Notes under the pieces: model-generated
Database searches by the model: none
What the model was told of the DNA's origin: nothing
What the model saw: the letters and a program-made list of their open reading frames with translations, nothing else
Assembly (NCBI GenBank): GCA_023267655.1
Contig: JAHFMV010000003.1
Coordinates: 16,522 to 80,521, forward strand
Length of the DNA: 64,000 nucleotides
Direction: 5' to 3'
Origin: Candidatus Kaiserbacteria bacterium
Lineage (GTDB): Bacteria > Patescibacteriota > Minisyncoccia > Phycocordibacterales > UBA2100
Shown: one piece after another, positions 1 to 64,000 of the stretch
Numbering within the stretch: position 1 is the first letter of the stretch
Layout of the letters: every line of letters starts with the position of its first letter
Made by a program: the position numbers and the translations under genes

Positions 1-572
1 GTTTTGCGGATGAAAATCGCCATCTCGTGCATCTGCCGTGGCTCCATGGCTTTTGTCGCACCAATAGCCCACACCGGCTCATACGCGATGATGATTTTTG
101 AAAGTCTTTTCCCCGCATCTTCGGAAAGCCCCACGCGTAGTTGCTCGCGCGCCAATTCGAAATGTTCGGCGCCATGCCCACGTTCCTTTTCACCAATGCA
201 CATGATCGGCGTAAGGCCGCCGACGAGCGCCGCATCGACTTTTTTGCGCACATCGTAGTTCGTCTCCCCCATTGCGCGCCGCTCGGCATGCCCGATGATT
301 GCATACGCTGCTTTTGCGTCCTTTACTTGCGCAACCGAAATCTCACCGGTATACGATCCTTGCGCTTCAAAATGCACATTCTGTGCGCCAAAAGAAATCC
401 GCCCCGCTCGCTGCCCTATTGCAAGCGAGCGCAAAAAAACCGCAGGAGGACACACCACAACGGAAACTCCTTTCAATAGCCCGGTTAATCGTTTCGTCTC
501 ATCAAACAATTTCTTCGCTTCTTTATAGGTCTTCGGATTCATCTTCCAGTTCGCGACGATCAGGGATTTCAT
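1..572 (-). CDS. tpiA: triosephosphate isomerase, partial (C-terminus lies beyond window start)
   Basis: Minus-strand translation from ATG at 570-572 reads MKSLIVANWKMNPKTYKEAKKLF...IIAYEPVWAIGATKA. The ANWKMN and AYEPVWAIG motifs are the hallmark TIM motifs. Not in the ORF track because the frame runs off the window edge. Confidence 0.8.
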   Translation of the reverse strand, partial: MKSLIVANWKMNPKTYKEAKKLFDETKRLTGLLKGVSVVVCPPAVFLRSLAIGQRAGRISFGAQNVHFEAQGSYTGEISVAQVKDAKAAYAIIGHAERRAMGETNYDVRKKVDAALVGGLTPIMCIGEKERGHGAEHFELAREQLRVGLSEDAGKRLSKIIIAYEPVWAIGATKAMEPRQMHEMAIFIRK

Positions 573-638
573 AGCGCGATTGTAGCATGAGCGCCCGGCT
601 GCGAAGCAGACGGGCGCATCGGTCTTTTGGCTCGAGGC

Positions 639-893
639 TCAATCGCGTCGCATCGCTGGGGCAAATACAAGCCCGATCAGGACAGCGATCACATACTCGA
701 CCACAAGAACTACGACGAAGATCCACCACGCAAGTTGTTTTTCCCCGAGCGCCCATACAATGAGCACCATCAAGATATAGAAGAACCCCACATAAAACCC
801 CCAGTAGGGATGCAGACATGCGACCAGCGGGATCATGAGGTACCGCTTAATTTCGTTCAGCCAATACTTGCTCGTCCGTCGCGCGTCTTCCAT
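639..893 (-). CDS. hypothetical small membrane protein (84 aa, two hydrophobic segments)
   Basis: ORF with strongly hydrophobic composition upstream of tpiA on the same strand; no recognisable family. Confidence 0.3.
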   Translation of the reverse strand: MEDARRTSKYWLNEIKRYLMIPLVACLHPYWGFYVGFFYILMVLIVWALGEKQLAWWIFVVVLVVEYVIAVLIGLVFAPAMRRD

Positions 894-966
894 GGCTAGT
901 CGTCCTTCCTCAAGTTAAACCTATCCTGCAGCCTAGCGCATTTATTGCTCCCTCCACAATACCAAC

Positions 967-1002
967 TAAAAAATGGCAAGGCGACGCCTTGCCATTTTTT
1001 TC
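967..1002. terminator. bidirectional intrinsic terminator
   Basis: A6 run, stem atggcaagg / ccttgccat with 5-nt loop, then T7 run; sits downstream of the minus-strand pilin operon. Confidence 0.6.
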
Positions 1003-1035
1003 CATCTCACTCAAACCCAAACAGCGGGGCGCGAT

Positions 1036-1154
1036 AGATGTCTTTGCTTCGAGAGAACATCGCGCAGCAGATACTAAAGCGTGATGTCATACAGCAGTAG
1101 ATGTGACGTTAAAGCGTCCGCTCAGTTCGTGTTCGGTCCGAAGCAAAGACATCT
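1036..1154. repeat. copy 1 of a ~110-nt conserved 3'-proximal element (core GAGAACATCGCGCAGCAGATA...GTGATGT.ATACAG.AGTAGATGTGACGT...CAGTTCGTGTTCGG) closed by a 16-bp perfect inverted repeat (agatgtctttgcttcg / cgaagcaaagacatct)
   Basis: Near-identical core also at 5741-5863 and, reverse-complemented, at 12815-12925. Lies between the stop of the 1174-2694 gene and the terminator. Confidence 0.7.
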
Positions 1155-1173
1155 GTCGCGCCAACGTCAACCT

Positions 1174-2694
1174 CTACTGCTCGCGCCACAGCACCAGCTT
1201 GTAATCCACCGAAGCCGAAGGCGTAAACGCCGGCGGCGAAAATGCGAGGAGGCGATCGTACGTATCAATGCGTTGCGCAAAGCCCGAGCAGTACGTGCCG
1301 CTGCACGTCCACTGCGTCCCAATGCGGCCGTTCGAAACCACGGTGCCGATCGTCGTCAGCTGCGTCTGTTTTACATACGACGTATACGCGCTCGGCACCG
1401 CGTTATTGCCTGTTTCTGCGTAATAATTCCTCCCGAAATATCCCGACTGCGCGACAAAAATCCCGCGCACGGTCATCATATCCGGCGATACCAGAGGAAT
1501 CGTTACCGATCGCTCGGCGATTGCGGTGAGGCCGCTGGAGCCCGTACCGGAAGAATATGTGATGTTATTTTGCAAAATAATATCCGGCGTATACGCGCCG
1601 GTATCGGCCGCAACCACCGTCACTTTGTTCCCCACGATGCCTTCGAGCCACGTCTTCGCTTGTACATAAATGATAGGACAGCCCGAGGGAATCGTGTAGT
1701 GACCTTGGTACGTCTCACTGGTGATGATGTCGTAGTCCGTCGCCCACGAGCCCGGATTATCGGTATGCACACTGTAGACGCCTTGCGTACCCGTCACGCG
1801 ATATACATCTATTGTATTGTCGGCATTTAATTTTACGTGGTAGCCGCGCTGGTCGGAGGCTCCAACAGAACTAAACGTCCCGCCCTGCTGCGAACCGCCA
1901 ACTTTCACGCGATCGATATCCAGAAGGATGCCTGTGGAGTTCGCGTAACCCCGCAGCGTGGCAAAGTTGGTCGCGATGCCCGCAAAATTAAATGACGCAA
2001 CGTTCGGTGCCCATGACCAGAGTGCAGAACCTGACCCCGAACCCCACACGCCGTTTTTGCTCTGCGTCGGCGAGCAGCCGAACGATGAATCGCACGACCA
2101 TGTCGCAACCGCGCTCTGCACGGTGGAATTGGTTGTGCCATCCATGCGAATGCCGCCGTTTGAAAAATACGGACCCGATATGACACGATCGGCACCCGCC
2201 CACACATTCGCATTGAGAAGCGCGGAATATTCTCCGACCGACGGTCGCATGTAGCGTGCGTTTAAGGTGCGCGTGAAGACAACTGACTGATCGGATTTCC
2301 CGACCGACGTGAGATCAACCCATTGCACCACTCCGCACTGCAAATTCGCTGTCGCGGTGATCGTCGATTCGCCGAGGCGGCTCGCTTCCGGATCATTGAC
2401 GATGTACGTATAGGGCGACGTGAGGCCGACGCCCGCGTTCATAATCGAAGGATTGTGCGCGAGGAACCACCGATAGTATTCAAGTCCCGCTTCGGAAATG
2501 TTAAATGCCTGCTCGCGCGCATTGAGCGCGCGGCCGTACTTCCCCTGTGTAAGCACATAACTCATGATCGTGGCGAGAAGAAAGAGAAAGATGCCCATGA
2601 ATGCAAGGACGAGCATGACGGTCACGCCGCGGGAGTAGCGTCGAGCGTCAAGCGTCGAGCTGCGAGACTTTTCTGCTTGCGTTGTGTATATCAT
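1174..2694 (-). CDS. PilX-like type IV pilus minor pilin / large pseudopilin (506 aa)
   Basis: N-terminal hydrophobic helix VMLVLAFMGIFLFLLATIMSYVL typical of the PilX N-domain; large Gly/Ser/Thr-rich extracellular region; clusters with pilB/pilC. Confidence 0.55.
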   Translation of the reverse strand: MIYTTQAEKSRSSTLDARRYSRGVTVMLVLAFMGIFLFLLATIMSYVLTQGKYGRALNAREQAFNISEAGLEYYRWFLAHNPSIMNAGVGLTSPYTYIVNDPEASRLGESTITATANLQCGVVQWVDLTSVGKSDQSVVFTRTLNARYMRPSVGEYSALLNANVWAGADRVISGPYFSNGGIRMDGTTNSTVQSAVATWSCDSSFGCSPTQSKNGVWGSGSGSALWSWAPNVASFNFAGIATNFATLRGYANSTGILLDIDRVKVGGSQQGGTFSSVGASDQRGYHVKLNADNTIDVYRVTGTQGVYSVHTDNPGSWATDYDIITSETYQGHYTIPSGCPIIYVQAKTWLEGIVGNKVTVVAADTGAYTPDIILQNNITYSSGTGSSGLTAIAERSVTIPLVSPDMMTVRGIFVAQSGYFGRNYYAETGNNAVPSAYTSYVKQTQLTTIGTVVSNGRIGTQWTCSGTYCSGFAQRIDTYDRLLAFSPPAFTPSASVDYKLVLWREQ

Positions 2695-2731
2695 ATGGAT
2701 TTCCTTGAAGCTTGACGCTCGTAGCTCGAAG

Positions 2732-3382
2732 CTACTTTAGATTCCTCAGCGCGGCTGTTGAGCGCAGGGTGAATTGGTTCGGCAACCGATTCGGATTGAT
2801 GTTAACGACGATCGTCGCTTGGACGAACCGCACTTCCGCGATTTTCGAGAGATCATTCATGAGCGTGCCATTCTGATCATAATACTGGAACATCAAGACA
2901 TTCTGTTCCGTGTTGCGCACATTGTCAGAAACGGTTGAGATCGTCTCCGGATTGGTATAAACCGGCGGATCGCTTGACGGATCAATGACACCGCGCATCA
3001 GAGAATTTCCTTGGAGAAAGAACCGCACTTGCTCGAGAAACGCATCGTCGTCAATGTCCGCATAAAATGAAAAGCTCGAGGTCGCCATCGAAATGATCGG
3101 CCACGCGCCATTCGAGGAATACGCGGCCTCGCGAATGGTCTTGATCATGCTCTCCATGCCGTGTTGCCCCGACGTGATCGCCGCGCCTTGCTCGACGGTG
3201 TACGTATTGGTGCGATAAAACGCTTGTACGGTTTGCGTGATCGCGAGCATGATCATCGTCGTGATCGCGACCCACACCATCGTTTCGAGCAAACTGATGC
3301 CACGGGAAGCGCGGCAGCCACTAGCGACTAGCCAATAGCCACTAGGGGAATGCTTGGATGCTTTTTTGATTTTGGATTTCAT
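2732..3382 (-). CDS. type IV pilin-like protein with prepilin-type leader (RG|ISLLETMVWVAITTMIMLAI)
   Basis: Class III signal-peptide motif G-ISLLE followed by a hydrophobic helix. The unusually long 28-aa leader is partly encoded by the TAGCCACTAG repeat. Confidence 0.6.
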   Translation of the reverse strand: MKSKIKKASKHSPSGYWLVASGCRASRGISLLETMVWVAITTMIMLAITQTVQAFYRTNTYTVEQGAAITSGQHGMESMIKTIREAAYSSNGAWPIISMATSSFSFYADIDDDAFLEQVRFFLQGNSLMRGVIDPSSDPPVYTNPETISTVSDNVRNTEQNVLMFQYYDQNGTLMNDLSKIAEVRFVQATIVVNINPNRLPNQFTLRSTAALRNLK

Positions 3383-3407
3383 ACTAGTGGCTAGTCGCTA
3401 GTGGCTA
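3317..3407. repeat. inverted pair of family-A repeats (agccactagcgactagccaatagccactagg 3317-3346; ctagtggctagtcgctagtggcta 3384-3407) bracketing the pilin start codon at 3380-3382
   Basis: Read directly from the sequence; same motif family recurs at 11480, 22043, 33670/33774, 40515/40553, 55017/55085. Confidence 0.7.
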
Positions 3408-3411
3408 ATTC

Positions 3412-5175
3412 CTAATTTAGTATCACCGAAAGCCGCGAGGTCCCCGAGACATTCACGGTGGTTGATGTATACGTCGTATAGCCGGCCGCAGAGACACTAA
3501 TAGAGTACGCATTACCGCTTCCCGACGTGCCCGATGCCATGTTCGTAAAGAATGATTGTCCGCAGCTATCAGCGAGAATGGTGGTATTTGATGCAGGCGC
3601 TATGGCGCGATACACGTGCACGCTTGCGTTTGGAATCGCAGCACCCGCCGCATTTTTCACATCGACCAGAAGCGAATTAGTCGTATGCGGCGAGACATAC
3701 AAAAGCGTCGTCACGCTCGCGCTGGGCGCGACGACAACCGGCTGCGTGCTACACGACGACGAAATGTCGTACCCCGTTGCGGAAGCAACGCTTAACGTAT
3801 ACGAGTCGTATTCAACATTCGAAATTGTCACCGACCCTGGCGCGCCTGTTGATTGCGCCTGATTATATTTATAGACAGGACCACTTGGCCCGCTGCCGAT
3901 CGTCTTTGCGCCTTGCATCGTAAAGGCAAGATTTGAAAGTGAAAGCGGCCCCGAGTCATTGGAGATTGCCCATGAATCGATCGATGGCGTGTTTGATGCG
4001 TTCGATGTGGTGAGCGTTGCATGTACGGCAAGCGCGAGATACGTCGAGGTCGAGACATTACTCAAATCAATCGACGCAGCTGAAAGCCCCGCCGCGTTCC
4101 CCGGGATCTGCGCATCGGGAATGAGTGATGTGCCGGAAGAATCATAAAAACGGAACAGGATATTCGTGGAGGCAGGTTGTGCGCCAACCCATGTAAAAGT
4201 CCGCCACGATTGCATCGTCGTCGTCGAGAGCGGGATTGATATCAACATGCCTGCGCTCGGATAGCCGCTCCCACCGCCGCTCGTCAGCTGCGCGACGCCG
4301 GATGCGACGGTGATATTCGTACTCGACGCGATGACGTTTGCATTTGAGAACGGTTCCGTTGACGTGGCACGCGCGATCGGCGTAAATGATTGCACGTTCA
4401 ATGATCCGAGCGTATCGATCGCAAATGTCGATGCGGTTGTTTGATTCAGAGCGACCCCCAGATGCGCTGGTGTCGGATTCGTGTTCGTCGACGATGCGCT
4501 GTAGGTCTGCGCGCTCGAATAACCAGATTTACTGACGGTGATCTGATACCCCGCTCCTGCAGGCGCCCCCACAATGCTCGCATTCCCCGCCGTGTCCGTA
4601 TAAGTCGTAAGATCGACCGCGGGCGAGACGCCCGCATTCACGATGCGCACTTGTGCGTCTTGCACGGCTTGTCCTGTCGCGTCCGCTGCCTGTATTGAAA
4701 TCGTGCCGCCGGGGACTGATGTCTCGACACCGGTCGGCGGCGTCAGGCGCGTGACCATCGTGATCGTGCGCGTACCCTGCCGTGTTGTCCACGAGACAGA
4801 AACCTTTGCCGCCTTAAAATCTTCCGGTATGTGGTTGGTATCCGCCGCGCCCGTGCCGTCGCCTGCGTCATCTTCGTAATCGATAAAGGTGCGTCGTGTG
4901 TAATTCACATCATTCAGTGCCACACTCTCGCTCTGTGGAATAGTTCCGGAGGGAATACCACTCACGGTTCCGACGGAATTATAGGAAAGCGAGCGAATGT
5001 ATTCGAGCCTTTCATTCGCGAGAGCGATCGCGCCCGCACGCGCTTTGTTATTCGACACCACGTCAACCGCAAGCCGAAACGCGCCGACGATGCCGACGAA
5101 CACAACAATCATGAGCGCCGAACCAACAACGACATCCAAAAGCGTCGAGCCCCGTTCCCCTTCGCGGCCATGCAT
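3412..5175 (-). CDS. large pseudopilin / minor pilin-like protein (587 aa) with prepilin-type N-terminus (G|STLLDVVVGSALMIVVFVGIV)
   Basis: N-terminal class III leader-like motif plus hydrophobic helix; Thr/Ser-rich extracellular domain; pilus locus context. Confidence 0.55.
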   Translation of the reverse strand: MHGREGERGSTLLDVVVGSALMIVVFVGIVGAFRLAVDVVSNNKARAGAIALANERLEYIRSLSYNSVGTVSGIPSGTIPQSESVALNDVNYTRRTFIDYEDDAGDGTGAADTNHIPEDFKAAKVSVSWTTRQGTRTITMVTRLTPPTGVETSVPGGTISIQAADATGQAVQDAQVRIVNAGVSPAVDLTTYTDTAGNASIVGAPAGAGYQITVSKSGYSSAQTYSASSTNTNPTPAHLGVALNQTTASTFAIDTLGSLNVQSFTPIARATSTEPFSNANVIASSTNITVASGVAQLTSGGGSGYPSAGMLISIPLSTTTMQSWRTFTWVGAQPASTNILFRFYDSSGTSLIPDAQIPGNAAGLSAASIDLSNVSTSTYLALAVHATLTTSNASNTPSIDSWAISNDSGPLSLSNLAFTMQGAKTIGSGPSGPVYKYNQAQSTGAPGSVTISNVEYDSYTLSVASATGYDISSSCSTQPVVVAPSASVTTLLYVSPHTTNSLLVDVKNAAGAAIPNASVHVYRAIAPASNTTILADSCGQSFFTNMASGTSGSGNAYSISVSAAGYTTYTSTTVNVSGTSRLSVILN

Positions 5176-5272
5176 CTATCTATTGTAGCGTGCAATTCCC
5201 CTGCGCCGCAGCGTATTCAACAAAAATTCAGCCCCGCGTTGCCGCGGGGCTGACAACACTTCTGCTCGAGAG

Positions 5273-5650
5273 CTAAGTGCGGGCAACACTGTTAAAGAGA
5301 TTGGTCACGTCTTTGACGTTACGACCGACCTCATCGTTCCACGTATAGAAGAACCGCATCGACACCTTCTCCCCACACCGCAGAACAGCTTCTATCGCCA
5401 TTGATTCCGCCTTGCCGTCATCGCTCTTTGGGAAGCATTGCCCGGCGGCAAAATAGAGCATGCCCACCGCACAAAGACACCATGGAATCTCGCCCCTCTG
5501 CCCCATTGTAAGGAGCACCTCAGGGCTGAAAATCTCATGCCCCCGTTGCGTTTTGCCGTATACGCCTTGACTCCACCAATCAGGGCGATCCTCGTAGAGC
5601 GCCCTCGCTTTGTCCAGCACTTTCCGCAAATCTTTCGAACTCCCTGCCAT
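5273..5650 (-). CDS. hypothetical protein (start chosen at MAGSSKDL with GGAGG RBS 5 nt upstream)
   Basis: ORF 5273-5713 trimmed to the internal ATG at 5648-5650 preceded by ggagg; no family recognised. Confidence 0.4.
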   Translation of the reverse strand: MAGSSKDLRKVLDKARALYEDRPDWWSQGVYGKTQRGHEIFSPEVLLTMGQRGEIPWCLCAVGMLYFAAGQCFPKSDDGKAESMAIEAVLRCGEKVSMRFFYTWNDEVGRNVKDVTNLFNSVART

Positions 5651-5740
5651 GACTGTCCTCCATCGATTGCCTATTTCCAATGTCCACACTAACCCTACCC
5701 GAACGGTGCACAAAACTCAACACAACCACTAAGGAGCGAT

Positions 5741-5863
5741 GGCGTGAAAAATGCTTCGAGAGAACATCGCGCAGCAGATAGTAATACGTGATGTAATACA
5801 GTAGTAGATGTGACGTAAAAGCCACTGATCAGTTCGTGTTCGGGTTGAAGCATTTTTCACGCC
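5741..5863. repeat. copy 2 of the ~110-nt conserved element, closed by 17-bp perfect inverted repeat ggcgtgaaaaatgcttc / gaagcatttttcacgcc
   Basis: Core near-identical to 1052-1135; lies directly 3' of the pilC stop (5877). Confidence 0.7.
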
Positions 5864-5876
5864 ACCGCGACACGCT

Positions 5877-7133
5877 CTAGATATTGTCCGAGAGTTGGTA
5901 GATCGGGCTGATCATCGCGACTGCAAAGAAGCCGACGGCTGCACCGATCGCAAGCATAAGGAATGGCTCAATGATCGTCGACATGTCTTTCGTCTTCCGA
6001 TCCACTTCGTCTTCGTAAAAGACTGCAAGCTTTTTCATCATCTCGGTCAACTGCCCTGTCTCTTCGCCGACCGCAATCATCTCGCCCACAAATGCCGGGT
6101 ATAAATGCTCCGCGCGCACAAAAGCGCTCGAGAGCGGCTCACCTTTTGAAATATTTTCCTTCGCCTGCCCGATGACTTTCTTGAAATAATGATTCTGCAC
6201 AACGTCTTGCACGATCTCGAGCGAGGTCACCACATCCACGCCGCTCGAGAGAAGCGACGCGAGTGTCCGCGCCGTGCGCGCCGCATTCACCTCTTTCACG
6301 ATCGGCCCAATGATCGGAATGTGCAAAAAGACGAAATCCTTTGCGCGCCCGCCCGCTTCAGTGCGAAGCGCGGTATAGATGCCCCCGACGCCGATTATGA
6401 GAATTGAGAACGCAAGAATCGTGTACTCGACGAGGAAATTCGATACCGCGATGATTGCGCGGGTCGAAGCCGGCAGTTGCGCCCCCATTTCCTTAAACGT
6501 CGAGGCAAGCGTCGGAACAACATTGATCATCATAAAGGTACCGATGCCGAGAATCGCACAGACGATGATGATCGGATAGAGCATCGCACCACGAATTTTC
6601 TTCTTCAAGACATACATCCGCTCCATCTGGTCGGAGGTGACGACGAGTGCTTGCGGCATCTCACCGCCTTCCTCGCCCGCGCGCACCATCGCGACAAACA
6701 GTTTGGAGAAAACATGCGGGAATTTTGCCGCAGCAGAATGCAGTGTCTCACCGCGGCGCACCGCGCCCGATAATTCCGCAACCACGCTGCCGAGCCGCGG
6801 GTTTTTCGTCTGGCGCTCTATGACCGCAAGTGCTCGCGCAAGCGAAAGTCCCGCAGAGAGCATCGCGCCCAAGTTGCGCGAGAAGAGAATCTTCTCGTAT
6901 TCCGGCACCGTCGTTATTTTTGAATTCCAATACTGGAGGCTGAAGACGCCGTGCCTCTTTTCTTCGTCAACCGCGAGGATGCGGCCGCCTTCATGCCGCA
7001 CTATTTCGTACAACTCAAACCGATCGCGCGCCTGCGCGGTCCCTTTATATACTTCCCCGTCGCTTTTTTCCGCCGTGTATGAAAATCTCGCCACAGAATC
7101 AGTATACCGTATTCCGTATACAGTATTCCGCAA
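5877..7133 (-). CDS. pilC: type IV pilus assembly platform protein PilC (GspF family)
   Basis: Two GspF-type repeats and three TM segments; N-terminus ARFSYTAEKSDGEVYKGTAQARD typical of PilC. The first ~11 codons (TTG start at 7133) overlap an inverted-repeat arm, so the true start may be the GTG near 7094. Confidence 0.8.
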   Translation of the reverse strand: MRNTVYGIRYTDSVARFSYTAEKSDGEVYKGTAQARDRFELYEIVRHEGGRILAVDEEKRHGVFSLQYWNSKITTVPEYEKILFSRNLGAMLSAGLSLARALAVIERQTKNPRLGSVVAELSGAVRRGETLHSAAAKFPHVFSKLFVAMVRAGEEGGEMPQALVVTSDQMERMYVLKKKIRGAMLYPIIIVCAILGIGTFMMINVVPTLASTFKEMGAQLPASTRAIIAVSNFLVEYTILAFSILIIGVGGIYTALRTEAGGRAKDFVFLHIPIIGPIVKEVNAARTARTLASLLSSGVDVVTSLEIVQDVVQNHYFKKVIGQAKENISKGEPLSSAFVRAEHLYPAFVGEMIAVGEETGQLTEMMKKLAVFYEDEVDRKTKDMSTIIEPFLMLAIGAAVGFFAVAMISPIYQLSDNI

Positions 7134-7543
7134 AATGCACTATGTACGAATTCGATTTGGCGCCGTGCGGATTAATCCCGTCAACATTTGCGACACGGTT
7201 TCGGCTTTCTTTTCAAGTGCAGTAAAAGAATCGCGGGAAATATATTCCAAATCGCGTGCGATGAGTAACTGGCTCCTCAACTCTGAAAGTGAAGCGAGCG
7301 AAGTCGTATAAAAATTGATCTTGTCATTTTTCGTCTGCCGCACGAATCCCTCTGCAATATTTGAAGTAACAGAAACTGCGGCGCGGCGGATCTGACTGGT
7401 TAATCCGAAAAGTTCATCTTTTGGAAAAGTCTTGCTGGCTGTATATATCTCAAGAACAAGCGAGTGACCTTCTTGCCAAACACGTAAGTCCGTAAAACGC
7501 TGGATCATGGTGCGGTATACGGAATACTGTATACGGTATACGC
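7100..7543 (-). other. cassette: four-helix-bundle gene bracketed by ~31-bp inverted repeats (cagtataccgtattccgtatacagtattccg 7100-7130; gcggtatacggaatactgtatacggtatacgc 7512-7543) in the pilC-pilB intergenic position
   Basis: Arms are reverse complements over about 20 of 22 core positions. The right arm abuts the pilB stop (7544); the left arm overlaps the annotated pilC start. Confidence 0.65.
7140..7508 (-). CDS. four-helix-bundle protein of the 23S rRNA intervening-sequence protein family
   Basis: MIQRFTDLRVWQEGHSLVLEIY...AVSVTSNIAEGF matches the family's conserved N-terminal pattern (compare paralog at 54115). ORF-track start (GTG 7547) is encoded by the repeat arm, so ATG at 7506-7508 is preferred. 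Confidence 0.7.
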   Translation of the reverse strand: MIQRFTDLRVWQEGHSLVLEIYTASKTFPKDELFGLTSQIRRAAVSVTSNIAEGFVRQTKNDKINFYTTSLASLSELRSQLLIARDLEYISRDSFTALEKKAETVSQMLTGLIRTAPNRIRT

Positions 7544-9286
7544 TCACTCCGTAATCACACGCAACACCTCTTCAATAGTAGTAACTCCTTGCGAGGCTTT
7601 AAAAATCCCGTCTTCGATCATCGTGAGCATTCCCTCGCTGCGTGCTTGTTTTTCAATTTCATCCGCGGTCGCATTTTTCATCACATGCTCCTTAATGGTT
7701 GCAGTAACCGGGAGGACTTCATAGATACCGCGACGACCCGCGTACCCTTCCGGACACTCTGCCGTCGGCCCTGGTTTATAAAACGGCACGGTTTTCCAGG
7801 TCGCATTTGCGGCGACGATCTTCTCGTCTTTCAGTGCCTTGAGGACGACGCCGGCATCCAACGTGCTCTCAAGCTGCGTCTGTTCGTCGCGCGAGAGTTC
7901 GTACTTTTCGTGGCTTGGGCAGAGCATGCGCACGAGGCGCTGTCCTATGACAACGCGCAGAGTCGAGACGAGGAGGAACGGCTCGATGCCCATATCGAGG
8001 AGACGCGGGATGGCTCCTGCCGCAGAATTCGTGTGCAAAGTAGAAAGCACAAGGTGGCCGGTGAGCGCCGCATTGATCGCGAGTGATGCGGTTTCCTTAT
8101 CACGAATTTCCCCCACCATAATGATGTCGGGATCTTGGCGCACGAGCGAACGCAACCCGTTGGCAAACGTAAATCCAATATCCGGGCGCACCTGCGTCTG
8201 GTTCACCCGCTTCATTTGATACTCAATCGGATCTTCGACCGTGGAAATATTCACATCCGGCGTATTCAAAAGATCGAGAATCGTATAGAGCGTGGTGGAT
8301 TTGCCGGCGCCGGTCGGACCCGTCGTTAAGATGAGGCCGGTCGTTTGTTTCATCGCGCCATGCATTTGCTCCAAACCTGATCCGTGGAATCCGAGCGCTT
8401 CGAGCGAAAAGCCCGCGACATTATCACGCAAGAGGCGCATCACGATCTTTTCGCCGTAGTACGTCGGCAAAATAGAAACACGAAACGAAATTTTCTCACC
8501 GCCCGCTTCGACGCCAAAGCGTCCGTCCTGCGGCAATCTTTTTTCATCGAGCCGCATGTTGCCGAGGACTTTAATGCGCGCAGTGATTGCGGGCGCAGCG
8601 TGTTTCGGCAATTCCATCGCATCATGCAAGATGCCGTCGATGCGGTAACGGATGAGGAGCGATTCTTCGAGAGGCTCGATATGGATATCAGATGCATTTT
8701 GCGCGTTCGCGTGGCGCAAGAGCGTATCAACGATGCGCACAGCACTCACTCCCTCCGCCATCTGTCGCAAGTCTTCTTGCTTTGCGTCCGCACTTCCTGT
8801 TTTCGCAAGCGCATCGGTCTCGCGCTTGATGACATCGCCGAGATTGTCTTTGAGACCACGCTGGTACTGCTTGAGTGCGAGTTTCACCGACGCAGCGTCA
8901 GTGAGACGCGGCAAGATTTTCAAATGCGTTTTCTTCTTAATGAAATCGATCGCGGCGAGATCGTCAGTATCGAGCATCGCCACCTCGAGCTGCTCGTCTT
9001 TGTGGCTGTAGGCAATGATCGAATTGTGCCTTGCGACCGGTTCGGGAATGAGGGAGAGCGTTTCAAATGGAATCTGCTGCCCTGCGAGCGAGACAAACGG
9101 GATGCCGAGGATGTATGCGTAGGTGCGACGCAGTTCGTCCTCGCCAATTTTATTCTCCGCGATGAGAATATCCCCAATCGGTTTCCCGCGCTCTTTCGCC
9201 TCACGCTCGGCGGCCTCAAAATCTTTGTTCGAGATGAGCCCCGCGTCGGCGAGAAACGATTTTAAATGGGTATCAGAAATGTACAT
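7544..9286 (-). CDS. pilB: type IV pilus assembly ATPase PilB (GspE family)
   Basis: N-terminal GspII-type domain, Walker A GPTGAGKSTTLY, Walker B and His-box regions; 580 aa. Confidence 0.9.
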   Translation of the reverse strand: MYISDTHLKSFLADAGLISNKDFEAAEREAKERGKPIGDILIAENKIGEDELRRTYAYILGIPFVSLAGQQIPFETLSLIPEPVARHNSIIAYSHKDEQLEVAMLDTDDLAAIDFIKKKTHLKILPRLTDAASVKLALKQYQRGLKDNLGDVIKRETDALAKTGSADAKQEDLRQMAEGVSAVRIVDTLLRHANAQNASDIHIEPLEESLLIRYRIDGILHDAMELPKHAAPAITARIKVLGNMRLDEKRLPQDGRFGVEAGGEKISFRVSILPTYYGEKIVMRLLRDNVAGFSLEALGFHGSGLEQMHGAMKQTTGLILTTGPTGAGKSTTLYTILDLLNTPDVNISTVEDPIEYQMKRVNQTQVRPDIGFTFANGLRSLVRQDPDIIMVGEIRDKETASLAINAALTGHLVLSTLHTNSAAGAIPRLLDMGIEPFLLVSTLRVVIGQRLVRMLCPSHEKYELSRDEQTQLESTLDAGVVLKALKDEKIVAANATWKTVPFYKPGPTAECPEGYAGRRGIYEVLPVTATIKEHVMKNATADEIEKQARSEGMLTMIEDGIFKASQGVTTIEEVLRVITE

Positions 9287-9294
9287 AGGGATGA

Positions 9295-9362
9295 GGTTCT
9301 AGGTTCTAGGTTCTAGGTTCTAGGGAATCCGAAGTCCTCTGCAACCTTGCACCTTAAACCTG
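9295..9362. repeat. tandem heptamer (GGTTCTA x ~4.5) plus a family-B-like segment, 9 nt upstream of the pilB start codon
   Basis: gaggttctaggttctaggttctaggttctaggg then ctctgcaaccttgcaccttaaacctgacacctaa. On the pilB coding strand this reads CCTAGAACCT x4 immediately before the ATG. Confidence 0.65.
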
Positions 9363-9456
9363 ACACCTAATTTGTCATGCGCAGATTGATTATAGCAAGA
9401 TTTGGATGTAAGGTTGCGGCAGTCGCCACAGGGTCGCGACAAACAGGGAGATTCAC

Positions 9457-9684
9457 ATGACGATTCATCCTGACGGCTCGATGGAGCACAAAGTTACTGC
9501 ACCGCCGAAAACCGCGGCGAAGTTTCAAAAGTTGAAAGAGCGTCTGAAGGCGGATGAAGACGCCGAAGTCTATCGTCGCGTCTTCCAGATCGTCGATGCG
9601 CTTGTCGAGGATACCGACAAGGGCGAGAAATTCTTCAAGCGGAAGACCGATGGAACCATGGAAGAGGTTCATTTCTTCGTCTAG
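9457..9684 (+). CDS. hypothetical small protein (75 aa)
   Basis: ATG preceded by gggag RBS about 7 nt upstream; divergent from pilB. Confidence 0.4.
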   Translation: MTIHPDGSMEHKVTAPPKTAAKFQKLKERLKADEDAEVYRRVFQIVDALVEDTDKGEKFFKRKTDGTMEEVHFFV

Positions 9685-9742
9685 CGACAGAAACGCCACT
9701 ATCAAGGCCGGACATCATATCTGATGCTCCGGCCAATTCTTT

Positions 9743-10630
9743 TTAATCCAGCGAATAGCGACGCCAAATTTTGCGCAGGAGCCAAAGGACAAACAAGATG
9801 AGGATGAGATAGAACGCGTAGATGTTTCCGAAAACAAACGAACCGGCTTTGTAGGCGTAGCTCTTGGCGGCCGCAAGGATGCCGCTCGGGTTTTTCAAAA
9901 TGTCAGCGTTCGTCGTTGATCCAAAGCCGCTCACGTCCCCTTTCGATTTCGCATCGAAATAGTCTTTTCCTTTTGCGCGCAACGATTCGGTGGTCTGAAA
10001 CACGTTGCTGCCGGTCGATTTGGCGATATTGGTTGCCTGATCGACGTAGCCGTTTGCATTCGTCGTGGCCGCGCCCGCGACAGCGGGCGCGGCCACAGGC
10101 GCATCCGCAACGAACGGATTCGTCCCATTTTTAATTTCCACGCTATCCGGCACGCCGTCGTTATCGTCATCGGGATCCGTTGCATCCGGAATCCCATCGC
10201 GATCATTATCAGGATCGACAACGAGTGTTTCCGATGATTTTATTTCTTCCGCGATCGCGATCGTTTGTTCTTTGCCGCCCTGCATCACCGTCACTTTGGA
10301 AATCTTTGCAGATATTTTGTGTGAACCTTTCGCAGGAACCGTGGAAACTGCGACAACGGCACCGCCAACATCACTGGATAGAGAAAAATCCGCACTTCCA
10401 ATGACCGCGCTATCCGCAAAAAATGTCACCGTCCCGTGTGCACTCTCCGCATCTTTTTTCATGACGACCGTCGATACCTGAACAGACTTCCCTTCCGTAA
10501 TATGCGTCGACGAGAGCCAGAGCGGCGCTGTCGCAAACGAAACGAGTTCATCGGCGTGTACATACAACGCACAACAAAACACAAGGCCAAACGACACGGC
10601 AAACAAGCAGGCTCCTTTGATCCATTGCAT
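9743..10630 (-). CDS. secreted/cell-surface protein with thrombospondin-type-3-like Ca-binding Asp repeats and a C-terminal TM anchor
   Basis: Signal peptide after MQWIKGACLFAVSFGLVFCCALYVHA (internal ATG at 10628-10630 preferred over the ORF-track start at 10765); DPDNDRDGIPDATDPDDDNDGVPD repeats; C-terminal IYAFYLILILFVLWLL. Confidence 0.5.
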   Translation of the reverse strand: MQWIKGACLFAVSFGLVFCCALYVHADELVSFATAPLWLSSTHITEGKSVQVSTVVMKKDAESAHGTVTFFADSAVIGSADFSLSSDVGGAVVAVSTVPAKGSHKISAKISKVTVMQGGKEQTIAIAEEIKSSETLVVDPDNDRDGIPDATDPDDDNDGVPDSVEIKNGTNPFVADAPVAAPAVAGAATTNANGYVDQATNIAKSTGSNVFQTTESLRAKGKDYFDAKSKGDVSGFGSTTNADILKNPSGILAAAKSYAYKAGSFVFGNIYAFYLILILFVLWLLRKIWRRYSLD

Positions 10631-10727
10631 CTCTCTTATTGTATCCGACAAATATTGACGAATTCCCCAAAAGCAGTAGTCTCTCGGGTAGACTTGCCTG
10701 CGTATCCTGCAACCAGGGGAGACTACG

Positions 10728-11315
10728 ATGAACCCGAAGATCGAACGTGGAACTGCTTTGCACACTCTGCTTTTCGTCCTTGGCCCGTTTCAAGGCGGAA
10801 AGCCGGTGTGGAAATGTCTCGTCAAGCTGATGGTGCTCATTGCAGCGATCTGGGTGGTCGCGACGTGGTGGCTGTTCTCATTCTTGAGGCTGCTTCGCGT
10901 TCTTGGCGCCTGCGCCACCGGCCCTTTCTGTACGGGCCACTGGTACACGTGGTCATGGCGTTACATTGTCGGGCTAGAAACAAAGTTCGACTGGTGGAAA
11001 TCCTGCGAGCCAATCGCCGCGTATCAAAAATCGTGGTGGCCGAAAGAGAAAGGCAAGGCGTGGCCACCGGCATTTGCACTGTTCATGTGCTTCCTCGCAA
11101 TCTTCTGGGCGTTCTTTACTTCACTCGGCGTGTGTGAGATCTACTTAACCGGCTCGATCGATATCGTGTCGGGAACGATCTGGTGCATGAATGTCTCACT
11201 TATCCTGACTTGCGGAATATTCGTCTTACCGTGGACGTCATGGGTGCTCACGATAGTGGGACCAATCGTTTCGAGAAAAGAAATCATTTGCCCCAAAGTA
11301 AGCGTAGACGCCTAA
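10728..11315 (+). CDS. hypothetical Trp-rich integral membrane protein
   Basis: Multiple hydrophobic segments; no recognised family. Confidence 0.35.
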   Translation: MNPKIERGTALHTLLFVLGPFQGGKPVWKCLVKLMVLIAAIWVVATWWLFSFLRLLRVLGACATGPFCTGHWYTWSWRYIVGLETKFDWWKSCEPIAAYQKSWWPKEKGKAWPPAFALFMCFLAIFWAFFTSLGVCEIYLTGSIDIVSGTIWCMNVSLILTCGIFVLPWTSWVLTIVGPIVSRKEIICPKVSVDA

Positions 11316-11479
11316 GTGGCGCGGGCGCGACCGGTTCCCGGTCGCGCCCTTCAATTTTTGTTGACATCTACAATGAGGCGTGTATACTCCTTCCTACAGC
11401 TGCATACAGCGATGTATTCAGTCCGGCGAGAGCCGGACGTTTTTAATAAACAGCTGTGCATTAGTATTATTGAATTAAC

Positions 11480-11507
11480 CTATTGGCTATACCCTAGTGG
11501 CTAATTA
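11480..11507. repeat. family-A repeat unit (ctattggctataccctagtggctaatt) 9 nt upstream of the nusA ATG
   Basis: Shares the ATTGGCTA / CTAGTGGCTAAT modules with the other family-A copies. Confidence 0.55.
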
Positions 11508-11515
11508 CTATCCCT

Positions 11516-12763
11516 ATGGCTCTCTTTGACCTCAAAACACTCAACGCCGCGCTCGACGAGCTGCAGGCGGAAAAAGGTATTTCGCGCGCAAGCGTTGTCG
11601 AAGCGATCGCAACGGCGCTCGCTGCCGCGTATCGCCGCGAATACGGCAAGCGTGGACAAATCATCCGCGCAACATTTAATCCCGAGACGGGCGACTTGGA
11701 ATTTCGCCAGGCGAAAATCGTCGTCGACAATACTCTCGTTCGCCAAGAAGACGAGGAGCCAACATCAGATGAAGACCACCGTTCACGCTTCAACCCCGAA
11801 CAGCACATCATGATCGAGGACGCGCGTCGCATTAAGAAAGACGCAGCACTCGACGAAGAAATTTCCTTCCCGCTTGAATCACAAGAAGAATTCGGCCGCA
11901 TCGCCGCGCAAGCCGCAAAACAAGTCGTGATGCAGAAAATCCGCGAAGCGGAACGTGCATCCATCATCAATGAATACGGTGAACGCGAAGGCGAGATCGT
12001 CACCGGCCACGTGCAGCGCTTTGAACGCGGCAATCTGTACATCGACCTCGGTCGTGCGACAGCTGTGCTTCCGTACGACGAACAAATCCCGGGCGAACGG
12101 TATCGCCAAGGCGAGCGCGTGCGCGCACTTCTCCTTCGTGTTGATGAAGGTGTTCGCGGTACCTTCATCCGCCTTTCCCGCTCGCATCCAAAATTCCTCA
12201 CGAAACTTTTTGAGACTGAAGTGCCGGAACTCGCAAACCAGATTCTCGAAGTGAAAGGTGTCGTCCGCGAACCGGGTTCGCGCGCAAAAATCGCGGTACA
12301 TTCGAAAGACGAACATGTTGATCCTGTCGGCGCGCTTGTGGGACAGCGCGGCGTGCGTGTTGCTGTTGTCACGTCAGAACTCGGTGGCGAAAAAATCGAC
12401 GTCGTCGAATGGTCTGAAAAGGCAGGCGACTTTGTGAAAGAAGCACTCAAGCCCGCACAGGTCATGGACATCGAATTGAATGAGGATGAAAATCGCGCGA
12501 CGGTCACCGTCGCCGAAGATCAGCAATCACTCGCGATCGGCCGCGGCGGACAAAACGTCCGCCTCGCCGCACGTCTCACCGGATGGAAAATCGACATCCG
12601 CTCTGCGGGTGGCGAAAAGTCTGTCGAAGAACCAAAACCGGATGTGCCGGTTGAAGCGGAAACGACTGAAGAAAAAGCCACTGAAGGCGAGGAACTTACG
12701 AATCCCGAAGGCCAAGAAGATCGCGACATCCCGTCGGCCAAAGTTGAAGACGAGCAGAAATAG
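11516..12763 (+). CDS. nusA: transcription termination/antitermination factor NusA
   Basis: N-terminal NusA domain, S1 and two KH domains, acidic C-terminal tail. Confidence 0.9.
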   Translation: MALFDLKTLNAALDELQAEKGISRASVVEAIATALAAAYRREYGKRGQIIRATFNPETGDLEFRQAKIVVDNTLVRQEDEEPTSDEDHRSRFNPEQHIMIEDARRIKKDAALDEEISFPLESQEEFGRIAAQAAKQVVMQKIREAERASIINEYGEREGEIVTGHVQRFERGNLYIDLGRATAVLPYDEQIPGERYRQGERVRALLLRVDEGVRGTFIRLSRSHPKFLTKLFETEVPELANQILEVKGVVREPGSRAKIAVHSKDEHVDPVGALVGQRGVRVAVVTSELGGEKIDVVEWSEKAGDFVKEALKPAQVMDIELNEDENRATVTVAEDQQSLAIGRGGQNVRLAARLTGWKIDIRSAGGEKSVEEPKPDVPVEAETTEEKATEGEELTNPEGQEDRDIPSAKVEDEQK

Positions 12764-12769
12764 TTGAAT

Positions 12770-12973
12770 TTCAAAACCGACGCCGCGGAAAAGTGTCCGC
12801 TCGCGGCGCTCGGCGGTGTTCCTCCCACCCGAACACGAACTGATCAACGGATCGAATATCACATCTACTACTGTACGTCATCACGTATTGTTATTTGCTG
12901 CGCGATGTTCTCTGGGAGGAATACCGCCTATCGCCGTCTCGCTCCCTCTTCCGTCGGCGTTTGAGGTTTTGAA
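12770..12973. repeat. copy 3 of the ~110-nt conserved element (core 12815-12925, reverse-complement orientation on the plus strand) with extended imperfect outer inverted repeat
   Basis: Reverse complement of 12828-12912 aligns with cores at 1052-1135 and 5759-5845. Lies 7 nt after the nusA stop and before a terminator-like hairpin. Confidence 0.65.
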
Positions 12974-12994
12974 ATACGATTTGAAAAAAGTTTC

Positions 12995-13033
12995 AGCGGC
13001 GCCACGTTGACGCGCGGCTCCGCTGTTTTGGTT
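12995..13033 (+). terminator. putative intrinsic terminator after nusA and the 3' element
   Basis: cagcgg...ccgctg stem followed by ttttggtt. Confidence 0.35.
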
Positions 13034-13094
13034 GTGCTGTTTGCGATCGTATGCAAGACTAAAGGCAGTTTGAACCACTCGGAGAGCTTTAGCC

Positions 13095-13271
13095 ATGAAA
13101 GGCAATCGCGCGTTCAGAGAATCGCAAAGAGCGGCAGAGGCCGCATCCAATGCCCGTGCAGAGGAGATTATGCGCAGAAGTCCAGTTGCTCGTGCGTATT
13201 ATGAGACGATCATGGCAACGTGTACGTCTGACAAGCGACGTAAGCAAAAGAAGAAAAAAGCACCTCGATGA
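13095..13271 (+). CDS. hypothetical small basic protein (58 aa; below ORF-track cutoff)
   Basis: ATG at 13095 with ggagag upstream; reads MKGNRAFRESQRAAEAASNARAEEIMRRSPVARAYYETIMATCTSDKRRKQKKKKAPR; ends inside the terminator hairpin. Confidence 0.2.
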   Translation: MKGNRAFRESQRAAEAASNARAEEIMRRSPVARAYYETIMATCTSDKRRKQKKKKAPR

Positions 13272-13290
13272 GGTGCTTTTTATTGCTTCC
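13254..13290. terminator. bidirectional intrinsic terminator (aaaaagcacctc-gatg-aggtgcttttt)
   Basis: Perfect 9-bp stem flanked by an A-run and a T-run; the ppa stop codon overlaps the T-run. Confidence 0.6.
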
Positions 13291-13810
13291 CAAACCGCTC
13301 AATGCACTCTTTGATGACTGCAACCGCTTCGTCCGGCCCACCATAGCCCAATACCTTCGTCGTTCCTTTCTTTTTCAAATCTTTGTACGTATTAAAGTGA
13401 TATTCCATTTTGTTTTTCCACTGCTCGCCCAAGTCATCAAGCGATTTGATGCGGTTCCCGCTATCTCGTTCGTCCGTCGGCACACAGATGATCTTGTGAT
13501 CTTTCTCGCCGTCGTCCTCAAAATTCAAGACACCGAGGATCTTAGCCTTCACCACAACACCCATCGGGAGCGGCTCAGGTGAGACGATGAGCGTATCGAG
13601 TTCGTCGCCGTCTTCATCACGCGTACCTGGAATGAAACCGTAATTCGAGGGTTTGGCAAAAATCGCCGGTTCGACGCGATCGAGTTCAAAGGTCGCCTTC
13701 TCGCGGTTGTATTCGATCTTAAGAATGGACTTCTCCGGAATCTCGATGACGGTGTTGATCGTACGAGCATCCAAATCTCCCGGGGTATAGAGTTTATTGT
13801 AGTCAGTCAT
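13280..13810 (-). CDS. ppa: inorganic pyrophosphatase (family I)
   Basis: Soluble PPase signature-like region DEDGDELD and overall family-I PPase pattern; 176 aa. Confidence 0.85.
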   Translation of the reverse strand: MTDYNKLYTPGDLDARTINTVIEIPEKSILKIEYNREKATFELDRVEPAIFAKPSNYGFIPGTRDEDGDELDTLIVSPEPLPMGVVVKAKILGVLNFEDDGEKDHKIICVPTDERDSGNRIKSLDDLGEQWKNKMEYHFNTYKDLKKKGTTKVLGYGGPDEAVAVIKECIERFGKQ

Positions 13811-13884
13811 GCGTTCAGTATAACGAGATACCGTAGTAAATCAACAAAAGTATAAGGGCGCGACGTTGCCGTCGCGCCACTCTT

Positions 13885-14253
13885 TCACCGCACGCGGAAC
13901 CGGATGTGTGATTCACCGTTCAGCACCGCGTGCTTGTCAAAACCCAGAGACCCCTTGTACGTGCTCCAGACCCACGCGCGGAGTATGTCGTTCAGTCGGG
14001 TGTCGGTAAAAACAGCGCCTCCTAGTTCCCCATCGAACTTCAGGGTGAATGACGGCTCGTTTTTGTTACGAGCAAGCACCGCCCGCTCGTCTATCTCGAC
14101 CCTTGCGCCATCAAGCGCTTGTTCGATGAGTCGCTTGCGCAATTGACGCTCTCGCAATTGCTCTATCGATGCGGGCACATAGTCCCCCAACTCACTCTCA
14201 TCGACCGTGCGTTCCTGCCTCTGTTGCCTCATGACAATACTCCCGGTTGCCAA
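13885..14253 (-). CDS. hypothetical protein
   Basis: ORF only; no family recognised. Confidence 0.35.
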   Translation of the reverse strand: MATGSIVMRQQRQERTVDESELGDYVPASIEQLRERQLRKRLIEQALDGARVEIDERAVLARNKNEPSFTLKFDGELGGAVFTDTRLNDILRAWVWSTYKGSLGFDKHAVLNGESHIRFRVR

Positions 14254-14316
14254 CCTCTACCGTCTTTCTAACATCAAACAACCTGATGAAGCAAATCGAG
14301 TAAGTTATGCACAGCA

Positions 14317-14344
14317 GGCCGGTCGGCCACGGGGCCGACCGGCC
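14317..14344. other. perfect GC-rich palindrome ggccggtcggcc-acgg-ggccgaccggcc (12-bp stem)
   Basis: Read directly; lies in the 5' region of the 14360 gene, with no clear U-tract. Confidence 0.5.
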
Positions 14345-14359
14345 TTATGCTATACGCAT

Positions 14360-15118
14360 ATGTCAAATTACACCGTAGCCACTTTCTTATCAGCCGCTAT
14401 TCTCTCATTACTCCTCACCGTGCCGTTTTCTCTTGCGCACGCCGAAGACGTCTCTGTTGATGCAAACGCGGGAGCGCCCCTCCCCCCAGGTCCTTTGCGC
14501 CCGTTGGATATTTTAAAAATGAAACTGAACGCGGCGGCGCATGGTGCAAAAGACGAAAAGACCCAACTGCGTGTGGACACGAAAATCCAACTTCAGAACG
14601 CGAGTACGTCTGGCGAGAAACATGACATCCGTGTGGACGCGCTCGGCGAGCGCAAAGATATTGCAAAAGATCGCTTCGCCTCGACGACACAGGCGATCAG
14701 CCAATTCAAAATGATGGTGCGTATCCATGGCGGCCTGATCAGACAGCGCTTTGTGATCGCGATCAACCAGCTGGAAAACCTCCTCGCCCGCATACAGACG
14801 CGACTCGATAAGATGCAGGCGGCGGGCGTGGACGTGACTGCGGTCGTTGCGCTGAAAGTAGATGCGCAAGCGGCGAGTGACAAGGCGAAAGCTGATGGGA
14901 AGGCCGTTGCGGATTTCATTGCGAATGTGAGCGACACCGATGATCGCGCAACGGTGAAGACCGCTCTCGAAACGAAGATCAAAACCGCACAAGCATCCAT
15001 AAAAGCCGCGCACGAGGCCGTGATGAAAGTAGTCCGTGCGCTGGTACAACTCGCGAAAGATAACAAGGACAAACTCAAGGTCGAGAGCGATGTTTCCGCT
15101 ACCACTTCTGTGCAATAA
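14360..15118 (+). CDS. secreted Ala/Lys-rich coiled-coil-like hypothetical protein
   Basis: Signal peptide MSNYTVATFLSAAILSLLLTVPFSLAHA (internal ATG at 14360 preferred over the ORF-track start at 14207). Confidence 0.4.
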   Translation: MSNYTVATFLSAAILSLLLTVPFSLAHAEDVSVDANAGAPLPPGPLRPLDILKMKLNAAAHGAKDEKTQLRVDTKIQLQNASTSGEKHDIRVDALGERKDIAKDRFASTTQAISQFKMMVRIHGGLIRQRFVIAINQLENLLARIQTRLDKMQAAGVDVTAVVALKVDAQAASDKAKADGKAVADFIANVSDTDDRATVKTALETKIKTAQASIKAAHEAVMKVVRALVQLAKDNKDKLKVESDVSATTSVQ

Positions 15119-15125
15119 TGTATTC

Positions 15126-15157
15126 ACCTAGAACCTAGTCCCTAGAACCTAACACCT
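15126..15157 (+). repeat. family-B leader motif (cctagaacctagtccctagaacctaacacct) ending 6 nt before the ATG at 15164
   Basis: Same CCTAGAACCTAACACCT module as at 54486, 55850 and, on the minus strand, 9295-9325. Confidence 0.6.
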
Positions 15158-15163
15158 ATCTTT

Positions 15164-15550
15164 ATGGATCCACTCAACACAAGTCCCATTGCATCCGGCA
15201 GCCAAATGCCCGTACCGCCGATGTCGAATCGAGGCGGCCAGGAAGTGCCGCAGCCCGAACATCCGAAAAAGTCGGTCGGCCCTGTCGCCGGCGCCGTTAT
15301 TGTCATTCTTCTTCTGGTCGCCGGCGGTCTCTACTTCTGGGGCGCACAGCTGAACAATCAACAGCAACCGTCTCCGTATATTCCGTCGAATGATACGCCG
15401 CAGCCTGCCGTTGATCCGACGAGCGACTCCGGCGCGGGCTTGCCGCCGCAGAGTTCTTCGGATGACGTGAGCTCAATCCAGGCGGATGCCAGCGCAATGA
15501 ATACAGATCAATTGAACGCGCAGAACGGTACGGAGTTAAACGGCATTTAA
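15164..15550 (+). CDS. hypothetical membrane-anchored Pro/Gln/Ser-rich protein
   Basis: Single TM segment VGPVAGAVIVILLLVAGGLYFW; low-complexity ectodomain. Confidence 0.4.
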   Translation: MDPLNTSPIASGSQMPVPPMSNRGGQEVPQPEHPKKSVGPVAGAVIVILLLVAGGLYFWGAQLNNQQQPSPYIPSNDTPQPAVDPTSDSGAGLPPQSSSDDVSSIQADASAMNTDQLNAQNGTELNGI

Positions 15551-15560
15551 TATTCCCCAC

Positions 15561-15598
15561 AGCCGTCGGCCGCCTCTGGCGGCCGACGGCTTTTGCTT
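15561..15598 (+). terminator. intrinsic terminator (14-bp stem agccgtcggccgcc / ggcggccgacggct, loop tct, then ttttgctt)
   Basis: Read directly from sequence. Confidence 0.65.
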
Positions 15599-15611
15599 GT
15601 AGTATCTCGCC

Positions 15612-16679
15612 ATGTCCAAACCAACCATCACCCGCGATGAAAAAGCATGGGAACTTGCCATCAAGGGCGAAATCGCGCCTGAGAAAATAGCCGAACATCG
15701 CACACACGTGATCGCGCACCTAAAGAAAGACGCGCAGCTCCCCGGCTTTCGTCCCGGCAAAGCCCCCGAAGACGCGGTTGTCAAAGCCGTCGGCGAAGAG
15801 AGAATCATGCACGAAACCATCGAACACGCGATCCAGCACGATCTGCCGGAAATTCTCGCGGGCGAGAGCGTGAACATCATCGCCTCCCCCAAAGTCATCG
15901 TGGAGAGCGCACCAAAGAGCTTCCCCGCGACAGAGCCGATCATCTTTACGGCGCGAGCTCCGCTTGCGCCCGAAGTAAAACTCCCCGACTACAAAGCGAT
16001 CGCCAAAAAGCATACGGAATCAAAAACAGAAGTTACCGTCACCGACGATGAACACCAGCAGACAATGACGCATCTCAAGCGCGAACGTGCACGCATCACG
16101 AAAGTCGAACTCGGCGCGACGCCGCAAGAAGCCGCAGAACAAGCGCAGAAGATGGAAGAGAAAGATCTTCCGGCGCTCGACGATGAATTCGTCAAAACTC
16201 TCGGTTACGAATCGCTCGAAAAATTCACCGAATCAGTGAAGGCAAATATTAAAACGGAAAAAGAAATGCGCGAGACGGAAAAACGCCGCGCGGCCATGCT
16301 CGACGAATTGATCGAGAAATCCAAGATCTCCTACCCCACCCTTCTTCTCGACTACGAGCTCGATGATATGGAGGCGCGCCTCAAACAAGATCTCGATCAT
16401 ATGAAAGTCACCTTCGAACGCTACCTTACGGAAACTAAAAAGACCGAAGAGGATTTACGAAATGAATGGAAGCCAGCCGCCGATAAACGCGCCAAGATGC
16501 GCCTCATCCTCTCCCACATCGCCATCGCCGAAAAAATCGACGCCGACACCGAGCGAGTCGAGCGCGAAGTAAAAAACGCCATCCAGCATTATCCCCAAAC
16601 CAACGAAGCAAACTTGAGAGCCCACATCACCCACGCCCTCCGCAATGAAGCGGTGATTACTTTTTTGGAGCAACAATAA
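15612..16679 (+). CDS. tig: trigger factor (short form; PPIase domain apparently absent)
   Basis: N-terminal ribosome-binding region with GFRPGKAP signature; 355 aa; followed downstream by clpP as in the canonical tig-clpP order. Confidence 0.8.
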   Translation: MSKPTITRDEKAWELAIKGEIAPEKIAEHRTHVIAHLKKDAQLPGFRPGKAPEDAVVKAVGEERIMHETIEHAIQHDLPEILAGESVNIIASPKVIVESAPKSFPATEPIIFTARAPLAPEVKLPDYKAIAKKHTESKTEVTVTDDEHQQTMTHLKRERARITKVELGATPQEAAEQAQKMEEKDLPALDDEFVKTLGYESLEKFTESVKANIKTEKEMRETEKRRAAMLDELIEKSKISYPTLLLDYELDDMEARLKQDLDHMKVTFERYLTETKKTEEDLRNEWKPAADKRAKMRLILSHIAIAEKIDADTERVEREVKNAIQHYPQTNEANLRAHITHALRNEAVITFLEQQ

Positions 16680-16692
16680 TAGCCGCGAGGAT

Positions 16693-16947
16693 TCAAGAAA
16701 CCGCGCGTTCAAGGGCCCGTCGGATAAACCGCTGCGTTTTGATTCCCTCTTTTGCGGCCTTCTTTTTTACGCTTGCATACAGGTTTTCTGGTAGCCGCAC
16801 ACTCACCGCAAGCGACTTCGGCTCAAATTCAAAATGCACCCGCTTGAAGCCTGAAAGATCATATTCCGACAAGTCGGCTGTTTCCAGAAAGTGTTCGGCC
16901 TGCTCGTCTGACAAGAGGCGTGGTATTTTTTTGAGTTTTTTTGTCAT
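16693..16947 (-). CDS. brnA: BrnA-type antitoxin (CopG/RHH-like)
   Basis: Pattern DLSEYDLSGFKRVHFEFEPKS...VRLPENLYASVKKKAAKEGI...FIRRALERA matches the BrnA antitoxin family; overlaps brnT by 4 nt. Confidence 0.7.
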   Translation of the reverse strand: MTKKLKKIPRLLSDEQAEHFLETADLSEYDLSGFKRVHFEFEPKSLAVSVRLPENLYASVKKKAAKEGIKTQRFIRRALERAVS

Positions 16948-17237
16948 AGTTTTTCAAAACGCTTAATTTCTTTCCTATGCATGTATCGCGCGCTTATAGG
17001 ACGAACAAGCATTATCCCGTCTCGCTCCCGATAAGTGAACACAACCGCGACATACCTGCCCTCGTAATTTTTACCGGCGGCAATCTGCCTATCCTCTGTT
17101 TCCGAATGCTTGAGATCGGGATAGATGGTCGGATCACGCAAGAAGAGAAACTCTATCTCGGCGATCGACACGCCGTGCTTCTCGCACTTCTTTGTATTGG
17201 CAGAATCCCAATCAAAGCCGTGCGCGCTTCCCTCCAT
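16944..17237 (-). CDS. brnT: BrnT-type ribonuclease toxin (DUF497)
   Basis: FDWDSANTKKCEKHGVSIAEIEFLF...RQIAAGKNYEGRYVAVVFTYR...RPISARYMHRKEIKRFEK matches the BrnT pattern. Confidence 0.7.
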   Translation of the reverse strand: MEGSAHGFDWDSANTKKCEKHGVSIAEIEFLFLRDPTIYPDLKHSETEDRQIAAGKNYEGRYVAVVFTYRERDGIMLVRPISARYMHRKEIKRFEKL

Positions 17238-17296
17238 CTACCCATACTACCAAATGTATATACAATTGTACATACACTTATCCACAACCGGTTTTC

Positions 17297-17365
17297 CCCC
17301 AGCCCACATCTCCCAACGCCCTCCGCAACGAGGCGGTCATTACGTTTCTTGAGACCCAAAAATAG
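17297..17365 (+). repeat. degenerate direct duplicate of the tig 3' end (compare 16617-16680), flanking the brnTA insertion
   Basis: gcccacatctcccaacgccctccgcaacgaggcggtcattacgtttcttgagacccaaaaatag versus gcccacatcacccacgccctccgcaatgaagcggtgattacttttttggagcaacaataatag (about 80% identity, same reading frame relic). Confidence 0.65.
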
Positions 17366-17368
17366 TTG

Positions 17369-17396
17369 TTGACGCGTGGCGAAAGAGTGCTATCTT
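17369..17396 (+). promoter_or_regulatory. sigma-70-like promoter TTGACG-N16-TATCTT
   Basis: Read directly; located between the brnTA insertion and a small ORF/clpP. Confidence 0.4.
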
Positions 17397-17440
17397 CCAG
17401 GTGCGTCACACATCACGACGCTGGCACACAGGAGTTTACG

Positions 17441-17626
17441 ATGGCGAAGAAAAAGGTTCCACGCACCGCACAAGATACACAGCCTATCAAGGAGACACGC
17501 CCCCCGCGTGTGCGCCCGAGTACTGGTCACGGATCCGTCATCCACGGCAATGATCGCGGCAACCCACAAATCCAGGATGATTACTGTGGTTGGGGCGATG
17601 GAACATCAACTACCGAGGCCTTCTAG
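17441..17626 (+). CDS. hypothetical small protein (61 aa)
   Basis: ATG with aggag RBS 7 nt upstream; followed by a clean terminator. Confidence 0.3.
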   Translation: MAKKKVPRTAQDTQPIKETRPPRVRPSTGHGSVIHGNDRGNPQIQDDYCGWGDGTSTTEAF

Positions 17627-17653
17627 CGAGAGATTCTGTGAGTATTCACCAAG

Positions 17654-17689
17654 CAGTTGGAGTCTTCACCTCCAACTGTTCTTTTTTAT
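17654..17689 (+). terminator. intrinsic terminator (cagttggag-tcttcac-ctccaactg then ttcttttttat)
   Basis: Read directly from sequence. Confidence 0.65.
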
Positions 17690-17735
17690 CCGCTAGAATG
17701 GCACCACAAAACCCGTTGTGATACTATGCCGTGGT

Positions 17736-18335
17736 ATGAAAAACACACCAATCACTGCGCAAATGTTAGTCCCGATGGTCATCGAGAAGTCCTCGATGGG
17801 CGAGCGAGCGTATGATATCTACTCGCGCCTCCTCAAGGAGCGCATCATCTTCCTCGGCGGCCCGATTAATGACGAAGTAGCAAACCTCGTCGTCGCGCAG
17901 ATGCTCTTCCTCGCTTCCGAAGATCCAAAGAAAGACATCTCCTTCTATATCAATAGCCCGGGCGGCCACGTCGCGGCGGGACTCGCGATCGTCGACACCA
18001 TGAACCACATCCAGCCGGATGTCTCGACCGTCTGCGTCGGTATGGCTGCATCGATGGGCGCCGTCCTGCTTTCCGCAGGCAAAAAGGGCAAGCGATTCGC
18101 GCTCCCAAACGCGGAAGTCATGATTCACCAGCCATCTGGCGGCGCGGAAGGCATGGCCTCGGATATCGAGATCACCGCCAAGCATATCCTTGCGACCCGC
18201 GAGCGCCTCAATAAGATGCTCGCAAAAAACAGCGGCCAAAAGCTTGAAAAGATAGAAAAAGACGTCGATCGCGACTTCTTCATGACCGCCGAGGAGTCCG
18301 TGAAATACGGGATTATCGACAAGGTGCTGGAGTAG
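17736..18335 (+). CDS. clpP: ATP-dependent Clp protease proteolytic subunit
   Basis: Conserved ClpP core [23 protein letters not shown], catalytic Ser/His/Asp context [11 protein letters not shown]...MIHQP. Start chosen at ATG 17736 (ORF-track GTG at 17718). Confidence 0.85.
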
Positions 18336-19235
18336 CTAGTGCCTCAAACTGTCTTGGAGGGAACGCAATTGCCTCCCGATCTCAAACGCGACATTCATGA
18401 GCCCTACGCGCGCCGGTTGTGAGCTTCCGGCACGTGCCACGCCCTCTTGATACCGGCGTTTAAGCAACTCGGAAAGCGAAAGAAAACTATCGTCTTCTTC
18501 GTGCGAACCGGTCTCCCGCGAGCGTTTTACATGTTCAAGCGCGGTGTGATGCACGTCGACAATGCGGTCGGTAAACATCATGCCAATGATTCCGACAAAG
18601 CTCGCGTTCGCACGTCGCTGCGCAATGTTATCGCCTTCCATAGATTGCGGCATGTGCGCCTTCTTCAATTCACTCGCCGGCGGCGGATTAAATTCTCCAA
18701 TTGACGTATTGATGCCTCGAGCAGCCAGCTCTGCGACGATTTTCTCCGATTCCATCATTCGAATTGCTTGGCGCTCACGCCCAAGAGAAACGAGGGCTTC
18801 GTCTCGCGAAGCAAAACCAAGTGCATTCCAGCTATCGGCGAGACGCTCAACTGCCTTTGGTAGCATGTCTCGCACCTGGGCGGTATAGACATCCTCGTGG
18901 GTTGCACCAACCGCCTGTAACAATTTTCCGATGGGTTTGTATTCTGTCGTCACTTCCCCGGCCGCGTTGGAGAGTTCAGAAAATGGTATGCCCCCGGTGA
19001 GGCGTTTCGCAAGCAGCGCACTCGCTTCGAGACAAATGTGCTCAAGCTCTTTGGGTGCCTCGTCGACGAACGCCCCCATCTCGTTAAACGCTTCGCGTCC
19101 CTCGGCAGCGGCATACTTGGCGTAGTTCTCTTCGGGCGGAACACCGTTGGGGCCCAGTTCTTTCAGCATCTCGCGGAGACTTTCCTTGCGCCCTTCCTCT
19201 TTCGCCTTCGTGCCAAGTAGCCATTCAAGTGCCAT
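18336..19235 (-). CDS. hypothetical protein (299 aa)
   Basis: ORF only. Confidence 0.35.
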   Translation of the reverse strand: MALEWLLGTKAKEEGRKESLREMLKELGPNGVPPEENYAKYAAAEGREAFNEMGAFVDEAPKELEHICLEASALLAKRLTGGIPFSELSNAAGEVTTEYKPIGKLLQAVGATHEDVYTAQVRDMLPKAVERLADSWNALGFASRDEALVSLGRERQAIRMMESEKIVAELAARGINTSIGEFNPPPASELKKAHMPQSMEGDNIAQRRANASFVGIIGMMFTDRIVDVHHTALEHVKRSRETGSHEEDDSFLSLSELLKRRYQEGVARAGSSQPARVGLMNVAFEIGRQLRSLQDSLRH

Positions 19236-19492
19236 GCCTGAAGCGTATCACGGATCAAAAGCCGTACCCGGAAACTTGACGTATCCATGCCGACATTGGC
19301 TATCCATGTAGCAGAAAAAAGCTCTTCATGCTATAGTCGCGGTACACCTTACTAAAAAATATGTTGTCAATTTCTTCTACCGCGCACCTGAAAACGCATG
19401 AGATGTTTGCGAAAATCGGCTTATTTTCGAACGATAATGTTGTTTCTGTAATCAAGCTTGCGTAACAAGGTGCGTGGCTGAAGTCCACGCCT

Positions 19493-21025
19493 ATGTTATC
19501 TATAAAATTTGTCCTTGCCCTCCTTGCCCTTGCGGGTCTTGTCGGCATTGCCTTCGGATATTTCCTCCGTTGGATCATTTCCCTCGGAAAACGAGGCTCG
19601 ATGGAACTTGAAATCAAGCAGATGATGCTTGATGCGCAAGAAAAAGGAAAAAAGATCATCGAAGAGAGCGAGCAGCGCGTCCGCGAAAAAGAAGAGACTA
19701 TTTCGGGAGAGTTGAAAGAAAAAGAGCGCGACTTGAAACAGATGGAAGAGCGTCTCATTAGGAAGGAAGAGATGGTTGACCAACGTCAGCACAATGTTGA
19801 TACCGAGAACGAATCGCTCAAATCCCAGACGGCGGAAGTTACAAAATTAAAGGAACGTGCCGATACTCTCATCCACGAACAGCAGGTGAAGCTTGAAAAA
19901 GTCGCCGGCCTCTCAAAAGACGAGGCGAAAAACGAGCTGCTCTCCTCGATCGAGAAACAGTACGAGAACGACCTCGAGAGCCGCATGCGCAAGCTCGAAA
20001 TCTCCGGCAACGAAAAGCTCGAGGCACGCGCCAAAGAAATCCTCACCACATCAGTCCATCGTCTTGGTAATTCCGTCGTCTCTGACGTCCTCGCGACGAC
20101 CGTTTCGATCCCGAATGACGATTTGAAAGGCAAAATTATCGGAAAAGAAGGCCGCAATATTCGCACATTCGAGAAAATGACGGGCGTTGATGTCATCGTC
20201 GATGATACGCCGGGCACGATTACCCTCTCCTGCTACGATCCGGTTCGCCGCCAAATCGCGCGCATCGCGCTCGAGAATCTTATTCTCGACGGCCGCATCC
20301 AGCCGGCAAAAATCGAAGAGGCCGTGCAAAAAGCCGAGGGAGAAATCGGCAACATCATCAAGAAAAAAGGTTCTGAAGCCGCGTACAACGCACGCGTCAC
20401 GAACCTCGACCCGAAACTCTTTATGATCCTCGGCCGTCTCTATTTCCGCACCAGCTACGGCCAGAACGTCCTCGATCACTCGGTTGAAATGGCGCACCTC
20501 GCGGGCATGCTCGCGGAAGAATTAGGCGCAGATCCTGCGGTTGCGCGCGCTGGTGCACTTCTGCACGACATCGGCAAAGCCGTCGACCATGAAGTTCCCG
20601 GCACGCACGTCGAAATCGGTCGTCGCATCCTCCAAAAGTTCGGCGTCGATGAGAAAGTCATCAAAGCGATGCAGGCGCATCATGAAGAATATCCGTACGA
20701 GACGCCCGAGAGCATGATCGTGCAAGTCGCCGACGCCGTCTCCGGCGGCCGACCAGGCGCTCGTCGCGATTCAATCGAGCAATACGTGAAGCGCCTCGAA
20801 GACCTCGAAGCGATCGCTAAGAAGCATCCCGGTGTCGATAAAGTCTACGCAATCTCCGCAGGTCGCGAAGTCCGCGTATTCGTTCGCCCTGAAGAAATCT
20901 CTGACCTCGACGCCCGCAAGTTAGCTCGCGACATCGCCGATCAAATCGAAAAGGAAATGCAATACCCTGGGGAAATCAAAATCAACGTCATTCGAGAAAA
21001 CCGCGTTATCGAGTACGCCCGCTAG
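19493..21025 (+). CDS. rny: ribonuclease Y
   Basis: N-terminal TM helix, coiled-coil, KH domain (GKIIGKEGRNIRTFEKMTG), HD domain (LLHDIGKAVDHEV...HH). Confidence 0.85.
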   Translation: MLSIKFVLALLALAGLVGIAFGYFLRWIISLGKRGSMELEIKQMMLDAQEKGKKIIEESEQRVREKEETISGELKEKERDLKQMEERLIRKEEMVDQRQHNVDTENESLKSQTAEVTKLKERADTLIHEQQVKLEKVAGLSKDEAKNELLSSIEKQYENDLESRMRKLEISGNEKLEARAKEILTTSVHRLGNSVVSDVLATTVSIPNDDLKGKIIGKEGRNIRTFEKMTGVDVIVDDTPGTITLSCYDPVRRQIARIALENLILDGRIQPAKIEEAVQKAEGEIGNIIKKKGSEAAYNARVTNLDPKLFMILGRLYFRTSYGQNVLDHSVEMAHLAGMLAEELGADPAVARAGALLHDIGKAVDHEVPGTHVEIGRRILQKFGVDEKVIKAMQAHHEEYPYETPESMIVQVADAVSGGRPGARRDSIEQYVKRLEDLEAIAKKHPGVDKVYAISAGREVRVFVRPEEISDLDARKLARDIADQIEKEMQYPGEIKINVIRENRVIEYAR

Positions 21026-21038
21026 AGGAAATTATTCC

Positions 21039-21068
21039 AAAAAACCCGCTGAAAAGCGGGTTTTTTGT
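21039..21068. terminator. bidirectional intrinsic terminator (aaaaaacccgct-gaaa-agcgggtttttt)
   Basis: Read directly; shared by rny (+) and the 21068 gene (-). Confidence 0.65.
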
Positions 21069-21643
21069 TATTTAAACGGCACTGCAGCAATAAAAACTGT
21101 GTAGTTGAATTTGAGGTCTTGAATGGACTCGTCGAGAATCTTGAGCTTATAGGTCGTGGCGGCATTTCGGGACGCGATAACCGCAGTGGTCTTCGGCAAC
21201 TTCCCACTCGCCAAGTCTTCTGCCGCTTTTGCGGTGTCCATATATTCGCCAACCTTAACTTTCGGCCAAATACGCTTCAGGTACATGCGGCACTGCTTGA
21301 TGGCTTGGTCATGCGAGACGATTTGCTTGATCGAGTCTGCGGTAGCGGCGCTTTTTACGAGCAAGTGATGATGGACATCGATTTCAAACATCTTTTTGAT
21401 ATGAAAATTGTGTTTTGCCATCGCATGCACAGCCTCGAGGACAATACCACCGTTTGAGTTCTCAATCGGAAAAATACCTATGTCCACAGCCCCTTTTTCG
21501 AGTTCGGAGAGGACATTTTCGGCGGTAATGAGGTAGAGGATCTCGAATTTCTTGAGATGCGCGTACTTTTTGGCATACGTGCGGCCAGCGTCTTCAGAAA
21601 ATGACCCCTTGGCACCCATAACTCCGATTTTTACGACTTTCAT
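21068..21643 (-). CDS. prephenate dehydratase-like protein (PDT domain only)
   Basis: IGVMGAKGSFSEDA...IFPIENSNGG pattern of the PDT catalytic domain; 191 aa, no ACT domain. Confidence 0.6.
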   Translation of the reverse strand: MKVVKIGVMGAKGSFSEDAGRTYAKKYAHLKKFEILYLITAENVLSELEKGAVDIGIFPIENSNGGIVLEAVHAMAKHNFHIKKMFEIDVHHHLLVKSAATADSIKQIVSHDQAIKQCRMYLKRIWPKVKVGEYMDTAKAAEDLASGKLPKTTAVIASRNAATTYKLKILDESIQDLKFNYTVFIAAVPFK

Positions 21644-21765
21644 GAGGGCAAATCATACATCTGTTTTGCCACTCTGACAATGATTGACATCCCGAAAATA
21701 CGGCTCAAAATGGTGCTTGATTGGTCGACAATCATTTTTACTTACAATTTTGTATAAACGCATAT

Positions 21766-22041
21766 ATGGCAAATAAAATGGATTTGGTAGACAAGGTGCA
21801 CTCGACGATCGGCTCGACGAAGGCCGATGCGGAGCGCGCGGTTGAGGCGATTATCATGATGATCACGGATTGCCTCAAGCGAGGCGAAGAGGTCTCGATC
21901 GCCGGATTGGGCATTTTCGAAGCAAAGACGCGCGCAGGCCGCACCGGTCGCAACCCGCGCACGGGAGCTACGATCCAGATCAAAGCTATGAAAGTTCCAA
22001 AATTTCGCGCATCGAAGACGCTCAAGGATGCGGTGAAGTAG
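21766..22041 (+). CDS. hup: DNA-binding protein HU
   Basis: MANKMDLVDKV...GLGIFEAKTRAGRTGRNPRTGATIQIKAMKVPKFRASKTLKDAV is the canonical HU/IHF fold signature; ATG at 21766 preferred. Confidence 0.8.
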   Translation: MANKMDLVDKVHSTIGSTKADAERAVEAIIMMITDCLKRGEEVSIAGLGIFEAKTRAGRTGRNPRTGATIQIKAMKVPKFRASKTLKDAVK

Positions 22042-22042
22042 T

Positions 22043-22067
22043 AGCGACTAGCCAATAGCCACTAGGA
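22043..22067. repeat. family-A repeat unit (tagcgactagccaatagccactagg) directly after the hup stop
   Basis: Identical to 3322-3346. Confidence 0.6.
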
Positions 22068-22100
22068 CAAAATCTGCCCGACGGCGGATTTTTGTTTTAC
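22068..22100 (+). terminator. intrinsic terminator-like hairpin (aaatctgcc-cgac-ggcggattt then ttgtttt)
   Basis: 8-bp stem with one mismatch plus T-run. Confidence 0.45.
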
Positions 22101-22127
22101 AGCGATATTCGTGTAGAGTTATCGAAC

Positions 22128-22198
22128 GCGGGATTAGTTTAATGGCAAAATGCGACTTTTCCAAAGTTGAATCGGGGGTTCGATTCCCCCATCCCGCA
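22128..22198 (+). tRNA. tRNA-Gly (anticodon TCC)
   Basis: Manual cloverleaf: acceptor gcgggat/atcccgc, D arm gttt-aatggca-aaat, anticodon arm cgact-ttTCCaa-agttg, T arm ggggg-ttcgatt-ccccc; 71 nt, no encoded CCA. Confidence 0.75.
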
Positions 22199-22202
22199 CT
22201 CT

Positions 22203-23369
22203 ATGGTTCGCTCTCTTCTACAACTTGCGGCCTCGCTTGGCATTGCATGCATTTTGGTGGCAGTCCTGTACATCGATGGCGCACAAGCACCCGTGTCTCT
22301 GCTATATCAACCAGCATCAACAACCCCATCAATCACAGAATCAACCTCGACGCCGCTCATTGCGTCAACGACCGTTGCAACGAGTACCGCAAAAAAGACA
22401 CCGGTAAAAAAAGCCGCGGCTAAGGCACAAAAGAGTCAAATAGCGACGACAACGCAAGGCCAGAGTGCAACAACGAGCACAAATGAAGTGCATCGTATCG
22501 AAAATCCCTACCCATTTCCCCCGCTTGCATCAGATTCGATCAATCAAAGCGCCCGCGCAGCTCTCGTGAATGTGTTTTGCCAAACTGCGGGAGGGCCGAT
22601 CAGCTCTATTTCAGGCTCCGGCGTGATTATTGATCCTCGGGGGGTTATTTTGACGAATGCCCACGTCGCGCAGTATGTCCTACTCTCCACGGAACCCGCT
22701 GCGGGATTGAATTGCTATATCCGCACCGGATCCCCCGCCGAAATACATTGGAACGTCGGCATTCTCTATATTCCAGCCGCTTGGGTGCAATTGCATGCAC
22801 AAGATATCGTCAAATCGAAGCCAAAAGGCACCGGCGAAAATGATTATGCGCTCCTGGTGATTACAGGTAGCACCGACGGCAACGCTCCACCAACAACCTT
22901 CCCCTACCTCCCGCCCGATACTCGTGAAGCCATTGGCTTTACGAGTGATCCAGTGCTCGTCGCCGCATATCCGGCGGAATTTGCCGGTGCATCGACACAA
23001 ACCGCACTATATCCCTCGACAGTCTTCACTCGTATCGGCGACCTACTTACGTTTGATGAGAGCACTGTTGATATCATTTCCCTTGGAAGTGTCGCGGTTG
23101 CCCAAGGTGGCTCATCGGGTGGCGGCGCCGTTAACGAATGGGGTCGGTTAGTGGGTGTTGTCACGACCACAAGCGAGGGAGAGACGACCGCGAATCGCGA
23201 ATTACGTGCCATTACGCTGGCCTATATCAATCGCGATATGCTTCGCAAAACTGGATCTACCCTCTTGAACTATATCGGTGCAGACCCCCTCACTAAGGCA
23301 CGAAGCTTTACGCAGAATGAAGCCCCGCTTCTCGCAAAGCAGGTTTTAGGCAATCTCCAAGGTCGCTAA
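22203..23369 (+). CDS. trypsin-like (S1/DegP-type) serine protease, membrane-anchored, Thr/Ala-rich linker
   Basis: His box GVILTNAHV, Asp DYALLV, Ser box GGSSGGGAV. ORF-track start at 22167 overlaps the tRNA, so ATG at 22203 is preferred. Confidence 0.65.
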   Translation: MVRSLLQLAASLGIACILVAVLYIDGAQAPVSLLYQPASTTPSITESTSTPLIASTTVATSTAKKTPVKKAAAKAQKSQIATTTQGQSATTSTNEVHRIENPYPFPPLASDSINQSARAALVNVFCQTAGGPISSISGSGVIIDPRGVILTNAHVAQYVLLSTEPAAGLNCYIRTGSPAEIHWNVGILYIPAAWVQLHAQDIVKSKPKGTGENDYALLVITGSTDGNAPPTTFPYLPPDTREAIGFTSDPVLVAAYPAEFAGASTQTALYPSTVFTRIGDLLTFDESTVDIISLGSVAVAQGGSSGGGAVNEWGRLVGVVTTTSEGETTANRELRAITLAYINRDMLRKTGSTLLNYIGADPLTKARSFTQNEAPLLAKQVLGNLQGR

Positions 23370-23376
23370 AATTTAA

Positions 23377-23447
23377 TCGGGGCGCCGAGAATCGAACTCG
23401 GTCTACTTGGTCCCAAACCAAGCGTACTACCGGTATACTACGCCCCG
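23377..23447 (-). tRNA. tRNA-Pro (anticodon TGG)
   Basis: Reverse complement folds as acceptor cggggcg/cgccccg, anticodon arm cttgg-ttTGGga-ccaag, T arm ccgag-ttcgatt-ctcgg; 71 nt. Confidence 0.7.
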
Positions 23448-23560
23448 CTCTTTTCTACTCACAAAAAACTTCTTCGCGTACGCCATACTACCACGGAAAA
23501 TTGCAAAGTGTACAACTTATAAAGGACACGGCGTGTCCAATATAATGTCCTTTACATATT

Positions 23561-23956
23561 TCACAGTATTTGCTCGAACAAACGACACCGCGCTTTCCTC
23601 GTAATGGGGTCTAGAATGACTCCCACCGCATCAATTTGATATTCCCTATCATCTTCCTTGTGTGCCATGTACAACTGCGCCGTACGAACAATCTTCTTAA
23701 GTTTAGCTGGATGAATCTGCTCTTCCGGCCGATACGAGTTGCTTTCACGTGAAAGACTCTCAAGATCGCCAGATACTGCTTTAACCTCGATAAAACGAAC
23801 TTCGTTATTTTTGAGGGCTATTATATCGATCTCACCCCATGGTTTCCGATAATTCATCTCGATAACTTTGAATCCTTTGCGCTCAAGAAACTGCCGTGCG
23901 ATATCCTCTCCAAGTGCACCAGTCTGACTCGTCTTACTTTTAAGCATACATTTCAC
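23561..23956 (-). CDS. YraN-family (UPF0102) endonuclease
   Basis: GE(D)IARQFLERKGFKVIEMNYRKPWGEIDIIALKNNEVRFIEVKA matches the YraN/UPF0102 pattern; AT-rich coding sequence. Confidence 0.55.
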   Translation of the reverse strand: MKCMLKSKTSQTGALGEDIARQFLERKGFKVIEMNYRKPWGEIDIIALKNNEVRFIEVKAVSGDLESLSRESNSYRPEEQIHPAKLKKIVRTAQLYMAHKEDDREYQIDAVGVILDPITRKARCRLFEQIL

Positions 23957-24159
23957 GTGAAAGCACCATATCTATGTTTCTTAAGTTACATTTAAGATGC
24001 CTTTCACGCGAAACTTCCTGTCTAATACAATAATATAGCTCAAAATATGCCTTTCTAAAGGAATGCGTCTTTTAATGAAGACACTGGTCATTTGTCCGAT
24101 ATCCACATATCCCCAGAGTTGTCCACATATCATAATATATTAAGACGTGAACTGAACCA

Positions 24160-24861
24160 TTGTCTGTTACTATTCAATATATGAGAAAAGATAAAATGTT
24201 AGCGATAAATATGAGGAAAACAGGTAGCAGTTACAACGAAATTCTTGAAGCTTTGAGAATTCCAAAAGCAACTCTATCGGACTGGTTTTCTAAGGAGGGA
24301 TGGTCTAATGATATCAGAAAAAAACTGACGACGACCGCGTACGAGGCACATTCCGTGAGAATGCGTGAGCTGGGTCGCGTTAGGGGAATTCATTTAGCGA
24401 ACGTGTATGGTGAGGCGCGACAAGAAGCGATCGTCGAGTACGAAGCAATGAAATATAATCCTCTTTTTATAGCTGGACTGATGACGTATTGGGGAGAGGG
24501 GGACAAGGCAACAAAACACACTGTGAGACTCACGAATACTGATCCTGAAATGCTGCGTTTATTCTTAATCTTTCTCACAAAAGTGTGTAGTATTCCACTG
24601 GAGAAAATTGGAGCACATATTCTAATTTATCCTGATTTAGAAGCAAAAAATTGCCTTGACTATTGGTCGCAGAAAACAGGACTGCCTATCGAACATTTTA
24701 CAAAATGTGTCACGATACAAGGCCGTCATAAAACAAAACGCCTCGGATTTGGGGTTGCAGAAATGTACGTCTGCAGTACGTATTTTAAAGCGAAAGTTCT
24801 AAAATGGCTTGAGTTATTGCCGCAGGAGTTGATGAGCAGAGAATATTATGCGAGTATATGA
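24160..24861 (+). CDS. hypothetical protein with N-terminal HTH-like region and a weak LAGLIDADG-like segment (FIAGLMTYWGEGD)
   Basis: AT-rich ORF (visibly lower GC than surroundings) between tRNA-Pro and tRNA-Gly; family assignment uncertain. Confidence 0.35.
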   Translation: MSVTIQYMRKDKMLAINMRKTGSSYNEILEALRIPKATLSDWFSKEGWSNDIRKKLTTTAYEAHSVRMRELGRVRGIHLANVYGEARQEAIVEYEAMKYNPLFIAGLMTYWGEGDKATKHTVRLTNTDPEMLRLFLIFLTKVCSIPLEKIGAHILIYPDLEAKNCLDYWSQKTGLPIEHFTKCVTIQGRHKTKRLGFGVAEMYVCSTYFKAKVLKWLELLPQELMSREYYASI

Positions 24862-24866
24862 CCGAC

Positions 24867-24937
24867 GCGGGTATGGTTCAATGGTAGAACAGGTGGTTGC
24901 CAATCACCTGATAGGAGTTCGATTCTCCTTACCCGCA
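24867..24937 (+). tRNA. tRNA-Gly (anticodon GCC)
   Basis: Acceptor gcgggta/tacccgc, D arm gttc-aatggta-gaac, anticodon arm ggtgg-ttGCCaa-tcacc, T arm aggag-ttcgatt-ctcct; 71 nt. Confidence 0.8.
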
Positions 24938-24955
24938 CAAAGAAGTTTTATCAGT

Positions 24956-25027
24956 TGCTCCCGCCAAGAGTCGAACTTGGAACGGCTGCTTCGAAGGCAG
25001 TAATGATATCCATTTCACCACGGGAGC
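24956..25027 (-). tRNA. tRNA-Arg (anticodon TCG)
   Basis: Reverse complement: acceptor gctcccg/cgggagc, anticodon arm actgc-ctTCGaa-gcagc (one A:C mismatch), T arm ccaag-ttcgact-cttgg; 72 nt. Confidence 0.6.
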
Positions 25028-25075
25028 TTGATGCACATCATACGTGGAATTCATTCGCGATGCTAGAATGCCTGC

Positions 25076-26536
25076 ATGAAGCGATCGGTTCCGCAAGAGG
25101 TACTTGATGTGCATTCGCGACTGCGTAAGGCAGGATTTGAGGCATACCTTGTGGGCGGGTGCGTGCGAGATCTCCTCCTGAACAGAGAACCGAAAGATTG
25201 GGATATTACGACGAACGCAAAGCCAGAGGAGATTCAACCCCTCTACGAAGAAACATTTTATGAAAATGCTTACGGCACCGTCGGTGTGGTCACACAATCA
25301 GAAAATCCGCGGTTGAAAGTCATCGAGGTGACACCGTACCGCATCGAAGGGGAGTACTCGAATGCACGACACCCTGACGATGTGACGTGGGCAAATAATC
25401 TCTCTGATGACCTCAAGCGTCGCGATTTCACCATCAACGCAATCGCATACGACCCCGAGACCGATACCGTTGTCGACGAGCATAATGGTCAGGAGGATAT
25501 TAAGAAAAAAGTGGTTGCAAGCGTTGGCGACCCGAACGAACGCTTTGCTGAAGACGCATTGCGCATGCTCCGTGCCATCCGTATCGCGGCAGAATTAGAT
25601 TTCGCGCTTGATGGAAATACGGCACAGGGGATCGCTCGAAATGCGTCCAAATTAGGGGATATTTCGAGGGAGCGTGTTCGCGACGAGCTCATCCGCATTT
25701 TAATGAGCGATCGGCCGCTACAGGCCCTCTACGTGGCTCAAAAGCTTGGTATTTTGAAGTACATCATCCCGGAACTTGAAGAAGGGATTGGGTGCGCCCA
25801 GAATCAAGCGCATTCATTCGACGTATTTGAACACCTCATGCGCTCACTCCAGCATGCGGCGGATAAAAAGTGGCCGCTGGAAGTCCGCCTCGCCGCGCTT
25901 CTTCACGACGTAGGGAAGCCGGCCACCCGCCGCTTTTCAGAAGATAAAAAAGATTGGACATTCTATGGTCACGACGTAGTCAGCGCTCGCATGGCAAAGA
26001 AAATCCTCTCCGAACTCAAATTTTCAAAAGAAGTAATCGCAAAAGTTGAAATCCTCGTCCGCTGGCACATGTTTTTCTCCGACCCCGATACCGTGACTCT
26101 CACCGCTGTCAGGCGTCTCATTTCGCGTGTGGGAGCGGAAAACATGCCGGACTTAGTAAATCTACGTGTTTGCGACCGCATCGGCACCGGCAGGCCAAAA
26201 GCGCATCCATTTAGGTTACGCAAATACATGTCGATGATCGACGAGGCGATGCGCGACCCGGTATCGGTTGCAATGCTCAAGATTGACGGGAATAGGATTA
26301 TGGAAGTAGGGGAGAAGGCAGGGCCTCGTATCGGCTGGGTGTTGCACGCGCTCCTGGAAGAAGTCCTCGACGATCCGGCAAAAAACTCGGAAGAATATCT
26401 TGAAAACCGCACGCAAGAACTGCTTAAATTATCTGATGAGGCGTTAAAAAAAGTGGGGGAGGCGGGCAAGGATCGCAGGGCAGAAGAGGACGCTGCGGCT
26501 GTGAAAGTCCTCCGTGATAAACATCACGTCTCCTGA
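25076..26536 (+). CDS. cca: CCA-adding tRNA nucleotidyltransferase with HD domain
   Basis: PolyA-pol/CCA head GGCVRDLLL...DWDITT...RRDFTINAIAYD and HD motif LLHDVGKP. Confidence 0.85.
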   Translation: MKRSVPQEVLDVHSRLRKAGFEAYLVGGCVRDLLLNREPKDWDITTNAKPEEIQPLYEETFYENAYGTVGVVTQSENPRLKVIEVTPYRIEGEYSNARHPDDVTWANNLSDDLKRRDFTINAIAYDPETDTVVDEHNGQEDIKKKVVASVGDPNERFAEDALRMLRAIRIAAELDFALDGNTAQGIARNASKLGDISRERVRDELIRILMSDRPLQALYVAQKLGILKYIIPELEEGIGCAQNQAHSFDVFEHLMRSLQHAADKKWPLEVRLAALLHDVGKPATRRFSEDKKDWTFYGHDVVSARMAKKILSELKFSKEVIAKVEILVRWHMFFSDPDTVTLTAVRRLISRVGAENMPDLVNLRVCDRIGTGRPKAHPFRLRKYMSMIDEAMRDPVSVAMLKIDGNRIMEVGEKAGPRIGWVLHALLEEVLDDPAKNSEEYLENRTQELLKLSDEALKKVGEAGKDRRAEEDAAAVKVLRDKHHVS

Positions 26537-26569
26537 ATTCCCAAGTAAGGCGACCAGCCGTATTGGCAG

Positions 26570-26675
26570 AAGGCAAAAAATGCTTCACGAGGGTCTTCGC
26601 AGCGGCGTCGGGCGCGAGACCGAGCGCTGGCGCAGCAGCGCCAGATAGCGACCCGAGGGAAGCATTTTTTGCCTT
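26570..26675 (+). other. long hairpin: 17-bp perfect inverted repeat aaggcaaaaaatgcttc / gaagcattttttgcctt enclosing a 72-nt GC-rich interior
   Basis: Shares the AAAAATGCTTC...GAAGCATTTTT closing stem and the GCGCAGCAG / CAGATAG words with the ~110-nt 3' element family; lies 34 nt after the cca stop. Confidence 0.5.
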
Positions 26676-26703
26676 TTGCCACAAACATACAAAGCAAAAG
26701 CCG

Positions 26704-26728
26704 CCCGGTTGTACCGGGTCTTTCTATT
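26704..26728 (+). terminator. intrinsic terminator-like hairpin (cccggt-tgt-accggg then tctttctatt)
   Basis: Read directly from sequence. Confidence 0.45.
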
Positions 26729-27077
26729 CCGGTACCGCTGAGCGGCTAACTTGTCCTGTTCTCGAAATAAGGTCATCTGGTTTATCTACAGTACGTTTTC
26801 CATTTTTGAGACAAAGGGTCTCTATATAAAGGGTGTACTTGTATAAACCGAATCTCCTCAAAAGATCACGGATACAGGATATCTGTCTAGTATGTAATAC
26901 CTGACAGTGGCTTCGTAAAACCTCGGAGAAAGGTTTCCCTTTCTTCCTCTTGTGTTTTAGAGGGGCCAAATATAGGAAGAAATAAATCTTCCCTGCAGAT
27001 AAGAATACTTTGCTATCGGACATTGTAAAGGACATGCTGTGGATAACTTCATGCGCCGATCATGTCCTTTAAAAAAG

Positions 27078-27878
27078 CTAGACTTTGAGCTCTATACTGA
27101 CGGGGCAGTGGTCGGAGCCGAAAATGTCAGGATGAATTTTTGCCGCCGTAATTTTAGGAACGAGTGATTTGCTCACAAAATAGTAGTCGATTCTCCAGCC
27201 AACATTACGTGCGCGAGCATTTCCAAAGACGCTCCACCACGTATAGAACCCTTTGCCTTTTGTGAACTTTCTAAAAATATCAACAAAGCCTGCATCAATG
27301 ATCTGGTCGATTCCCTCACGCTCCTCCTTGGTATACCCATGACCGCCCTCATTGGCTTTCGGGTTGGTGAGATCGTCCGGCGTATGCGCGACATTAAGAT
27401 CTCCGCAGAAAATGACCGGCTTTGTCTTCTCAAGGCGCTTCATAAAAGCAAGAAATGCTGGATCCCATTGCTTGTGACGGAGGCCAAGGCGACTTAGGTC
27501 GGGTTTGGCGTTGGGAGTGTAGGAGTTAACGACAAAAAAGTCCTTAAATTCAGCCGTAATAACCCGTCCTTCTGCGTTCACATCACCGTAAGAGTCGCCC
27601 TCAAGCTTATATTTCTTCGCAAGGTCATGGGGAATACCTAAGATCACACTTTCGGGCTTTATCTTCGAGAAAATCGCCGTTCCGCTATAACCCTTCTTGC
27701 GAGTCGATGAATTCCAATATTCCTCATATTCGGGAAGGTCGATTTCTGCCTGCCCTTTCTCAGCTTTAGTCTCTTGGAGGCAGATAATGTCCGGTTTCAG
27801 AGCCTTCACGGCAGGAATAAACATATCTTTCCGGACTACCGCCCGAATTCCATTCACGTTCCATGATACGAGTCTCAT
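27078..27878 (-). CDS. xth: exodeoxyribonuclease III (AP endonuclease)
   Basis: MRLVSWNVNGIRA...DIICLQETK and C-terminal catalytic His/Asp motifs of the Xth/ExoIII family. Confidence 0.85.
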   Translation of the reverse strand: MRLVSWNVNGIRAVVRKDMFIPAVKALKPDIICLQETKAEKGQAEIDLPEYEEYWNSSTRKKGYSGTAIFSKIKPESVILGIPHDLAKKYKLEGDSYGDVNAEGRVITAEFKDFFVVNSYTPNAKPDLSRLGLRHKQWDPAFLAFMKRLEKTKPVIFCGDLNVAHTPDDLTNPKANEGGHGYTKEEREGIDQIIDAGFVDIFRKFTKGKGFYTWWSVFGNARARNVGWRIDYYFVSKSLVPKITAAKIHPDIFGSDHCPVSIELKV

Positions 27879-27937
27879 ATGTGCATCATAGCAAATCCTT
27901 CATATCTCCCTCATTTCGCTTTGGTACGCTTACGCGC

Positions 27938-28129
27938 ATGGATAAAGAAATCTTCAACGCATTCGACGCGCCCCACGAACAGGGCACGGGGGAGTGGAAG
28001 ACCTTTAACGCCGTCACGCATGATAAGACGACGCTGCTGCACGCAATAGCGAACTACCGACCGAAACCACGCGTGCCAACAGCCATCCGCTTTGGAGCAT
28101 CTCGTCTCTTCGTTCTGAAACGCGCATAA
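27938..28129 (+). CDS. hypothetical small protein
   Basis: Internal ATG of ORF 27863-28129; no RBS; weak. Confidence 0.2.
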   Translation: MDKEIFNAFDAPHEQGTGEWKTFNAVTHDKTTLLHAIANYRPKPRVPTAIRFGASRLFVLKRA

Positions 28130-28133
28130 AATT

Positions 28134-28159
28134 TTCGGCCAGACGTCTGTCTGGCCGAA
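28134..28159. other. 11-bp perfect hairpin ttcggccagac-gtct-gtctggccgaa between convergent genes
   Basis: Read directly; weak flanking U-tracts. Confidence 0.4.
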
Positions 28160-28163
28160 TTGG

Positions 28164-28802
28164 TCACGACGTACCACGGCCTAGGATTATTCTTAGGCGT
28201 TTTTCTTTTCCAGAAAGGATTCGGCTAACGACGCTAGCAATCTTGGCAGGTTTCATGCCATCCACAGCGGCATGGCGAGCGCGCTTGTCAGCAGATTTAA
28301 GGAATGCCTTCTGCATTGCCGATCCTTCGACAAACGGCAGGTCAATGAAGTACGAATTGATAATTGTATGCGCGTTCAGAAAGCGAACCAAGCTCCATAG
28401 AGCCCCATTCCCGACGGTAAATGCCGCAAAACCTGGATCGGAGGACGTCTCCCGACCACCAAGCATGATGACGTACGATCTTTTCTTCAATCGAGCAAGC
28501 TGGTTGCAGACAATAAGGGATCCTACAGATTTTGCATTGACGTGCGCTGCAATTTTCTCGAGATTGCGCATCTTGCCAACGGCTTTTGGCGTCATAAATA
28601 CTCCAGCCGCGAAAATTACGACGTCGGGTCGCACATCTCGCATGAGTGCTCGAACAGAAGGGGGCGAAGTGATGTCACACCTCGCCCCCAGACGACCACT
28701 ACGACTCGCGTAGGTAACGGAATGACCCTCGGCACGTAAGAGCTCGCCAACCATATAACCAATGCTCGCTTTCGTTGACGCACCGAGGATCAGGATTTTC
28801 AT
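28164..28802 (-). CDS. short-chain dehydrogenase/reductase-like NAD(P)-binding protein
   Basis: Rossmann N-terminus MKILILGASTKASIGY; start could also be 28844. Confidence 0.5.
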   Translation of the reverse strand: MKILILGASTKASIGYMVGELLRAEGHSVTYASRSGRLGARCDITSPPSVRALMRDVRPDVVIFAAGVFMTPKAVGKMRNLEKIAAHVNAKSVGSLIVCNQLARLKKRSYVIMLGGRETSSDPGFAAFTVGNGALWSLVRFLNAHTIINSYFIDLPFVEGSAMQKAFLKSADKRARHAAVDGMKPAKIASVVSRILSGKEKRLRIILGRGTS

Positions 28803-28806
28803 AGGT

Positions 28807-29430
28807 TTACTCCGCTTTTTGAAGGACGATGACCGTAGTCTCACGCAGCCACTCTACTGTACTTTCGCTCTGAAATACAAGCTTTCGCGCTGGAATATCG
28901 GATGCAGCCAGCTGCTGCAACAATTCGTCAGGATCAACGCGATGTTGCCATGAGCGCAATTCTTTAGTGCCCTTGATGGATGGCTCATGCATGATGTGCA
29001 TTGCAACACCACCGACCCCGAGCGCGTCATACGAGTTCTTTATCACCTCGATTTGTTCCTCTTTCGTCAAGAATTTCATCAATTCGTGACTGAATACGAC
29101 CGCATATGGCGCATGAGGGAAAGCTTTGGTGACATCGTGCTCGACGACATCGGTCCCGTTCCCAAGATGCTCTGTATCCACATCAAGCGTGCTCAACTTA
29201 ACCTTTTTCCCAAGCACGTCAGAAAAGACTCTAGCGTGAATGGCTATATAGCGCTTGTCGGATGCGCCCAAGACGACCACCTTGATCGGCTCTGAAAGCG
29301 CGGTCACTGGCGCGGCATTGAGAACATGCTGAACGATGGAATGTTTTGTGATTTCCATGTTCGACACCCATTCGTCAGGCTGGCTCGCGTACTCGACGTA
29401 GTGCTTTCCCAGTACTTGTTTCTCGATCAT
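28807..29430 (-). CDS. hypothetical protein (possible Rossmann-like fold)
   Basis: ORF only; VVVLGASDKRY is weakly Rossmann-like. Confidence 0.35.
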   Translation of the reverse strand: MIEKQVLGKHYVEYASQPDEWVSNMEITKHSIVQHVLNAAPVTALSEPIKVVVLGASDKRYIAIHARVFSDVLGKKVKLSTLDVDTEHLGNGTDVVEHDVTKAFPHAPYAVVFSHELMKFLTKEEQIEVIKNSYDALGVGGVAMHIMHEPSIKGTKELRSWQHRVDPDELLQQLAASDIPARKLVFQSESTVEWLRETTVIVLQKAE

Positions 29431-29525
29431 AGACTTTCTCCTTTGCTAATAATTCCTCGATGAGGTCGCGACGGAATGTCACGAACTCAATAGAGGGGAG
29501 AAACTCTTCTCCCCACCGACGATGG

Positions 29526-29819
29526 CTACAATCCGCGCAATGTGCCAAATCCACGCGGGTCATACTGGATGTACACATACCAACCGTTCCAAGTGCCCTC
29601 GATTCGCCACCGCTGCGAGCGAGTTTTGACATCCTTAATGTAGACCACGTAGACCTGTATTTCCGCCTCCTCGAGATCTTCTGATCTCTCTTTGACCGGA
29701 ATTTGAGTTTGTCGCCTCTCCAAGTTTTTGACAGTACTTCTTTCGAGGGACCCGAGACGATATGTTTCTGGACGTAGGTCATGGCGTTTGTCCTCATTGT
29801 CGGACTTTTCTGGACGCAT
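29526..29819 (-). CDS. hypothetical protein (97 aa)
   Basis: ORF only; competes with overlapping ORF 29375-29797. Confidence 0.25.
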   Translation of the reverse strand: MRPEKSDNEDKRHDLRPETYRLGSLERSTVKNLERRQTQIPVKERSEDLEEAEIQVYVVYIKDVKTRSQRWRIEGTWNGWYVYIQYDPRGFGTLRGL

Positions 29820-29900
29820 TTTTATCCTATATTACGGCTTGAATCAAGCTTTTTTCTATATCTTGTTGACTAATTCCGACAACAGATATAAACTGCATAA

Positions 29901-30665
29901 ATGCCCGCAAGCCTGATCACAAGTCTCCGAGGGATCGGTCTTAACCTCAATGAATCTGTAGTCTTGGGAACGCTCCTCAAGGGAGGCCCAATGTACGCAT
30001 CTCGTGTTGGAAAGGAGGCGCATCTCAACAGGACCACCATCTACGGCGTTTTGCATGAACTTATCGAGAAAGGCCTTGTCTCGAAGGTGAAAGCGCGGAG
30101 TGCGACACAATTTCAGGCTATTTCGCCGGAACTTTTGCCGGATTACATTGCCAAACGCCGCCAAGATCTCGTGGAAAAGGAGAAAGAACTTCGGGATGCT
30201 ATCCCCCAACTTCTCCTTTTGCGCTCGAAGGGAAGTATTTTACCGAAAGTACAGTTTTTTGAAGGAGAGGAGGGAGTAAAACAAGCGTACGAAGACACAC
30301 TAGAGAATAATAAAGGGCAGTACCTACGCGACATTACCGGCGTTGATGCTGTATTTAAACGATTAGGAGAAAAGTGGGTGCATTACTATCTCGAAAAGCG
30401 TGCAGATTTTGGTATTCGCTGTACAGATCTTGCGCCAGAGAGCGAGTGGGCACGAAAGAGCAAAGAAGACGACCAGAAATATCTGCGCCAAACGAAATTT
30501 TTGCCGGAGAAATACGGATTTGATGCGGAAATTAGCATCTATGACAATAAAGTTGGTTTTTTCTCGTACGCGAAGGAAAATCCGATTGCTGTTTTGATCG
30601 AAGATGAGACTATCGCTGATGCGATGAAAAAACTGTTTGATTACATGGAGCAATCGGCAAAATGA
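29901..30665 (+). CDS. TrmB-family transcriptional regulator
   Basis: N-terminal winged HTH LGL...E..VLGTLLKGGPMYASRVGKEAHLNRTTIYGVLHELIEKGLV plus C-terminal TrmB-like domain. Confidence 0.6.
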   Translation: MPASLITSLRGIGLNLNESVVLGTLLKGGPMYASRVGKEAHLNRTTIYGVLHELIEKGLVSKVKARSATQFQAISPELLPDYIAKRRQDLVEKEKELRDAIPQLLLLRSKGSILPKVQFFEGEEGVKQAYEDTLENNKGQYLRDITGVDAVFKRLGEKWVHYYLEKRADFGIRCTDLAPESEWARKSKEDDQKYLRQTKFLPEKYGFDAEISIYDNKVGFFSYAKENPIAVLIEDETIADAMKKLFDYMEQSAK

Positions 30666-30709
30666 GATGCTCCTTATGTCTCACGGTCGTAGATAGTAAG
30701 GAACACGTC

Positions 30710-31618
30710 TTACCGACGGCGTTTGCCGTGGAATGTTTTGTGTACCTCTCTCAAATGTTTATCGGTGACATGGGTGTAGACCTGCGTGGTGGCAATGTTG
30801 GCGTGGCCTAAGAGGGCTTGGACTGAACGAAGGTCGGCGCCGTTTTCCAATAAGTCGGTCGCAAAACTGTGTCGGATGACGTGGGGGGTGACTTTGCGCG
30901 TGATGCCGGCTTTGACTGCGTGCTGTTTGACGATGCGCTCGATGGAACGAGAGGTGAGGCGGGCGGAGTCTTGGCCGATGCCGTACCCAACAAAGAGTGC
31001 TTCGCCCATATCGCCACGCTTCTTGATGTACTCGGCGACAGCTCTTTTTGCGCCCGGCGAGAGGAAAACCACACGCACTTTGTCGCCCTTGCCGCGGACG
31101 GAGAATTCGTCGCGAGTAAGATCGAGGTCGGAATTTAACGAGCATAATTCGGAGACACGGAGCCCCGTGGAGAAGAGAAGCTCGAGAATCGCGCGATCGC
31201 GCAGTTCGTTCAAGGAATTTCCGGCTGGACTTTTCATTAATCGATTCAATTCGTCAGCAGTGATGAGATCGAGATCACGACCGCCGACTTTTGCGAGCTC
31301 GATTTTCTCCGGTGAGAGCGATTCGATTTCGTTTTTGCGCAGGTATTTGAGGAATGCCCGCAGCGCAATCATGTAGTAATTCTGCGTCTTCTTTTTCATG
31401 TCGCCGCTCGTTCCCGGCTGGCGATTCAACCAGATGCGGAATTCGCGAACCATCCGCTCATCAAGCTTCGACGGGGAAGTGACTTTTGTCTGCGTAAGAA
31501 AACGGGAAAGGTAGCGGTCGTAATTCTCCATCGTCTTCACCGAGCGGCCTTTTTCGATCTCAAGGTATTCGAGAAACTGCGTTTTGAGATCTTTCAAATC
31601 TGATACCATGTCGCACAA
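30710..31618 (-). CDS. xerC: tyrosine site-specific recombinase (XerC/XerD family)
   Basis: C-terminal catalytic region HVIRHSFATDLLENGADLRSVQALLGHANIATTQVYTHV with R-H-R-Y residues. Confidence 0.8.
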   Translation of the reverse strand: MCDMVSDLKDLKTQFLEYLEIEKGRSVKTMENYDRYLSRFLTQTKVTSPSKLDERMVREFRIWLNRQPGTSGDMKKKTQNYYMIALRAFLKYLRKNEIESLSPEKIELAKVGGRDLDLITADELNRLMKSPAGNSLNELRDRAILELLFSTGLRVSELCSLNSDLDLTRDEFSVRGKGDKVRVVFLSPGAKRAVAEYIKKRGDMGEALFVGYGIGQDSARLTSRSIERIVKQHAVKAGITRKVTPHVIRHSFATDLLENGADLRSVQALLGHANIATTQVYTHVTDKHLREVHKTFHGKRRR

Positions 31619-31630
31619 TATTATAGCAGC

Positions 31631-32767
31631 TTATTTTAAATAGCGTTTCTTCCTCAACTGCTCCGGCAAATACGATTCTTTGTCATACGCTTCGTAGCCT
31701 TTGCCGTATTTCAAATCTTTCATCAATTTTGTCGGCGCGTTGCGGATTTTGAGGGGAATGGGGAGGTTGCCGAATTTTTTCACGTCGTCGAGCGCTTCGA
31801 AAATGGCATCGTAGGCGCGGCGGTCTTTTTTACACGTTGCAAGATACGCGACGCCGTGCGCGAGGCTGATCGTTGCTTCGGGGTAGCCGATCGAGCGCAC
31901 GGCTTCGAAAACCGCATTGGCGACGACGAGCGCCGTCGGCTGTGCGAGACCGATGTCTTCCGATGCAAAAATCACCATGCGCCTCGCGATGAATTTCGGA
32001 TCTTCCCCTGCGTCCACCATGCGCGCGAGGTAGTAGATGGCGGCATCCGGCTGCGATGCGCGCATGGATTTAATAAATGCGGAGATGGTGTTGAAGTGCT
32101 CTTCGCCTTTTTTGTCGTAGCGGAGATGGCGCGATTGAATCGCCTCTTTCAACGACTCGAGAGAAATCTTTCCGTACAGCTTATTTGCAGTTTCAAGGAC
32201 GGTGATTGCCTGTCGTGCGTCACCGCTTGCCATTTGTACCAACCAATCACGCGCGTCTTTTGGAATTTTAAATTTTGTGCGCGCGATTATTTTCTCCATT
32301 TCCTTTTCCGAATGTTCGTTGAGAACGAAGACGCGGCAGCGAGAGAGGAGGGGCGCGATTATTTCAAACGAGGGATTTTCCGTCGTTGCGCCGATGAGCG
32401 TGATATCGCCGCGCTCGACAAAAGGGAGCAGATAATCTTGCTGCGCTTTGTTAAAACGATGGATTTCATCGACGAATAGGATTTTTGGCTTTTGTTTTAA
32501 GAGCGTGCCGCGTACGCCGATTACTTTGCGAATATCGTCTTTGCCCGCCTCGACGGCCGAGAGCTCGTAAAAGTCAGCTCCGACGGCGTTTGCGTAAATT
32601 CGCGCGAGCGTCGTCTTTCCGGAGCCCGGTGGCCCCCACAAAATGAAGCTGAACAGCTCTTTCTTTTCGATGGCGACGCGAAGCGGCTTCCCGGCACCTG
32701 TCAGATGCTCTTGCCCCACGAATTCATGAAGATTTTGTGGCCTGATCTGTGATGCAAGGGGCTCCAT
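31631..32767 (-). CDS. rarA: replication-associated recombination protein A (AAA+ ATPase)
   Basis: LFSFILWGPPGSGKTTLARIYA Walker A and MgsA C-terminal domain. Start set to MEPLASQ (ATG at 32765-32767); the ORF-track 5' extension is Cys-rich junk. Confidence 0.85.
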   Translation of the reverse strand: MEPLASQIRPQNLHEFVGQEHLTGAGKPLRVAIEKKELFSFILWGPPGSGKTTLARIYANAVGADFYELSAVEAGKDDIRKVIGVRGTLLKQKPKILFVDEIHRFNKAQQDYLLPFVERGDITLIGATTENPSFEIIAPLLSRCRVFVLNEHSEKEMEKIIARTKFKIPKDARDWLVQMASGDARQAITVLETANKLYGKISLESLKEAIQSRHLRYDKKGEEHFNTISAFIKSMRASQPDAAIYYLARMVDAGEDPKFIARRMVIFASEDIGLAQPTALVVANAVFEAVRSIGYPEATISLAHGVAYLATCKKDRRAYDAIFEALDDVKKFGNLPIPLKIRNAPTKLMKDLKYGKGYEAYDKESYLPEQLRKKRYLK

Positions 32768-32848
32768 ACAGTTAGGTATTCTTGGAGTGTACTCTTGTCC
32801 ACCATTTGTACCAGTTGCACAAAAATTATGAGGGAGTATCCTTGCACG

Positions 32849-33367
32849 ATGACAGGAAAAATTATTACACTTATTGCAGTCGTTATTATTCTTATTGGTG
32901 GAGGGACTTACTATTTCATGCATAAACAACCAGCAGCTCCTGCGCCAGATGCGGCGCAGCAAGCAGCAGCGACGCCGCAAGTCGCGGGGCAAGATGTCAC
33001 GATCGGAACCGGTGCAACAGCTGCACCAAATTCGAATGTTGAGGTCTTGTACGTCGGTATGCTCCAAGATGGCACAGTCTTTGATTCATCGGCAAACAAC
33101 GGCAACAAACCGCTTCCGTTTACCCTCGGCCAGCCGGGTATCATTCCGGGCTTCCAGATCGGTGTAAACGGCATGAAAGTAGGCGGTGAGCGCCGTGTCT
33201 CAATTCCGCCAGAACTCGGCTATGGCAACCAGGATGTGAAAGATGCGACCGGAAAAGTCATCATTCCCGCCAATTCAACCCTCGTTTTCGACATTAAATT
33301 GATCAAAGTGACGGCCGGAGCTGCGCCTGCAGTGGCTCCCGCACCAGCTCCAGCGAAGCCGAAATAG
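32849..33367 (+). CDS. FKBP-type peptidyl-prolyl cis-trans isomerase, membrane-anchored
   Basis: VLYVGMLQDGTVFDSS...PLPFTLGQ..IPGFQIGVNGMKVGGERRVSIPPELGYG...LVFDIKLIKV. Confidence 0.75.
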   Translation: MTGKIITLIAVVIILIGGGTYYFMHKQPAAPAPDAAQQAAATPQVAGQDVTIGTGATAAPNSNVEVLYVGMLQDGTVFDSSANNGNKPLPFTLGQPGIIPGFQIGVNGMKVGGERRVSIPPELGYGNQDVKDATGKVIIPANSTLVFDIKLIKVTAGAAPAVAPAPAPAKPK

Positions 33368-33404
33368 CCTTGCAATGAAGGCAGGATTGTGATATCCTGT
33401 CTTC

Positions 33405-33671
33405 ATGCTGACGAAGCGAAAGAAGCAAAACGAAATCGGCAAGGTTAAGCGCCACGACACTGATACCGGCTCGCCGGAGGTGCAAGTCGCGCTCTTGACC
33501 CGCCGTATCGAAGAGCTCTCGGCACATTTGGATAAGAATCGTAAGGACAAAAGCTCCCGTCGCGGACTTTTGGGGCTCGTGGCTGATCGCCGCAAGCATT
33601 TGAAATACCTTGAGTCTACCAACAAGCGCTCGTATTCAGCGCTCACGAAGAAGCTCGGATTAAAAAAATAG
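33405..33671 (+). CDS. rpsO: 30S ribosomal protein S15
   Basis: Full-length S15 pattern (KRHDTDTGSPEVQVALLTRRIEELSAHL...RRGLLGLVADRRKHLKYL). Confidence 0.9.
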   Translation: MLTKRKKQNEIGKVKRHDTDTGSPEVQVALLTRRIEELSAHLDKNRKDKSSRRGLLGLVADRRKHLKYLESTNKRSYSALTKKLGLKK

Positions 33672-33800
33672 CGACTAGTGATTAGCCACTAGGAAATGCG
33701 GGCTCTCCAAATCGTCAGCTATAATCTGCATAGAGCAGATTTTTAGAAGCATTATCAGTTTTTATATTGAATTCACTAGTGGCTAATCGCTAGTGGCTAA
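33670..33800. repeat. inverted pair of family-A repeats (agcgactagtgattagccactagg 33670-33693; cactagtggctaatcgctagtggctaa 33774-33800) with an 80-bp AT-rich spacer, ending 6 nt before the ATG at 33807
   Basis: Read directly from sequence. Confidence 0.7.
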
Positions 33801-33806
33801 CAAACT

Positions 33807-34406
33807 ATGAGCATTATCAAACATCCGGAACAACGTGTTGGGGTCTTTATTGATACTCAAAACGTCTACCATAGTGCGAAAAACATCTATCACGCACGCG
33901 CCAATTTCGGCAACATCCTCAAGGATTCTGTCGCCGGTCGTCGCCTCATCCGCGCGCGCGCCTATTCCGTTACGACGGAAACAGGTGAAGAAAAGGGGTT
34001 TTTTGAAGCCTTGGCCAAAATCGGCATCGAAATGCGCCTCAAAGACCTCCAGGTCTTCTACGGTGGCGCCAAGAAGGCTGATTGGGACGTCGGATTGGCA
34101 GTTGATGCCATTACCGCCGCTCCGAAGCTCGATACCGTCATCCTTGTCACCGGCGACGGCGATTTCGTCCCGCTCGTCCAATACCTCCAGACCCATGGCG
34201 GCTGTCAGGTAGAAGTCGTCTCCTTTGGCCGCTCAACTTCGGGAAAACTCAAAGAAGCAGCCGACGATTTCCTCGATCTCGACGCCGACCCTCGCCGCTA
34301 CATCATGGGCTTTCGCGGCGGCTCCCGCCGCCCAAGCTCTCGCGGAGCACAAAACGCACCGTCCGAAATGTCGGACGAGATGGAAAAAGAGATGGGAGTG
34401 GAATAG
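33807..34406 (+). CDS. NYN-domain (LabA-like) putative ribonuclease
   Basis: VFIDTQNVYHS...WDVGLAVDAI...DTVILVTGDGDFVPLV matches the NYN/LabA pattern. Confidence 0.65.
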   Translation: MSIIKHPEQRVGVFIDTQNVYHSAKNIYHARANFGNILKDSVAGRRLIRARAYSVTTETGEEKGFFEALAKIGIEMRLKDLQVFYGGAKKADWDVGLAVDAITAAPKLDTVILVTGDGDFVPLVQYLQTHGGCQVEVVSFGRSTSGKLKEAADDFLDLDADPRRYIMGFRGGSRRPSSRGAQNAPSEMSDEMEKEMGVE

Positions 34407-34428
34407 AACAAGCTGCTTGTCGAAGCTG

Positions 34429-34803
34429 CTACAAAGCTATTTTGGTCGCCTTGTAGTATTCACGGAGCGAACTGAACTTACCACCTTTTATCTGGAGGAT
34501 CGCCACTTCTGTCATCTGAATCCTCGAGTTGCTCTTTGTGTCTGTAAACTCCGCATCCCATTCTGCAATCACAGTATCTCCGTCAGCCCAAACATGTAGA
34601 AGCTTAAAGTGAATGCTGCTCTGTTCGCCCTGCACTTTGCTTACCCAATATTTCCGAATGCCCTCGTGTCCGAAGTTTTCAGGCTCTTCCGGATCTTTGT
34701 AGGAGGCATCTTCTGAAAAAAGAGTGAGTATAAGATCAGGGTCCTGTTTCTCCCATGCTTTGCCGTAGATGCGCAATAGCCGCGTTGCTTCTTTCTTTGT
34801 CAT
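34429..34803 (-). CDS. SnoaL-like / NTF2-like fold protein
   Basis: Size and pattern (LFSEDASYKDPEEP...WDAEFTD) resemble the SnoaL_2/DUF4440 family; low certainty. Confidence 0.4.
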   Translation of the reverse strand: MTKKEATRLLRIYGKAWEKQDPDLILTLFSEDASYKDPEEPENFGHEGIRKYWVSKVQGEQSSIHFKLLHVWADGDTVIAEWDAEFTDTKSNSRIQMTEVAILQIKGGKFSSLREYYKATKIAL

Positions 34804-35186
34804 ACGTCAAGGGAAGGCTTCTTGCAATTCTCATCGTTGCAACGACATTCAAAACCAATCATACACTTAACATCTGTATAGTCACCGGTAAGCTCTTCTC
34901 CCGTTTTAATGTCTCTGACAGCATAACCGGTCCCATCATGCGCAGTTTTGATATTTGGATTGCAGGAATGGTTGATGTATCGCTCTGGTTCCGAAATCAA
35001 TAAATATCTGCCGTTAAAAATACAGACATAAATCTTTAGGTGATCTGGGAGCGCTTCAGCTTCTTCTTTAGATAGATACGTTCTGTTTTCGTCTGCTTCA
35101 AGCACCGCGTCTCCCTTTTTGAAATCACGCGCCGCAAAAATACCCCGCCCCTCAATGGCTGACCCTTTTACGATAATACTTTGCAT
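34800..35186 (-). CDS. SET-domain protein (putative lysine methyltransferase), 128 aa
   Basis: GRGIFAARDFKKGDAV...NHSCNPN...GEELTGDY motifs; internal ATG at 35184-35186 preferred. Confidence 0.6.
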   Translation of the reverse strand: MQSIIVKGSAIEGRGIFAARDFKKGDAVLEADENRTYLSKEEAEALPDHLKIYVCIFNGRYLLISEPERYINHSCNPNIKTAHDGTGYAVRDIKTGEELTGDYTDVKCMIGFECRCNDENCKKPSLDV

Positions 35187-35312
35187 AACTATATTTTGTG
35201 TTTGACTTAGATGATAAATGACAGAGATACAGAACGCTTCCTCGATGAAGCCGCGAACGAATCGTGACTTCAAAAGAGGAGAGAACGTACGATTCTCTCC
35301 AACAGGCGGCGG

Positions 35313-35651
35313 TTACCCGGCGTCTGTTTTGCTTCGCAAAAGGCTCTCAACAACCTCGTAGAGATGTTGAGCGGTAATGCACGTACCGATATGGCCTTTC
35401 GCGAAGCGCGTAGCACAACCACCCTCTGCAACCTTGGCGTGTCGCACTGCTTCGTCTACTTCTCCGAGATCGAGACCTAAGAGCTGAAGTTCACGAATAA
35501 TCCCGTGAATCTCCGCCGTATTTGGACCCCGACAAGAGAACTGATTGCCTCGATTGTCCGTATATGGCGGACCGATGCAATCCAAGCAACCATGCTCGAA
35601 CGAACCAGTAAACGACAACGCCTTGCGCAGATTGGTAAGGTCATACGTCAT
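35313..35651 (-). CDS. hypothetical Cys-containing protein
   Basis: ORF only (HGCLDCIGPPY...C). Confidence 0.3.
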   Translation of the reverse strand: MTYDLTNLRKALSFTGSFEHGCLDCIGPPYTDNRGNQFSCRGPNTAEIHGIIRELQLLGLDLGEVDEAVRHAKVAEGGCATRFAKGHIGTCITAQHLYEVVESLLRSKTDAG

Positions 35652-35781
35652 GGCACACCTCCTTTGGGTTTGCCGGTTGAACTTTCTGGGGAGATTGTGC
35701 CACAATAACGGAATATAGTCAATTTTTATTGGTGGTATTTTATTGGTTGATTTTGCTTTATTTACTTGCTATATTTAGCAA

Positions 35782-36549
35782 ATGCCAAAAAGTATTGGTG
35801 AAAATGAAGGGCGAGAAATCGCTCACGGACTTGAATCGCTTGGCTTGAAGGAGAAAGAAGCACTGGTGTATATGGCTCTTTTGGAGCTTGGCGAGGTCGG
35901 CAGCTCGCAGATTGCACGCAAGACAGGCCTGCATACGCAGTTTATCTACACGGCGCTCGCAGCGCTGGAGACGCATGGGCTCGCGCAACACGTCGTCAGG
36001 CGCGGCAGGAAGAAGTTCAGCGGCAAGCACCCACGAGCACTGGTACGGCTTGTCGAGCAGCAGAAAGCAACGGCGGACGTGCTAGCCGCTCGACTCGACG
36101 CCTTTACTTCGCTGCCCAAAGAGCAGCGATTTGAAATTTTTCAAGGGAATACCTCGTACGTCGCGCATGAATTCGACATACTCAAAGAAACGCCAGAGGG
36201 CTCGGAAATCCTGATCATCAGCGGCAGTGGAGATCGGTTCGATCATGAAATGCGTAGCGTAATGGCAGAATACGAAACCCTTCGTATTCAAAGACGCGTT
36301 GTGCTCCGGTATCTCGGAAGCCGTATTGAACGCGAATATCTCGAATCGATAAAGAATGCACGCGCTCTGTTTTCGTACCGATTGTTACCTGGCCTCTTTA
36401 CAGGTCTGGTTTCCACCGTCATCGGGCCAAGTACGATCAGTTTTAAAGTGTACGGTGAACCGGTCACCAGCTTTGTCGTCTCCAACGAGGTCATCGCAGG
36501 CAGCTACAAGCAGTTCTTCGAGACGCTCTGGAAGATGGCGCAATCGTAG
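35782..36549 (+). CDS. TrmB-like transcriptional regulator (second copy)
   Basis: HTH LGLKEKEALVYMALLELGEVGSSQIARKTGLHTQFIYTALAALETHGL similar to the 29901 gene. Confidence 0.5.
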   Translation: MPKSIGENEGREIAHGLESLGLKEKEALVYMALLELGEVGSSQIARKTGLHTQFIYTALAALETHGLAQHVVRRGRKKFSGKHPRALVRLVEQQKATADVLAARLDAFTSLPKEQRFEIFQGNTSYVAHEFDILKETPEGSEILIISGSGDRFDHEMRSVMAEYETLRIQRRVVLRYLGSRIEREYLESIKNARALFSYRLLPGLFTGLVSTVIGPSTISFKVYGEPVTSFVVSNEVIAGSYKQFFETLWKMAQS

Positions 36550-36782
36550 AGATTTGCTATAGTGTCCACATTATTGAATAACCGTGGCGGACAGATAGGC
36601 AGGATTTTCCCTCGTGAGGGTCAATGCTGAAATCTGGTCGTCACTTAATTAAAAGTGATAAGTTGCAAATTTGGATGAGATGCTAGGCGCGGAGAAAGCA
36701 GCGTCCGAGGCGTACACCTGTACGACGAGGGCGACGCAGAGGCTCCGCAACAACGCAGCTCGCCACATTTGAAAATTAGCAT

Positions 36783-38993
36783 ATGCAAAAAAAAGAATAT
36801 GGCTTGGATATTGGAGGCAAGACGATGACAGCCGAGTTTAATGACTGGGCGAATCAGGCAAACGGATCGGTGCTGTTGCGATACGGCAACAGTGCCGTCC
36901 TTGCGACCGTGGTTATGGGTGCAAAAGAGAGCGACAAAGATTATTTTCCTCTCTCCGTTGAATACGAGGAAAAGTTTTACGCAGCCGGCGCCATTCTCGG
37001 CTCCCGCTTTATGCGCCGCGAAGGACGTCCGTCCGACGAAGCCGTCCTCTCGGGTCGCATCGTCGATCGTACGATCCGACCACTCTTTCCAAAAGGTTTG
37101 AAGAAAGACGTGCAGGTGATTATCTCCGTCCTCTCGCTTGAGGAATACGACGCGGATATTCTCGCCGTCAACGCGGCATCTCTTGCAATCGCAACCTCGA
37201 ACATTCCATGGAACGGTCCGGTTTCGGCGGTACGCATCGGACAGGAGGAAGGTGTTGCAGATTTTATCGTAAATCCAACCTACAAAGAACGCGATGAAGC
37301 AGGGGATCCAAAAGCAATTCTCGATCTTACCGCGTGCGGCAAAGACGGTCTCATCAACATGATCGAAGTCGGTGCAAAAGAAGTTACGGAAGAAGTGGTC
37401 AACAAGTCCCTCGCAAAAGCGAGCGAGGAAATCGAAAAGATCCAAGCGTGGCAGAAAATGATTGTCGCCGAACAGGGTAAAGAGAAACATTCGTTTGTTC
37501 CGCCGTTTGAAGATGATGCGCGTCTATCTCCCGCGTTTGATCAGATCGTCGGCACGCACCTTGGTGCAAAAGCGGGAAACCTCACAAAACACGATATCAA
37601 CGAATTCAAATCGAATTGGATGGCGCATGCGAAACAGGAATTCGAAGACATCGAGCCGGGCAAACTCGACACGTATTACGAACACCGCCTTGATGCATAT
37701 GTGCACGATCTCGCGATCAAAGAAGGAAAGCGTGTCGATGGTCGCGCCATGGATGAAATCCGCGAACTGTATGCACAAGCAGGCGGCGTTTCTCCCGTCA
37801 TCCATGGCTCTGGCATTTTCTACCGTGGCGAAACGCACGTGCTCGCAGCGCTCACGCTCGGAGGCCCGGGCGATGCACAATTGATCGACACCATTGAATC
37901 GCAGGATGTGAAGAAAACATTTATGCTGCATTACAACTTCCCGCCGTTTTCTGTTGGCGAAACAGGACGCGTCGGCGGTATGAACCGTCGCATGATCGGA
38001 CATGGTGCACTCGCAGAGAAAGCACTGCGCGCTGTCTTGCCGGACAAATCAGTTTTCCCGTACACGATCCGTATCGTTTCTGAATGTCTTGCTTCAAATG
38101 GTTCAACATCACAAGCAACCGTCTGCGCGGGCACGATCGCACTCATGGACGCTGGTGTTCCGATCACCAAACCGGTCGCGGGAATCGCGATGGGGATGAT
38201 GTCGGACGCGAAGGCGGGCGTGTACAAAGTACTCACCGATATCCAGGGGCCGGAAGATCATCATGGCGACATGGACTTCAAAGTCGCGGGAACACGCGAT
38301 GGCGTCACCGCAGTGCAGATGGACGTGAAAGTCGAAGGGGTGCCCGTCAATGTGCTTGCCGAAGCATTTGCACAGGCAAAGAAAGCGCGTCTGCAGATTC
38401 TTGAAGTGATTACGAAAGAAATCGCAACGCCGCGCGCCGATATTTCTCCCCGCGCACCAAAAATCCTTACGCTCAAAATTAAGACTGATCTCATCGGCCT
38501 CGTCATCGGTCCCGGCGGCAAGATGATCAATGGCATCCGCGACAGAACAAAAGCCGACGACATCACGATCGAAGAAGACGGCACGATCTTCATCACTGGC
38601 AAAAACGGTGCAGCCGAAGCTGCGTACGCAGAAATTGCGGATCTCACTCGCGAATACATGCCGGGAGAAAAATTCGAAGGTACCGTTACACGATTGATGG
38701 ATTTCGGCGCCTTCGTGAAAATCGGCGCAAATGCCGAAGGATTGGTGCACGTTTCAGAAGTCGCTCCGTTTAGAATCGGCAATATTTCCGAGGCAGTGAA
38801 AGAGGGCGACGTTGTGCCGGTCCTCTTGAAAGAAATCGACGAAAAAGGACGGTATAATCTCTCTATCAAGGCAGCTGATCCTGAATGGGCGGCCCGCAAG
38901 GGTCTTATCCCATCAGAAGGAGGCGGCCATGAATATCATGGGGGAAACAACGAACGAGGGGGGCACAGGGGCGATCGACGCCGGCGCATCTAA
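36783..38993 (+). CDS. pnp: polyribonucleotide nucleotidyltransferase (PNPase)
   Basis: Two RNase PH domains, KH and S1 domains; 736 aa. Confidence 0.9.
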   Translation: MQKKEYGLDIGGKTMTAEFNDWANQANGSVLLRYGNSAVLATVVMGAKESDKDYFPLSVEYEEKFYAAGAILGSRFMRREGRPSDEAVLSGRIVDRTIRPLFPKGLKKDVQVIISVLSLEEYDADILAVNAASLAIATSNIPWNGPVSAVRIGQEEGVADFIVNPTYKERDEAGDPKAILDLTACGKDGLINMIEVGAKEVTEEVVNKSLAKASEEIEKIQAWQKMIVAEQGKEKHSFVPPFEDDARLSPAFDQIVGTHLGAKAGNLTKHDINEFKSNWMAHAKQEFEDIEPGKLDTYYEHRLDAYVHDLAIKEGKRVDGRAMDEIRELYAQAGGVSPVIHGSGIFYRGETHVLAALTLGGPGDAQLIDTIESQDVKKTFMLHYNFPPFSVGETGRVGGMNRRMIGHGALAEKALRAVLPDKSVFPYTIRIVSECLASNGSTSQATVCAGTIALMDAGVPITKPVAGIAMGMMSDAKAGVYKVLTDIQGPEDHHGDMDFKVAGTRDGVTAVQMDVKVEGVPVNVLAEAFAQAKKARLQILEVITKEIATPRADISPRAPKILTLKIKTDLIGLVIGPGGKMINGIRDRTKADDITIEEDGTIFITGKNGAAEAAYAEIADLTREYMPGEKFEGTVTRLMDFGAFVKIGANAEGLVHVSEVAPFRIGNISEAVKEGDVVPVLLKEIDEKGRYNLSIKAADPEWAARKGLIPSEGGGHEYHGGNNERGGHRGDRRRRI

Positions 38994-40506
38994 CGTCGCA
39001 TCAAAAACGACACCGACGACTGCTCCGCAACCAGCAGCTCCTGAAGAAGCGCGCATAATTGAAGAACACATAATCGCGCCGCCGCCTGCCGTACGGCCGG
39101 TAGCGCCCACACCGATTGCAGCACCTGTACCAGCACCGATATCAATTCCACCTACTACACCGCTACCGAGTCCAAAGCCATTTGTACTACGACCACTCAA
39201 TCCGCTCCCGCCAACTCCCCAAGCAATTCCGGTGCCACCCACCGTGGTGCCTCAACCGCGACCTCTGCCGCAGCCACTCGCTGCTGAAGCGCAGCGCAGC
39301 GCCCAAGGATCAGATCTCATGAATGTCATGCATGAGATACAGGGGATGCCTTCCGCGCCCGTGACGCCGCAACCAGTATCGCCACCATCGACACCGCTTG
39401 CACCAAAATCCCCCAGCAACATCGCGCAAATACTCGAAGACGTGAAATTGCCGGAGCGCAATCAACAAAAAGAAGTTGCGCCACAACAAAAATACGACAC
39501 ATCACTCACGGCTGATCCAGAGAAAAAAACGGCGGCGGACGCCGCCCGCGCTGCGGCACTGCAGGACGCACAAACTGCTGCACAAGCGATTACTGAAACG
39601 CTCGCGAGTCCTACAAAGCCAAAAGACGATGTTCGCGCGCTCCACACCCTGAAAGATGACTTGCAAGAAGTGGTGCGCGACAAGAAAATCTCACTTGTGC
39701 GCGCTGTCGCGCTCGAAGAAGAAAAACGGCATCACGGATCGGCACTCGAAGAACACCTCGAAGTCGAAGTGCGCAAGCAAAAACGAAACCGCTTCGCGCT
39801 TTTTTTTGTCGGACTCCTTTTTGTTGTCGGCCTTATCGCGATCGGCGCCGTTTTATACGTCATGTCCGAGCGCACGCAAAAAGCCGCAGCGCCGATTACC
39901 GCACAAGTCCTATTCTCCGAACAATCAACGGCGCTCCCGATTGATAATGTCGCTCCCGCCGATATCCGGCGCGAAATTGGCAACGCCCGCACGTCTACCG
40001 CACTTACGCTGGGAGCGATTTTGCAGATCGTCCCTGTCGAACAAAAAGACATTGGGGGACAAGTGCAAACAACTCCTGTTACCACAAGCGAATTCCTCTC
40101 AAAAATCGGTGTACATGCGCCCGACGAGCTTGCGCGATCACTCGATGGAACCTTTTTTCTCGGACTCCATACGGTTGATGAGAACGCGCCGGTCATGATT
40201 TTTCCGGTCACTTCATACGAAAACGCCTTCGCCGCAATGCTCGCGTGGGAGCCGATAATGAACGCCGACCTCTCGCCGATCTTTACGCCGATCCCGATGC
40301 AAAAAGTCGGGATTGATGGCAATATCACGCAGCGCACGTTTGAAGATACCGTAATGCGCAACTACGACGTCCGCGCCCTCAAAGACGACAGTGGCACGAT
40401 CCAGCTGTACTACTCGTTCCCGACGCGCAATATCCTGATTATCGCGGAGAGCCCGTACTCATTTTCTGAAATTTTAAGTCGGCTTAAGGCCGATCGCAAA
40501 CTCTAG
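38929..40506 (+). CDS. hypothetical single-pass membrane protein with Pro-rich cytoplasmic N-terminal region
   Basis: PxxP-rich first 180 aa, TM FALFFVGLLFVVGLIAIGAVLYV, ~220-aa C-terminal domain; start overlaps pnp by 65 nt, so the true start may be further downstream. Confidence 0.45.
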   Translation: MNIMGETTNEGGTGAIDAGASNVASKTTPTTAPQPAAPEEARIIEEHIIAPPPAVRPVAPTPIAAPVPAPISIPPTTPLPSPKPFVLRPLNPLPPTPQAIPVPPTVVPQPRPLPQPLAAEAQRSAQGSDLMNVMHEIQGMPSAPVTPQPVSPPSTPLAPKSPSNIAQILEDVKLPERNQQKEVAPQQKYDTSLTADPEKKTAADAARAAALQDAQTAAQAITETLASPTKPKDDVRALHTLKDDLQEVVRDKKISLVRAVALEEEKRHHGSALEEHLEVEVRKQKRNRFALFFVGLLFVVGLIAIGAVLYVMSERTQKAAAPITAQVLFSEQSTALPIDNVAPADIRREIGNARTSTALTLGAILQIVPVEQKDIGGQVQTTPVTTSEFLSKIGVHAPDELARSLDGTFFLGLHTVDENAPVMIFPVTSYENAFAAMLAWEPIMNADLSPIFTPIPMQKVGIDGNITQRTFEDTVMRNYDVRALKDDSGTIQLYYSFPTRNILIIAESPYSFSEILSRLKADRKL

Positions 40507-40514
40507 ATAGGCAG

Positions 40515-40575
40515 TTAGCCACTAGCCACTAGGGGAAAGGCGGACTGAATTTCCTATTGGCTAGTGGCTAGTGGC
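40515..40575. repeat. inverted pair of family-A repeats (ttagccactagccactagggg / cctattggctagtggctagtggc) with 17-bp spacer
   Basis: Read directly; ends 24 nt before the ATG at 40600. Confidence 0.7.
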
Positions 40576-40599
40576 TTTTTGTTCATGTATTATAGGGCG

Positions 40600-40947
40600 A
40601 TGACACATTTAACTCCGGCAGAACTCGACGAGTTGCGTGCAGCGCTCCATGGCGAAAAAGCGCTTCTTGAAGAAGAGCTTGCCGAGCATGGCCGCAAAGT
40701 CGGTGGTGATTGGGTAGGAACGGCAAAGGGATTTGAAGGAAACGAACCAGCGGATGAAGACGAGGCGGACAAAATGGAAGAACTCGGCACCAATGTCGCC
40801 TTAGTGGAAGAATTGGAAAAACGCTACAAAGAAATCGTTGCTGCGCTCCAGCGTATGGACGAAGGAAAATACGGTCTTACCGCATCGGGCGAGGCGATTG
40901 ATGTTGAGCGACTGAAAGCCAACCCTGCGGCAACGACGAACATTTAA
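40600..40947 (+). CDS. DksA/TraR-like protein lacking the Cys4 zinc finger
   Basis: C-terminal YGLTASGEAIDVERLKANPAATTNI parallels the DksA zinc-finger tail with Cys replaced; ATG 40600 preferred over the GTG inside the repeat. Confidence 0.45.
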   Translation: MTHLTPAELDELRAALHGEKALLEEELAEHGRKVGGDWVGTAKGFEGNEPADEDEADKMEELGTNVALVEELEKRYKEIVAALQRMDEGKYGLTASGEAIDVERLKANPAATTNI

Positions 40948-40999
40948 TTACGCACACCCTCCTGTACGTGCTTCATGAACATGCGTTACACTTTTGTGC

Positions 41000-42535
41000 A
41001 TGAACTTCGCCCGAGTTTTCGGCGCGCAGCCGGCGCTTCCTTCCGCGCACATTGTGACCGTGGAGACCGACATGACGAAAGGCTTGCACGCCTTCACCAT
41101 CGTCGGACTTCCGGATAAATCGGTCGCCGAGGCACGCGATCGCGTCGCATCTGCCATTAAAAATACTGAAACGGATGGCGATGCGTTCAAATCGCCCAAA
41201 AGCACGAACAAAAAGATTGTGATCTCGCTTGCGCCTGCTGAATTGAAGAAGGAAGGATCAGTCTTTGATGTTCCCGCCGCACTTTCGTACCTGCTCGCCT
41301 CAAAACAGATTAAATTCAAGCCCGAGGGAAAGATTTTTGCAGGGGAACTCGGACTCGACGGGACACTCCGCCCTATTCGTGGCGCGCTTGCAATCGCACG
41401 TGCCGCAAAAGAAGATGGTTTTAAAGAATTGTATCTGCCAGCCATAAACGCACGCGAAGCATCGCTTGTTTCCGACATCGCCATCTATGCGGTGCGCGAT
41501 CTAGCGGAACTCGTCCGCCACCTCACGCGGGACGATTTTTCGATCAAAAAATATAAAGCTACTCCTGCAGATCTCCGTGACGATTCCGACACGCCGCTCG
41601 ATGATATTCGCGGGCAGGAAAGCGCGAAACGCGCCTTGGAGATCGCAACTGCCGGCCGTCACAACATCGCGCTCTATGGCCCGCCGGGAACCGGAAAGAC
41701 GATGCTCGCACGCGCTGCGGCGGCACTCTTACCGGACCTCTCCGAAGACGAGTCAATCGAGGTCACAACTATTCACTCGCTTGCCGGTGCGCTCACCAAT
41801 CCTGTCATTACCCGTCCGCCGTTTCGATCGCCACATCATACGTCCTCGTACGCTGCGATTATCGGCGGCGGAACGATACCGAAGCCGGGCGAAGTTACGC
41901 TCGCGCACCGCGGTGTCTTATTTGCCGATGAGTTCCCCGAATTCCACCGCGATGTGGTGAACGCCCTACGCGAACCGCTTGAAGATCGCGTGGTTTCCGT
42001 TGCACGGGCTAAATCCTCTGCCGTTTTCCCCGCCAATTTTATGCTGATCGCTGCACTCAATCCGTGCCCCTGCGGATTCTGGGGCTCCGAGCGCTGCCAG
42101 TGCATGCCGCATATCGTGGAAAAATATCGTCGCAAGATATCCGGTCCGATTGCCGACCGTATCGACATGTGGGTCACAGTTCCGGAAATCCCGCCAGAAA
42201 GTTTGTCGAAAAAAGCGAAGCGGGCGAGCGGAGAAACGGTCGCGACGCGAGGACGTATTGCGAAAGCACGAGCGAAACAGACAAAACGATTTGAAAAGTC
42301 GCGGACACTCACGACCAATGCCGATATGAAAGCGAAAGATATCGAAAACTATGCCGACCTCTCCGACACCGCCGAAGAAACCTTGATTGAAGCGGCGCGG
42401 CGTATGAAGCTCTCACCGAGAGGCTATCACCGCACTATAAAACTAGCCCGCACGATTGCGGATCTTGCCGGTGACAGCACAATCGAGCCGTCACACATGT
42501 TGGAAGCGCTCCAGTACCGCGCCCGAGAATTCTAA
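41000..42535 (+). CDS. yifB: YifB/ComM-family Mg-chelatase-like AAA+ ATPase
   Basis: N-terminal Lon-like domain, Walker A GPPGTGKTMLA, C-terminal ChlI/ComM region. Confidence 0.8.
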   Translation: MNFARVFGAQPALPSAHIVTVETDMTKGLHAFTIVGLPDKSVAEARDRVASAIKNTETDGDAFKSPKSTNKKIVISLAPAELKKEGSVFDVPAALSYLLASKQIKFKPEGKIFAGELGLDGTLRPIRGALAIARAAKEDGFKELYLPAINAREASLVSDIAIYAVRDLAELVRHLTRDDFSIKKYKATPADLRDDSDTPLDDIRGQESAKRALEIATAGRHNIALYGPPGTGKTMLARAAAALLPDLSEDESIEVTTIHSLAGALTNPVITRPPFRSPHHTSSYAAIIGGGTIPKPGEVTLAHRGVLFADEFPEFHRDVVNALREPLEDRVVSVARAKSSAVFPANFMLIAALNPCPCGFWGSERCQCMPHIVEKYRRKISGPIADRIDMWVTVPEIPPESLSKKAKRASGETVATRGRIAKARAKQTKRFEKSRTLTTNADMKAKDIENYADLSDTAEETLIEAARRMKLSPRGYHRTIKLARTIADLAGDSTIEPSHMLEALQYRAREF

Positions 42536-42586
42536 AACACCTGACGGAGGAAGAGCACGACCTGCATCACGAGCTGTTGGATGTTC

Positions 42587-42705
42587 ATCCCGTTAGAAAT
42601 AGGACGCGGACGCTTTGCATCCACACCCTAAGTTATTATATTTCGTAGGATTATTCGTATGACCTGGCTGCACGTATAAACCGAGTCCGTGATTTCTAAC
42701 GGGAT
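42587..42705. other. 14-bp perfect inverted repeat atcccgttagaaat / atttctaacgggat enclosing ~91 nt between convergent genes
   Basis: Read directly from sequence. Confidence 0.45.
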
Positions 42706-42713
42706 TCATATAA

Positions 42714-43928
42714 TTAGAACGGGTTGCGCGGCCCGCCGCGGATTTCAAAGTGAACGTGCGGCCCCGTCGCCTTACCCGTCTGACCCTCGTAACCGATGAC
42801 CTGTCCTTGGATGACGTGCTCGCCGACTCCCACGATGACCGATGAGGCATGTGAGTAAAGAGTTTGCGTGCCATTTCCGTGCTGGATGACGACATAGTTC
42901 CCATAGCCACCGTTCCACGCGCCATTATTCTTTGCCACGATCACATTCCCCGTAGCAGAGGCAAGTATCGGCGAGCCGGCCGGCGCCGCGAGGTCAACGC
43001 CGTTATAGCCATGGATATCTTGCGTTTTCTTGTAACTTGCGAGCGGGGCAATGTAGTACCCAGAATACTCTGCTGACGTCGAATATTTTGCGGCTTCCAA
43101 GACTGACGATGCACCGCCCGATCGAGCGACAGACTTCGAAACAGGTGGTGGCGCTGCAATTTCACCGTTTGGAATGATGATTTCAGTCCCGACAGCAAGA
43201 TCGCCTTCAATGCCGTTATAGTTGGTGATTTCCGTTGCATCAGAACCGAATTTCTTTGCAACCGATGCCAAGGTATCGCCTTTCTTCACCGTGTACTTCA
43301 CGCCGGTCACGGGGAGGATCGTCAGCGTCTGCCCGACGCGGATGGTGCCGCTCGGTGGAATGTCATTGGCCCACTTGATGGTATTTGCCGTCACCCCGAA
43401 CATGCGGGCAATTCCGGAGAGCGTGTCTCCCGGACGCACGACGTACAGACTGATCGAAGAGCTCTTCGGCTTTTCAATATCGGCAATGGTTCCCGCTGGA
43501 CCTTCTTCGGCGACCAGCGCACTATCATCGACAATAATCACGTCCCCGCCGCCTTTCGCGGGATTCGGGTCGATGTTCATTGCCGGTTTCGGAAGCGGCA
43601 TCGTCTGCACGCTTTTGCTGACCACACTTGAAGACGCTTCTGCTTTTCCTTGCCAGAGGGATTTTACATCATCAAAAACGCCCGCCTTCGTTTGGGCGGG
43701 ATAGAAAAGAGTGAAAGAAAGTGCGCATGCGAGCGTAAGAAGTGTATACCACGCGCGTCCTGTGCTTTGAAAGTCATTGACTGCTGAAGAAACCGAGGGG
43801 CGGCTTGAAAAATGCTCTGACACCTCCAACAAAGCCTTGCGGCTTGTTTGAGGATTCCATTTTGAACTTACAATATGCTTGTTTGAACAGCTTGCCCGCA
43901 GTGGGGTGAGTAGAGAGGGTTTCCACAC
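42714..43928 (-). CDS. M23-family peptidase with two LysM domains
   Basis: LysM repeats (YVVRPGDTLSGIARMFGV..., YTVKKGDTLASVAKKFG...) and M23 catalytic motifs HxxxD / HVHFE. Confidence 0.8.
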   Translation of the reverse strand: MWKPSLLTPLRASCSNKHIVSSKWNPQTSRKALLEVSEHFSSRPSVSSAVNDFQSTGRAWYTLLTLACALSFTLFYPAQTKAGVFDDVKSLWQGKAEASSSVVSKSVQTMPLPKPAMNIDPNPAKGGGDVIIVDDSALVAEEGPAGTIADIEKPKSSSISLYVVRPGDTLSGIARMFGVTANTIKWANDIPPSGTIRVGQTLTILPVTGVKYTVKKGDTLASVAKKFGSDATEITNYNGIEGDLAVGTEIIIPNGEIAAPPPVSKSVARSGGASSVLEAAKYSTSAEYSGYYIAPLASYKKTQDIHGYNGVDLAAPAGSPILASATGNVIVAKNNGAWNGGYGNYVVIQHGNGTQTLYSHASSVIVGVGEHVIQGQVIGYEGQTGKATGPHVHFEIRGGPRNPF

Positions 43929-44157
43929 TCTAGCCCTGACCTCACGCTTTTAAGCCATTTTTTGGTGGTAGAAAGACAGTCAATCGTTATTTCTTGGCTT
44001 ATATACTCGCTTTTTCAGCAAGTAGCACCAAAGGGAAATTCAGCAAACCACCGTCATTCACGGTATCCTCACGGGGGGTAAGAGTCAATAACACTCATAT
44101 TAGACGGGGGGATAACTGTTTCGTCAATAAATTCGAGCACCATGGTATAGTACGAGC

Positions 44158-46056
44158 GTGGAATACCTAAAAGGGCTCAACGAAGCCCAAAAAGAGGCGG
44201 TTTTGCATACAGGAGGCCCCCTTTTGATCGTCGCCGGCGCAGGGGCCGGAAAAACAAAGACCATAACCCACCGGATTGTCCACCTCATTTCGACCGGTGT
44301 CGCCCCTTCCTCCATCCTTGCTGTCACTTTTACCAACAAGGCCGCAGGCGAAATGCGCGACCGTGTCGCGGGACTCTTGCAGGGGATGGGCTCTTTCAGT
44401 GGGTACCCGGTCATTGCGACATTCCACTCGCTCGGAGTACGGATTCTGCGCGAATTTGCTCTTAATGCCGGTCTCGAGAGATCTTTTTCCATCTGGGACC
44501 GCGACGATAGCACCAAAGTCATCAAGCGCGCACTTGTCGCACGCGGCATGGAAAACCGCTTTACAGCCCGGCAGATGCTCGGACGCATCTCACGCGAAAA
44601 GGGAAATGGTGTAGCGCTGGCTGAATACGTCGACACCGTATCATCGTCTTTCGAACAAGCGGTCGTCGATATCTGGGAAGAATACGAAAAGGCGCGGCAG
44701 GCAGAAGGTGCACTCGATTTTGACGATCTTCTTTTGCAAACACTCATGCTTCTCAAAAAAGATCCGATTATCCTCAAGCGGCTGCAAGAGAGGTGGCGAC
44801 ACCTCACCATCGACGAATACCAGGACACCAACAAGGCACAATTTGAGATCGCGCGACTTCTTGCAGGCGATACGCCCAATATTTGTGCGGTCGGCGATAT
44901 GGATCAGTGCATCTATACGTGGCGAAACGCCGATATCAAATATTTGATGACGTTTGAAAAGAGTTTCCCCGGGACGAAAGTGGTGATCCTTGAGGAAAAT
45001 TACCGCTCGACACAAACCATCCTCACCGCGGCAAACAATATCATTTCAAAAAACAACAACCGCTACGACAAACGCCTCGTGACACGGAATCCTGTCGGCG
45101 AGGCGATAACGCTCTTTGCCGGAGAAACGGAGCGCGATGAGGCGTTTTTTGTGGCGCGCGAAGCACGCGGACTCCTCGGCTCTGGCGTTCGAGCGTCGGA
45201 AATCGCGGTTTTGTTCCGCGAAAACTTCCAGTCACGAACGCTTGAAGAAGCATTTATCGCCGGAGGCGTGCCGTACCGCGTCCTCGGCACACGCTTTTTT
45301 GAGCGCGCTGAAGTAAAAGATGCTTTGAGCTACCTGCGTGTCGCGCTCAATCCGAGGTCGGTTACCGACTTTGTTCGTGCGGCAGGTAGCCCCGCTCGAG
45401 GGATAGGCAAGACAACGCTCGACAGAGTTGTATCAGGGAAAGAATCAGAGCTCTCGAGCGCGGCGCGGGCAAAACTTGCATCCTTTCGCGGAAAACTTAC
45501 TGCGATCAGGCAGGCGATCGAGACGAGAACGGCATCTGACTCTGTCCGCTTCACCCTGAAAGAAAGCGGTCTCGAAGATTCGCTGCGAGAGTCCGAAGAA
45601 GGTCTCGAGCGCCTGAACAACATCTACGAACTCGTCGCGCATGCGGTGCGCTACGATGCGCTCCGGCCGAGAGAGGGAATCGAGCGGCTTTTGGAAGATG
45701 CGGCGCTGATGAGTGACCAAGATCAGCTCGAGGAAAAAAAAGAAGCGGTCTCTCTCATGACTGTGCATGCTTCAAAGGGGCTGGAATTCGACGCGGTGTT
45801 CGTGACCGGCCTTGAACAGGGACTTTTTCCCTCGGAGCGCGAATCCGATACCGATCGCGACCCGGAAGAAGAACGCCGACTCGCGTATGTCGCATTCACG
45901 CGCGCACGGCACTTTCTCTTTCTCACGTTTGCGGGAACGCGTACACGGTATGGCTCGCGCGAACACACGTATCCGTCTGCCTTTTTGAACGACATCGACA
46001 CCCGTCTTACCAAATACGCCGACGACCACGCCGCGTACGAGCCGATCATACGATAG
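44158..46056 (+). CDS. pcrA: ATP-dependent DNA helicase (UvrD/PcrA/Rep family)
   Basis: Motif I GAGAGKT, Q-motif, helicase motifs II-VI. Confidence 0.85.
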   Translation: MEYLKGLNEAQKEAVLHTGGPLLIVAGAGAGKTKTITHRIVHLISTGVAPSSILAVTFTNKAAGEMRDRVAGLLQGMGSFSGYPVIATFHSLGVRILREFALNAGLERSFSIWDRDDSTKVIKRALVARGMENRFTARQMLGRISREKGNGVALAEYVDTVSSSFEQAVVDIWEEYEKARQAEGALDFDDLLLQTLMLLKKDPIILKRLQERWRHLTIDEYQDTNKAQFEIARLLAGDTPNICAVGDMDQCIYTWRNADIKYLMTFEKSFPGTKVVILEENYRSTQTILTAANNIISKNNNRYDKRLVTRNPVGEAITLFAGETERDEAFFVAREARGLLGSGVRASEIAVLFRENFQSRTLEEAFIAGGVPYRVLGTRFFERAEVKDALSYLRVALNPRSVTDFVRAAGSPARGIGKTTLDRVVSGKESELSSAARAKLASFRGKLTAIRQAIETRTASDSVRFTLKESGLEDSLRESEEGLERLNNIYELVAHAVRYDALRPREGIERLLEDAALMSDQDQLEEKKEAVSLMTVHASKGLEFDAVFVTGLEQGLFPSERESDTDRDPEEERRLAYVAFTRARHFLFLTFAGTRTRYGSREHTYPSAFLNDIDTRLTKYADDHAAYEPIIR

Positions 46057-46058
46057 AT

Positions 46059-46895
46059 ATGAAACGCGGCGCACGACTCGGACAACATTTTTTGAACGCG
46101 GTATGGGTCGCGCGCGATCTTGTTGCTGCCGTCGCACCACGTCCTCATGACATCATCGTCGAGGTCGGCCCGGGTCGCGGGGCTCTTACGGAAAAGTTGC
46201 TTGCGACGGGAAATATGGTTGTCGCCATTGAAAAAGACGAGACGCTCGCTGCATTTCTCCTTGAAAAATTCGCGAATGAGATCGCAAACGGAAAACTGCA
46301 CCTCATGCAGGGAGATATCCGCGATGGCGATACGTACGACGTACTTGCCGGGCGTCCGTATGTCGTTGCAGCGAACATCCCGTACTACATCACCGGCGAG
46401 ATCATCCGTGATTTCCTTACGGCCGCGCATCAGCCACAGAAGATGGCGCTCTTGATACAAAAAGAAGTCGCGGACCGTATTGTTGCGCGTGACAAAAAAG
46501 AGAGCATTCTCTCGCTTTCGGTAAAAGCATATGGAGAGCCTTCCATCGTCGCGAAAGTACCGGCTGGCTGTTTCAATCCGCCACCGTCTGTGGATTCGGC
46601 AATTCTCTTGGTAAAAAATATCTCGCGAACATTTTTTGCGGATATTTCGGAAGAGACGTTTTTTGCCGTTGTAAAAGCGGGATTTGCATCAAAACGCAAA
46701 CAGCTTGGAGGAAATTTGGGAAAGGTATTTGGCGAAGTCGCGCTCGGCGCACTCGATGCGTGTGCTATTTCGCCGCGTATCCGCGCAGAAGACCTCTCGC
46801 TCGACGAGTGGCAACGCCTGACGACATCTATCAGCGCGATACCCCTAGAAAATCAATATGTTTCCCCGGAATCACCGCAACCGGAAAAAGACTGA
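46059..46895 (+). CDS. rsmA: 16S rRNA (adenine1518/1519-N6)-dimethyltransferase
   Basis: LGQHFL...VVEVGPGRGALT SAM-binding motif and KsgA fold pattern. Confidence 0.85.
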   Translation: MKRGARLGQHFLNAVWVARDLVAAVAPRPHDIIVEVGPGRGALTEKLLATGNMVVAIEKDETLAAFLLEKFANEIANGKLHLMQGDIRDGDTYDVLAGRPYVVAANIPYYITGEIIRDFLTAAHQPQKMALLIQKEVADRIVARDKKESILSLSVKAYGEPSIVAKVPAGCFNPPPSVDSAILLVKNISRTFFADISEETFFAVVKAGFASKRKQLGGNLGKVFGEVALGALDACAISPRIRAEDLSLDEWQRLTTSISAIPLENQYVSPESPQPEKD

Positions 46896-47190
46896 TGACA
46901 CAGTAGTAGTTGAATGATGCTTGGCCTGCCACCCACTGCCCGGTCCGCCATACGTGGCCGTTTTGATACATCCGCGTAAGTGGGGTGAGGATGTAGTTGC
47001 CACCTTTTGGTGGCCCGACCCGTATGAACGAGACATTATTCCCACACTTGCAGACGCCGGGGACTCCCGGAATCACGGTTCCGAGCGGACACACGAAGGG
47101 GAGGATCGGTCCGCCGAAGTTTTCGAGCGCTTGTAGGGACGTGGGGATAAGAAGCAGGCAGACGCCGAGTACGAGGTATCGTAGGTTCAT
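46831..47190 (-). CDS. small secreted protein, paralog A of a tandem pair
   Basis: Signal peptide MNLRYLVLGVCLLLIPTSLQA, then a domain alignable with 47406-47732: FGG.I...C...I.GPP.GG.YI.TP.T..YQ.G...TGQW..G.AS..YYCVIS.FPV.V.PG.HID; internal ATG 47188-47190 preferred. Confidence 0.45.
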   Translation of the reverse strand: MNLRYLVLGVCLLLIPTSLQALENFGGPILPFVCPLGTVIPGVPGVCKCGNNVSFIRVGPPKGGNYILTPLTRMYQNGHVWRTGQWVAGQASFNYYCVISLFPVAVIPGKHIDFLGVSR

Positions 47191-47369
47191 GCTATGTATT
47201 TTAGCATTGAAAAATCTTGAGCAAGGCTCTTCGCCCACTGACTCCGGTACGGATAATCTCCGGCCGAGTTCTGCGAACGGCCACACATAAAATTCGCGCC
47301 GTCGCGCGAATTTTTGTGCAGCCCCCGGCTCGCACCCGCATCTGCTGACGCGGGTCCCGCTACGCCCGT

Positions 47370-47416
47370 CCAGCCTAGTAGAAAAGAGTGCCCCGCACTC
47401 TTTTCTCACTGGCTGG
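47370..47416. other. ~21-bp near-perfect hairpin (ccagcctagtagaaaagagtg-ccccg-cactcttttctcactggctgg) between the two paralogs
   Basis: Read directly from sequence. Confidence 0.45.
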
Positions 47417-47732
47417 ACCCCATCATATCAATATGCGTCCCGGGCCAGACGATCACGGGGAAGATCGAAATAACACAATAGTAGGGTGCGCTCGCGAGAC
47501 CGAGGAGCCACTGGCCGGTGTGGCGCGGCGGACCGAATTGATAGGTCTTTGTCGCGGGTGTCCAGATATACGGACCTCCGCGCGGCGGGCCGATCGCGGC
47601 ATAGATTGCATTGTTGTAGCACGGCTTGATCGTCCCGATCGCACCGCCAAAGGGAAATGCGTACGTAACAAAGGGAACACACAAGAGAAGGATCGTCGCG
47701 GCTGACACAACACTGAAACGCATCTGCATCAT
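47406..47732 (-). CDS. small secreted protein, paralog B of the tandem pair
   Basis: Signal peptide plus shared ~90-aa domain (see 46831-47190). Confidence 0.5.
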   Translation of the reverse strand: MMQMRFSVVSAATILLLCVPFVTYAFPFGGAIGTIKPCYNNAIYAAIGPPRGGPYIWTPATKTYQFGPPRHTGQWLLGLASAPYYCVISIFPVIVWPGTHIDMMGSSQ

Positions 47733-47778
47733 GTGTGTATTCTACCACCGCGCGATCAGGGCGCGGTATACTGTGCAC

Positions 47779-48738
47779 ATGCCCCCCAGCCACGAGTACC
47801 CCATAGCGCCAACTCCAGTTGCAGAAGTTGTGGCCGCAACACCACCCGTAGAAAAAAAGGGCTGGGTGCACCGTCATTCGTATCTCACCGCCGCACTCGG
47901 AACTTTTTTTCTCATCGTTCTCGTGGTTCTGATCGTCGCAGCGCGCAGCGGCGTCTCTGGTTCTGATAATGCAAACAACTGGGTCGGCGCAGGTAGCGTC
48001 TTTTTCACCGGCGGTCGCAATTTGACACAAGAAGACCGAATGAAAGCTGAGACAGCGGTGAAGCAACAGTCACCAGAAACACAGCTTGGGTATATCCCGC
48101 TCCCGACCAACGCTGCCACAGCAGGGGGAAATGACTTCGGGAATGATTTGACCGCGCTCCTCGCGCAGCTAACGCAGCCAACAAAGACATCGGCGGGGGG
48201 TGGTGTGGACGCGAGTGTCGGTAGCGCCTTCTCCTTCATCCCGCAAGGCTTTATCAGCACCAATTCGAGTGGGAAGAAACTCACCCGCGACCAAGAAGCG
48301 CTCCAGGCATACGGTAACGAGCTTGGAACCTACATTCAAGGGTATGAAAGCTTGCACGGAAACTCCGCACAAATGCTCAAAGACCAAGCGGAAGACCGTA
48401 CCAATTCCGATAAGGCGATGCAAGTGAAGAATCTTGGCTACGACATGGCAGCGCTCGGGAGAGACATGCTGCAAATGACCGAGTTGCCGGATAGCGTGAA
48501 GGCGGCGCACCAGGCGCTCGCGACCTCGTATCGCATCGCGGGGACGAATTTGACGAAAATTCCTGATGCAAAGACAGATCAAGAATTCCTCGATGCTATT
48601 GCTGGATACAACGAGAGCGTCGAGTCGCTCTCGAAGCGATTTTTTGTGATGGTTGGCATCTTCAGTGCCAACAATGTTACGTTTTCATCATCGGATCCGG
48701 GCAGTATCTTCATGTTTAATCCGAATCTTTCACTGTAG
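47779..48738 (+). CDS. hypothetical membrane-anchored protein (319 aa)
   Basis: Internal ATG 47779; TM LTAALGTFFLIVLVVLIVAA. Confidence 0.4.
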   Translation: MPPSHEYPIAPTPVAEVVAATPPVEKKGWVHRHSYLTAALGTFFLIVLVVLIVAARSGVSGSDNANNWVGAGSVFFTGGRNLTQEDRMKAETAVKQQSPETQLGYIPLPTNAATAGGNDFGNDLTALLAQLTQPTKTSAGGGVDASVGSAFSFIPQGFISTNSSGKKLTRDQEALQAYGNELGTYIQGYESLHGNSAQMLKDQAEDRTNSDKAMQVKNLGYDMAALGRDMLQMTELPDSVKAAHQALATSYRIAGTNLTKIPDAKTDQEFLDAIAGYNESVESLSKRFFVMVGIFSANNVTFSSSDPGSIFMFNPNLSL

Positions 48739-48776
48739 TGAAGATTTGCTGAAAAAGGGAGTGGTATACTTTCTAC

Positions 48777-49631
48777 GTGCGCTTACTTATGCGTGGGTCA
48801 TCGCCCATTCTTGTTACGGCCGCACTTTCACTTGCGGTCTTACTTCTCGCTCTTGGCGTGCACCTTGGTGCACGTGCGCATACGGCGCGCGCTATCATCG
48901 ATCCAAACCGCGCACTTGCGACACTGCCGACGTATCTCACGATCGATGATCGAAACGGCAACGGTATTCCTGATTGGCAAGACGAACTCACCCACAGTGG
49001 TATCGCTGCGAGCACGAGCACCGATTCAAACACTCTCGCTACTGCGGATCCGCTCACAGCACTCGCCAATCAAGTCGCGGGCGCACTCTATGGCGGATAC
49101 CTCTCGCTTAAACAAAACGGTGAATACTCGTCTGCGCGCGCAGCAACGCTCGGGACAAACATCGCGACAAACCTCCAAGCGCCGGATACGTTCGTTCCGC
49201 ACACGGTGGACGACCTCACGATCGACGAGGACACGACAGAGGCGCGCATTTTAAAATACCGCGCCGATTTGCGCGTCGCACTCGCCCCGATGGTGACTGA
49301 TGATCCGCCAGAAATTGAATACTTTGCGAGCTATGTCGTGACGAAAGATCCTTCGTGGATTACGAAACTCTCCGATGCCGCGGCGAGGTACGCAGCCGCG
49401 GAGAAAAATATGCTCACGGTGAGTGTGCCGAAAGATGGTGTGCCGGAACATTTGCGCGCGCTCAATGCGCTTGGCGCATATGCGAGCACCCTGAATCGCA
49501 TGCCGCCGTATATGAACGATACGTTCGCCTCGCTCGCCCTCTTGAAGACTTTAAACGCCGACGAAGAAGACATGCTCCGCTCGTTTGATGCCCTTGCACA
49601 ATATTATGTACGCACTGTCGCAACAAAATAA
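48777..49631 (+). CDS. hypothetical membrane-anchored/secreted protein
   Basis: N-terminal hydrophobic segment ILVTAALSLAVLLLALGV. Confidence 0.35.
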   Translation: MRLLMRGSSPILVTAALSLAVLLLALGVHLGARAHTARAIIDPNRALATLPTYLTIDDRNGNGIPDWQDELTHSGIAASTSTDSNTLATADPLTALANQVAGALYGGYLSLKQNGEYSSARAATLGTNIATNLQAPDTFVPHTVDDLTIDEDTTEARILKYRADLRVALAPMVTDDPPEIEYFASYVVTKDPSWITKLSDAAARYAAAEKNMLTVSVPKDGVPEHLRALNALGAYASTLNRMPPYMNDTFASLALLKTLNADEEDMLRSFDALAQYYVRTVATK

Positions 49632-51234
49632 ATATTTCCTGTGGGCATCGGTCGCAGCGATTGCGATCATTCTCTTTTCTGCCTCCACAGCTTTTGCGGT
49701 TGACCCCGCGGTCGGAACACCACCAACGCAAACCACACCGACACAATCATCTGGCACGCTCTCGCGCGATGGCGTGTTCGGCTGCCGCGCGGCGCAATAC
49801 GCGAACATCGGCACCTTGACCGCGATCGGCGGCGTGTATGTGCCGGTGAACGACGCTGCGGTCACGCTGAATACCGGCTATTTGGTGTATAAGGAATGTG
49901 TGCTTGATGGTGTGGTATCGGCCATCAAAAATAGCGAGGTTGCGGACTTGCAGGCCGCGGCGCAGAGGGCGACTGAGACGAGTCGCGGCGGAAATGCACA
50001 GTACTTGCGGAATTTTGAGAAAGACTTGCGGCCACAACTTGATCAAATCATCGTTGAAGCTGTCACAGCTGCAAAGTCCGGCAGTATGTGCAATGCATTT
50101 AAAAATACGGTGCCAACTGCTGTCGCCCGTAGCTACTATCAGGGCTCGCGCCAACCAGGAGACGAGCAGCTCTGCCCGTTTGTGCAATCGGACGCAGAGC
50201 GGCAAGCACTGGTCAGCGGTTCTTCACCTGTAAATTGGAGTTCATTCAACTCACTAATACAGCCGGGCGGCTACGAGATCAGCGAATACTACCTGCTCAA
50301 AGCCCAGACCGAATCGCAGATGGCAACCTATGATTACAATATTCGCGAACAGCTTGGGTGGGGAAATGGCTTCTTTCCTGCGTTTGATACCGCCTCAAAT
50401 CCGCTCGCAAAGAACGTGATCACTCCCGGCTTTACGATTGCACAATCGTTGCAACGCCTCCTCAGCGCCGGCACAGACATTCTCGTGAATGCAAATGAGA
50501 TCGACCAAGTGAATGGTGCACTGCAAGCGGGCTTACAGAGCACGATAGTCTCCGACACCATCCGCGGGCTCTCGGGTCTCGCTCGTTCGCAAAATGGACA
50601 GCCGTCGTATCTCGATCGCATGACCGCAGAGGCGTCATCTGCCGTGCGCGCAAGCGCAGTAAATGCGGCGCTTTCGATTCTCTCGGCAGCACGCCAAGTC
50701 GAGACGCTGTATAAGGCTGCAAAAGAAGCAATCGCACAGGCACTCACCGACGCCATCAATAAACTCCGTGGTGCAGAAACTACATGCTGGGGATTGATCG
50801 TGCCAAAGGTAAAAGAACAAGCAGCAAATCAGGGCATATCGCTGCGCATCGCGACCACCACCGAATTCTCACAAAAAGTCATCGACGAAAACATTCAACC
50901 GCTCGCAACCGTGACCGTGCGCGATTTGCGCATCTCAACCGACGCGCTGAATCTCATCAACCAACTCATCGCGAGCGTGACGAACACCTCATCGACCGCG
51001 GCACAGCGCGCGGCGCTCGAGCGGCTCGATAGTTTGGTCGCGAATAACCAACTGCACAGTTCGTCGGAAGCACAGACTGCACAAAAACAGAAGGATGATG
51101 TGACGACGGCGATCGGTACGCTCGTCGATTCAACCCTCAAAGATTGGGGCGATTCAACGGATACGTCGGTCGGCTGGTGCAATGTGAACAACCCCGATGT
51201 CATTACGATGTGGTTGAATAAGTGGAAAATATAG
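49606..51234 (+). CDS. secreted protein of the T4SS-like cluster (541 aa)
   Basis: Signal peptide MYALSQQNKYFLWASVAAIAIILFSASTAFA; Ala/Gln/Thr-rich; first gene of a co-directional cluster. Confidence 0.45.
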   Translation: MYALSQQNKYFLWASVAAIAIILFSASTAFAVDPAVGTPPTQTTPTQSSGTLSRDGVFGCRAAQYANIGTLTAIGGVYVPVNDAAVTLNTGYLVYKECVLDGVVSAIKNSEVADLQAAAQRATETSRGGNAQYLRNFEKDLRPQLDQIIVEAVTAAKSGSMCNAFKNTVPTAVARSYYQGSRQPGDEQLCPFVQSDAERQALVSGSSPVNWSSFNSLIQPGGYEISEYYLLKAQTESQMATYDYNIREQLGWGNGFFPAFDTASNPLAKNVITPGFTIAQSLQRLLSAGTDILVNANEIDQVNGALQAGLQSTIVSDTIRGLSGLARSQNGQPSYLDRMTAEASSAVRASAVNAALSILSAARQVETLYKAAKEAIAQALTDAINKLRGAETTCWGLIVPKVKEQAANQGISLRIATTTEFSQKVIDENIQPLATVTVRDLRISTDALNLINQLIASVTNTSSTAAQRAALERLDSLVANNQLHSSSEAQTAQKQKDDVTTAIGTLVDSTLKDWGDSTDTSVGWCNVNNPDVITMWLNKWKI

Positions 51235-51235
51235 T

Positions 51236-53458
51236 ATGCACACACTCACAACACTACGCACATCGCCGATTGCAAGACTCCTCGTCGTCATCTTCTTGTG
51301 CATGACGCTTTTCAGTCTCTCGCTTCCGATGGTGGTGTTTGCGCAGACGACAGACGATGGTTCGGGTACAGTGGCTCCGACTCCCGCGGGGTCGCAGACA
51401 CCGCCTACGGATCGTTGTGCGTGGTATAGCTCGTGGTCGAGTCCAGTTACGTGTATTTTTCGCGCACTATTTGTCGGAAGTTCCTCGGGTTTAATCTGGT
51501 TAACAGGCTGGATCCTTGGAATTGCTGGCGTGCTTTTTAATGCAGCGCTTGAATTTACGACGCAGGGATTTGATTCGCAGATTTACGCAAAAATACAAGG
51601 AGGCATTGAGGCCGTTTGGACGGCGTTTCGCGATATCGCCAATATCCTCATTATTGGAATGTTCACGTTTACCGCACTCACCATGATTCTCGGCATTGAA
51701 TCGTTCAACGCAAAGAAAATGGTCGCGAAAGTTCTCCTCATCGCCGTTCTCATCAACTTTAGTCTCCTATTCACGCGACTTGTCATTGCGTCATCGAATT
51801 TTGTCGCGGTACAATTTTACAAGGCTGCGAAATTCGACACGAGTACCTCTCTAGCATCAGCGCAATCGGTAGCTGGCCAAACATCCCCATACAATCAATT
51901 TTCTGCGGGTATTTCTGGAAAATTTGCACAATTGATGGGGGTTGCTGGGTTTAGTGATTCTGCCGGGGCGCTCTGGGAAATTGCGCAAAAACAAGACAGT
52001 GGCTTACTTGCACTTGGCCAGGGTGTCTTGACCGCATTGATTTTTACCGGAGCGGCATTGGTATTTCTCTACGCATCATTTCTCCTTATCGCGCGAGCAA
52101 TTCTTTTTGTGCTGCTACTCATAACGTCTTCATTGGCATTTGCAGCGCACTTACTGCCCAGCAAGATCACCATGGGATACGATGGTTGGAGCGCGTGGTG
52201 GAGTTCTCTCCTTAAAAACGCGGTCTTCGGCCCGATGCTACTTATCCTTCTGTGGGCAACGATCCAACTAGGTGAGGGTATACGAGCAACAAACAGTACT
52301 TTGGGATCGCTTCTTGTTGATCCCGCAAAAGGAGGTGGTATCAATGCGCTCTTCAGTTATCTCCTTATCCTCGGCATGTTGTACGCTTCAATTAAGATCG
52401 CAAGTATGTTTGCAAATAAGGTTGGTGGATTCAATTGGGCAGCTGTTGCACCAGCCTGGACAGCAAACAAGATTATGGGATTTGGGGGATTTGGTGCTCG
52501 ACAAACAGTGGGTCGAGGTGGCGCATGGGTGGATAAAACCTTGACATCCCGTGCGGCTGCCCAGCCTGACACTTTCGGCGGTAAAATGCGCCGCAGTTTG
52601 CTTCAAATTGGAGCTTCAGCCGGAGCTGCGGCCACTAAACGCGACTTTAACTTGGCAAAGACAAAAGTCGGTGCAGAGCTCGGTGCCGTAAGTGGCCTTA
52701 AGATAGGGAAAGAAAAGGCGCTCGGTGGATTCGATGGAACAGAAAAGCGACGTGCAGAAGCATTCGCAGAACAGGGTGAAAAATTCGCGAAAGCGGCGAA
52801 AGATTTGAGCGCTGATACGAAAAAACAAATTGCGTTGCAAGGTAATCCTGAACTTCGCGATCGCTCAGAACGCGCAGACGCAAACCACGGACAAGCGGAT
52901 CGAGATAACCAAGCAAATCAACAAAGGGCGATGCAGCTTGCTGACGATCATCGTCGCGCAGTTCAAAATGAGGAGACGTTACGCACGAACGTTGAGCAAT
53001 TACGTTTGGACCGACAACAAATGGAACAGGACGTCCGTGCTGGCAGGCGACAACAATCAGAACTTGATGAGCAAGATAATCGTATTCGTGATACTCAATC
53101 TCGCATCATCGATTCGAGACAACGAAATTCTACGCTCCAGAGACAAGTTGATGATGCTCGGCGTACGGCAAATGAATCTCAACAAGCATTCACTCAAGCC
53201 GCGAGAAACGTGCAGAATGTTACGAAAGAGATTGAGGATCGCTTTAGCGCAGGTGGATTTGCCGAAAATCTCGCTTATAATCGCTTGAGCAACACGCTGC
53301 TGAAGCCCGCTGACGCAAAAGATGACGCATTGGCCCAGAGAGCACGTGCGGCAACTGGCGATCGTGCCCGCAAAAAACGTTTGCGTGACGCGTTAGCAGA
53401 CGACGTTCGAGACACGACGAGAGAATTCCAACCGCCACCAGCCCCAACAAACCATTAA
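51236..53458 (+). CDS. VirB6/TrbL-like polytopic membrane protein with C-terminal charged coiled-coil extension
   Basis: At least 7 hydrophobic segments in the first 400 aa, then a 300-aa R/Q/D/E-rich region; position and topology fit VirB6/TrbL. Confidence 0.5.
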   Translation: MHTLTTLRTSPIARLLVVIFLCMTLFSLSLPMVVFAQTTDDGSGTVAPTPAGSQTPPTDRCAWYSSWSSPVTCIFRALFVGSSSGLIWLTGWILGIAGVLFNAALEFTTQGFDSQIYAKIQGGIEAVWTAFRDIANILIIGMFTFTALTMILGIESFNAKKMVAKVLLIAVLINFSLLFTRLVIASSNFVAVQFYKAAKFDTSTSLASAQSVAGQTSPYNQFSAGISGKFAQLMGVAGFSDSAGALWEIAQKQDSGLLALGQGVLTALIFTGAALVFLYASFLLIARAILFVLLLITSSLAFAAHLLPSKITMGYDGWSAWWSSLLKNAVFGPMLLILLWATIQLGEGIRATNSTLGSLLVDPAKGGGINALFSYLLILGMLYASIKIASMFANKVGGFNWAAVAPAWTANKIMGFGGFGARQTVGRGGAWVDKTLTSRAAAQPDTFGGKMRRSLLQIGASAGAAATKRDFNLAKTKVGAELGAVSGLKIGKEKALGGFDGTEKRRAEAFAEQGEKFAKAAKDLSADTKKQIALQGNPELRDRSERADANHGQADRDNQANQQRAMQLADDHRRAVQNEETLRTNVEQLRLDRQQMEQDVRAGRRQQSELDEQDNRIRDTQSRIIDSRQRNSTLQRQVDDARRTANESQQAFTQAARNVQNVTKEIEDRFSAGGFAENLAYNRLSNTLLKPADAKDDALAQRARAATGDRARKKRLRDALADDVRDTTREFQPPPAPTNH

Positions 53459-53462
53459 TTAT

Positions 53463-54077
53463 ATGTCCGACGATAAGAAAACTTTGGATGTTGAACTAAA
53501 GGAACGCTTTGCTCAACTTCCTAAAGTTGTACAAAATGCAATTACCTCAGCAGAGGTTGAAAAATTACTGCGGAGCTTGGCTGATACTCAAAAATTACAT
53601 TTGGATCAGTGGCAATCCTTGGAAAACGAAGTCATGATGGCGTTACTGGGCGTACAACCCATTGGAAATTTACAAGAAAACATCGGTAAGGAAGTTGGGG
53701 TGAGCGCTGATGTAGCTAAAACGCTCGCAGAAAATATCAACAAAATCGTCTTCGAACCCATTCGCCAAGAACTCGAACGCCAGCTAGAGCATCCGGAGGC
53801 GCAAGCGAAGCAGGTGAGTACCATTGAGGCGGCGCGGGCAGAGACGCTTGCGGGGGCGCAGCCGGCAGCCGGGAGCCAGCAGCCGGGAGCTAATTCAGAA
53901 TCCGCTCCGAGCTCCGGGCTACAGGCTCCAAGCTCGGTTCTACCGGCAACACCACCATCGCTCGTGCCTGACATAAAAGTCACGCGCCCCTCTGAATCAA
54001 CCGCCTATAAACCGGGCGAACCATCAACACAGCGCGCCGCGGTGCACGACGACCCGTATCGGGAGCCGCCACTCTAG
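53463..54077 (+). CDS. hypothetical protein (204 aa)
   Basis: ORF only; its stop overlaps the left arm of the IVS cassette. Confidence 0.4.
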   Translation: MSDDKKTLDVELKERFAQLPKVVQNAITSAEVEKLLRSLADTQKLHLDQWQSLENEVMMALLGVQPIGNLQENIGKEVGVSADVAKTLAENINKIVFEPIRQELERQLEHPEAQAKQVSTIEAARAETLAGAQPAAGSQQPGANSESAPSSGLQAPSSVLPATPPSLVPDIKVTRPSESTAYKPGEPSTQRAAVHDDPYREPPL

Positions 54078-54510
54078 GTGACAGGTTCCAGGTGTCAGGT
54101 TTTAGGGAAAATACATGGATAAAATTCGATCGTACAAAGATCTTATTGTTTGGCAGAAAGCGATTGGCGTTGTCACTGACGTGTATCTAACGACCAAGAA
54201 ATTTCCTTCAGAAGAGCGATTTGGACTTTCTTCACAAATGCAACGCGCGGCTGTTTCGATAGCTGCAAACATTGCAGAAGGACACGGGCGTGGAACACGA
54301 AGTGACTATGCTCACTTTTTGGATATGTCAAATGGCTCGGTATCCGAATTGGAGACGCTCTTCATCATTGTCAGAAAACTATCATATTGTTCGGACGAAC
54401 AATGTAGTAAAATAGAAGGACAGTTACATGAAGTTGGGAAGATGCTTGGATCTCTCCGAAGTAAGTTACGTGTTCGCCCCTAGCACCTAGAACCTAACAC
54501 CTGGAACCTA
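54074..54510 (+). other. cassette: four-helix-bundle gene bracketed by family-B inverted repeats (aggttccaggtgtcaggttttagg 54084-54107 versus cctagaacctaacacctggaacct 54485-54508)
   Basis: Arms are reverse complements at ~20 of 22 positions. The insert 54108-54484 is almost exactly the 369-bp gene. Confidence 0.7.
54115..54483 (+). CDS. four-helix-bundle protein of the 23S rRNA intervening-sequence protein family (second copy)
   Basis: MDKIRSYKDLIVWQKAIGVVTDVY...AAVSIAANIAEGHGR parallels the 7140-7508 paralog. Confidence 0.7.
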   Translation: MDKIRSYKDLIVWQKAIGVVTDVYLTTKKFPSEERFGLSSQMQRAAVSIAANIAEGHGRGTRSDYAHFLDMSNGSVSELETLFIIVRKLSYCSDEQCSKIEGQLHEVGKMLGSLRSKLRVRP

Positions 54511-54515
54511 ATTCT

Positions 54516-55022
54516 ATGCAATTCCAAGTTCCCCAGTTCATTGAGGTCGAGGACAAGATCTTTGGGCCTCTCACCTTCAAACAATTCGTCTACATCGCAG
54601 GAGGCGCCGGCTGCGGCTATCTGCTGTGGCGCGTTCTTCCTATTTACCTCGCCGCCCCCCTTATCGCCGGCGTCGTCGGCCTCGGCGCGGGGTTGGCCTT
54701 CTTCAAATACAACGGCCAGCCCTTTATCCTCGCCCTCGAGCATGGTTTTTTCTTCTTTGTACGCAGCAAGCTCTACCTCTGGAGCAATGAAGTGCGCGAT
54801 ACTACGAAAAAGAAAGATCTCGCGGCACAAATAGCCGCTCCCGCAGCACAGATTTACGTCCCGAAGCTCTCCGACGGCAAGCTGCACGAGCTCGCGTGGA
54901 GTCTCGACATCAAAGAGCGCATCGCAGGAGGAACTGCCGATGACGACGAGCGCGCAGACAGCTCACCACTGAAGGGCATCATCGCGCCCGTCCGTACCGC
55001 GCGTGAGGCGCTCATTAACTAG
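54516..55022 (+). CDS. PrgI-family (VirB3-like) T4SS membrane protein
   Basis: MQFQVPQFIEVEDKIFGPLTFKQFVYIAGGAG followed by two TM helices matches the PrgI family N-terminal pattern. Confidence 0.55.
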   Translation: MQFQVPQFIEVEDKIFGPLTFKQFVYIAGGAGCGYLLWRVLPIYLAAPLIAGVVGLGAGLAFFKYNGQPFILALEHGFFFFVRSKLYLWSNEVRDTTKKKDLAAQIAAPAAQIYVPKLSDGKLHELAWSLDIKERIAGGTADDDERADSSPLKGIIAPVRTAREALIN

Positions 55023-55115
55023 CCAATAGCCACTAGGTATTTGCCACTAGAAAATGCATATGAATCCAAAAATTTCCTTAATGTATTGGCCAGTGGCTAG
55101 TCGCTAGTGGCTAAT
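55017..55115. repeat. inverted pair of family-A repeats (taactagccaatagccactagg ... attggccagtggctagtcgctagtggctaat) ending 10 nt before the ATG at 55126
   Basis: Read directly; the spacer contains CATATGAAT..TTCC, also seen in the 55820-55850 spacer. Confidence 0.7.
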
Positions 55116-55125
55116 AACTATTTTT

Positions 55126-55800
55126 ATGCCTGAAACCGTCACCTCAACAAAGCCGACCAGCAAATCGACACAGCAATTTGTGCCGGTTTCCGAAGTGCGC
55201 GACGGTATCTTGATCCTCAAGGACAAGAGCCTGCGTGCGATCCTTCTTGCGTCGTCGATCAATTTTGCGCTTAAATCTGAAGACGAACAGACGGCGTTTA
55301 TCGTGCAATTCCAAAACTTTCTCAACTCGCTCGACTTTTCGTGCGAAATTTTCGTGCAATCGCGCATGCTCGACATCCGCCCGTACATTGCATCCCTCGA
55401 GGTCGCCTACAAAGGGCAGCTCGACGACCTTATGCGCATCCAAATTCGCGAATACATCGAATTCATCAAGAGCTTTACCGAGGCCGCGAACATCATGACG
55501 AAAAATTTCTTCGTCGTCGTCCCGTATTCGTCGACGGCGATTTCGCTTTCCGGCAGTGGCGGCATCGCGGGGAAATTACCGTTTGGACGCAAAAAAAATA
55601 CGGCAGAGGATGCGAACCGTTCGTTTGAAGAGCAGGTCTCACAGCTTGAGCAACGCATTTCGATCGTGCAGCAGGGTCTCGTGCGCTGCGGCGTACGCAC
55701 CGTGCAGCTTGGAACCGAAGAGGCGATCGAACTGATGTACAAACTCTTCAACCCGGGCGAAGAAGGGAAGCCGATGACGCTGGATGCAGGTGCCAGGTGA
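55126..55800 (+). CDS. VirB4/TrsE-like N-terminal domain encoded as a separate ORF
   Basis: FVPVSEVRDGILILKDKSLRAILLASSINFALKSEDEQ resembles the N-terminus of Gram-positive-type VirB4 ATPases; stop codon lies inside a family-B repeat arm. Confidence 0.45.
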   Translation: MPETVTSTKPTSKSTQQFVPVSEVRDGILILKDKSLRAILLASSINFALKSEDEQTAFIVQFQNFLNSLDFSCEIFVQSRMLDIRPYIASLEVAYKGQLDDLMRIQIREYIEFIKSFTEAANIMTKNFFVVVPYSSTAISLSGSGGIAGKLPFGRKKNTAEDANRSFEEQVSQLEQRISIVQQGLVRCGVRTVQLGTEEAIELMYKLFNPGEEGKPMTLDAGAR

Positions 55801-55879
55801 CAGGTTCCAGGTTACAGTAAAATATAAATACAATACATCATATGAATTTCCTAGAACCTAACACCTGGAACCTGTAACC
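55794..55879 (+). repeat. family-B inverted pair (ggtgacaggttccaggt 55796-55812 / acctggaacctgtaacc 55861-55877) with 48-nt AT-rich loop, separating the two VirB4 ORFs
   Basis: 17-bp stem with one mismatch; forward arm CCTAGAACCTAACACCTGGAACCT ends 5 nt before the ATG at 55882. Confidence 0.65.
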
Positions 55880-55881
55880 TT

Positions 55882-58800
55882 ATGGCTTTATTGGATCTTT
55901 TCAAAAAATCTTCGGTCCCCGCGGCGACGGTGCTGCCGGTCCTTCCGGAAGAAATCTACCGCACTGGCGTCCTCGGCCTCCAGGACGTGATCGCACCGCA
56001 CGCACTTCGCGTCTCGCCGCGCGAGCTCGACCTTGGCGAAAAAATCGCGCGCACGTTTTTTGTGATCTCATACCCGCGCTTCCTCACGACGGGGTGGTTT
56101 GCGCCGATCATCAACATGGACAAGGTGCTCGACATCGCGATTTTCATCCATCCGATGGACACGAACGAAATGCTGCGCAAATTTCAGAAAAAAGTCGCCG
56201 AGGTGCAAAGTCAGATCGCGACGCGTGAGGAAAAGGGGATGGTGCGCGACCCAATGCTCGATACCGCATATCAAGACCTCGAAAAATTGCGCGACTCTCT
56301 GCAACAAGCGCAGGAACGCATTTTTGATGTCGGACTCTACCTCACGATCTACGGCTCGAGCCGCGAAGAAATAGATAAGGTAGAGAGCGAAATCCGCTCG
56401 ATCCTCGAGAGCCGCCTCGTGTACATCCGCCCGGCACTTTTCCAGCAAGAACAAGGCTTCCGCTCGACGCTCCCGATTGCGACCGATGAATTAAACGTCC
56501 ACACGAAACTCAATTCGGCGCCGCTCTCGTCCATCTTCCCGTTTATTTCATTCGACCTAACGTCCGACAGGGGAATCCTTTACGGCATCAACCGCCACAA
56601 TTCGTCACTTATTTTGTTCGATCGATTTTCTTTGGAGAATTATAATTCGGTCACTTTCGCAAAGTCGGGAGCAGGTAAGAGCGTCTGCTACGAAGAGCCC
56701 GTTTTGACACGTGAAAGCGGAATCATACGTTATGCGCCAATTGGTCAAGTGGTGGAAAAAACTATTAAAAAACATGGTTGCAGAAAGATTGACGACGAGT
56801 TAGAGGGAGTTATCGATCCGGGTATTGAAGTGTTCAGTTTTGATCAAGACATGCGGGGGCGTTGGAGTAAAGTATCGGTCGCTGCACGAAAAGATGCCCC
56901 AGATACATACTACGCATTCAGGACAAAAAGCGGCCGCGAGGTAACAACTACTGCTGATCACAACATGCTAGTCTTACGACGCGGGAAAGTTATTGCCGCG
57001 AAAAGTGAAAATGTGAAAGAGGGAGAGTATATTCCTCTGCCGCGCAGCGTGCATCCATCCCTGCACTCCCCCCGTCATATAGGATCTAGCCTCTTGCCGG
57101 TAACAGAACATCTCAGTTCTGTCCTTGGTTGGATCGCAGCAGAAGGGACTATCGCGAAACGCTCGATCATTATCAGCAACACCGATCAGGAATCACTGTC
57201 ACACATTGAAAATGAATGTCGAGCCCTCGGTTTTTCCTGCGGCAGCAACAAGCGGTGGGTTGCCATTTATGGCAAACGTGTCTGTGAACAGCTAAAAGCC
57301 CTTGGCGCAACGGGAAAATCCGGTACTAAAACAGTCCCCGGATTTCTTTTTAACACGTCGCGCGATGTGGTCGCCTCATACCTGCAAGCGTATTTCGAAG
57401 GTGATGGCGGTGTAGAAAATCACGAAATTACTGCGCTTTCAAAGTCGAAAGAGCTGATATCAGGGCTTTCGTATTTGTTGTACTACTTCGGCATTATTGC
57501 GCGGATACAGAAGCGGCAGAAGAAATACGCGAAGACGGGACGCAAAAGGACATTCTGGATGCTTAGCATTTCAGGTCAGGATAATATCCGGAAATTCCAA
57601 GAGCACATCGGCTTTATTTCGACGCGAAAAAAGGAGGCCCTCGCGAAAATCGCCGTTAAAAACGGAAATACCAACTGCGATATCGTGCCGGGACTACAAC
57701 CGCTTGCGAAAGAGCTTGAACTCCTTTTCGATACGCAGCTGTCGGACATATCCGACTTCTCCGCGCTCAAGCAGGGTCACGGCCTCTCGCCGACTCGGCT
57801 CGGAACACTTGTCGATACAATGGAGGCGCGCGTGCGGCGGTTCAAGGACTTGTATCCTTTCATGCAGAAATTGCAGGATCTGCCGACTGTTGAAGCGATT
57901 ATCAAAAAAGCTGATGGAGATCGCGATTTGAATCACAGGCTTATTGAAACAATGAGCAGCTCATGGTTTACGGTCAAGCAAGGAATGCCACCACGAACGA
58001 AAAATGCGCTGAAAATCTTTGAAACTGCAGGTGTCGAAGCTCCAAAAACCATCGACGAATTAAAGGGGATGGTGGAGAGCGGCGTCTCGAATTTGCGCGT
58101 CCCGAGGAGCGATTTTGATGAGTACCTTACGAGATCCCTGCATGGTACTCGCGACAATTCGTCGTACGAACTCCTACGCACCGCATCACAATTTATTTTT
58201 TGGGAGTACCGCCGCACGCTACACAACTTGCATCGCGTCGAAGAAATCATCGCTATGTTTAAGACGCTCGTGAACGCCGACCTTTTCTGGGATCCGATTG
58301 TTTCTATCGTGAAAAAGGCCAACAAAAAAGACAAGTATGTATACGACCTCACCGTTGACGACGAAGTGTTCCTCGCGGGACACGGCGGCATGTTCGTGCA
58401 CAATTCATATACGACGAAGCTTGAGATTCTGCGCTCTTTAATGTTCGATACGGAAGTCATCGTCATCGACCCGGAACGCGAATACGAATATCTCGCGACG
58501 ACCGTCGGCGGCCGCTACTTCAACATTTCACTCTCCTCCGAACACCATATCAATCCGTTTGATCTCCCCATCCCACGTGAAGACGAGAACCCCGGCGACA
58601 TTTTGCGCAACAACATCATTACGCTCGTTGGCCTCTTCCGCATCATGCTCGGCGGACTTACGCCAGAAGAGGACGCCGTCATCGACAAGGCGATTACGGA
58701 AACCTACGCACTCAAAGACATTACGCAAGACGCGAATTTCGCCTCTATCGAGCCGCCGCTCCTCTCCGACTTTGAACTGGTCTTAAGCGGCATGGAAGGA

Positions 58801-59685
58801 TCAGAATCACTCGTCGCGCGCCTTTCGAAATATACGAAAGGCACGTGGTCGGGATTCATGAACCGCCCGACCAACGTCGATATGAACAAAAAACTTACGG
58901 TCTTTTCCGTGCGCGATATGGAAGATGATTTGAAGCCGGTCGCGATGTACATCATTACACACCACATTTGGAACACGGTAAGGAAAGAACTGCGAAAGCG
59001 CCTGCTTGTGATCGACGAGGCGTGGTGGATGATGAAATCGCAAGACACGGCGAGCTTCCTTTTCGGTATTGCAAAGCGCGGCCGTAAATACTATCTCGGT
59101 CTCTCGACGATTACGCAGGACGTCAACGACTTTCTCACCTCACCGTACGGCGCGGCGATGATCACGAACTCATCAATTCAGCTCCTTCTGCGCCAATCAC
59201 CGACGTCGGTTGATCTTGTACAAAGCACGTTCAAATTGACTGATGAAGAAAAGTATTTGCTCCTCGAATCCGACGTGGGGGAGGGGATTTTCTTCGCCGG
59301 ACTGAAGCATGTTGCCATCAAAGTCATCGCCTCGTACACCGAAGACCAAATCATTACCTCCGATCCGTCGCAAATCCTCGCTATCAAGAAAGCAAAAATG
59401 GATCTCGCTTCTGCAAACGATACAAGCGCACCTGCCGCACCACGACAGAGCGCCGCTGATATCTTAAAAGCCGCGGCCATGAAGGAATCGAGCGGTATCG
59501 CGCAGCAGGCCGCTACCGAGGCACTACCAACGCAAACACCAGCGGCAAGCACAGAATCCGACAATCCGCTTCCACCGCCCCCAACACCGACTCCTACTCC
59601 ACCGCCCTCGCCTGTCGCGCCTGCACCTGCGGCACCCACCGCGCCCTCGCTTCCACCCGAAGCAAATCCTGATCGTCCGGTATGA
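55882..59685 (+). CDS. VirB4/TraE-like T4SS ATPase (extein ~694 aa) interrupted by an in-frame 573-aa intein
   Basis: Walker A FAKSGAGKS immediately before the intein; C-extein SYTTKLEILRSL...LLVIDEAWWMMKS (DEAW Walker-B-like) and conserved VirB4 C-terminal region; Pro-rich tail. Confidence 0.8.
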   Translation: MALLDLFKKSSVPAATVLPVLPEEIYRTGVLGLQDVIAPHALRVSPRELDLGEKIARTFFVISYPRFLTTGWFAPIINMDKVLDIAIFIHPMDTNEMLRKFQKKVAEVQSQIATREEKGMVRDPMLDTAYQDLEKLRDSLQQAQERIFDVGLYLTIYGSSREEIDKVESEIRSILESRLVYIRPALFQQEQGFRSTLPIATDELNVHTKLNSAPLSSIFPFISFDLTSDRGILYGINRHNSSLILFDRFSLENYNSVTFAKSGAGKSVCYEEPVLTRESGIIRYAPIGQVVEKTIKKHGCRKIDDELEGVIDPGIEVFSFDQDMRGRWSKVSVAARKDAPDTYYAFRTKSGREVTTTADHNMLVLRRGKVIAAKSENVKEGEYIPLPRSVHPSLHSPRHIGSSLLPVTEHLSSVLGWIAAEGTIAKRSIIISNTDQESLSHIENECRALGFSCGSNKRWVAIYGKRVCEQLKALGATGKSGTKTVPGFLFNTSRDVVASYLQAYFEGDGGVENHEITALSKSKELISGLSYLLYYFGIIARIQKRQKKYAKTGRKRTFWMLSISGQDNIRKFQEHIGFISTRKKEALAKIAVKNGNTNCDIVPGLQPLAKELELLFDTQLSDISDFSALKQGHGLSPTRLGTLVDTMEARVRRFKDLYPFMQKLQDLPTVEAIIKKADGDRDLNHRLIETMSSSWFTVKQGMPPRTKNALKIFETAGVEAPKTIDELKGMVESGVSNLRVPRSDFDEYLTRSLHGTRDNSSYELLRTASQFIFWEYRRTLHNLHRVEEIIAMFKTLVNADLFWDPIVSIVKKANKKDKYVYDLTVDDEVFLAGHGGMFVHNSYTTKLEILRSLMFDTEVIVIDPEREYEYLATTVGGRYFNISLSSEHHINPFDLPIPREDENPGDILRNNIITLVGLFRIMLGGLTPEEDAVIDKAITETYALKDITQDANFASIEPPLLSDFELVLSGMEGSESLVARLSKYTKGTWSGFMNRPTNVDMNKKLTVFSVRDMEDDLKPVAMYIITHHIWNTVRKELRKRLLVIDEAWWMMKSQDTASFLFGIAKRGRKYYLGLSTITQDVNDFLTSPYGAAMITNSSIQLLLRQSPTSVDLVQSTFKLTDEEKYLLLESDVGEGIFFAGLKHVAIKVIASYTEDQIITSDPSQILAIKKAKMDLASANDTSAPAAPRQSAADILKAAAMKESSGIAQQAATEALPTQTPAASTESDNPLPPPPTPTPTPPPSPVAPAPAAPTAPSLPPEANPDRPV
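56686..58404 (+). mobile_element. intein with LAGLIDADG homing-endonuclease domain inserted in the VirB4 P-loop
   Basis: Block A CYEEPVLTRESGIIRYAPIGQVV (Cys1 at 56686), block B TTTADHNMLV, DOD motifs LGWIAAEGTI and LQAYFEGDGGV, block F/G KYVYDLTVDDEVFLAGHGGMFVHN followed by Ser+1 (58405). Confidence 0.75.
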
Positions 59686-60716
59686 CGCGTGCGTTTACAT
59701 TCCTTTTCTCCCTTGTTCTTACGGCGTGCATGTGCACGCTGGTCAGCGCACAATCGCTCTCACTTGAAAAGCCGATCACACTGCAAATTTCTCCCGAAAA
59801 TCCAGAGCCTCACGAAATGGTACATCTCACCATTCAGAGCTACGCCATCGACTTGAACCGGAGCGACATCACGTGGCGCGCAAATGATACGGTGATTGCA
59901 CAAGGTGCTGGCATCAAAGAAGCGACGTTTACGACAGGGGACGCGGGCGAAGAAACCACTATCGTTGTGACCGCGATCGACCCGGACGAAGAAGTCGGCC
60001 GTGTCGTCGCCTCGGTCATTCCGACGGAAGTTGACCTTCTCTGGGATAGCGATTCGTATGTGCCGCCCTTTTTCAAAGGCCGCACTCCGGCAGGAACGGG
60101 CGCGAACGTGCACCTCTATGCTGCAGCGCGTTTCCCAACTCTCAAGGGAGTGTTCGTTTCTGACAGCGATATTATTTACACGTGGTCACAAAATGGAACC
60201 ATCCTCGGAAGTAAATCCGGCCGTGGAAGATCAAGTATCACCATCCCCGGTCCCGCGCTCTTTGGTGCAGATAGTGTAAAAGTCGACGCAGAAACGGTTG
60301 ACAAAACCATGCGCGGAAGCGCGACGGCACAGATTCCCGCCGCGGACACGCATCTCGTATTGTATGAAAACCATCCTCTCTTTGGAATTTTGTTCCACCG
60401 CGCGATTATCGGCGACGTGAACACGAAAGAAAAAGAGCAAAAAGTGACCGTCGTCCCGTATTTTGCGCACATCACGTCGCCGAGTGACCCGTCGCTGTCG
60501 TATGATTGGCACGTCAACGACACGCGTATCGCGCCTGATCCTCACAACCCCGAGACACTCACCATTGCGGCTAATAATTACAATGGCCCCGCCTCGATCG
60601 CACTCACCCTCTCGAGCGCAAGCGATATTCTGATGCATGCAACCGGCCTCTGGTCGCTCATCTTCTCCGACACCAGCTCACTCTTCGGCGGAACTACGAA
60701 TGGATTTGGCCAATAA
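59682..60716 (+). CDS. secreted hypothetical protein (344 aa)
   Basis: Signal peptide MTRAFTFLFSLVLTACMCTLVSA; beta-rich repeat-like sequence. Confidence 0.4.
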   Translation: MTRAFTFLFSLVLTACMCTLVSAQSLSLEKPITLQISPENPEPHEMVHLTIQSYAIDLNRSDITWRANDTVIAQGAGIKEATFTTGDAGEETTIVVTAIDPDEEVGRVVASVIPTEVDLLWDSDSYVPPFFKGRTPAGTGANVHLYAAARFPTLKGVFVSDSDIIYTWSQNGTILGSKSGRGRSSITIPGPALFGADSVKVDAETVDKTMRGSATAQIPAADTHLVLYENHPLFGILFHRAIIGDVNTKEKEQKVTVVPYFAHITSPSDPSLSYDWHVNDTRIAPDPHNPETLTIAANNYNGPASIALTLSSASDILMHATGLWSLIFSDTSSLFGGTTNGFGQ

Positions 60717-60717
60717 T

Positions 60718-62058
60718 ATGAACTACCAACGAATTTTCACGTACATTGGTGTCGCCGCGATCATACTCCTCCTTGTTGGGCTTCTTGGATGGTATTTCTT
60801 TATCCAGAAGGCAACACAATCGGTCCAAGGTGCGGACCAGGCACGTGGATTCTCTATCGGCATTCCGTCGTTCCTCGGGGGACAGGGCTCAAACGCGGCA
60901 AACACGAACACCGGCGGCTCTTCGGGAGCAAGTCTTGCGACACAACAAGAAACCGGATCCAAAGGAACACAAAGTGCACTCCTCAAATTCCTTGGTATTG
61001 GCGCACAACCACCACTTCAGGGCGCACGCGTTCCAACTTCTCCGCAGATGGCGCCCGCACAAGAGCCATTACAAAAGCGCGCGCCGCGCCTCTTCCATGC
61101 AAATCTCTCGCCGGTTGCGGGTGCTGCCTTCGTCGGATCAGGAAGTTCAACGCGACTGCGGTACGTCGAGCGGGCGACGGGAAATGTCTTTGATGTGAGC
61201 CCGGAGAGCGGCGATATTGTGCGCATTACCAACACGCTTATTCCCAAAGTGTATGCGGCATCAATGGGAAGTGGCGGCATCGTCGTTGAACGAACGCTTG
61301 AAGATGGTGCGCCTACCGCGCTTGTCGGGAAAATTGGCACGTCAACCGACGGGCTTGCCGCACTGAATACAAAAAATCTTGGCTCGAATGTCCGTGAAAT
61401 CGCGAGCATTCCAACTTCAAATAATATTGTGACTCTCACCCGCACCAACGCAGGGACGCGTCTCGTACGATCCGCATGGAACGGCGCATCTCCTCACGAC
61501 ATTGCATCAACCGCGGCGGGAGATTTCCGTATCCTCTGGCCATCCGACAACCGGATCTTTCTCGTTGAAAAAGCGGGAAGTGGCGTCTTGGGTAGTGCAT
61601 TCAATGTGGAGGGAGGAACTCTCACCGCACTGATCCGCAACATCCCCGGCCTCACGGTACTGCCACACCCATCGTCAGACGCACTTCTGTATGGCACGGA
61701 CGATGGCACGTCGCTCTCTCTCTTTGCACGGCCGGCAGGTGCGAGTGCGATAGAACTTCCGATCCATACCACCGCGGACAAATGCGTGTGGGGCGCCGGG
61801 ACAACCGCATACTGTGCGGTGCCCGATACAAAAACAGGCTCTGTGTTTCTTGATCGATGGTATCGTGGGGAGGTACACACCGAAGACACGTGGTACACCG
61901 TGGATACCGGCGCGGCAGATGCAACGAAACTGTTTACCTTGAGTACGAGCGATGCGGTCGATGTTGAATCACCAACCATCGATGCGGGCGGAAAGTATCT
62001 TGCGTTTCTCAACGCCCGCGACAAATCACTGTGGATATTCCGCATCAGCGACCAATAA
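60718..62058 (+). CDS. membrane-anchored hypothetical protein (beta-propeller-like ectodomain?)
   Basis: Internal ATG 60718 (MNYQRIFTYIGVAAIILLLVGLLGWYFF) preferred over the ORF-track start. Confidence 0.4.
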   Translation: MNYQRIFTYIGVAAIILLLVGLLGWYFFIQKATQSVQGADQARGFSIGIPSFLGGQGSNAANTNTGGSSGASLATQQETGSKGTQSALLKFLGIGAQPPLQGARVPTSPQMAPAQEPLQKRAPRLFHANLSPVAGAAFVGSGSSTRLRYVERATGNVFDVSPESGDIVRITNTLIPKVYAASMGSGGIVVERTLEDGAPTALVGKIGTSTDGLAALNTKNLGSNVREIASIPTSNNIVTLTRTNAGTRLVRSAWNGASPHDIASTAAGDFRILWPSDNRIFLVEKAGSGVLGSAFNVEGGTLTALIRNIPGLTVLPHPSSDALLYGTDDGTSLSLFARPAGASAIELPIHTTADKCVWGAGTTAYCAVPDTKTGSVFLDRWYRGEVHTEDTWYTVDTGAADATKLFTLSTSDAVDVESPTIDAGGKYLAFLNARDKSLWIFRISDQ

Positions 62059-62059
62059 C

Positions 62060-62443
62060 ATGCACAAAAATTTCCACCAAAAAACCAAATATCTTTTTCA
62101 GGCGGCGGGCACTGCTGTGTTAAACGGCGTCGGAAATGCACAACAATCACCCTTTCTTTCAAAATTATTTGACCCCAACACGACATCACTCGCACAATTT
62201 TTTAACGCGCTTTTCAAGGCAGCAATCGTGCTTGGCGCAATGTTCGCGGTTCTTCGCCTCGGCTACGCGGGATTTATGTATATGACGACCGACCTCCCGG
62301 GAACAAAGGGAAACGCTCGAGAAATTATCAGCAAGGCCGTTCTCGGTCTTTTACTACTTCTCGGCGTTTGGCTAATTCTTAATCAAATTAATCCGGACAT
62401 TTTGAACCTCGACATCTTAAGAAATATAAAAAGCGCCCCGTGA
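62060..62443 (+). CDS. VirB2/TrbC-like pilin-type small membrane protein
   Basis: Two hydrophobic helices (AQFFNALFKAAIVLGAMFAVLRLGYAGFMYM; AVLGLLLLLGVWLILNQI) after a cleavable-looking leader; last gene of the T4SS-like cluster. Confidence 0.35.
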   Translation: MHKNFHQKTKYLFQAAGTAVLNGVGNAQQSPFLSKLFDPNTTSLAQFFNALFKAAIVLGAMFAVLRLGYAGFMYMTTDLPGTKGNAREIISKAVLGLLLLLGVWLILNQINPDILNLDILRNIKSAP

Positions 62444-62450
62444 GAGGCGC
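62428..62450 (-). terminator. intrinsic terminator for the minus-strand zinc-finger gene (gcgcc-tctcacgg-ggcgc then ttttt on the minus strand)
   Basis: Read directly from sequence. Confidence 0.5.
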
Positions 62451-62493
62451 CCATGAAAATCAGTCGTCCGTACTGAATTTCATATTGATTTCG

Positions 62494-62763
62494 TTAGTGA
62501 CCGACTGTACCAGAGCCGTGACAGCGCGGACAAACCACGCGTCCCGTCCCCTGACACTGGCGACACTCTACTTGACGTGCACCCCTCTGAATGACACCAT
62601 TCCCTTTGCATCGTGGACAGTCAATCTGTCCCTTGCTTAAAAAGAAGTCCTTACAGCGTTGACAATCTCTTACGGCCATGACTTTTCCTTTCGTGCACTT
62701 GAGACATTCCACTTGCACCATCGCAAGCCATCCGTAATGTATACACACGGAAGGAAAAGTCAA
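62494..62763 (-). CDS. small DnaJ-type CxxCxGxG zinc-finger protein
   Basis: Repeats CPRCKGNGV, CRQCQGTGRV, CPRCHGSGTV. Confidence 0.5.
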   Translation of the reverse strand: MTFPSVCIHYGWLAMVQVECLKCTKGKVMAVRDCQRCKDFFLSKGQIDCPRCKGNGVIQRGARQVECRQCQGTGRVVCPRCHGSGTVGH

Positions 62764-62774
62764 TCTTCCTCATC

Positions 62775-63245
62775 CTATGCCGCGTATCTAATAACCACGC
62801 GGCGATTGCGACCCTCGCCTTGCGATTCTGTTTTTACATTCGGCGCTTTTTGGAGGGTGGTATGCACGATGAGACGCTCGTACGCGCTCATGGGCGAGAG
62901 CTCCACGTCGTATTGGAAACTGCGCGCACGCTCGGCCATCATAAGGGCTTTCGTCTGTAAATCTTTGATCTGACGAGTGCGGTATTCATTGACGTCAACG
63001 AGAAAATGGTCTTCGGTTGGTTCTGCACCCTCAACGCGAGGGCCGTTTTTTTGTTCTACAATCTTCTTTACCAAGTAGTCAATGGCGTGGATGGCATCGC
63101 CATGGCCGCCGATGAGCTGCCGCGCATCGTCGGCTGCAATCATATAGATCTGCTGCCCCGCGACTTCGAGGTGTGAAATATCCTTATACACCGCCCCCAT
63201 AGAGTCGAGGAGAGATTTGAGAATTGGTTCAATGTCCACCTGCAT
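62775..63245 (-). CDS. jag: Jag/KhpB-like RNA-binding protein (KH + R3H domains)
   Basis: C-terminal R3H pattern ELSPMSAYERLIVHTTL...SQGEGRNRRVVIRY; downstream of yidC as usual. Confidence 0.7.
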   Translation of the reverse strand: MQVDIEPILKSLLDSMGAVYKDISHLEVAGQQIYMIAADDARQLIGGHGDAIHAIDYLVKKIVEQKNGPRVEGAEPTEDHFLVDVNEYRTRQIKDLQTKALMMAERARSFQYDVELSPMSAYERLIVHTTLQKAPNVKTESQGEGRNRRVVIRYAA

Positions 63246-63295
63246 GGGTGGACTTTATCACCAACGGGCGGGAAGGGCTAGTTTGAGGGAATTTG

Positions 63296-63413
63296 CAGAT
63301 AATTTTCAATTCTCAATTTTCAGTGAATTTTCAATGTTCCAATGTTTGAAAATTGATTCATTCGAACTTGAATGAAAATTTGAAATTGATAATTGATAAT
63401 TGATAATTGAAAA
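63296..63413. repeat. AT-rich repetitive spacer (TTTTCAAT words, GATAATTGA x3 tandem, palindrome cattcgaacttgaatg) between yidC and jag
   Basis: Read directly from sequence. Confidence 0.6.
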
Positions 63414-64000
63414 TTAGTCTGATTTCTTATCCCCAAATCGTCGTCCCATGAAAAGTTCCTGCCCAATCATAAAGAGGTTTGAGGTCGTCCAGTAGAGAGG
63501 TACGGCGGCAGAAACCGTAAATGCAATGCCCGCGACGATAAGCGGGAGGATGTAGCGCGCCTGGAGGTCGAAACTCTTGGCCATGTCATTTGAAAACGAT
63601 TGCTCTACGGGCGACGTGGCCATTTGGTTGCGAGGTCCCATGGAGAGACGCGCGTAGGTCAGTTGCGTGAGACCCGCGAGTGCAGCAAGAAGAATGCTTT
63701 TCTTTCCCATGTCGATAAGTCCGAGAAACTCCATGTTAAACATTTTCGGGACCGGAACGAACGAATACAAAAGGTCGGGATTGACGTGGGGAAGACCGCC
63801 GCGGCCGAAGACCCAATAGAGGCCGAGGAGGATTGGGAATTGGATGAGAATGAGAAAAAATGAAGAAAACGGCCGAATGCCGCGTTCTTTGTAGAGGGCA
63901 AAAATTGCTTTTGCCTGTTCGTCTTGTTTATCTTTGTATTTTGTTTTAATCGCTTCAATGTTCGGCGCAATCGCCTTCATCGCCATTTGCGTGCGGATCG
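63414..64000 (-). CDS. yidC: membrane protein insertase YidC, partial (N-terminus beyond window end)
   Basis: Conserved YidC/Oxa1 core ...IKTKYKDKQDEQAKAIFALYKERGIRPFSSFFLILIQFPILLGLY...; the reading frame stays open to position 64000. Confidence 0.8.
   Translation of the reverse strand, partial: IRTQMAMKAIAPNIEAIKTKYKDKQDEQAKAIFALYKERGIRPFSSFFLILIQFPILLGLYWVFGRGGLPHVNPDLLYSFVPVPKMFNMEFLGLIDMGKKSILLAALAGLTQLTYARLSMGPRNQMATSPVEQSFSNDMAKSFDLQARYILPLIVAGIAFTVSAAVPLYWTTSNLFMIGQELFMGRRFGDKKSD

Follow-up and report, generated by a model that had tools for sequence, protein, structure and literature searches.

Heptameric repeats dispersed through intergenic DNA, the STRR sequences, were reportedly recognised in cyanobacteria by Mazel and colleagues in 1990. 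An excess of intergenic heptamers in bacteria has been noted since the 1990s to 2000s, and to our knowledge it has no accepted origin or function. From the work of De Gregorio and colleagues (2002 to 2006), the Correia elements of Neisseria, the enterobacterial ERIC sequences and the YPAL sequences of Yersinia are said to be MITE-like palindromes that are co-transcribed into mRNAs; the Correia hairpins are reportedly RNase III substrates that alter the stability of flanking cistrons. Portier, Regnier and co-workers are likewise said to have established, in the 1980s to 1990s, that a hairpin between rpsO and pnp of E. coli is cut by RNase III and that this cleavage governs expression of the downstream gene. 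Proteins of the PF05635 family are common, their structures have been solved, and they resemble Avd of diversity-generating retroelements; we know of no role for those that are free-standing.

Among the better documented systems, the GGGAATC arrays of Xanthomonas form 70-75 convergent close pairs, often no more than 50 nt from a start or stop codon (Rehm et al. 2015; PMC4692102). TAACTGA heptamers are found upstream of start codons in Beggiatoaceae, Cyanobacteria and Bacteroidetes, where a translational role has been proposed for them (MacGregor 2015; PMC4679880), and heptamers near start codons have been described in Nostoc (bioRxiv 10.1101/2022.06.06.494920). The intervening sequences (IVSs) of Coxiella, Leptospira, Salmonella and others are either ORF-less, at about 90-150 nt, or encode a PF05635/S23p protein, at about 430-760 nt (PMC4990558). 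The Coxiella IVS, of 428 nt, carries an S23p ORF and is closed by a 28-bp terminal stem that RNase III cuts at its middle; the distribution of IVSs in 23S rRNA is sporadic and selfish in character (PMC4990558).

The element considered here lies within 64,000 nt of DNA (hereafter the window) from a Candidatus Kaiserbacteria bacterium, in the spacer between rpsO, encoding ribosomal protein S15 (33405-33671, + strand; PF00312, 2.4e-30), and an NYN-domain gene (33807-34406, + strand). Its first arm, TAGCGAC TAGTGAT TAGCCAC TAGG (33669-33693), opens with the rpsO stop codon (33669-33671), and its second, CA CTAGTGG CTAATCG CTAGTGG CTAA (33774-33800), ends 6 nt 5' of the NYN ATG at 33807. As an inverted pair, 33669-33697 and 33771-33799 form 29-nt arms of 86% complementarity with 73 nt between them, and the region folds as RNA at -55.9 kcal/mol (z = -6.96). 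The element has the terminal inverted repeats of an IVS, closing a stable stem of at least ~20 bp, and at 33670-33800 it is ORF-less, as short IVSs are. The 80-nt loop (33694-33773) contains a small hairpin, AATCTGC-ATAGA-GCAGATT (33728-33746), which leads into a T-run and was not called by a consensus terminator scan. Rfam searches with this element, with the nusA leader and with the second repeat family matched no family.

The preliminary description had listed six loci of one inverted-repeat module, here family A. All six are present, with coordinates correct to within 1-3 nt, and the module is a degenerate tandem array of the heptamer TAGCCAC (complement, CTAGTGG). Allowing one mismatch at most, TAGCCACTAG has 27 matches in the window against 0.96 expected, a count reached in 0 of 100 shuffles, and the matches are confined to exactly six gene junctions. 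The preliminary description is borne out in presenting a genuine, non-random repeat that lies between genes and forms hairpins. Two features had escaped it: the arms consist of heptamer arrays, an already described class, and PF05635 genes are enclosed by the long versions. TRF assigned period 7 to every arm, at 2.4-4.4 copies, and the window contains 14 period-7 arrays, where the other periods from 4 to 12 give 0-2 and shuffled sequence gives 0-1. At least six heptamer families, family A included, share a common layout at junctions of same-strand genes; all 13 array-bearing junctions are of this kind, against 39 of the 60 junctions in total (P ~0.004). The layout consists of one array running from the upstream stop codon and an inverted copy ending just before the next start, with host signals or a small gene between them. 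In the window pairs, the distance between the upstream stop and arm 1 is 0-10 nt, that between arm 2 and the next start is 1-22 nt in 9 of 11 cases, and every pair folds as a long stem (-31 to -56 kcal/mol, z -3.6 to -7.0).

The units are degenerate except at 9294-9324, and identical 24-26-mers, with variant units in identical order, recur at different loci. Among the six family-A copies, the arms can be aligned but not the loops. Across 979 kb, 66 of 102 heptamer arrays are intergenic, against a background of 22.7%. With their tandem 7-nt units, intergenic preference, multiple heptamers and inverted pairs, the arrays have the defining properties of the SSR/STRR class. They lack the perfect repeats and strain copy-number differences of phase-variation SSRs, as judged from one comparison, with contig L200, whose identity is 99.9% and in which neither the nusA array nor the array at 15126 shows an indel. 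A junction survey of 80 related contigs, based on a map of ORFs of at least 100 aa that is crude and misses genes the size of rpsO, gave 39 co-directional, 19 divergent and 11 convergent junctions, a breakdown that is uninformative for this reason.

The remaining family-A copies show how this layout varies. On the minus strand, one arm (3384-3407) stands 4 nt past the stop of a 587-aa gene, with the pilin ATG (3382) 1 nt further on, in the loop; its partner (3315-3345) lies in the prepilin leader, where it encodes SPSGYWLVAS. The syntenic relative L201 lacks this element, and its leader is MQSTRG. A lone CTA-type arm (11480-11507, + strand) ends 8 nt 5' of the nusA ATG at 11516, the promoter TTGACA/TATACT being at 11361-11389, and at the equivalent place L201 carries a different array with CTA every 7 nt. 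The lone TAG-type arm at 22042-22067 (+ strand) abuts the hup stop codon, and beyond it lie a terminator-like hairpin and a tRNA gene. At 40516-40535 (+ strand) the first arm begins 10 nt past the stop of a 525-aa gene; the second (40553-40577) is followed by TTTTTGTT and lies 22 nt 5' of the ATG at 40600 of a DksA/YteA-like gene. In the last copy (+ strand), the first unit of arm 1 (55017-55050) holds the PrgI stop TAG (55020-55022), and arm 2 (55085-55115) is 10 nt 5' of the ATG at 55126.

Five further loci belong to other families. The AGCTCGA/AGCGTCG pair (2637-2734, - strand) opens with the pilin stop TAG in arm 1 (2704-2734), holds the ATG at 2694 in its loop, and supplies codons 12-20 of a 506-aa gene from arm 2 (2637-2660); the pilin gene and this next gene both combine a start codon in the loop with a translated second arm. 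An AGGTNNN/CCTAGAA pair (9293-9369, - strand) opens with a stop TAG (9369-9367), has a 10-nt loop, and ends in (CCTAGAA)x4, 6-7 nt 5' of the ATG at 9286. A lone CTA-type array of the CCTAGAA family (15126-15158, + strand) fills the 45-nt spacer from the stop at 15116-15118 to the ATG at 15164. In the ORF-less AGGTTCC/CCTAGAA pair (55787-55880, + strand), arm 1 holds the stop TGA (55798-55800) and arm 2 lies 1 nt 5' of the ATG at 55882; this second arm has the 24-mer CCTAGAACCTAACACCTGGAACCT in common with a PF05635 cassette (54487-54510). The AATTNTC-family pair (63300-63416, - strand) opens with the YidC stop TAA (63416-63414), and its second arm is 54 nt 5' of the ATG at 63245. Where coding ends are tolerant, arrays intrude into them: into the pilin leader, into an N-terminal tail and, in a 224-aa gene, into the C-terminus.

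The preliminary description treated these as start-codon elements whose forward arm always faces the ATG. Arms do lie just upstream of Shine-Dalgarno-less starts, but the partner arm is tied equally closely to the upstream stop, beginning 0-10 nt from it, so these are junction elements and not start-codon elements alone. The facing of the ATG is automatic in an inverted repeat, and informative only for the lone arms, CTA-type at nusA and TAG-type at hup. A uniform hairpin abutting the ATG is not supported: lone arms make up two of the six loci, and a third has its ATG in the loop. The lack of Shine-Dalgarno sequences was also correctly seen, but it is true of almost the whole genome: such cores are nearly absent, and 12 of 60 genes have a TAnnnT box beginning at -12, the signature of leaderless transcripts. 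The end of arm 2 (GGCTAAT) was tried as a leaderless -10 box and rejected, since real boxes lie exactly 6 nt before the ATG and both sequence and spacing misfit. Enrichment of TAG as the upstream stop at elements was discarded because TAG is already the commonest stop (26 of 61). Description of the heptamer as a 4-bp palindrome plus 3 nt fits the window families and fails for AGATTCA, AGTGCTG, GAATAGN and others, and a role for TAG-containing heptamers as six-frame translation stops would apply to only about half the families.

Two pairs in the window are long-range, and both enclose genes of PF05635, annotated as the "23S rRNA intervening-sequence protein" (3e-38 and 1e-37); the encoded proteins also match TIGR02436 and PDB 2GSC. 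The 441-nt cassette (7102-7542, - strand) has GTATACC-family arms at 7513-7542 and 7102-7130 around a PF05635 gene at 7140-7508, and is placed between T2SSE (stop 7544-7546) and T2SSF, whose GTG start is ~7 nt past the arm. The 426-nt cassette (54085-54510, + strand) has arms opening AGGTTCC (54085-54108) and CCTAGAA (54479-54510) around a PF05635 gene at 54115-54483; arm 1 falls 8 nt after the upstream stop and arm 2 5 nt before the PrgI ATG at 54516. In size and layout these long versions match the 23S rRNA IVSs of Coxiella and Leptospira. An invertible cassette at the T2SSE-T2SSF junction was considered and rejected, as the gene found there in L201 is unrelated and not inverted.

The association extends well beyond the window. 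With a score of at least 11 for flanking inverted period-7 arms taken as positive, such flanks were found at 15 of 17 distinct bacterial PF05635 loci and 23 of 28 PF05635 loci in IMG/VR, or 38 of 45 in total across several phyla, compared with 5 of 248 control genes of 100-170 aa. The flanked loci span CPR, Bacteroidota, Planctomycetota and virus-labelled contigs. Two unrelated MAGs, L027 and L070, have family-A arms themselves around PF05635 genes, and an enclosed PF05635 gene can run in either direction relative to the host operon (L207). A published table for Xanthomonas campestris places a GGGAATC array between bccP and XCC0516, the latter being the 2GSC protein. Searches of the literature returned no paper linking PF05635 with heptamer repeats.

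Heptamer arrays are widespread. Among the matches listed, CTAGTGG arrays occur in Planctomycetes, Acidobacteriota, Cyanobacteria, Bacteroidota, Proteobacteria, Firmicutes and archaeal MAGs. A survey of 843 kb gave a period-7 excess across many phyla, with 306 arrays against 11-48 for other periods, and an inverted partner array accompanied 46 of 259 arrays across phyla, compared with 8 in the control. Outside the compact clade, arms are only weakly anchored flush with stop and start codons (9 of 46 pairs, compared with 15 of 191 shifted controls). Heptamer arrays, their inverted pairing and their proximity to start codons are already published; the CTAGTGG array string, the PF05635 link and the turnover at orthologous sites had no match in the literature searched.

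This turnover is best seen at the target itself, where rpsO-NYN synteny is kept in ~70 related contigs. The arms that were proposed to pair do co-vary: complementary boundary arms are present in 18 of 53 orthologous spacers, against 2% of permuted pairs, and comprise at least seven different heptamers. In related Kaiserbacteria the arms stand at equivalent places with different heptamers, so the architecture is kept and the sequence is not. Start-proximal arrays occur in 12 of 50 spacers and stop-proximal arrays in 6 of 50. The period-7 signal of these spacers reaches 0.36 and 0.43 at the two ends, compared with 0.30 in the middle, a pattern unique to period 7. Arm 2 of family A keeps 24-25 of 28 positions across four species, in which third codon positions are 41-51% identical, and its two direct TAGTGGCTA repeats, 14 bp apart, are conserved across species. 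A PF05635 ORF is present in three orthologous spacers (L161, L158 and L183), and many others have no array at all. At two junctions, L201 has 1-nt gaps (TGAtATG and TAAtATG) in place of the 105-nt and 45-nt elements of the window.

The loop hairpin of the target is part of a spacer core, TAnACT - hairpin - TTTTATAA, and the same core is found in arm-less orthologous spacers; thus, the arms did not enter together as a single unit. Terminal inverted repeats and presence/absence polymorphism are shared with MITEs, but the conserved internal sequence of a MITE is lacking, as the family-A loops do not align. No target-site duplication is visible at the two junctions comparable with L201, between genomes that have diverged. 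ORF-less spacers contain no PF05635 remnants, and their derivation from decayed PF05635 genes was rejected for this absence of residual similarity. It appears that slippage and inverted templated copying create or replace the arms in situ, around a core already present, and that no whole unit is inserted.

Compared with the systems described above, the arrays resemble STRR and Xanthomonas arrays in composition, with degenerate 7-nt tandem units, usually in 3-5 copies, in intergenic DNA, and several families per genome. Their units contain CTAG or TAG, in contrast to the G-quadruplex-forming units of Xanthomonas, and turnover at orthologous sites and the PF05635 link are not described for either. 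Unlike those hosts, the candidate-phyla-radiation bacterium of the window has very short spacers, so that the arms come to lie flush with stop and start codons. Like the TAACTGA and Nostoc arrays, they occur across phyla and occupy leaders devoid of Shine-Dalgarno sequences, no more than a few nt from the start codon and in a single orientation; direct heptamers near the start are as in TAACTGA leaders, with the heptamer being CTANNNN and not TAACTGA. The TAACTGA arrays differ in comprising 169 direct sets against 1 indirect, with a single heptamer per genome, and a stop-anchored partner arm, as present here, is not reported for them.

With Correia, ERIC and YPAL elements, which are said to be dispersed intergenic inverted repeats, often in operons, that form mRNA hairpins, the resemblance is in the overall plan. 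Those elements reportedly have a conserved core and a target-site duplication, whereas the present elements have unrelated loops and arms of tandem heptamers, and showed no duplication. The E. coli rpsO-pnp junction also has a long stem-loop just 3' of rpsO and before a gene for an enzyme of RNA metabolism; the downstream gene here encodes an NYN-domain protein, not PNPase, and the hairpin is a lineage-variable heptamer array. The likeness to IVSs is that of stem-loops closed by terminal inverted repeats, with cassettes of 426 and 441 nt beside the 428 nt of Coxiella. IVSs, however, are inserted in helix 9, 25 or 45 of 23S rRNA, whereas the present copies lie between protein-coding cistrons, or between a protein and a tRNA gene, and so are not IVSs in the strict sense. 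RNase III excision, shown for IVSs, is here a prediction.

The reading we prefer, with a confidence that stops short of even, is that 33670-33800 is an ORF-less member of an IVS-like, probably selfish class of intercistronic stem-loops, whose helix would be a predicted RNase III substrate. If the flanking genes are co-transcribed, the arms would pair as a helix of ~25-29 bp, which a double-strand-specific RNase (RNase III) could cut as it does IVS stems. Such a cut would sever the polycistronic RNA at the junction and leave the insertion nearly harmless, and near-harmlessness would in turn permit the persistence and turnover of selfish or neutral elements and the filling of scarce non-coding space. 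Both co-transcription of the junctions and RNase III cleavage are inferred, and among the roles suggested in the preliminary description, we favour, by analogy with IVSs, that of a putative RNase III site. A search for an RNase III signature across the ~1 Mb of sampled Kaiserbacteria DNA came back empty, an uninformative result. The loop hairpin and T-run of the target and its orthologues may end rpsO transcripts, in which case the arms may rarely share one RNA. Additionally, arm 2 is better conserved than arm 1 and lone arrays of its type exist (nusA, 15126), which suggests a host function independent of pairing. The CTA-type start-proximal array outlives its partner, and may have been co-opted as a Shine-Dalgarno-free leader for genes that are neither leaderless nor Shine-Dalgarno-led. 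The junction-element model leaves the 7-nt unit length unaccounted for.

A broader extension is possible but decidedly tentative. Inverted heptamer arrays and a gene for a PF05635 four-helix-bundle (Avd-like) protein may together constitute a hitherto unrecognised class of cross-phylum mobile intercistronic cassettes, IVSs outside rRNA, of which ORF-less pairs would be non-autonomous derivatives or landing sites; the PF05635 protein might make, maintain or move the arrays. The association hints at one widespread selfish element behind the bacterial excess of 7-letter repeats.

Among other readings, the arrays might serve the host in translation, the CTA-type array acting as a Shine-Dalgarno-independent initiation leader, as proposed for Beggiatoaceae TAACTGA (PMC4679880), and the TAG-type array forming a hairpin that masks the leader until upstream translation, or joining stop and start for re-initiation. 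Proximity speaks for this, since arrays reach within 1-10 nt of Shine-Dalgarno-less starts, and so do the lone arrays before nusA (where window and L201 alike have CTA every 7 nt, though with differing fillers) and before the gene at 15164. The twofold excess of start-side over stop-side arrays among orthologues, the retention of arm 2 beyond third-position identity, the co-directionality of all 13 junctions, and the placement of window stop and start codons at the helix feet or in the loop where L201 has 1-nt gaps, point the same way. Yet the heptamers vary so freely by family and lineage that no common ribosome- or protein-binding motif is evident, many orthologues are array-free, and the same arms bracket PF05635 genes in either orientation to the host operon. 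Array phase relative to the ATG is also not constant, the arm at 63300 is 54 nt from its ATG, and two loci have their ATG in the loop and a coding arm. A translational device is unlikely, if still credible. Rather improbable, too, is a mutational by-product, whereby slippage (the polymerase-footprint idea) produces arrays, template switching copies them in inverted form, and both grow until they meet coding sequence, with no function, mobility or RNA processing. The period-7 excess in many phyla, a known genome-wide bias (PMC4692102), the encroachment on tolerant coding ends, arms that surround a pre-existing core, and a flushness that is largely a compact-genome effect are all as such a process would have it. 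It leaves unexplained the PF05635 association, the identical 24-26-nt modules with the same variant order at distant loci, and the conservation of arm 2 beyond the synonymous-site level, while degenerate units and the 99.9%-identical assembly without copy-number change disfavour ongoing slippage.

Two further explanations fare much worse. Normal terminator hairpins stand at many gene ends in these genomes, and the copy at 40516-40577, a tight hairpin followed by TTTTTGTT, is itself terminator-like, the sole family-A copy to have the form of a Rho-independent terminator. In the target pair the loop is 80 nt long, arm 2 is not followed by a T-run, and the consensus scan makes no + strand call; moreover, a start codon directly follows most pairs, two pairs enclose whole genes, and lone arms exist, which makes ordinary intrinsic terminators of the upstream genes a highly improbable account. 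The DNA-uptake sequences (DUS) of Neisseria occur as inverted pairs in intergenic DNA. The arrangement here is similar, and with a strongly over-represented 10-mer and the cross-species conservation of the two TAGTGGCTA repeats of arm 2 it would suit sites for one sequence-specific DNA-binding protein, either the regulator of a CTAG-containing palindrome raised in the preliminary description or the uptake machinery of type IV pilus competence. Such a protein would have to recognise at least six unrelated heptamer families sharing one layout within 64 kb, and different heptamers at orthologous sites, and CTAGTGG arrays occur in many phyla among the matches listed; the single regulator is not supported by these observations, and the class of explanation as a whole has very little probability.

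Should the IVS-like reading in its cassette form be true, it would account for the 7-nt repeat excess of STRR sequences and their relatives and provide a role for free-standing PF05635 proteins; and if the association itself holds (38 of 45 loci against ~2% of controls), the two puzzles become one testable question. Because its arms lie flush with stop and start codons, the tiny, Shine-Dalgarno-poor and largely leaderless genome examined here gives an unusually clean view of these elements. The arrays also have practical consequences, in that they lengthen or shorten coding ends, the pilin leader and a C-terminus being examples, and mislead the calling of start codons. They probably break metagenome assemblies as well; many PF05635 homologues are found on contigs of ~1 kb.

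The arm pair between rpsO and the NYN-domain gene (33669-33697 and 33771-33799) consists of two 29-nt arms with 86% complementarity, separated by 73 nt. Arm 1 opens with the TAG that terminates rpsO (PF00312), and 6 nt lie between the end of arm 2 and the NYN start codon, an ATG. As RNA, this region is predicted to fold at -55.9 kcal/mol (z = -6.96), and the remaining pairs of the window at -31 to -47 kcal/mol (z -3.6 to -6.0). The underlying repeat is real and non-random: TAGCCACTAG, with at most one mismatch, is matched 27 times in 64 kb where 0.96 matches are expected, a count reached by none of 100 shuffles, and every match falls within the six loci listed in the preliminary description. 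The arms are not built from a 10-mer module, as had been proposed there, but are short, degenerate tandem arrays whose repeat unit is 7 nt long. In this family, termed family A, the units of one arm are TAGCCAC, TAGCGAC and TAGCCAA, and those of the opposite arm CTAGTGG, CTAGTCG and CTATTGG. Identical 24-26-mers, with the variant units in the same order, recur at separate loci of the window around unrelated loops. The period is specific: an array scan of the window returned 14 period-7 arrays, against 0-2 for periods 4-12 and, after shuffling, 0-1. The layout is common to at least six families of heptamers, family A being one; others are the AGCGTCG family (2637-2734), the GTATACC family (7102-7542), the AGGTNNN / CCTAGAA family (9293-9369, 15126-15158, 54085-54510 and 55787-55880) and the AATTNTC family (63300-63416).

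This layout is anchored to cistron junctions. Same-strand genes flank all 13 array-bearing junctions, against 39/60 junctions of the window (P ~0.004). In gene orientation, 0-10 nt separate the start of the first arm from the preceding stop codon, which is itself the first array unit at rpsO, PrgI, pilin, a 112-aa gene and YidC. In 9/11 cases, the distance from the end of the second arm to the next start codon is 1-22 nt. As exceptions, the loop contains the ATG and the second arm is part of the coding sequence at the pilin gene and the gene following it, and a gap of 54 nt precedes the ATG at 63300. Among the stop codons of the window, TAG is used most often (26/61).

NusA assigns the window to Candidatus Kaiserbacteria (Paceibacterota, CPR). 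The genes preceded by arrays have neither a Shine-Dalgarno core nor a TAnnnT box. The latter, as in TACAAT-N6-ATG and TATACT-N6-ATG, is a leaderless signature whose first base is at precisely -12 for 12 of the 60 predicted starts of the whole window, so that the genome looks largely leaderless. Since Shine-Dalgarno cores are nearly absent across these 60 starts, their absence from the array-bearing leaders, although correctly noted at the outset, is not peculiar to those leaders.

Scanning metagenomes for the NYN protein yielded 80 related contigs (915 kb), with rpsO-NYN synteny in about 70, and the arm-pair test was limited to the 53 rpsO-NYN spacers of at least 84 nt. Complementary arms occupy both ends of 18 of these orthologous spacers, compared with 2% of permuted pairs, and the arms therefore co-vary, a check that the preliminary description had asked for. 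The distance between stop codon and arm 1 is 0-9 nt, and that between the end of arm 2 and the ATG mostly 6-9 nt; the heptamers vary between lineages (CTAGTGG, AGCTTCN, TAGGTTN, AGCTACN, AGATTCA, TTAGCTN, ACTATTT and others); thus, the sequence turns over and complementarity is kept. Some close relatives have a spacer without any arms. The period-7 signal is confined to the spacer ends (0.36 and 0.43 vs 0.30 mid-spacer), and the same spacers show no end effect at periods 5, 6, 8 or 9. Arrays are found on the start-proximal side in 12/50 spacers and on the stop-proximal side in 6/50. Among the four species with family A, arm 1 has decayed. Arm 2 retains 24-25 of 28 positions, and nearly all of its changes affect the four filler bases of its middle unit; third codon positions of the NYN gene are only 41-51% identical among these species. 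The spacers also have a common core (33715-33750 in the window; orthologues L120-L199), G-rich with TAnACT, a short hairpin and TTTTATAA, which is present even where heptamer arms are absent and may be a combined terminator/promoter or processing site ahead of the NYN gene.

In the nusA leader, the window has a lone CTA-type array and L201, a syntenic relative, has a different CTA-every-7-nt array in the same place. The nusA region (window 11361-11515; L201 9860-10000) has a textbook TTGACA / TATACT promoter and a leader of ~110 nt. Conservation with a relative (87% NusA identity) extends over the first 80 nt of the leader and takes in a TCCGGC-GCCGGA hairpin followed by TTTTTAATAA. The leader has no match in Rfam and could act in attenuation or autoregulation. 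In L201, the genes for a 582-aa protein, pilin and a 502-aa protein are separated by 1-nt gaps (TGAtATG, TAAtATG), and the corresponding window junctions contain about 105 and 45 nt more. For prepilin, L201 (2640-2680) encodes the 6-aa leader MQSTRG and the window (3315-3382) the 28-aa leader MKSKIKKASKHSPSGYWLVASGCRASRG, because the element has been taken into the coding sequence: the loop supplies a new ATG and a Lys-rich N-terminus, and the heptamer array ten residues.

Two pairs of the window have long loops (361 and 379 nt), and each encloses one gene of PF05635, the family of the 23S rRNA-intervening sequence protein (S23p). These cassettes lie between T2SSE and T2SSF (7102-7542, 441 nt) and between a T4SS gene and PrgI (54085-54510, 426 nt). 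Their genes match PF05635 (E 3e-38 and 1e-37), the TIGR02436 four-helix-bundle protein, PDB 2GSC and 2RLD and, more weakly, DGR Avd. Elements with and without an ORF share an arm module, the 24-mer CCTAGAACCTAACACCTGGAACCT at 54487-54510 and 55857-55880. Among the contigs already compared, inverted heptamer arrays bracket every PF05635 ORF, including three within the rpsO-NYN spacer itself (L161, L183 and a frameshifted copy in L158) and two in unrelated MAGs (L027, L070), whose arms are the family-A sequence itself. Homologues from other phyla show similar brackets, among them those of Parcubacteria, relatives of the PrgI cassette, and one antisense inside a moxR-DUF58 operon of Pirellulaceae. 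The sdhA-sdhB junction of Bacteroidota (L204-206, L216-218, L220-221) is a recurrent cassette site, seen three times, paralleling rpsO-NYN in Kaiserbacteria; its cassettes carry three different heptamer arms (TTAGGCN, GAATAGN and ATTAGCG-type). The flank-arm score is at least 11 at 15/17 distinct bacterial PF05635 loci, with arms visible at 16/17 and only one array at the Brevundimonas locus, and at 23/28 distinct loci on IMG/VR contigs (14% of permuted flanks), where the period-7 identity of the arms is 0.5-0.8. In total, 38/45 PF05635 loci are bracketed, compared with 5/248 genes outside this family (100-170 aa) from the Kaiserbacteria set (Fisher P ~1e-36), in which the top three scores all belong to PF05635 genes. 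Many close homologues sit on contigs of merely 0.6-2 kb, as expected if repeat-made flanks break short-read assemblies. An independent check comes from Xanthomonas, where GGGAATC repeat no. 15 of a supplementary table lies 6 nt from bccP and on its other side overlaps the start of XCC0516, without comment from the authors (PMC4692102); XCC0516 is the PF05635 protein of PDB 2GSC.

Heptameric repeats are known in cyanobacteria as STRR. A scan with CTAGTGGCTANTSNCTA, using one genome per species, gave at least 119 loci among the matches listed, in Planctomycetota, Acidobacteriota, Cyanobacteria, Bacteroidota, Proteobacteria, Firmicutes, Patescibacteria and archaeal MAGs. These listed loci hold 306 period-7 arrays, against 11-48 at other periods, and 46/259 arrays have an inverted partner downstream (8 in the control), with loops mostly of 25-100 nt. 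Published parallels include an excess of heptameric repeats in bacteria with convergent GGGAATC pairs in Xanthomonas (PMC4692102), TAACTGA repeats just 5' of start codons lacking a Shine-Dalgarno sequence in Beggiatoaceae, Cyanobacteria and Bacteroidetes (PMC4679880), and heptamers near start codons in Nostoc (bioRxiv 10.1101/2022.06.06.494920). Neither the CTAGTGG array nor a link of PF05635 with heptamer repeats was found in the literature searched. What appears to be new is chiefly the link to PF05635, together with turnover at orthologous sites and the CPR setting, in which the arms lie flush with codons.

In every respect tested, the element belongs to the intergenic heptameric-repeat class. 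It differs from a MITE in that its copies have no conserved interior; nor is a duplication visible at the two junctions compared with the diverged L201. The classical IVS of Coxiella is a selfish 428-nt element in 23S rRNA that carries an S23p ORF of the PF05635 family, as do the window cassettes of 441 and 426 nt, and whose 28-bp terminal stem is cut mid-stem by RNase III; in other bacteria, an IVS without an ORF consists of no more than an extended stem-loop (PMC4990558). The element would work like an IVS but, lying outside 23S rRNA, the defining location, it is not filed as an IVS. The best reading, held tentatively, is that these are IVS-type, probably selfish stem-loops at cistron junctions. 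In read-through RNA, the 25-29-bp arm helix would be cut by RNase III, severing the transcript at the junction and leaving the element nearly harmless, and the array next to the start codon may secondarily serve as a leader free of a Shine-Dalgarno sequence.

Several observations count against the IVS-type reading. Arm 2 outlives arm 1, and it is conceivable, if rather unlikely, that the arrays are instead a host translational leader or coupling device. The spacer core already exists in arm-less orthologues, which argues against insertion of both arms together as a single unit; no target duplication is visible at the two junctions compared with the diverged L201, and no PF05635 ORF remnants were found in ORF-less spacers. 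That the arrays are purely a by-product of slippage and template switching is doubtful, with PF05635 genes so regularly enclosed. A hairpin with a T-run, in the target loop and its orthologues, may end rpsO transcripts. Plain terminators are a most improbable account of the elements. It is equally improbable, with such varied heptamers, that a single DNA-binding protein recognises the arrays or that they are an uptake sequence. The flush fit to codons is weak in larger genomes, a further point against IVS-type stem-loops.

A second repeat family in the window (1028-1162 and 5736-5868 on the plus strand, 12804-12936 on the minus strand) follows the opposite logic to the heptamer elements: a core of ~85 nt, GAGAGAACATCGCGCAGCAGATA...CAGTTCGTGTTCGG, is conserved, and the 22-24-nt outer arms differ per copy but stay complementary, with 12/45 pairs changed on both sides. 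This family has no match in Rfam, and two copies begin 11-14 nt past stop codons. The pair at 26564-26681 has the arm motif AAAAATGCTTC in common with it around a different loop. Finally, the VirB4/TraG-like ATPase (55882-59685, 1267 aa) contains an intein with a LAGLIDADG homing-endonuclease domain.

Follow-up and report, generated by a model that had tools for sequence, protein, structure and literature searches.

A run of conjugation-like secretion genes in a reduced genome may belong to a mobile element, a DNA transporter, an adhesive fibre or a machine for exchange with a host cell, and the locus described here raises the question of which of these it encodes. In the window (the whole stretch of 64,000 nucleotides that was analysed), ten closely packed plus-strand genes and an IVS-type gene counted as the eleventh lie at 49606-62443, ten ORFs being given in the coordinate list. 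A sequence-only reading had described this region as a 13-kb co-directional type IV secretion system (T4SS)-like cluster, and the cluster is real: all ORF coordinates, the strand and the tight packing were verified, and the gene order recurs in 60-80 genomes. All homologues came from Kaiserbacteria, Paceibacterota or Patescibacteria MAGs, and the organism is, as judged from its sequence, a Paceibacteria/Kaiserbacteria-like patescibacterium. The row of genes first proposed holds for the T4SS genes and omitted two others on the same strand, U1 (47779-48738; N-terminal membrane anchor, start codon as in the L083 gene call), the first gene of the conserved block, and U2 (48777-49631; N-terminal hydrophobic anchor or signal). 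Because both belong to the syntenic block, the unit begins near 47.8 kb, earlier than 49606.

The conserved order runs from an M23/LysM peptidase, UvrD and KsgA through U1 and U2 into the cluster and on to Jag, YidC, RnpA and DnaA, and it is common to about 60-80 species-level genomes among the related loci compared. Synteny from M23 to YidC is kept in 54-82 of 82 loci, and the L001 and L002 gene calls extend the order to RnpA, L34 and DnaA. In the source organism, the pilin gene is followed by Jag, YidC, RnpA, DnaA and DnaN, with dnaA about 2.4 kb past the pilin. Since the identical order is found in so many other genomes, the arrangement is not due to chance, and this recurrence and the proximity to dnaA make the cluster core and origin-proximal rather than an accessory island, which settles the synteny comparison that had been proposed. 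These observations bear on the suggestion that the locus belongs, as a remnant or still active, to an integrative conjugative element (ICE) or a plasmid-derived island. Although the best VirB4 matches are ICE-type families (CD1110 of a Clostridioides CTn and the VirB4 of a Mycoplasma ICE) and the pilin has a weak match to a pilin-like protein of a Mycoplasma ICE, such an origin is largely refuted and very improbable: position and order beside oriC are identical across the species-level genomes, the cluster does not stand out from the rest of the window in composition, GC content included, VirB4 identity exceeds that of the neighbouring housekeeping genes, and neither the cluster nor its flanks hold a relaxase, coupling protein (T4CP) or integrase. 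Among the window ORFs scanned, no match to a relaxase, VirD4/T4CP, TcpA or FtsK-like ATPase was obtained, as had been noted earlier for relaxase and VirD4; many Patescibacteria carry VirD4-like genes at a distance from virB4 (PMC12102498). The sole integrase-family gene is Xer-like and lies 16 kb away (30710-31618).

The motor of the cluster is encoded by two adjoining plus-strand ORFs. The VirB4 ATPase (55882-59685; Walker A GAGKS, Walker B LLVIDEAW) contains an intein and has a predicted length of about 692 aa after splicing. It passed the NCBIfam model conju_CD1110 (E 1.9e-98; 330.6 bits, cutoff 325) and matched Pfam P-loop_TraG (9e-19), and by these profiles it is of the Gram-positive (MPF-FATA, CD1110-like) kind. 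The TrsD-like protein (55126-55800) represents the VirB4 N-terminal domain as a separate polypeptide, matching NCBIfam VirB4_plasma (1.5e-10, model positions 96-233), CD1110 (8e-6, model positions 2-118) and TrsD (3.3e-5), and its orthologues bear PF26593 TraC-like. Both ORFs are in one frame, interrupted by four stop codons and by a spacer of 81 nt that is structured, and in this lineage TrsD and VirB4 are normally split.

The intein (56680-58404, plus strand; 575 aa) has a LAGLIDADG homing endonuclease (Intein_splicing 1e-16, LAGLIDADG_3 1e-17, TIGR01445, TIGR01443) and interrupts the P-loop at the Lys266/Ser junction of GAGK/S, with Ser1, a terminal His-Asn and a +1 Ser; in homologues without the intein, the uninterrupted sequence is GAGKSYTTKLE. 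Splicing out of the P-loop would be required before VirB4 could bind ATP. The intein is a sporadic selfish insertion. Of 68 related loci, just three (L050, L056 and L058) carry it, at the same site, intact and 64-71% identical. Its GC content of 49.0% (computed from 56683, one codon into the intein) is below the 53.6% of the exteins. Like VirB4 and other P-loop inteins, it is of class 1, with a LAGLIDADG endonuclease, a Walker A insertion in an ATPase and a sporadic distribution. Five VirB4 inteins have been reported in Firmicutes and Proteobacteria (Novikova et al. 2016, PMC4760082), whereas the host here is a patescibacterial core-genome VirB4, and the survey of patescibacterial T4SSs mentions no inteins (PMC12102498). 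This rare P-loop intein in VirB4 is newly described.

The membrane partners of the motor are also encoded on the plus strand. A PrgI/VirB3-like small membrane protein (54516-55022) matches PF12666 (E 2.3e-11; 44.5 bits, cutoff 27) and has a median identity of 63% over 71 loci, while a VirB2-like pilin with two hydrophobic helices (62060-62443), the last operon gene, matches PF18895 (E 3e-8; 34.1 bits, cutoff 26.6) and the Mbov_0395 pilin-like family (1.3e-3) and was found in 59 loci. Pfam and NCBIfam profiles therefore bear out four of the original component calls (VirB4 with its intein, the VirB4 N-domain ORF, PrgI/VirB3 and the VirB2-like protein). The VirB6/TrbL call for the product of 51236-53458 fared differently: sequence profile searches (Pfam, PDB) returned no match, and a VirB6 fold is predicted from predicted-structure comparison, with the membrane part at about aa 60-400. 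Identity is 12% to TrwI of R388 (PDB 7o3v) and 9% to DotA of Legionella (PDB 9ngy), and, unlike either, the protein has a charged coiled-coil C-terminal tail of about 260 aa that resembles the "extended VirB6" architecture.

The remaining conserved genes, U1, U2, A, C, D and E, form six orphan families that are confined to the Kaiserbacteria-like clade and co-linear with the T4SS genes, a clade restriction that is newly described; four of the six are counted as secreted or membrane-anchored. U1 and U2 are syntenic in 71 and 72 loci (median identity 33% and 35%), and a Pfam search with them gave no match. Orphan A (49606-51234, plus strand) is a secreted, cysteine-containing, elongated all-helical protein whose gene ends 1 nt before the VirB6-like gene, a position that would make a VirB5-like stalk or tip partner a possible hypothesis. 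Orphan C (53463-54077, plus) is a small soluble protein, syntenic in 75 loci with a median identity of 49% and an invariant C-terminal DPYRE motif (D197-P-Y-R-E201), with neither a Pfam nor a PDB match. Orphan D (59682-60716, plus; 62 loci, 38%) is secreted and beta-rich, with a signal peptide and repeated W-x-x-N-G motifs; a PDB sequence search found no match, a few family members match Ig_3 and PKD weakly, and the protein probably contains three Ig/PKD-like repeats. Orphan E (60718-62058, plus; start at 60700 in the public gene call) has a membrane anchor at its N-terminus, followed by a low-complexity linker and by a conserved C-terminal domain that contains the pair Cys356/Cys366. It has neither a Pfam nor a PDB match, and its 79 homologues, all Kaiserbacteria or Parcubacteria-type, carry no precomputed Pfam domain. 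Profile and PDB searches thus agree with the view that the secreted and anchored products fall into no recognisable family. Nor was any component resembling VirB8 or VirB1 recognised in the cluster. Upstream, on the minus strand, the LysM and M23 peptidase gene (42714-43928; Pfam Peptidase_M23 3e-28, LysM 3.5e-26) occupies the matching position in 55 related loci; VirB1-like proteins of Patescibacteria carry M23/LysM domains (PMC12102498), and the peptidase is a candidate peptidoglycan-remodelling (VirB1-like) helper. Its association with the T4SS, like any role given to the six orphans, is inferred from position only.

Conservation differs sharply between these parts. Median identity is 89% for the VirB4 exteins (68 loci) and 77% for TrsD, above the housekeeping neighbours UvrD, KsgA, YidC and ComM (58-68%), while U1, U2, A, VirB6, D and E reach only 33-38%, a contrast in line with a cytoplasmic motor that the cell cannot dispense with and surface parts that diverge rapidly. 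The cluster may also be read as a system that has lost translocation and only assembles a pilus of the VirB2 type or an adhesive fibre with which to attach to the host. The earlier remark that the genome also encodes a type IV pilus is correct, as PilB (7544-9286) and PilC (5877-7133) are in the window, and such a fibre would act beside it. The conserved pilin at the operon end, several fast-evolving secreted or anchored proteins suited to adhesion and the lack, among the window ORFs scanned, of a coupling protein that would recruit substrates suit this reading. The very strongly conserved VirB4, TrsD and PrgI, like the VirB6-like channel protein that has been kept, do not discriminate, since they would be expected for pilus biogenesis too. 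However, known T4SSs that lack a T4CP, such as Ptl and Brucella VirB, secrete proteins nonetheless (PMC12102498), and we consider a fibre without translocation quite unlikely.

A ComB-like or Ced-like machine that imports or exports DNA, supplying nucleotides or DNA to an organism unable to make its own and working with nearby ComM and UvrD, also deserves attention. DNA transport is the ancestral function of the T4SS family, and because ComM and UvrD lie within the conserved upstream neighbourhood, a DNA-related role is conceivable; UvrD and KsgA, however, are ordinary origin-proximal housekeeping genes. VirB4 weakly matches the archaeal DNA importer CedB (3.4e-7), but the match covers the generic P-loop only and is far under the cutoff (29 vs 700 bits), and the operon encodes no DNA-binding or DNA-processing protein. 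In class ABY1, comF, recG and radA adjoin the T4SS (PMC12102498), whereas in S. epibionticum the deletion of comEC ends competence with viability unaffected and the T4SS is still essential (PMC12857230, citing Wang 2023). On balance, a DNA machine seems unlikely.

The cluster is instead a chromosomal patescibacterial T4SS, a further instance of a machine already known rather than a novel one, because it matches the published systems (Wang 2023; Quinonero-Coronel 2025). The patescibacterial repertoire comprises a VirB4 sister to MPF-FATA, TrsD beside VirB4, PrgI, VirB6 and VirB2-like pilins, with relaxases rare and the genes near dnaA, dnaN, ksgA, rnpA and rpmH (PMC12102498; reviewed in PMC12857230); the TrsD split, VirB2 pilins, missing relaxase and dnaA/ksgA neighbourhood have already been published (PMC12102498, PMC10633639, PMC12857230). 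Like the T4SS of Ca. Southlakia epibionticum ML1 (SEML1_0006-0019; Wang et al. 2023, PMC10633639), the cluster is chromosomal and without relaxase or coupling protein, and it shares with the Southlakia and other Patescibacteria systems (PMC10633639, PMC12102498) the MPF-FATA-like VirB4, adjacent TrsD-like gene, PrgI/VirB3, VirB6, VirB2-like pilin and location beside dnaA, rnpA, rpmH and ksgA. It differs in that (i) there is a single pilin gene rather than an array of six, (ii) virB4 is not followed by a lysozyme or peptidase gene, the M23/LysM gene being upstream on the other strand, (iii) the six orphan families are confined to its clade, (iv) VirB6 is undetectable by sequence profiles and (v) VirB4 has an intein in its P-loop. 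With Gram-positive conjugative MPF-FATA systems (pCF10 Prg/Pcf, CTn2 CD1110, pGO1 Trs), it shares the VirB4 family, PrgI, a TrsD-type N-domain on its own polypeptide, as pGO1 has, and a monoderm architecture that lacks VirB7, VirB9 and VirB10; in contrast to them, a relaxase, T4CP (PcfC/TcpA), PrgK-type hydrolase, PrgL/VirB8-like protein and PrgB adhesin were not recognised, a VirB2-like pilin absent from Gram-positive systems is present, and the locus is fixed in the chromosome.

We consider it likely, by analogy, that this T4SS mediates obligatory exchange with a host cell and not plasmid conjugation, because Tn-seq shows that S. epibionticum cannot do without the homologous system, which is essential for epibiotic growth in Saccharimonadia (PMC10633639); the function is carried over from Saccharimonadia, a different class from Kaiserbacteria. 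The proposal of a minimal T4SS-like apparatus, probably for host interaction in a reduced genome, is supported. TrsD and VirB4 would dock on PrgI and VirB6 and power a channel across the single membrane. The pilin, together with U1, U2, A, D and E, which evolve fast, would form the wall-spanning, host-contacting part and substitute for the missing VirB8 and adhesin components, and the M23/LysM peptidase, itself conserved, may breach the cell wall. The exchange could consist of protein or other macromolecule transfer, or of pilus-mediated contact.

Long stem-loop elements with heptamer-repeat arms, some carrying an IVS-type gene, lie between the cistrons and are newly described. One (54075-54510, plus strand) has arms of tandem heptamers YAGGTKN (54075-54106 vs 54486-54510; 24 nt, 92% complementary; arms-only fold -40.4 kcal/mol, z -7.6) around the IVS-type four-helix-bundle ORF (54115-54483, plus; PF05635 23S_rRNA_IVP, E 1e-37). 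Because only 15 of the 76 related loci carry it here, this gene, originally placed in the row, is an inserted element and not a T4SS part; complementary arrays flank the IVS-type ORF in 13 of 16 loci. Two plus-strand stem-loops lack an ORF. The first, in the PrgI-to-TrsD spacer (55017-55123), is an inverted repeat with the repeat unit GCCACTAG (55010-55130 fold, -36.7 kcal/mol), in a spacer that is 20 nt or shorter in 53 of 69 related loci. The second, in the TrsD-to-VirB4 spacer (55787-55881; -37 kcal/mol, z -7.1), has heptamer CAGGTKN arms and an AT-rich loop. This spacer is bimodal among related loci (1-17 nt in 36, 66-140 nt in 27), and 15 of the 27 longer ones fold with z < -3, their arm sequences being species-specific.

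The cluster of 11 co-directional ORFs at 49606-62443 (+), all of them present as the sequence-only reading had listed them and most separated by gaps of only -4 to +4 nt, is almost certainly a type IV secretion system (T4SS) of the kind already published for Patescibacteria. Its ATPase (55882-59685) belongs to the VirB4 family: it matched the NCBIfam model conju_CD1110 (E 1.9e-98; 330.6 bits, cutoff 325) and Pfam P-loop_TraG (9e-19), and both Walker A (GAGKS) and Walker B (LLVIDEAW) motifs are readable in its sequence. VirB4 is adjoined by a small VirB3/PrgI membrane protein (54516-55022; PF12666 PrgI, E 2e-11, 44.5 bits against a cutoff of 27), and the last gene (62060-62443) encodes a VirB2-like pilin (PF18895 T4SS_pilin, E 3e-8, 34.1 bits against a cutoff of 26.6), which is an addition specific to Patescibacteria (PMC12102498). 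The proposed intein-bearing VirB4, PrgI/VirB3 and VirB2-like pilin were thus all recovered above their cutoffs.

Two further assignments are less clear-cut. The ORF at 55126-55800, proposed as a VirB4 N-domain, matched the N-termini of VirB4 models (1.5e-10 and 8e-6) and TrsD (3.3e-5), although all of these scores lie below the curated cutoffs. Its 224 aa cover positions 2-118 of the CD1110 VirB4 model, the VirB4 ORF covering the remainder; its orthologues carry a precomputed PF26593 TraC-like domain, and its position and size fit TrsD, an arrangement described as the commonest T4SS accessory in Patescibacteria (PMC12102498). The TrsD-like and VirB4 ORFs lie in one frame, but stop-codon readthrough or recoding was ruled out, as four stop codons separate them and the split is kept in all related loci. 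For the putative VirB6/TrbL protein (51236-53458), neither the window protein nor 27 homologues matched TrbL, VirB6 or PrgH in Pfam or NCBIfam, and a search of PDB profiles returned only coiled-coil matches, to the tail. Its predicted fold is nevertheless that of a VirB6 polytopic channel protein, which sequence searches miss. No cluster protein matched a VirB8/PrgL-like or VirB1-like profile; an M23/LysM peptidase is conserved upstream of the cluster.

To place the cluster among related genomes, synteny was assessed by tblastn of every window protein against 82 loci, comprising 80 from an alignment-driven scan (one genome per species) together with L001 and L002; a scan of genome contigs with the VirB6-like protein as single query had yielded no loci. 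The conserved order runs ComM, M23/LysM peptidase (-), UvrD, KsgA, U1, U2, A, VirB6-like, C, PrgI, TrsD-like, VirB4, D, E, pilin, Jag (-) and YidC (-), where U1, U2, A, C, D and E denote orphan proteins, and each of these genes was found in 54-82 of the 82 loci, with absences mostly reflecting contig ends. The conserved block therefore starts two genes before 49606, at about 47779, with U1 (47779-48738) and U2 (48777-49631). Gene calls on two long contigs carry the order on to RnpA, L34 and DnaA, and a second contig from the same organism has pilin, Jag, YidC, RnpA, DnaA and DnaN in order, so that dnaA lies about 2.4 kb past the pilin gene. Given this synteny, with one location (near dnaA, rnpA, rpmH and ksgA) and one gene order in about 60-80 species genomes, the proximity of dnaA and a GC content that does not deviate from the rest of the window, the cluster is core and origin-proximal, which settles whether it is core or accessory. 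Homologues of the 51236, 49606 and 60718 products occur only in metagenome-assembled genomes of Kaiserbacteria, Paceibacterota, Parcubacteria or Patescibacteria, the nearest just 44-75% identical, and close homologues of the neighbouring proteins are all patescibacterial. A small ORF (about 62500-62683, -) with repeated CxxCxGxG motifs resembling a DnaJ-type zinc finger lies between the pilin gene and Jag; in L001 the gap at this place measures 20 nt and lacks it. A scan of the cluster for promoter and terminator consensus sequences gave matches at or below chance.

The same data bear on whether the cluster is the transfer region of an integrative conjugative element or plasmid. As the sequence-only reading had remarked, no relaxase or VirD4 is visible: among the window ORFs scanned there was no relaxase, no coupling protein (VirD4, TraG or TcpA) and no FtsK-like ATPase, and the sole tyrosine recombinase is Xer-like and lies at a distance of 16 kb. 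Because of these absences among the ORFs scanned, the fixed chromosomal position and the unremarkable GC content, a conjugative element can for practical purposes be excluded.

Both the gene repertoire and the location match those of the Patescibacteria T4SS, in which a VirB4 clade sister to MPF-FATA is accompanied by adjacent TrsD, PrgI, VirB6, VirB2-like pilins and rare relaxases, near dnaA, dnaN, ksgA, rnpA and rpmH (PMC12102498). In Ca. Southlakia epibionticum, epibiotic growth requires the homologous cluster, for which delivery of DNA, delivery of protein or some other mode of action has been proposed (PMC10633639); ComEC-dependent competence is dispensable in that organism (PMC12857230). 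Owing to this match, this essentiality and the dispensability of competence there, the cluster is, by analogy, probably a host-interface secretion or contact machine. A role in DNA uptake is the main rival, since ComM and UvrD are conserved neighbours. In a host-interface machine, TrsD-VirB4 would provide power on a PrgI/VirB6 platform, and the external part would consist of the pilin and orphan envelope proteins. The initial finding is real and its interpretation, including a possible host interaction, essentially correct. Ultra-small, host-dependent Patescibacteria retain few elaborate machines, and the T4SS is among them; in the sole species of that group open to genetics it is essential. 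The window adds a well-resolved example from an uncultivated Kaiserbacteria-like lineage and leaves the current picture unchanged. The system itself is already described. New here are the VirB6 assignment at the level of predicted fold, the six orphans specific to the clade, the contrast in conservation, a P-loop intein of sporadic occurrence and the stem-loop/IVS elements.

The conservation contrast is pronounced. Across the related loci, the proteins of the window had a median identity of 89% for VirB4, 77% for TrsD, 63% for PrgI, 53% for the pilin and 49% for C, falling to 33-38% for U1, U2, A, VirB6-like, D and E, compared with 58-68% for the flanking housekeeping proteins UvrD, KsgA, YidC, Jag and ComM. 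The motor is thus under stronger constraint than the adjacent housekeeping proteins, and the exposed parts diverge quickly; such a pattern would be expected if the machine is indispensable and its outer parts follow different hosts. The figure for the VirB4 exteins (median 89%, against about 58-61% for UvrD, KsgA and YidC and 33% for VirB6-like) is in itself an unusually strong constraint for a secretion ATPase.

The large secreted and anchored proteins had been described as lacking a recognisable family, and this was borne out. Pfam and NCBIfam searches of all cluster proteins gave no family for the orphans; Pfam searches of 25-28 orthologues each of VirB6-like, A, D and E gave none except weak Ig/PKD-like signals in a few orthologues of D (59682-60716); and sequence-profile searches against the PDB found nothing meaningful for VirB6-like, A, C, D or E. 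E (60718-62058), U1, U2 and C were without a family match in Pfam and, for C and E, in the PDB search, and homologues of the E family are confined to the Kaiserbacteria-like clade. Protein A (49606-51234) carries a signal peptide, and five of its cysteines are invariant; its structure was predicted as elongated and helical with moderate confidence (pLDDT 73.5, pTM 0.46), and a fold search with the model gave non-specific matches. As its gene ends 1 nt upstream of the VirB6-like gene, A might be a candidate for a VirB5-like role. The six clade-specific proteins are obvious candidates for a host-contact structure. Orphan C (53463-54077) ends in an invariant D-P-Y-R-E motif after a proline-rich linker, which could be a docking or recognition peptide.

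The VirB4 ORF is interrupted by an insert that profile search identified as Intein_splicing plus LAGLIDADG_3. It spans 56680-58404 (+; 575 aa, S267-N841) and interrupts Walker A directly after its Lys (GAGK|S), such that the window reads GAGK-SVCYEEP...GMFVHN-SYTTKLE where intein-free orthologues read GAGKSYTTKLE. With Ser1, a terminal His-Asn (HN841), a +1 Ser (S842), matches to TIGR01445, TIGR01443, PF14890 and PF14528, and two intact LAGLIDADG motifs (GWIAAEG and YLQAYFEGDG), the insert has the sequence hallmarks of a class 1 intein with a LAGLIDADG homing endonuclease. Only 3 of the 68 related VirB4 genes carry an intein, all at the identical site and intact, and these are 64-71% identical to each other compared with about 90% for the exteins; the GC content is 49% in the intein and 54% in the exteins. 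Such sporadic, same-site, intact occurrence, combined with greater divergence than the exteins, is the signature of a homing intein, here interrupting the P-loop of an apparently indispensable ATPase. Inteins in VirB4 are known from Firmicutes and Proteobacteria (PMC4760082), and inteins are not mentioned in the survey of Patescibacteria T4SS (PMC12102498).

Together with the P-loop intein, and more than it, a family of heptamer-armed stem-loop elements is likelier than the cluster to lead somewhere new. Each element occupies an inter-cistronic spacer, starting at the stop codon of the upstream cistron and stopping a few bases short of the following start codon. Two mutually complementary arms of tandem heptamers enclose its loop, which can be short and AT-rich or can hold a whole gene for a PF05635 (23S rRNA IVS-type) four-helix-bundle protein. 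At least nine occur in the window, three of them inside the T4SS operon and two around pilB. Within the operon, the ORF-carrying element (54075-54510) lies between C and PrgI. Its arms (TAGGTGA CAGGTTC CAGGTGT CAGGTTT and CACCTAG AACCTAA CACCTGG AACCTAA) begin at the stop codon of C and end 5 nt before the PrgI start, and folded alone they give -40.4 kcal/mol (z -7.6). The enclosed gene (54115-54483; PF05635, E 1e-37; TIGR02436, 120 bits against a cutoff of 24) sits in an mRNA spacer, not an rRNA gene. The sequence-only reading had counted this gene in the T4SS row; it is found between C and PrgI in just 15 of 76 loci and is not part of the T4SS. A reading of this Avd-like gene as part of a diversity-generating retroelement was set aside, with bAvd/Avd matches below cutoff and no reverse transcriptase among the ORFs scanned. 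The two ORF-less elements of the operon occupy the 103-nt PrgI-to-TrsD spacer (55017-55123), with a different repeat unit, and the 81-nt TrsD-to-VirB4 spacer (55787-55881; -37 kcal/mol, z -7.1). Others lie at 2637-2726, 3316-3407, 9293-9369, 33669-33799 and 63300-63416. The genome was rightly said to encode a type IV pilus, as PilB (7.5-9.3 kb) and PilC (5.9-7.1 kb) are in the window, and between pilB and pilC is a second IVS-type ORF (7142-7507, -; MIQRFTDLRVWQEGHSL...NIAEGF...) in an element at 7102-7542 with GTATWCC heptamer arms (7102-7144 and 7506-7542), so that the same kind of element is also present within the pilus operon. Of the 17 copies of the motif CAGGTTNCAGGTT in the window (3 expected), 16 fall within three elements.

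Across species the repeat unit differs, as it does between elements, and the same junctions are occupied or empty. TrsD-to-VirB4 spacers in the related loci measured 1-17 nt (n=36), 66-140 nt (n=27) or 381-476 nt (n=5); 15 of the 27 mid-sized spacers fold as a spacer-spanning hairpin (z < -3) with species-dependent arm sequences, and an IVS-type ORF is present in each of the five longest except that of L066. Complementary arrays flanked the IVS-type ORF in 13 of 16 loci. Over 1.55 Mb we counted 281 hairpins with stems of at least 16 bp against about 52 in shuffled sequence (about 5-fold), with period 7 dominant among periodic arms and a loop-length class at 340-420 nt. The loop motifs AAAATRC and YATGAA and a pyrimidine tail before ATG were enriched, these motifs having been chosen after viewing the sequences. 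Rfam, at gathering and permissive thresholds, returned only four tRNAs and no match to the elements.

Intervening sequences in bacterial 23S rRNA, which are cut out by RNase III, have the same architecture of a long stem enclosing a PF05635 ORF, and such ORFs occur inside CPR rRNA insertions (PMC11270868); the window elements resemble these but are located in spacers of mRNA. In Beggiatoaceae, Cyanobacteria and Bacteroidetes, direct repeats of heptamers are known to lie immediately before start codons (PMC4679880), and a keyword literature search of limited extent found no description of the paired-array, ORF-carrying form. Our joint reading, offered tentatively and with somewhat less than even confidence, is that an IVS-like stem-loop family, possibly mobile and possibly cut by RNase III, punctuates the operon and the surrounding genome. 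The elements may be mobile, and the ORF-less forms may be miniature derivatives of the ORF-carrying ones. By analogy with rRNA intervening sequences, they may also be RNase III substrates, in which case the polycistronic mRNA would be cut and the translation of the downstream gene set.

Other repeats and hairpins were also observed. A conserved core of about 85 nt (CCGAACACGAACTGA...ACGTCACATCTACTACTGTA...CTGCTGCGCGATGTTCTCTC), without an Rfam match at any threshold, is present in three copies (1028-1162, -; 5736-5868, -; 12804-12936, +), each closed by a different 18-27-bp stem, and may represent either a small RNA or a further family of repeats. A hairpin with a 32-bp stem (26564-26681; -72.6 kcal/mol) lies downstream of the CCA-adding enzyme gene, and another with a 24-bp stem and a 3-nt loop (47368-47418) lies between KsgA and U1.

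Follow-up and report, generated by a model that had tools for sequence, protein, structure and literature searches.

A probable IVS-type selfish hairpin cassette, with MITE-like short derivatives, at a junction of a T4SS-like operon

In the 64-kb window (the whole stretch of DNA that was analysed), part of a Parcubacteria (Patescibacteria) genome, the junction between a 204-aa gene (up204) and a PrgI-family gene is occupied by the gene of a 122-aa four-helix-bundle protein, IVP, enclosed by inverted repeats. We interpret this feature as probably an IVS-type selfish hairpin cassette that sits at a T4SS-like operon junction and is accompanied by MITE-like short derivatives. A comparison that took in about 170 other loci suggests that the window copy is one instance of a widespread insertion element. 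The literature on IVS elements and the S23p/IVP ORF within them goes back to the early 1990s and has regarded them as a curiosity of rRNA; we know of no function that has been assigned to either. The sequences compared here, which come from Patescibacteria, Bacteroidota, Planctomycetota and Xanthomonas, indicate that elements in rRNA are apparently exceptional and that the general form is the repeat-armed operon-junction cassette.

Results

Architecture of the cassette

The cassette lies among protein-coding genes of a T4SS-like operon, in the order p740, up204, PrgI, VirB4-N and VirB4-C. The core of each arm is 24 nt long, the two cores are 379 nt apart and 22/24 of their positions are complementary, giving an arm-to-arm span of 427 nt within a filled junction of 438 nt (Table 1). 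The arms are degenerate tandem heptamers, not plain palindromes, and the right arm complements the left. The left-arm pattern, allowing up to three mismatches, occurred three times in the window and in none of 100 shuffles, and the third occurrence (55850-55873) was identical in sequence to the right arm of the cassette. When RNA spanning 54060-54530 was folded, the arms paired (z = -5.0). The GC content of the cassette was 0.43 compared to 0.53 and 0.58 for the flanking genes. The sequence-only reading had described a gene of the IVS family of four-helix-bundle proteins, surrounded by near-perfect inverted repeats and lying between two secretion-system genes, and had proposed that the arms fold together; the paired positions, the PF05635/TIGR02436 assignment, the location at the up204-PrgI junction and the predicted fold all agree with it. 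The IVS-like architecture that it proposed, a stem around an IVS-protein gene, also held on comparison with the Coxiella IVS, which has a protein of the same family, a similar length and stem, and a similarly lowered GC content.

Table 1. Coordinates of the cassette, its downstream genes and the related elements in the window
Feature	Position	Strand	Remarks
Left arm, heptamer array TAGGTGA CAGGTTC CAGGTGT CAGGTTT TAGGG	54075..54107	+	Core pairing 54083-54106
Short leader AGGGAAAATAC	54103..54114	+	SD-like AGGGA ~7 nt 5' of the IVP ATG
IVP gene, 122-aa four-helix-bundle protein	54115..54483	+	PF05635 / TIGR02436, Avd-like
Right arm CCTAGCA CCTAGAA CCTAACA CCTGGAA CCT	54479..54509	+	Core pairing 54486-54509
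6-nt tail AATTCT	54510..54515	+	From right arm to PrgI ATG (54516); without SD
PrgI-family protein	54516-55022		Downstream of cassette
Gene-less short hairpin filling the PrgI to VirB4-N junction	55017..55123	+	AGCCACT / CTAGTGG heptamer arms
VirB4 N-terminal/TrsD-like protein (VirB4-N)	55126-55800		Downstream of PrgI
Gene-less short hairpin filling the VirB4-N to VirB4-C junction	55787..55881	+	AGGTnnC arms
VirB4/TraG-type ATPase (VirB4-C)	55882-59685		Interrupted by a LAGLIDADG intein
Second full-length element	7102..7542	-	GTATACC-type heptamer arms, IR span 435 nt; between pilB (T2SSE) and pilC (T2SSF); IVP paralogue at 7158-7505, minus strand
Short heptamer-armed hairpin	2637..2726	-	AGCGTCG / AGCTTCG type
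Short heptamer-armed hairpin at gene junction	3316..3407	-	AGCCACT type
Short hairpin downstream of pilB	9294..9370	-	(AGGTTCT)4 paired to AGGTnnn units
Solo right-arm-type array CACCTAGAACCTAGTCCCTAGAACCTAACACCTA	15125..15158	+	Ends 5 nt 5' of an ATG; without left partner; probable remnant
Short heptamer-armed hairpin	33669..33799	-	AGCCACT type
Short heptamer-armed hairpin	40516..40576	+	AGCCACT type
Short heptamer-armed hairpin between yidC and jag	63300..63416	-	AATTTTC / TTGATAA type

The cassette is fitted closely to its neighbours. The first TAG of the left arm is the stop codon of up204, and the stop codon of the IVP gene is overlapped by the right arm. Leaders resembling the one that precedes the IVP gene (GAAAATnCATG) were also found in related elements and on the 5' side of the loops of short hairpins. 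The AATTCT tail stands in place of the leaderless promoter, TGnTATAAT-N5-7-ATG, of unoccupied junctions. No sigma-70-like promoter was predicted on the plus strand between 53300 and 56000, so that PrgI and VirB4 are probably transcribed through the cassette. An Rfam search of 53300-56200 at E <= 1 returned sub-threshold chance matches only and no rRNA. The 122-aa IVP is the sole ORF of the cassette, which has no transposase, recombinase, nuclease or reverse transcriptase (RT) domain. No direct repeat that would mark a target-site duplication was evident on comparing occupied and empty junctions, where the heptamer arrays blur the boundaries.

If the arms matched by chance, or if they were a common intrinsic terminator or attenuator flanking an unrelated small gene, this would account for the existence of a stem and for nothing more. 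The pattern was absent from 100 shuffles, the promoter/terminator scan predicted no terminator or T-tract at the arms, and dozens of loci show the same architecture. The shuffles, together with the censuses of inverted repeats in loci and metagenomes described below, refute this explanation, to which we give practically no weight.

Related elements in the same window

The window holds two full IVP elements and about eight short hairpins. The IVP of the second element, located between pilB and pilC, is 40% identical to that of the cassette. Two of the short hairpins fill the remaining junctions downstream of PrgI in the same operon. In the one that precedes VirB4-C, the left arm codes for the last VirB4-N residues and the stop codon; this hairpin aligns at 83% identity with the ends of the IVP cassette when these are joined, and it contains the 24-nt right arm without a change.

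The IVP protein

The IVP of the window is a member of PF05635/TIGR02436 and resembles Avd, a protein of diversity-generating retroelements (DGRs). The dN/dS values of 0.06-0.12, obtained with saturated synonymous sites, indicate that the IVP is under purifying selection. The resemblance to Avd suggests that the IVP may bind structured nucleic acid. PADLOC defence models had no matches to either of the two IVPs of the window.

The same resemblance raises the question of whether the gene could be the Avd of a DGR, or a remnant of one. The IVP scored below the curated cut-offs of the Avd family models (43.1 against a cut-off of 80 for NF033474, and 32 against 40 bits for PF22296), its neighbours are T4SS components, there was no RT domain among the genes scanned, and the orthologous loci show an isolated insert. 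A DGR origin is thus very improbable, and we rejected it on the sub-cut-off scores and the lack of an RT nearby.

Presence, absence and decay at orthologous junctions

A genome scan with the PrgI protein yielded 80 loci, all from Patescibacteria/Parcubacteria MAGs, and the gene order p740, up204, PrgI, VirB4-N (b4N) and VirB4-C (b4C) is common to all of them. The PrgI-b4N and b4N-b4C junctions usually measure 1-10 nt and the up204-PrgI junction 20-60 nt. A subset of the loci carries inserts of either 65-140 nt, which are hairpins whose arms are of the same kind, or 410-520 nt, which consist of an IVP gene with its arms, at any of the three junctions. The long inserts are mostly upstream of PrgI, with others at PrgI-b4N (L019, L064 and L068) and b4N-b4C (L032 and L067). 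Most of the orthologous operons have no IVP, and their empty junctions have neither arms nor gene. The presence of the element is patchy on the NJ tree of the hosts.

An HMM census of the window and loci (1.43 Mb) found 21 IVP hits. All 19 hits from the 80 loci were in this operon, within the three junctions and co-oriented. A significant flanking inverted repeat was present at 17/18 of the IVP sites detected by tblastn in the genome loci and window (0/100 in shuffles), and the elements so flanked were 412-499 nt long, leaving out a decayed 199-nt remnant in L007. Among all 254 inverted repeats of the window and loci, the arms were enriched for a period of 7 only, with 39 arms compared to 4-8 for each of the other periods between 4 and 11. 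The lengths of elements with heptamer inverted repeats were bimodal, at 50-150 nt and 400-500 nt.

The way in which the elements join their neighbours is also conserved. Either the left arm sets in at the stop codon of the upstream gene, with the TAG inside a heptamer, or it replaces the last few codons, as seen in the replaced b4N C-termini DAGAR*, ASRG* and NSQQS*. Many arm types, built of TAG or TGA heptamers, place stops in all three frames of the left arm, and others, such as GTATACC and AGCGTCG, do not. Between the end of the right arm, often CTAnyCCT or TAATTCT, and the downstream ATG there are 0-16 nt, in most cases 3-12 nt, and no SD. At empty PrgI junctions, TGnTATAAT is conserved 5-7 nt before the ATG, and a leaderless mRNA is thereby implied. 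This -10 element was found at 35/67 unoccupied and 0/14 occupied PrgI junctions (Fisher p = 1.7e-4).

Arms and gene are inherited as a unit. The IVPs that are 75-84% identical to that of the window (L095, L032, L096 and L097) all have AGGTnnC arms, and the arms of this lineage stay recognisably similar. The neighbours on the host tree (L002 and L009) have, at the same junction, IVPs that are ~50% identical and arms of the AGCTTC type. In the window, L024, L025 and L064, the short hairpins and the IVP element of one genome have arms of the same type. In L025, two short hairpins from different junctions share 86% identity over 117 nt and have nearly identical loops. Since arm type tracks IVP lineage and intermediate deletion derivatives exist, we lean towards arms and gene travelling together rather than the cassette entering pre-existing stems.

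Decayed copies were found as well. The IVP gene is frameshifted in L048 and truncated in L056. A 207-nt insert in L007 retains both arms and IVP residues 77-119, and L010 retains the last ~20 IVP residues (E 0.037, marginal). Other small genes of a selfish type occupy these junctions in some loci, namely a PDDEXK_3 gene inside a heptamer inverted repeat (L046), a GIY-YIG gene (L056), a Gp49/HTH toxin-antitoxin pair (L049) and Y1_Tnp genes (L001, L006 and L028). The GIY-YIG, toxin-antitoxin and Y1 inserts have no inverted repeats, and in L001 and L006 a left arm is retained beside the inserted IS200-like Y1 transposase gene. A tblastn search of the loci for further PDDEXK_3, GIY-YIG and Y1 cargos gave too few copies for a comparison with the IVP.

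Collectively, the presence, absence and decay at orthologous junctions, the use of several junctions and the short derivatives in the same genomes suggest the behaviour of a selfish element. The sequence-only reading had proposed an inserted cassette and had raised the possibility of empty sites with repeats only; gene-less hairpins and completely empty orthologous junctions were both found, and the idea of an insertion gains support from these and from the inverted-repeat censuses in genomes (17/18) and metagenomes (58/74, below).

Spread across phyla and metagenomes

The same type of cassette occurs in unrelated operons of other phyla. In Bacteroidota, an IVP gene with TAGnGAA heptamer arms lies between sdhA and sdhB, and in Pirellulaceae (Planctomycetota) one lies between DUF58 and moxR within a perfect 29-nt inverted repeat. 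For Xanthomonas, whose XCC0516 family includes a structurally solved member, a placement within the published GGGAATC heptamer repeats was predicted beforehand and then borne out: the IVPs of X. campestris and X. sacchari separate accB from accC, and each has GGGAATC arrays to its left and, to its right, arrays of the GATTCCC type that end at the accC ATG. Inverted repeats built of 7-nt repeats are common to the Bacteroidota, Planctomycetota and Xanthomonas copies, and a Brevundimonas copy has kept only an array like the left arm. In addition, 18 IVP genes inside cas loci were noticed by Zhang and Ye (PMC3936711), which fits intrusion into operons.

These placements bear on whether the IVP could be a domesticated, functional part of secretion and pilus operons, for example an RNA-binding regulator of a stem that sets the stoichiometry or stability of the mRNA. 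The strong purifying selection on the IVP agrees with such a role, as do the confinement of all 19 locus hits to this one operon, the second window copy in pilB/pilC, the location of the closest relatives at the same junction and the replacement of the native PrgI promoter. Against this, most orthologous operons lack the IVP, copies are decayed, frameshifted or truncated in L048, L056, L007 and L010, and the same cassette type is found in the unrelated sdhAB, accBC and moxR operons and in cas loci (PMC3936711). We therefore consider domestication improbable. For the selfish cassette, the same-junction location of the closest relatives (75-84% identical) and the 19/19 hits in a single operon are also compatible with vertical residence over a long time or with a local role, as opposed to frequent transposition.

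A metagenome scan, with an alignment of 14 IVP sequences as the query, gave 80 loci, of which 74 could be tested for inverted repeats. A significant flanking inverted repeat was found in 58/74 of these IVP genes and none was detectable in the other 16. The arms were periodic in 55 of the 58, with a period of 7 in 42 and of 8 in 13. The 5' arm was G-rich and C-poor, and 'AG' was phased in 46/55 left arms. Among the 44 IVP genes with evaluable neighbours, 25 were co-oriented with both and five were opposed to both. No rRNA was present in the 80 fetched loci, and it is on this basis that the rRNA context appears to be exceptional. The genes without inverted repeats (16/74) and the orientation of some against their neighbours are observations that count against the selfish cassette reading.

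The heptamer hairpins themselves could be primary, as REP/REPIN-like repeats spread by another enzyme or kept by the host as mRNA structures. Small selfish ORFs, most often the IVP, would insert into the protected site that the loop offers, and the IVP would be a passenger there. This would agree with the count in the window of about eight short hairpins to two that carry an IVP, with PDDEXK_3 as a different cargo inside a heptamer inverted repeat (L046), and with the IS200-like Y1 genes at the same junction, which lie by a retained left arm in L001 and L006 and occur also in L028. It would further agree with the about 70 convergent GGGAATC pairs, near stop and start codons, reported per Xanthomonas genome in a study that leaves the IVP gene unmentioned (PMC4692102), and with the position of the 23S rRNA IVS at the tips of pre-existing helices (PMC4990558). 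On the other hand, arm type tracks IVP lineage, the loops of short hairpins keep sequence like the IVP leader, deletion derivatives are graded, and empty orthologous junctions have neither arms nor gene. Moreover, inverted-repeat flanking is the rule for IVPs in several phyla (58/74), and the Y1, GIY-YIG and toxin-antitoxin inserts have none. Together, these results make a primary role of the hairpins unlikely and favour the selfish cassette whose arms and gene travel together.

Discussion

The layout of the selfish cassette would limit harm to the host operon, as the left arm is at, or supplies, the upstream stop codon, the right arm is just before the ATG, and the gene is usually co-oriented. 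We propose that the operon transcript would read through the cassette and that the arms, forming a stem of at least 24 bp, would pair and loop the cassette out, bringing the upstream stop beside the downstream start. By analogy with 23S rRNA IVSs, the stem would be a likely RNase III substrate. Processing would release the IVP mRNA, and PrgI would be left with a short leader that mimics its native leaderless state. A ribosome that reaches its stop codon in the left arm would also melt the stem, which could couple translation of the IVP and of the downstream gene. The sequence-only reading had likewise suggested excision or processing at the stem; in the one indirect test of this, stem mismatches on the sense strand comprised 20 G.U, 25 A.C and 63 others, so that this low-power test gave no signal of selection at the RNA level, and constraints on the arms at the DNA level or from protein recognition are equally possible.

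As domains of a transposase, recombinase, nuclease or RT are absent from the cassette, and a clear target-site duplication is absent too, we infer its mobility from its distribution. It is possible, and we suggest this tentatively, that PF05635 IVP cassettes constitute a separate class of mobile hairpins that extends across phyla and has no recognisable transposase. An Avd-like pentameric IVP would recognise its own arms of 7-8-nt repeats and, aided by RNase III, another nuclease of the host or a reverse transcriptase, would propagate full and short copies into stop/start junctions. In that case, the 23S rRNA IVSs would be special cases or footprints of this class, and so would the unexplained heptamers of Xanthomonas and, possibly, those of cyanobacteria. 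If the IVP does act on its own arms, mobility or RNA processing would here proceed by a mechanism that needs no classical transposase, and this would account for IVP genes in unrelated operons, cas loci included. XCC0516 of Xanthomonas, located between accB and accC in a genome with ~70 gene-less GGGAATC hairpins, suggests itself as a tractable test system. We found no literature linking PF05635 genes to heptamer inverted repeats or operon-junction cassettes; our coverage was incomplete and an earlier description is possible.

Comparison with known systems

The closest likeness is to the 23S rRNA IVS with its S23p/IVP ORF, as found in Coxiella burnetii and Leptospira, which shares with the cassette a PF05635 protein and a stem of terminal inverted repeats around the ORF, in an element within the range of about 0.4-0.8 kb. 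The Coxiella IVS has a 28-bp stem and a length of 428-444 nt, and RNase III cutting has been reported for the Coxiella, Leptospira and Salmonella IVSs (PMC4990558). The cassette is comparable in length (427-438 nt) and stem (24 bp, of which 22 are paired), and is likewise lower in GC than its host and sporadic in occurrence. Unlike the rRNA IVS, it lies between protein genes of an operon rather than in helix 9, 25 or 45 of 23S rRNA, its arms are tandem heptamers, and gene-less short hairpins occur alongside it. Excision by RNase III has been demonstrated for Coxiella, whereas the stem of the cassette, which is known from sequence, is a potential substrate. Decay has been reported for the ORF of the Coxiella element (PMC4990558), in contrast to the purifying selection on the cassette IVP. 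Because its location is outside rRNA, the cassette, though homologous, is not classified here as an rRNA IVS. The difference from the Avd of DGRs (PDB 4DWL and 8UB7) is larger, as the IVP is ~11% identical to it and belongs to a stand-alone insert that has neither an RT nor template or variable repeats nearby.

In the REPIN-RAYT system, the gene of a REP-associated tyrosine transposase lies between inverted REPs, and there are dispersed doublets of REPs as well. The cassette resembles it in being intergenic and in having a single gene between inverted repeats that also form gene-less doublets elsewhere. Unlike REPIN-RAYT, it carries between its repeats the IVP gene in place of an HUH/Y1 transposase, each arm is a tandem series of 7-8-nt units instead of one palindrome, and arm sequences vary between element lineages within one genome. 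Like MITEs and the autonomous TIR transposons to which they belong, full and internally deleted copies share their terminal repeats, and presence varies among related genomes. Unlike them, the full-length copy has no transposase, no target-site duplication is evident, and the insertions lie precisely between stop and start codons.

The GGGAATC repeats of Xanthomonas and the heptamer repeats of Nostoc have been interpreted as simple repeats that form G-quadruplexes (PMC4692102). The repeats of the window differ from those of Xanthomonas in not being of the G4 type. The GGGAATC / GATTCCC arrays that bracket the XCC0516-family IVP are the same objects as the arms of the cassette. The comparison thereby joins three separate literatures, those on rRNA IVSs, on the DGR protein Avd and on bacterial heptamer repeats.

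Genomic placement of IVP genes and other occupants of the T4SS operon

In the Patescibacteria/Parcubacteria loci that carry the orthologous T4SS operon (L001-L080, 1.37 Mb), all 19 IVP matches were found in the three operon junctions, and none was found in the remainder of these 20-kb loci. The second IVP copy of the window is located between pilB and pilC. The up204 to PrgI junction, a site of the IVP cassette, was also found to take IS200-like Y1 (HUH) transposase genes in three loci. In L001 and L006, the transposase gene is accompanied by a retained left arm of heptamers and by a leader resembling that of IVP, as if it had displaced an IVP cassette. Operon junctions also carried other small cargos: one PDDEXK_3 gene, one GIY-YIG gene, and a toxin-antitoxin pair of Gp49/HTH type. 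Within the operon of the window, a VirB4/TraG-type ATPase gene is split by an intein that carries a homing-endonuclease domain of the LAGLIDADG type, and the T4SS operon therefore houses several kinds of selfish element.

Coordinates of repeats, cargo genes and the intein-containing gene
Feature	Locus and position	Context
Strong inverted repeats without heptamer periodicity	window 1028-1162; 5736-5868; 26564-26681	
IS200-like Y1 (HUH) transposase genes, PF01797	L001 1849-2544; L006 9301-9996; L028 9211-9993	up204 to PrgI junction
PDDEXK_3 (GxxExxY-type) gene	L046 10459-10866	within heptamer inverted repeat
GIY-YIG gene	L056 10625-10879	operon junction, without inverted repeats
Gp49/HTH toxin-antitoxin pair	L049 2707-3370	operon junction, without inverted repeats
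VirB4/TraG-type ATPase gene with intein	window 55882-59685	Intein_splicing residues 312-841; LAGLIDADG_3 residues 495-577
XCC0516-family IVP gene, Xanthomonas	L090 1430-1872; L093 1487-1926	between accB and accC

A conserved extended -10 element (TGnTATAAT or TATACT) was observed 5-7 nt before the PrgI ATG (~22 nt upstream of PrgI) in L004, L005, L008, L011, L012, L020, L021 and others. It was present in 35/67 unoccupied loci compared to 0/14 IVP-occupied loci. The spacing of the -10 to the ATG implies that the PrgI mRNA would be leaderless in Parcubacteria.

Repeat periodicity and IVP cassettes in other phyla

Among 55 periodic IVP-flanking inverted repeats from the metagenomic loci (L099-L178), the arm unit was 8 nt instead of 7 in 13, for example AGGGACTT, AGGCACAA and GTGCCTGA, and 'AG' was in phase in 46 left arms. 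The three non-heptamer inverted repeats of the window have arms of 22-32 nt that are 88-96% complementary and spaced by 54-89 nt; because two of them share the motif AAAAATGCTTC, they may represent a separate repeat family.

The Pirellulaceae IVP cassette (L085-L087) lies at the DUF58/moxR junction within a perfect 29-nt inverted repeat and is antiparallel to both neighbours, which shows that sharing the direction of the host operon is preferred but not obligatory. In Xanthomonas, the XCC0516-family IVP gene is bracketed by GGGAATC heptamer repeats, which have been described as G-quadruplex-forming and of which ~70 gene-less convergent pairs occur per genome (PMC4692102).
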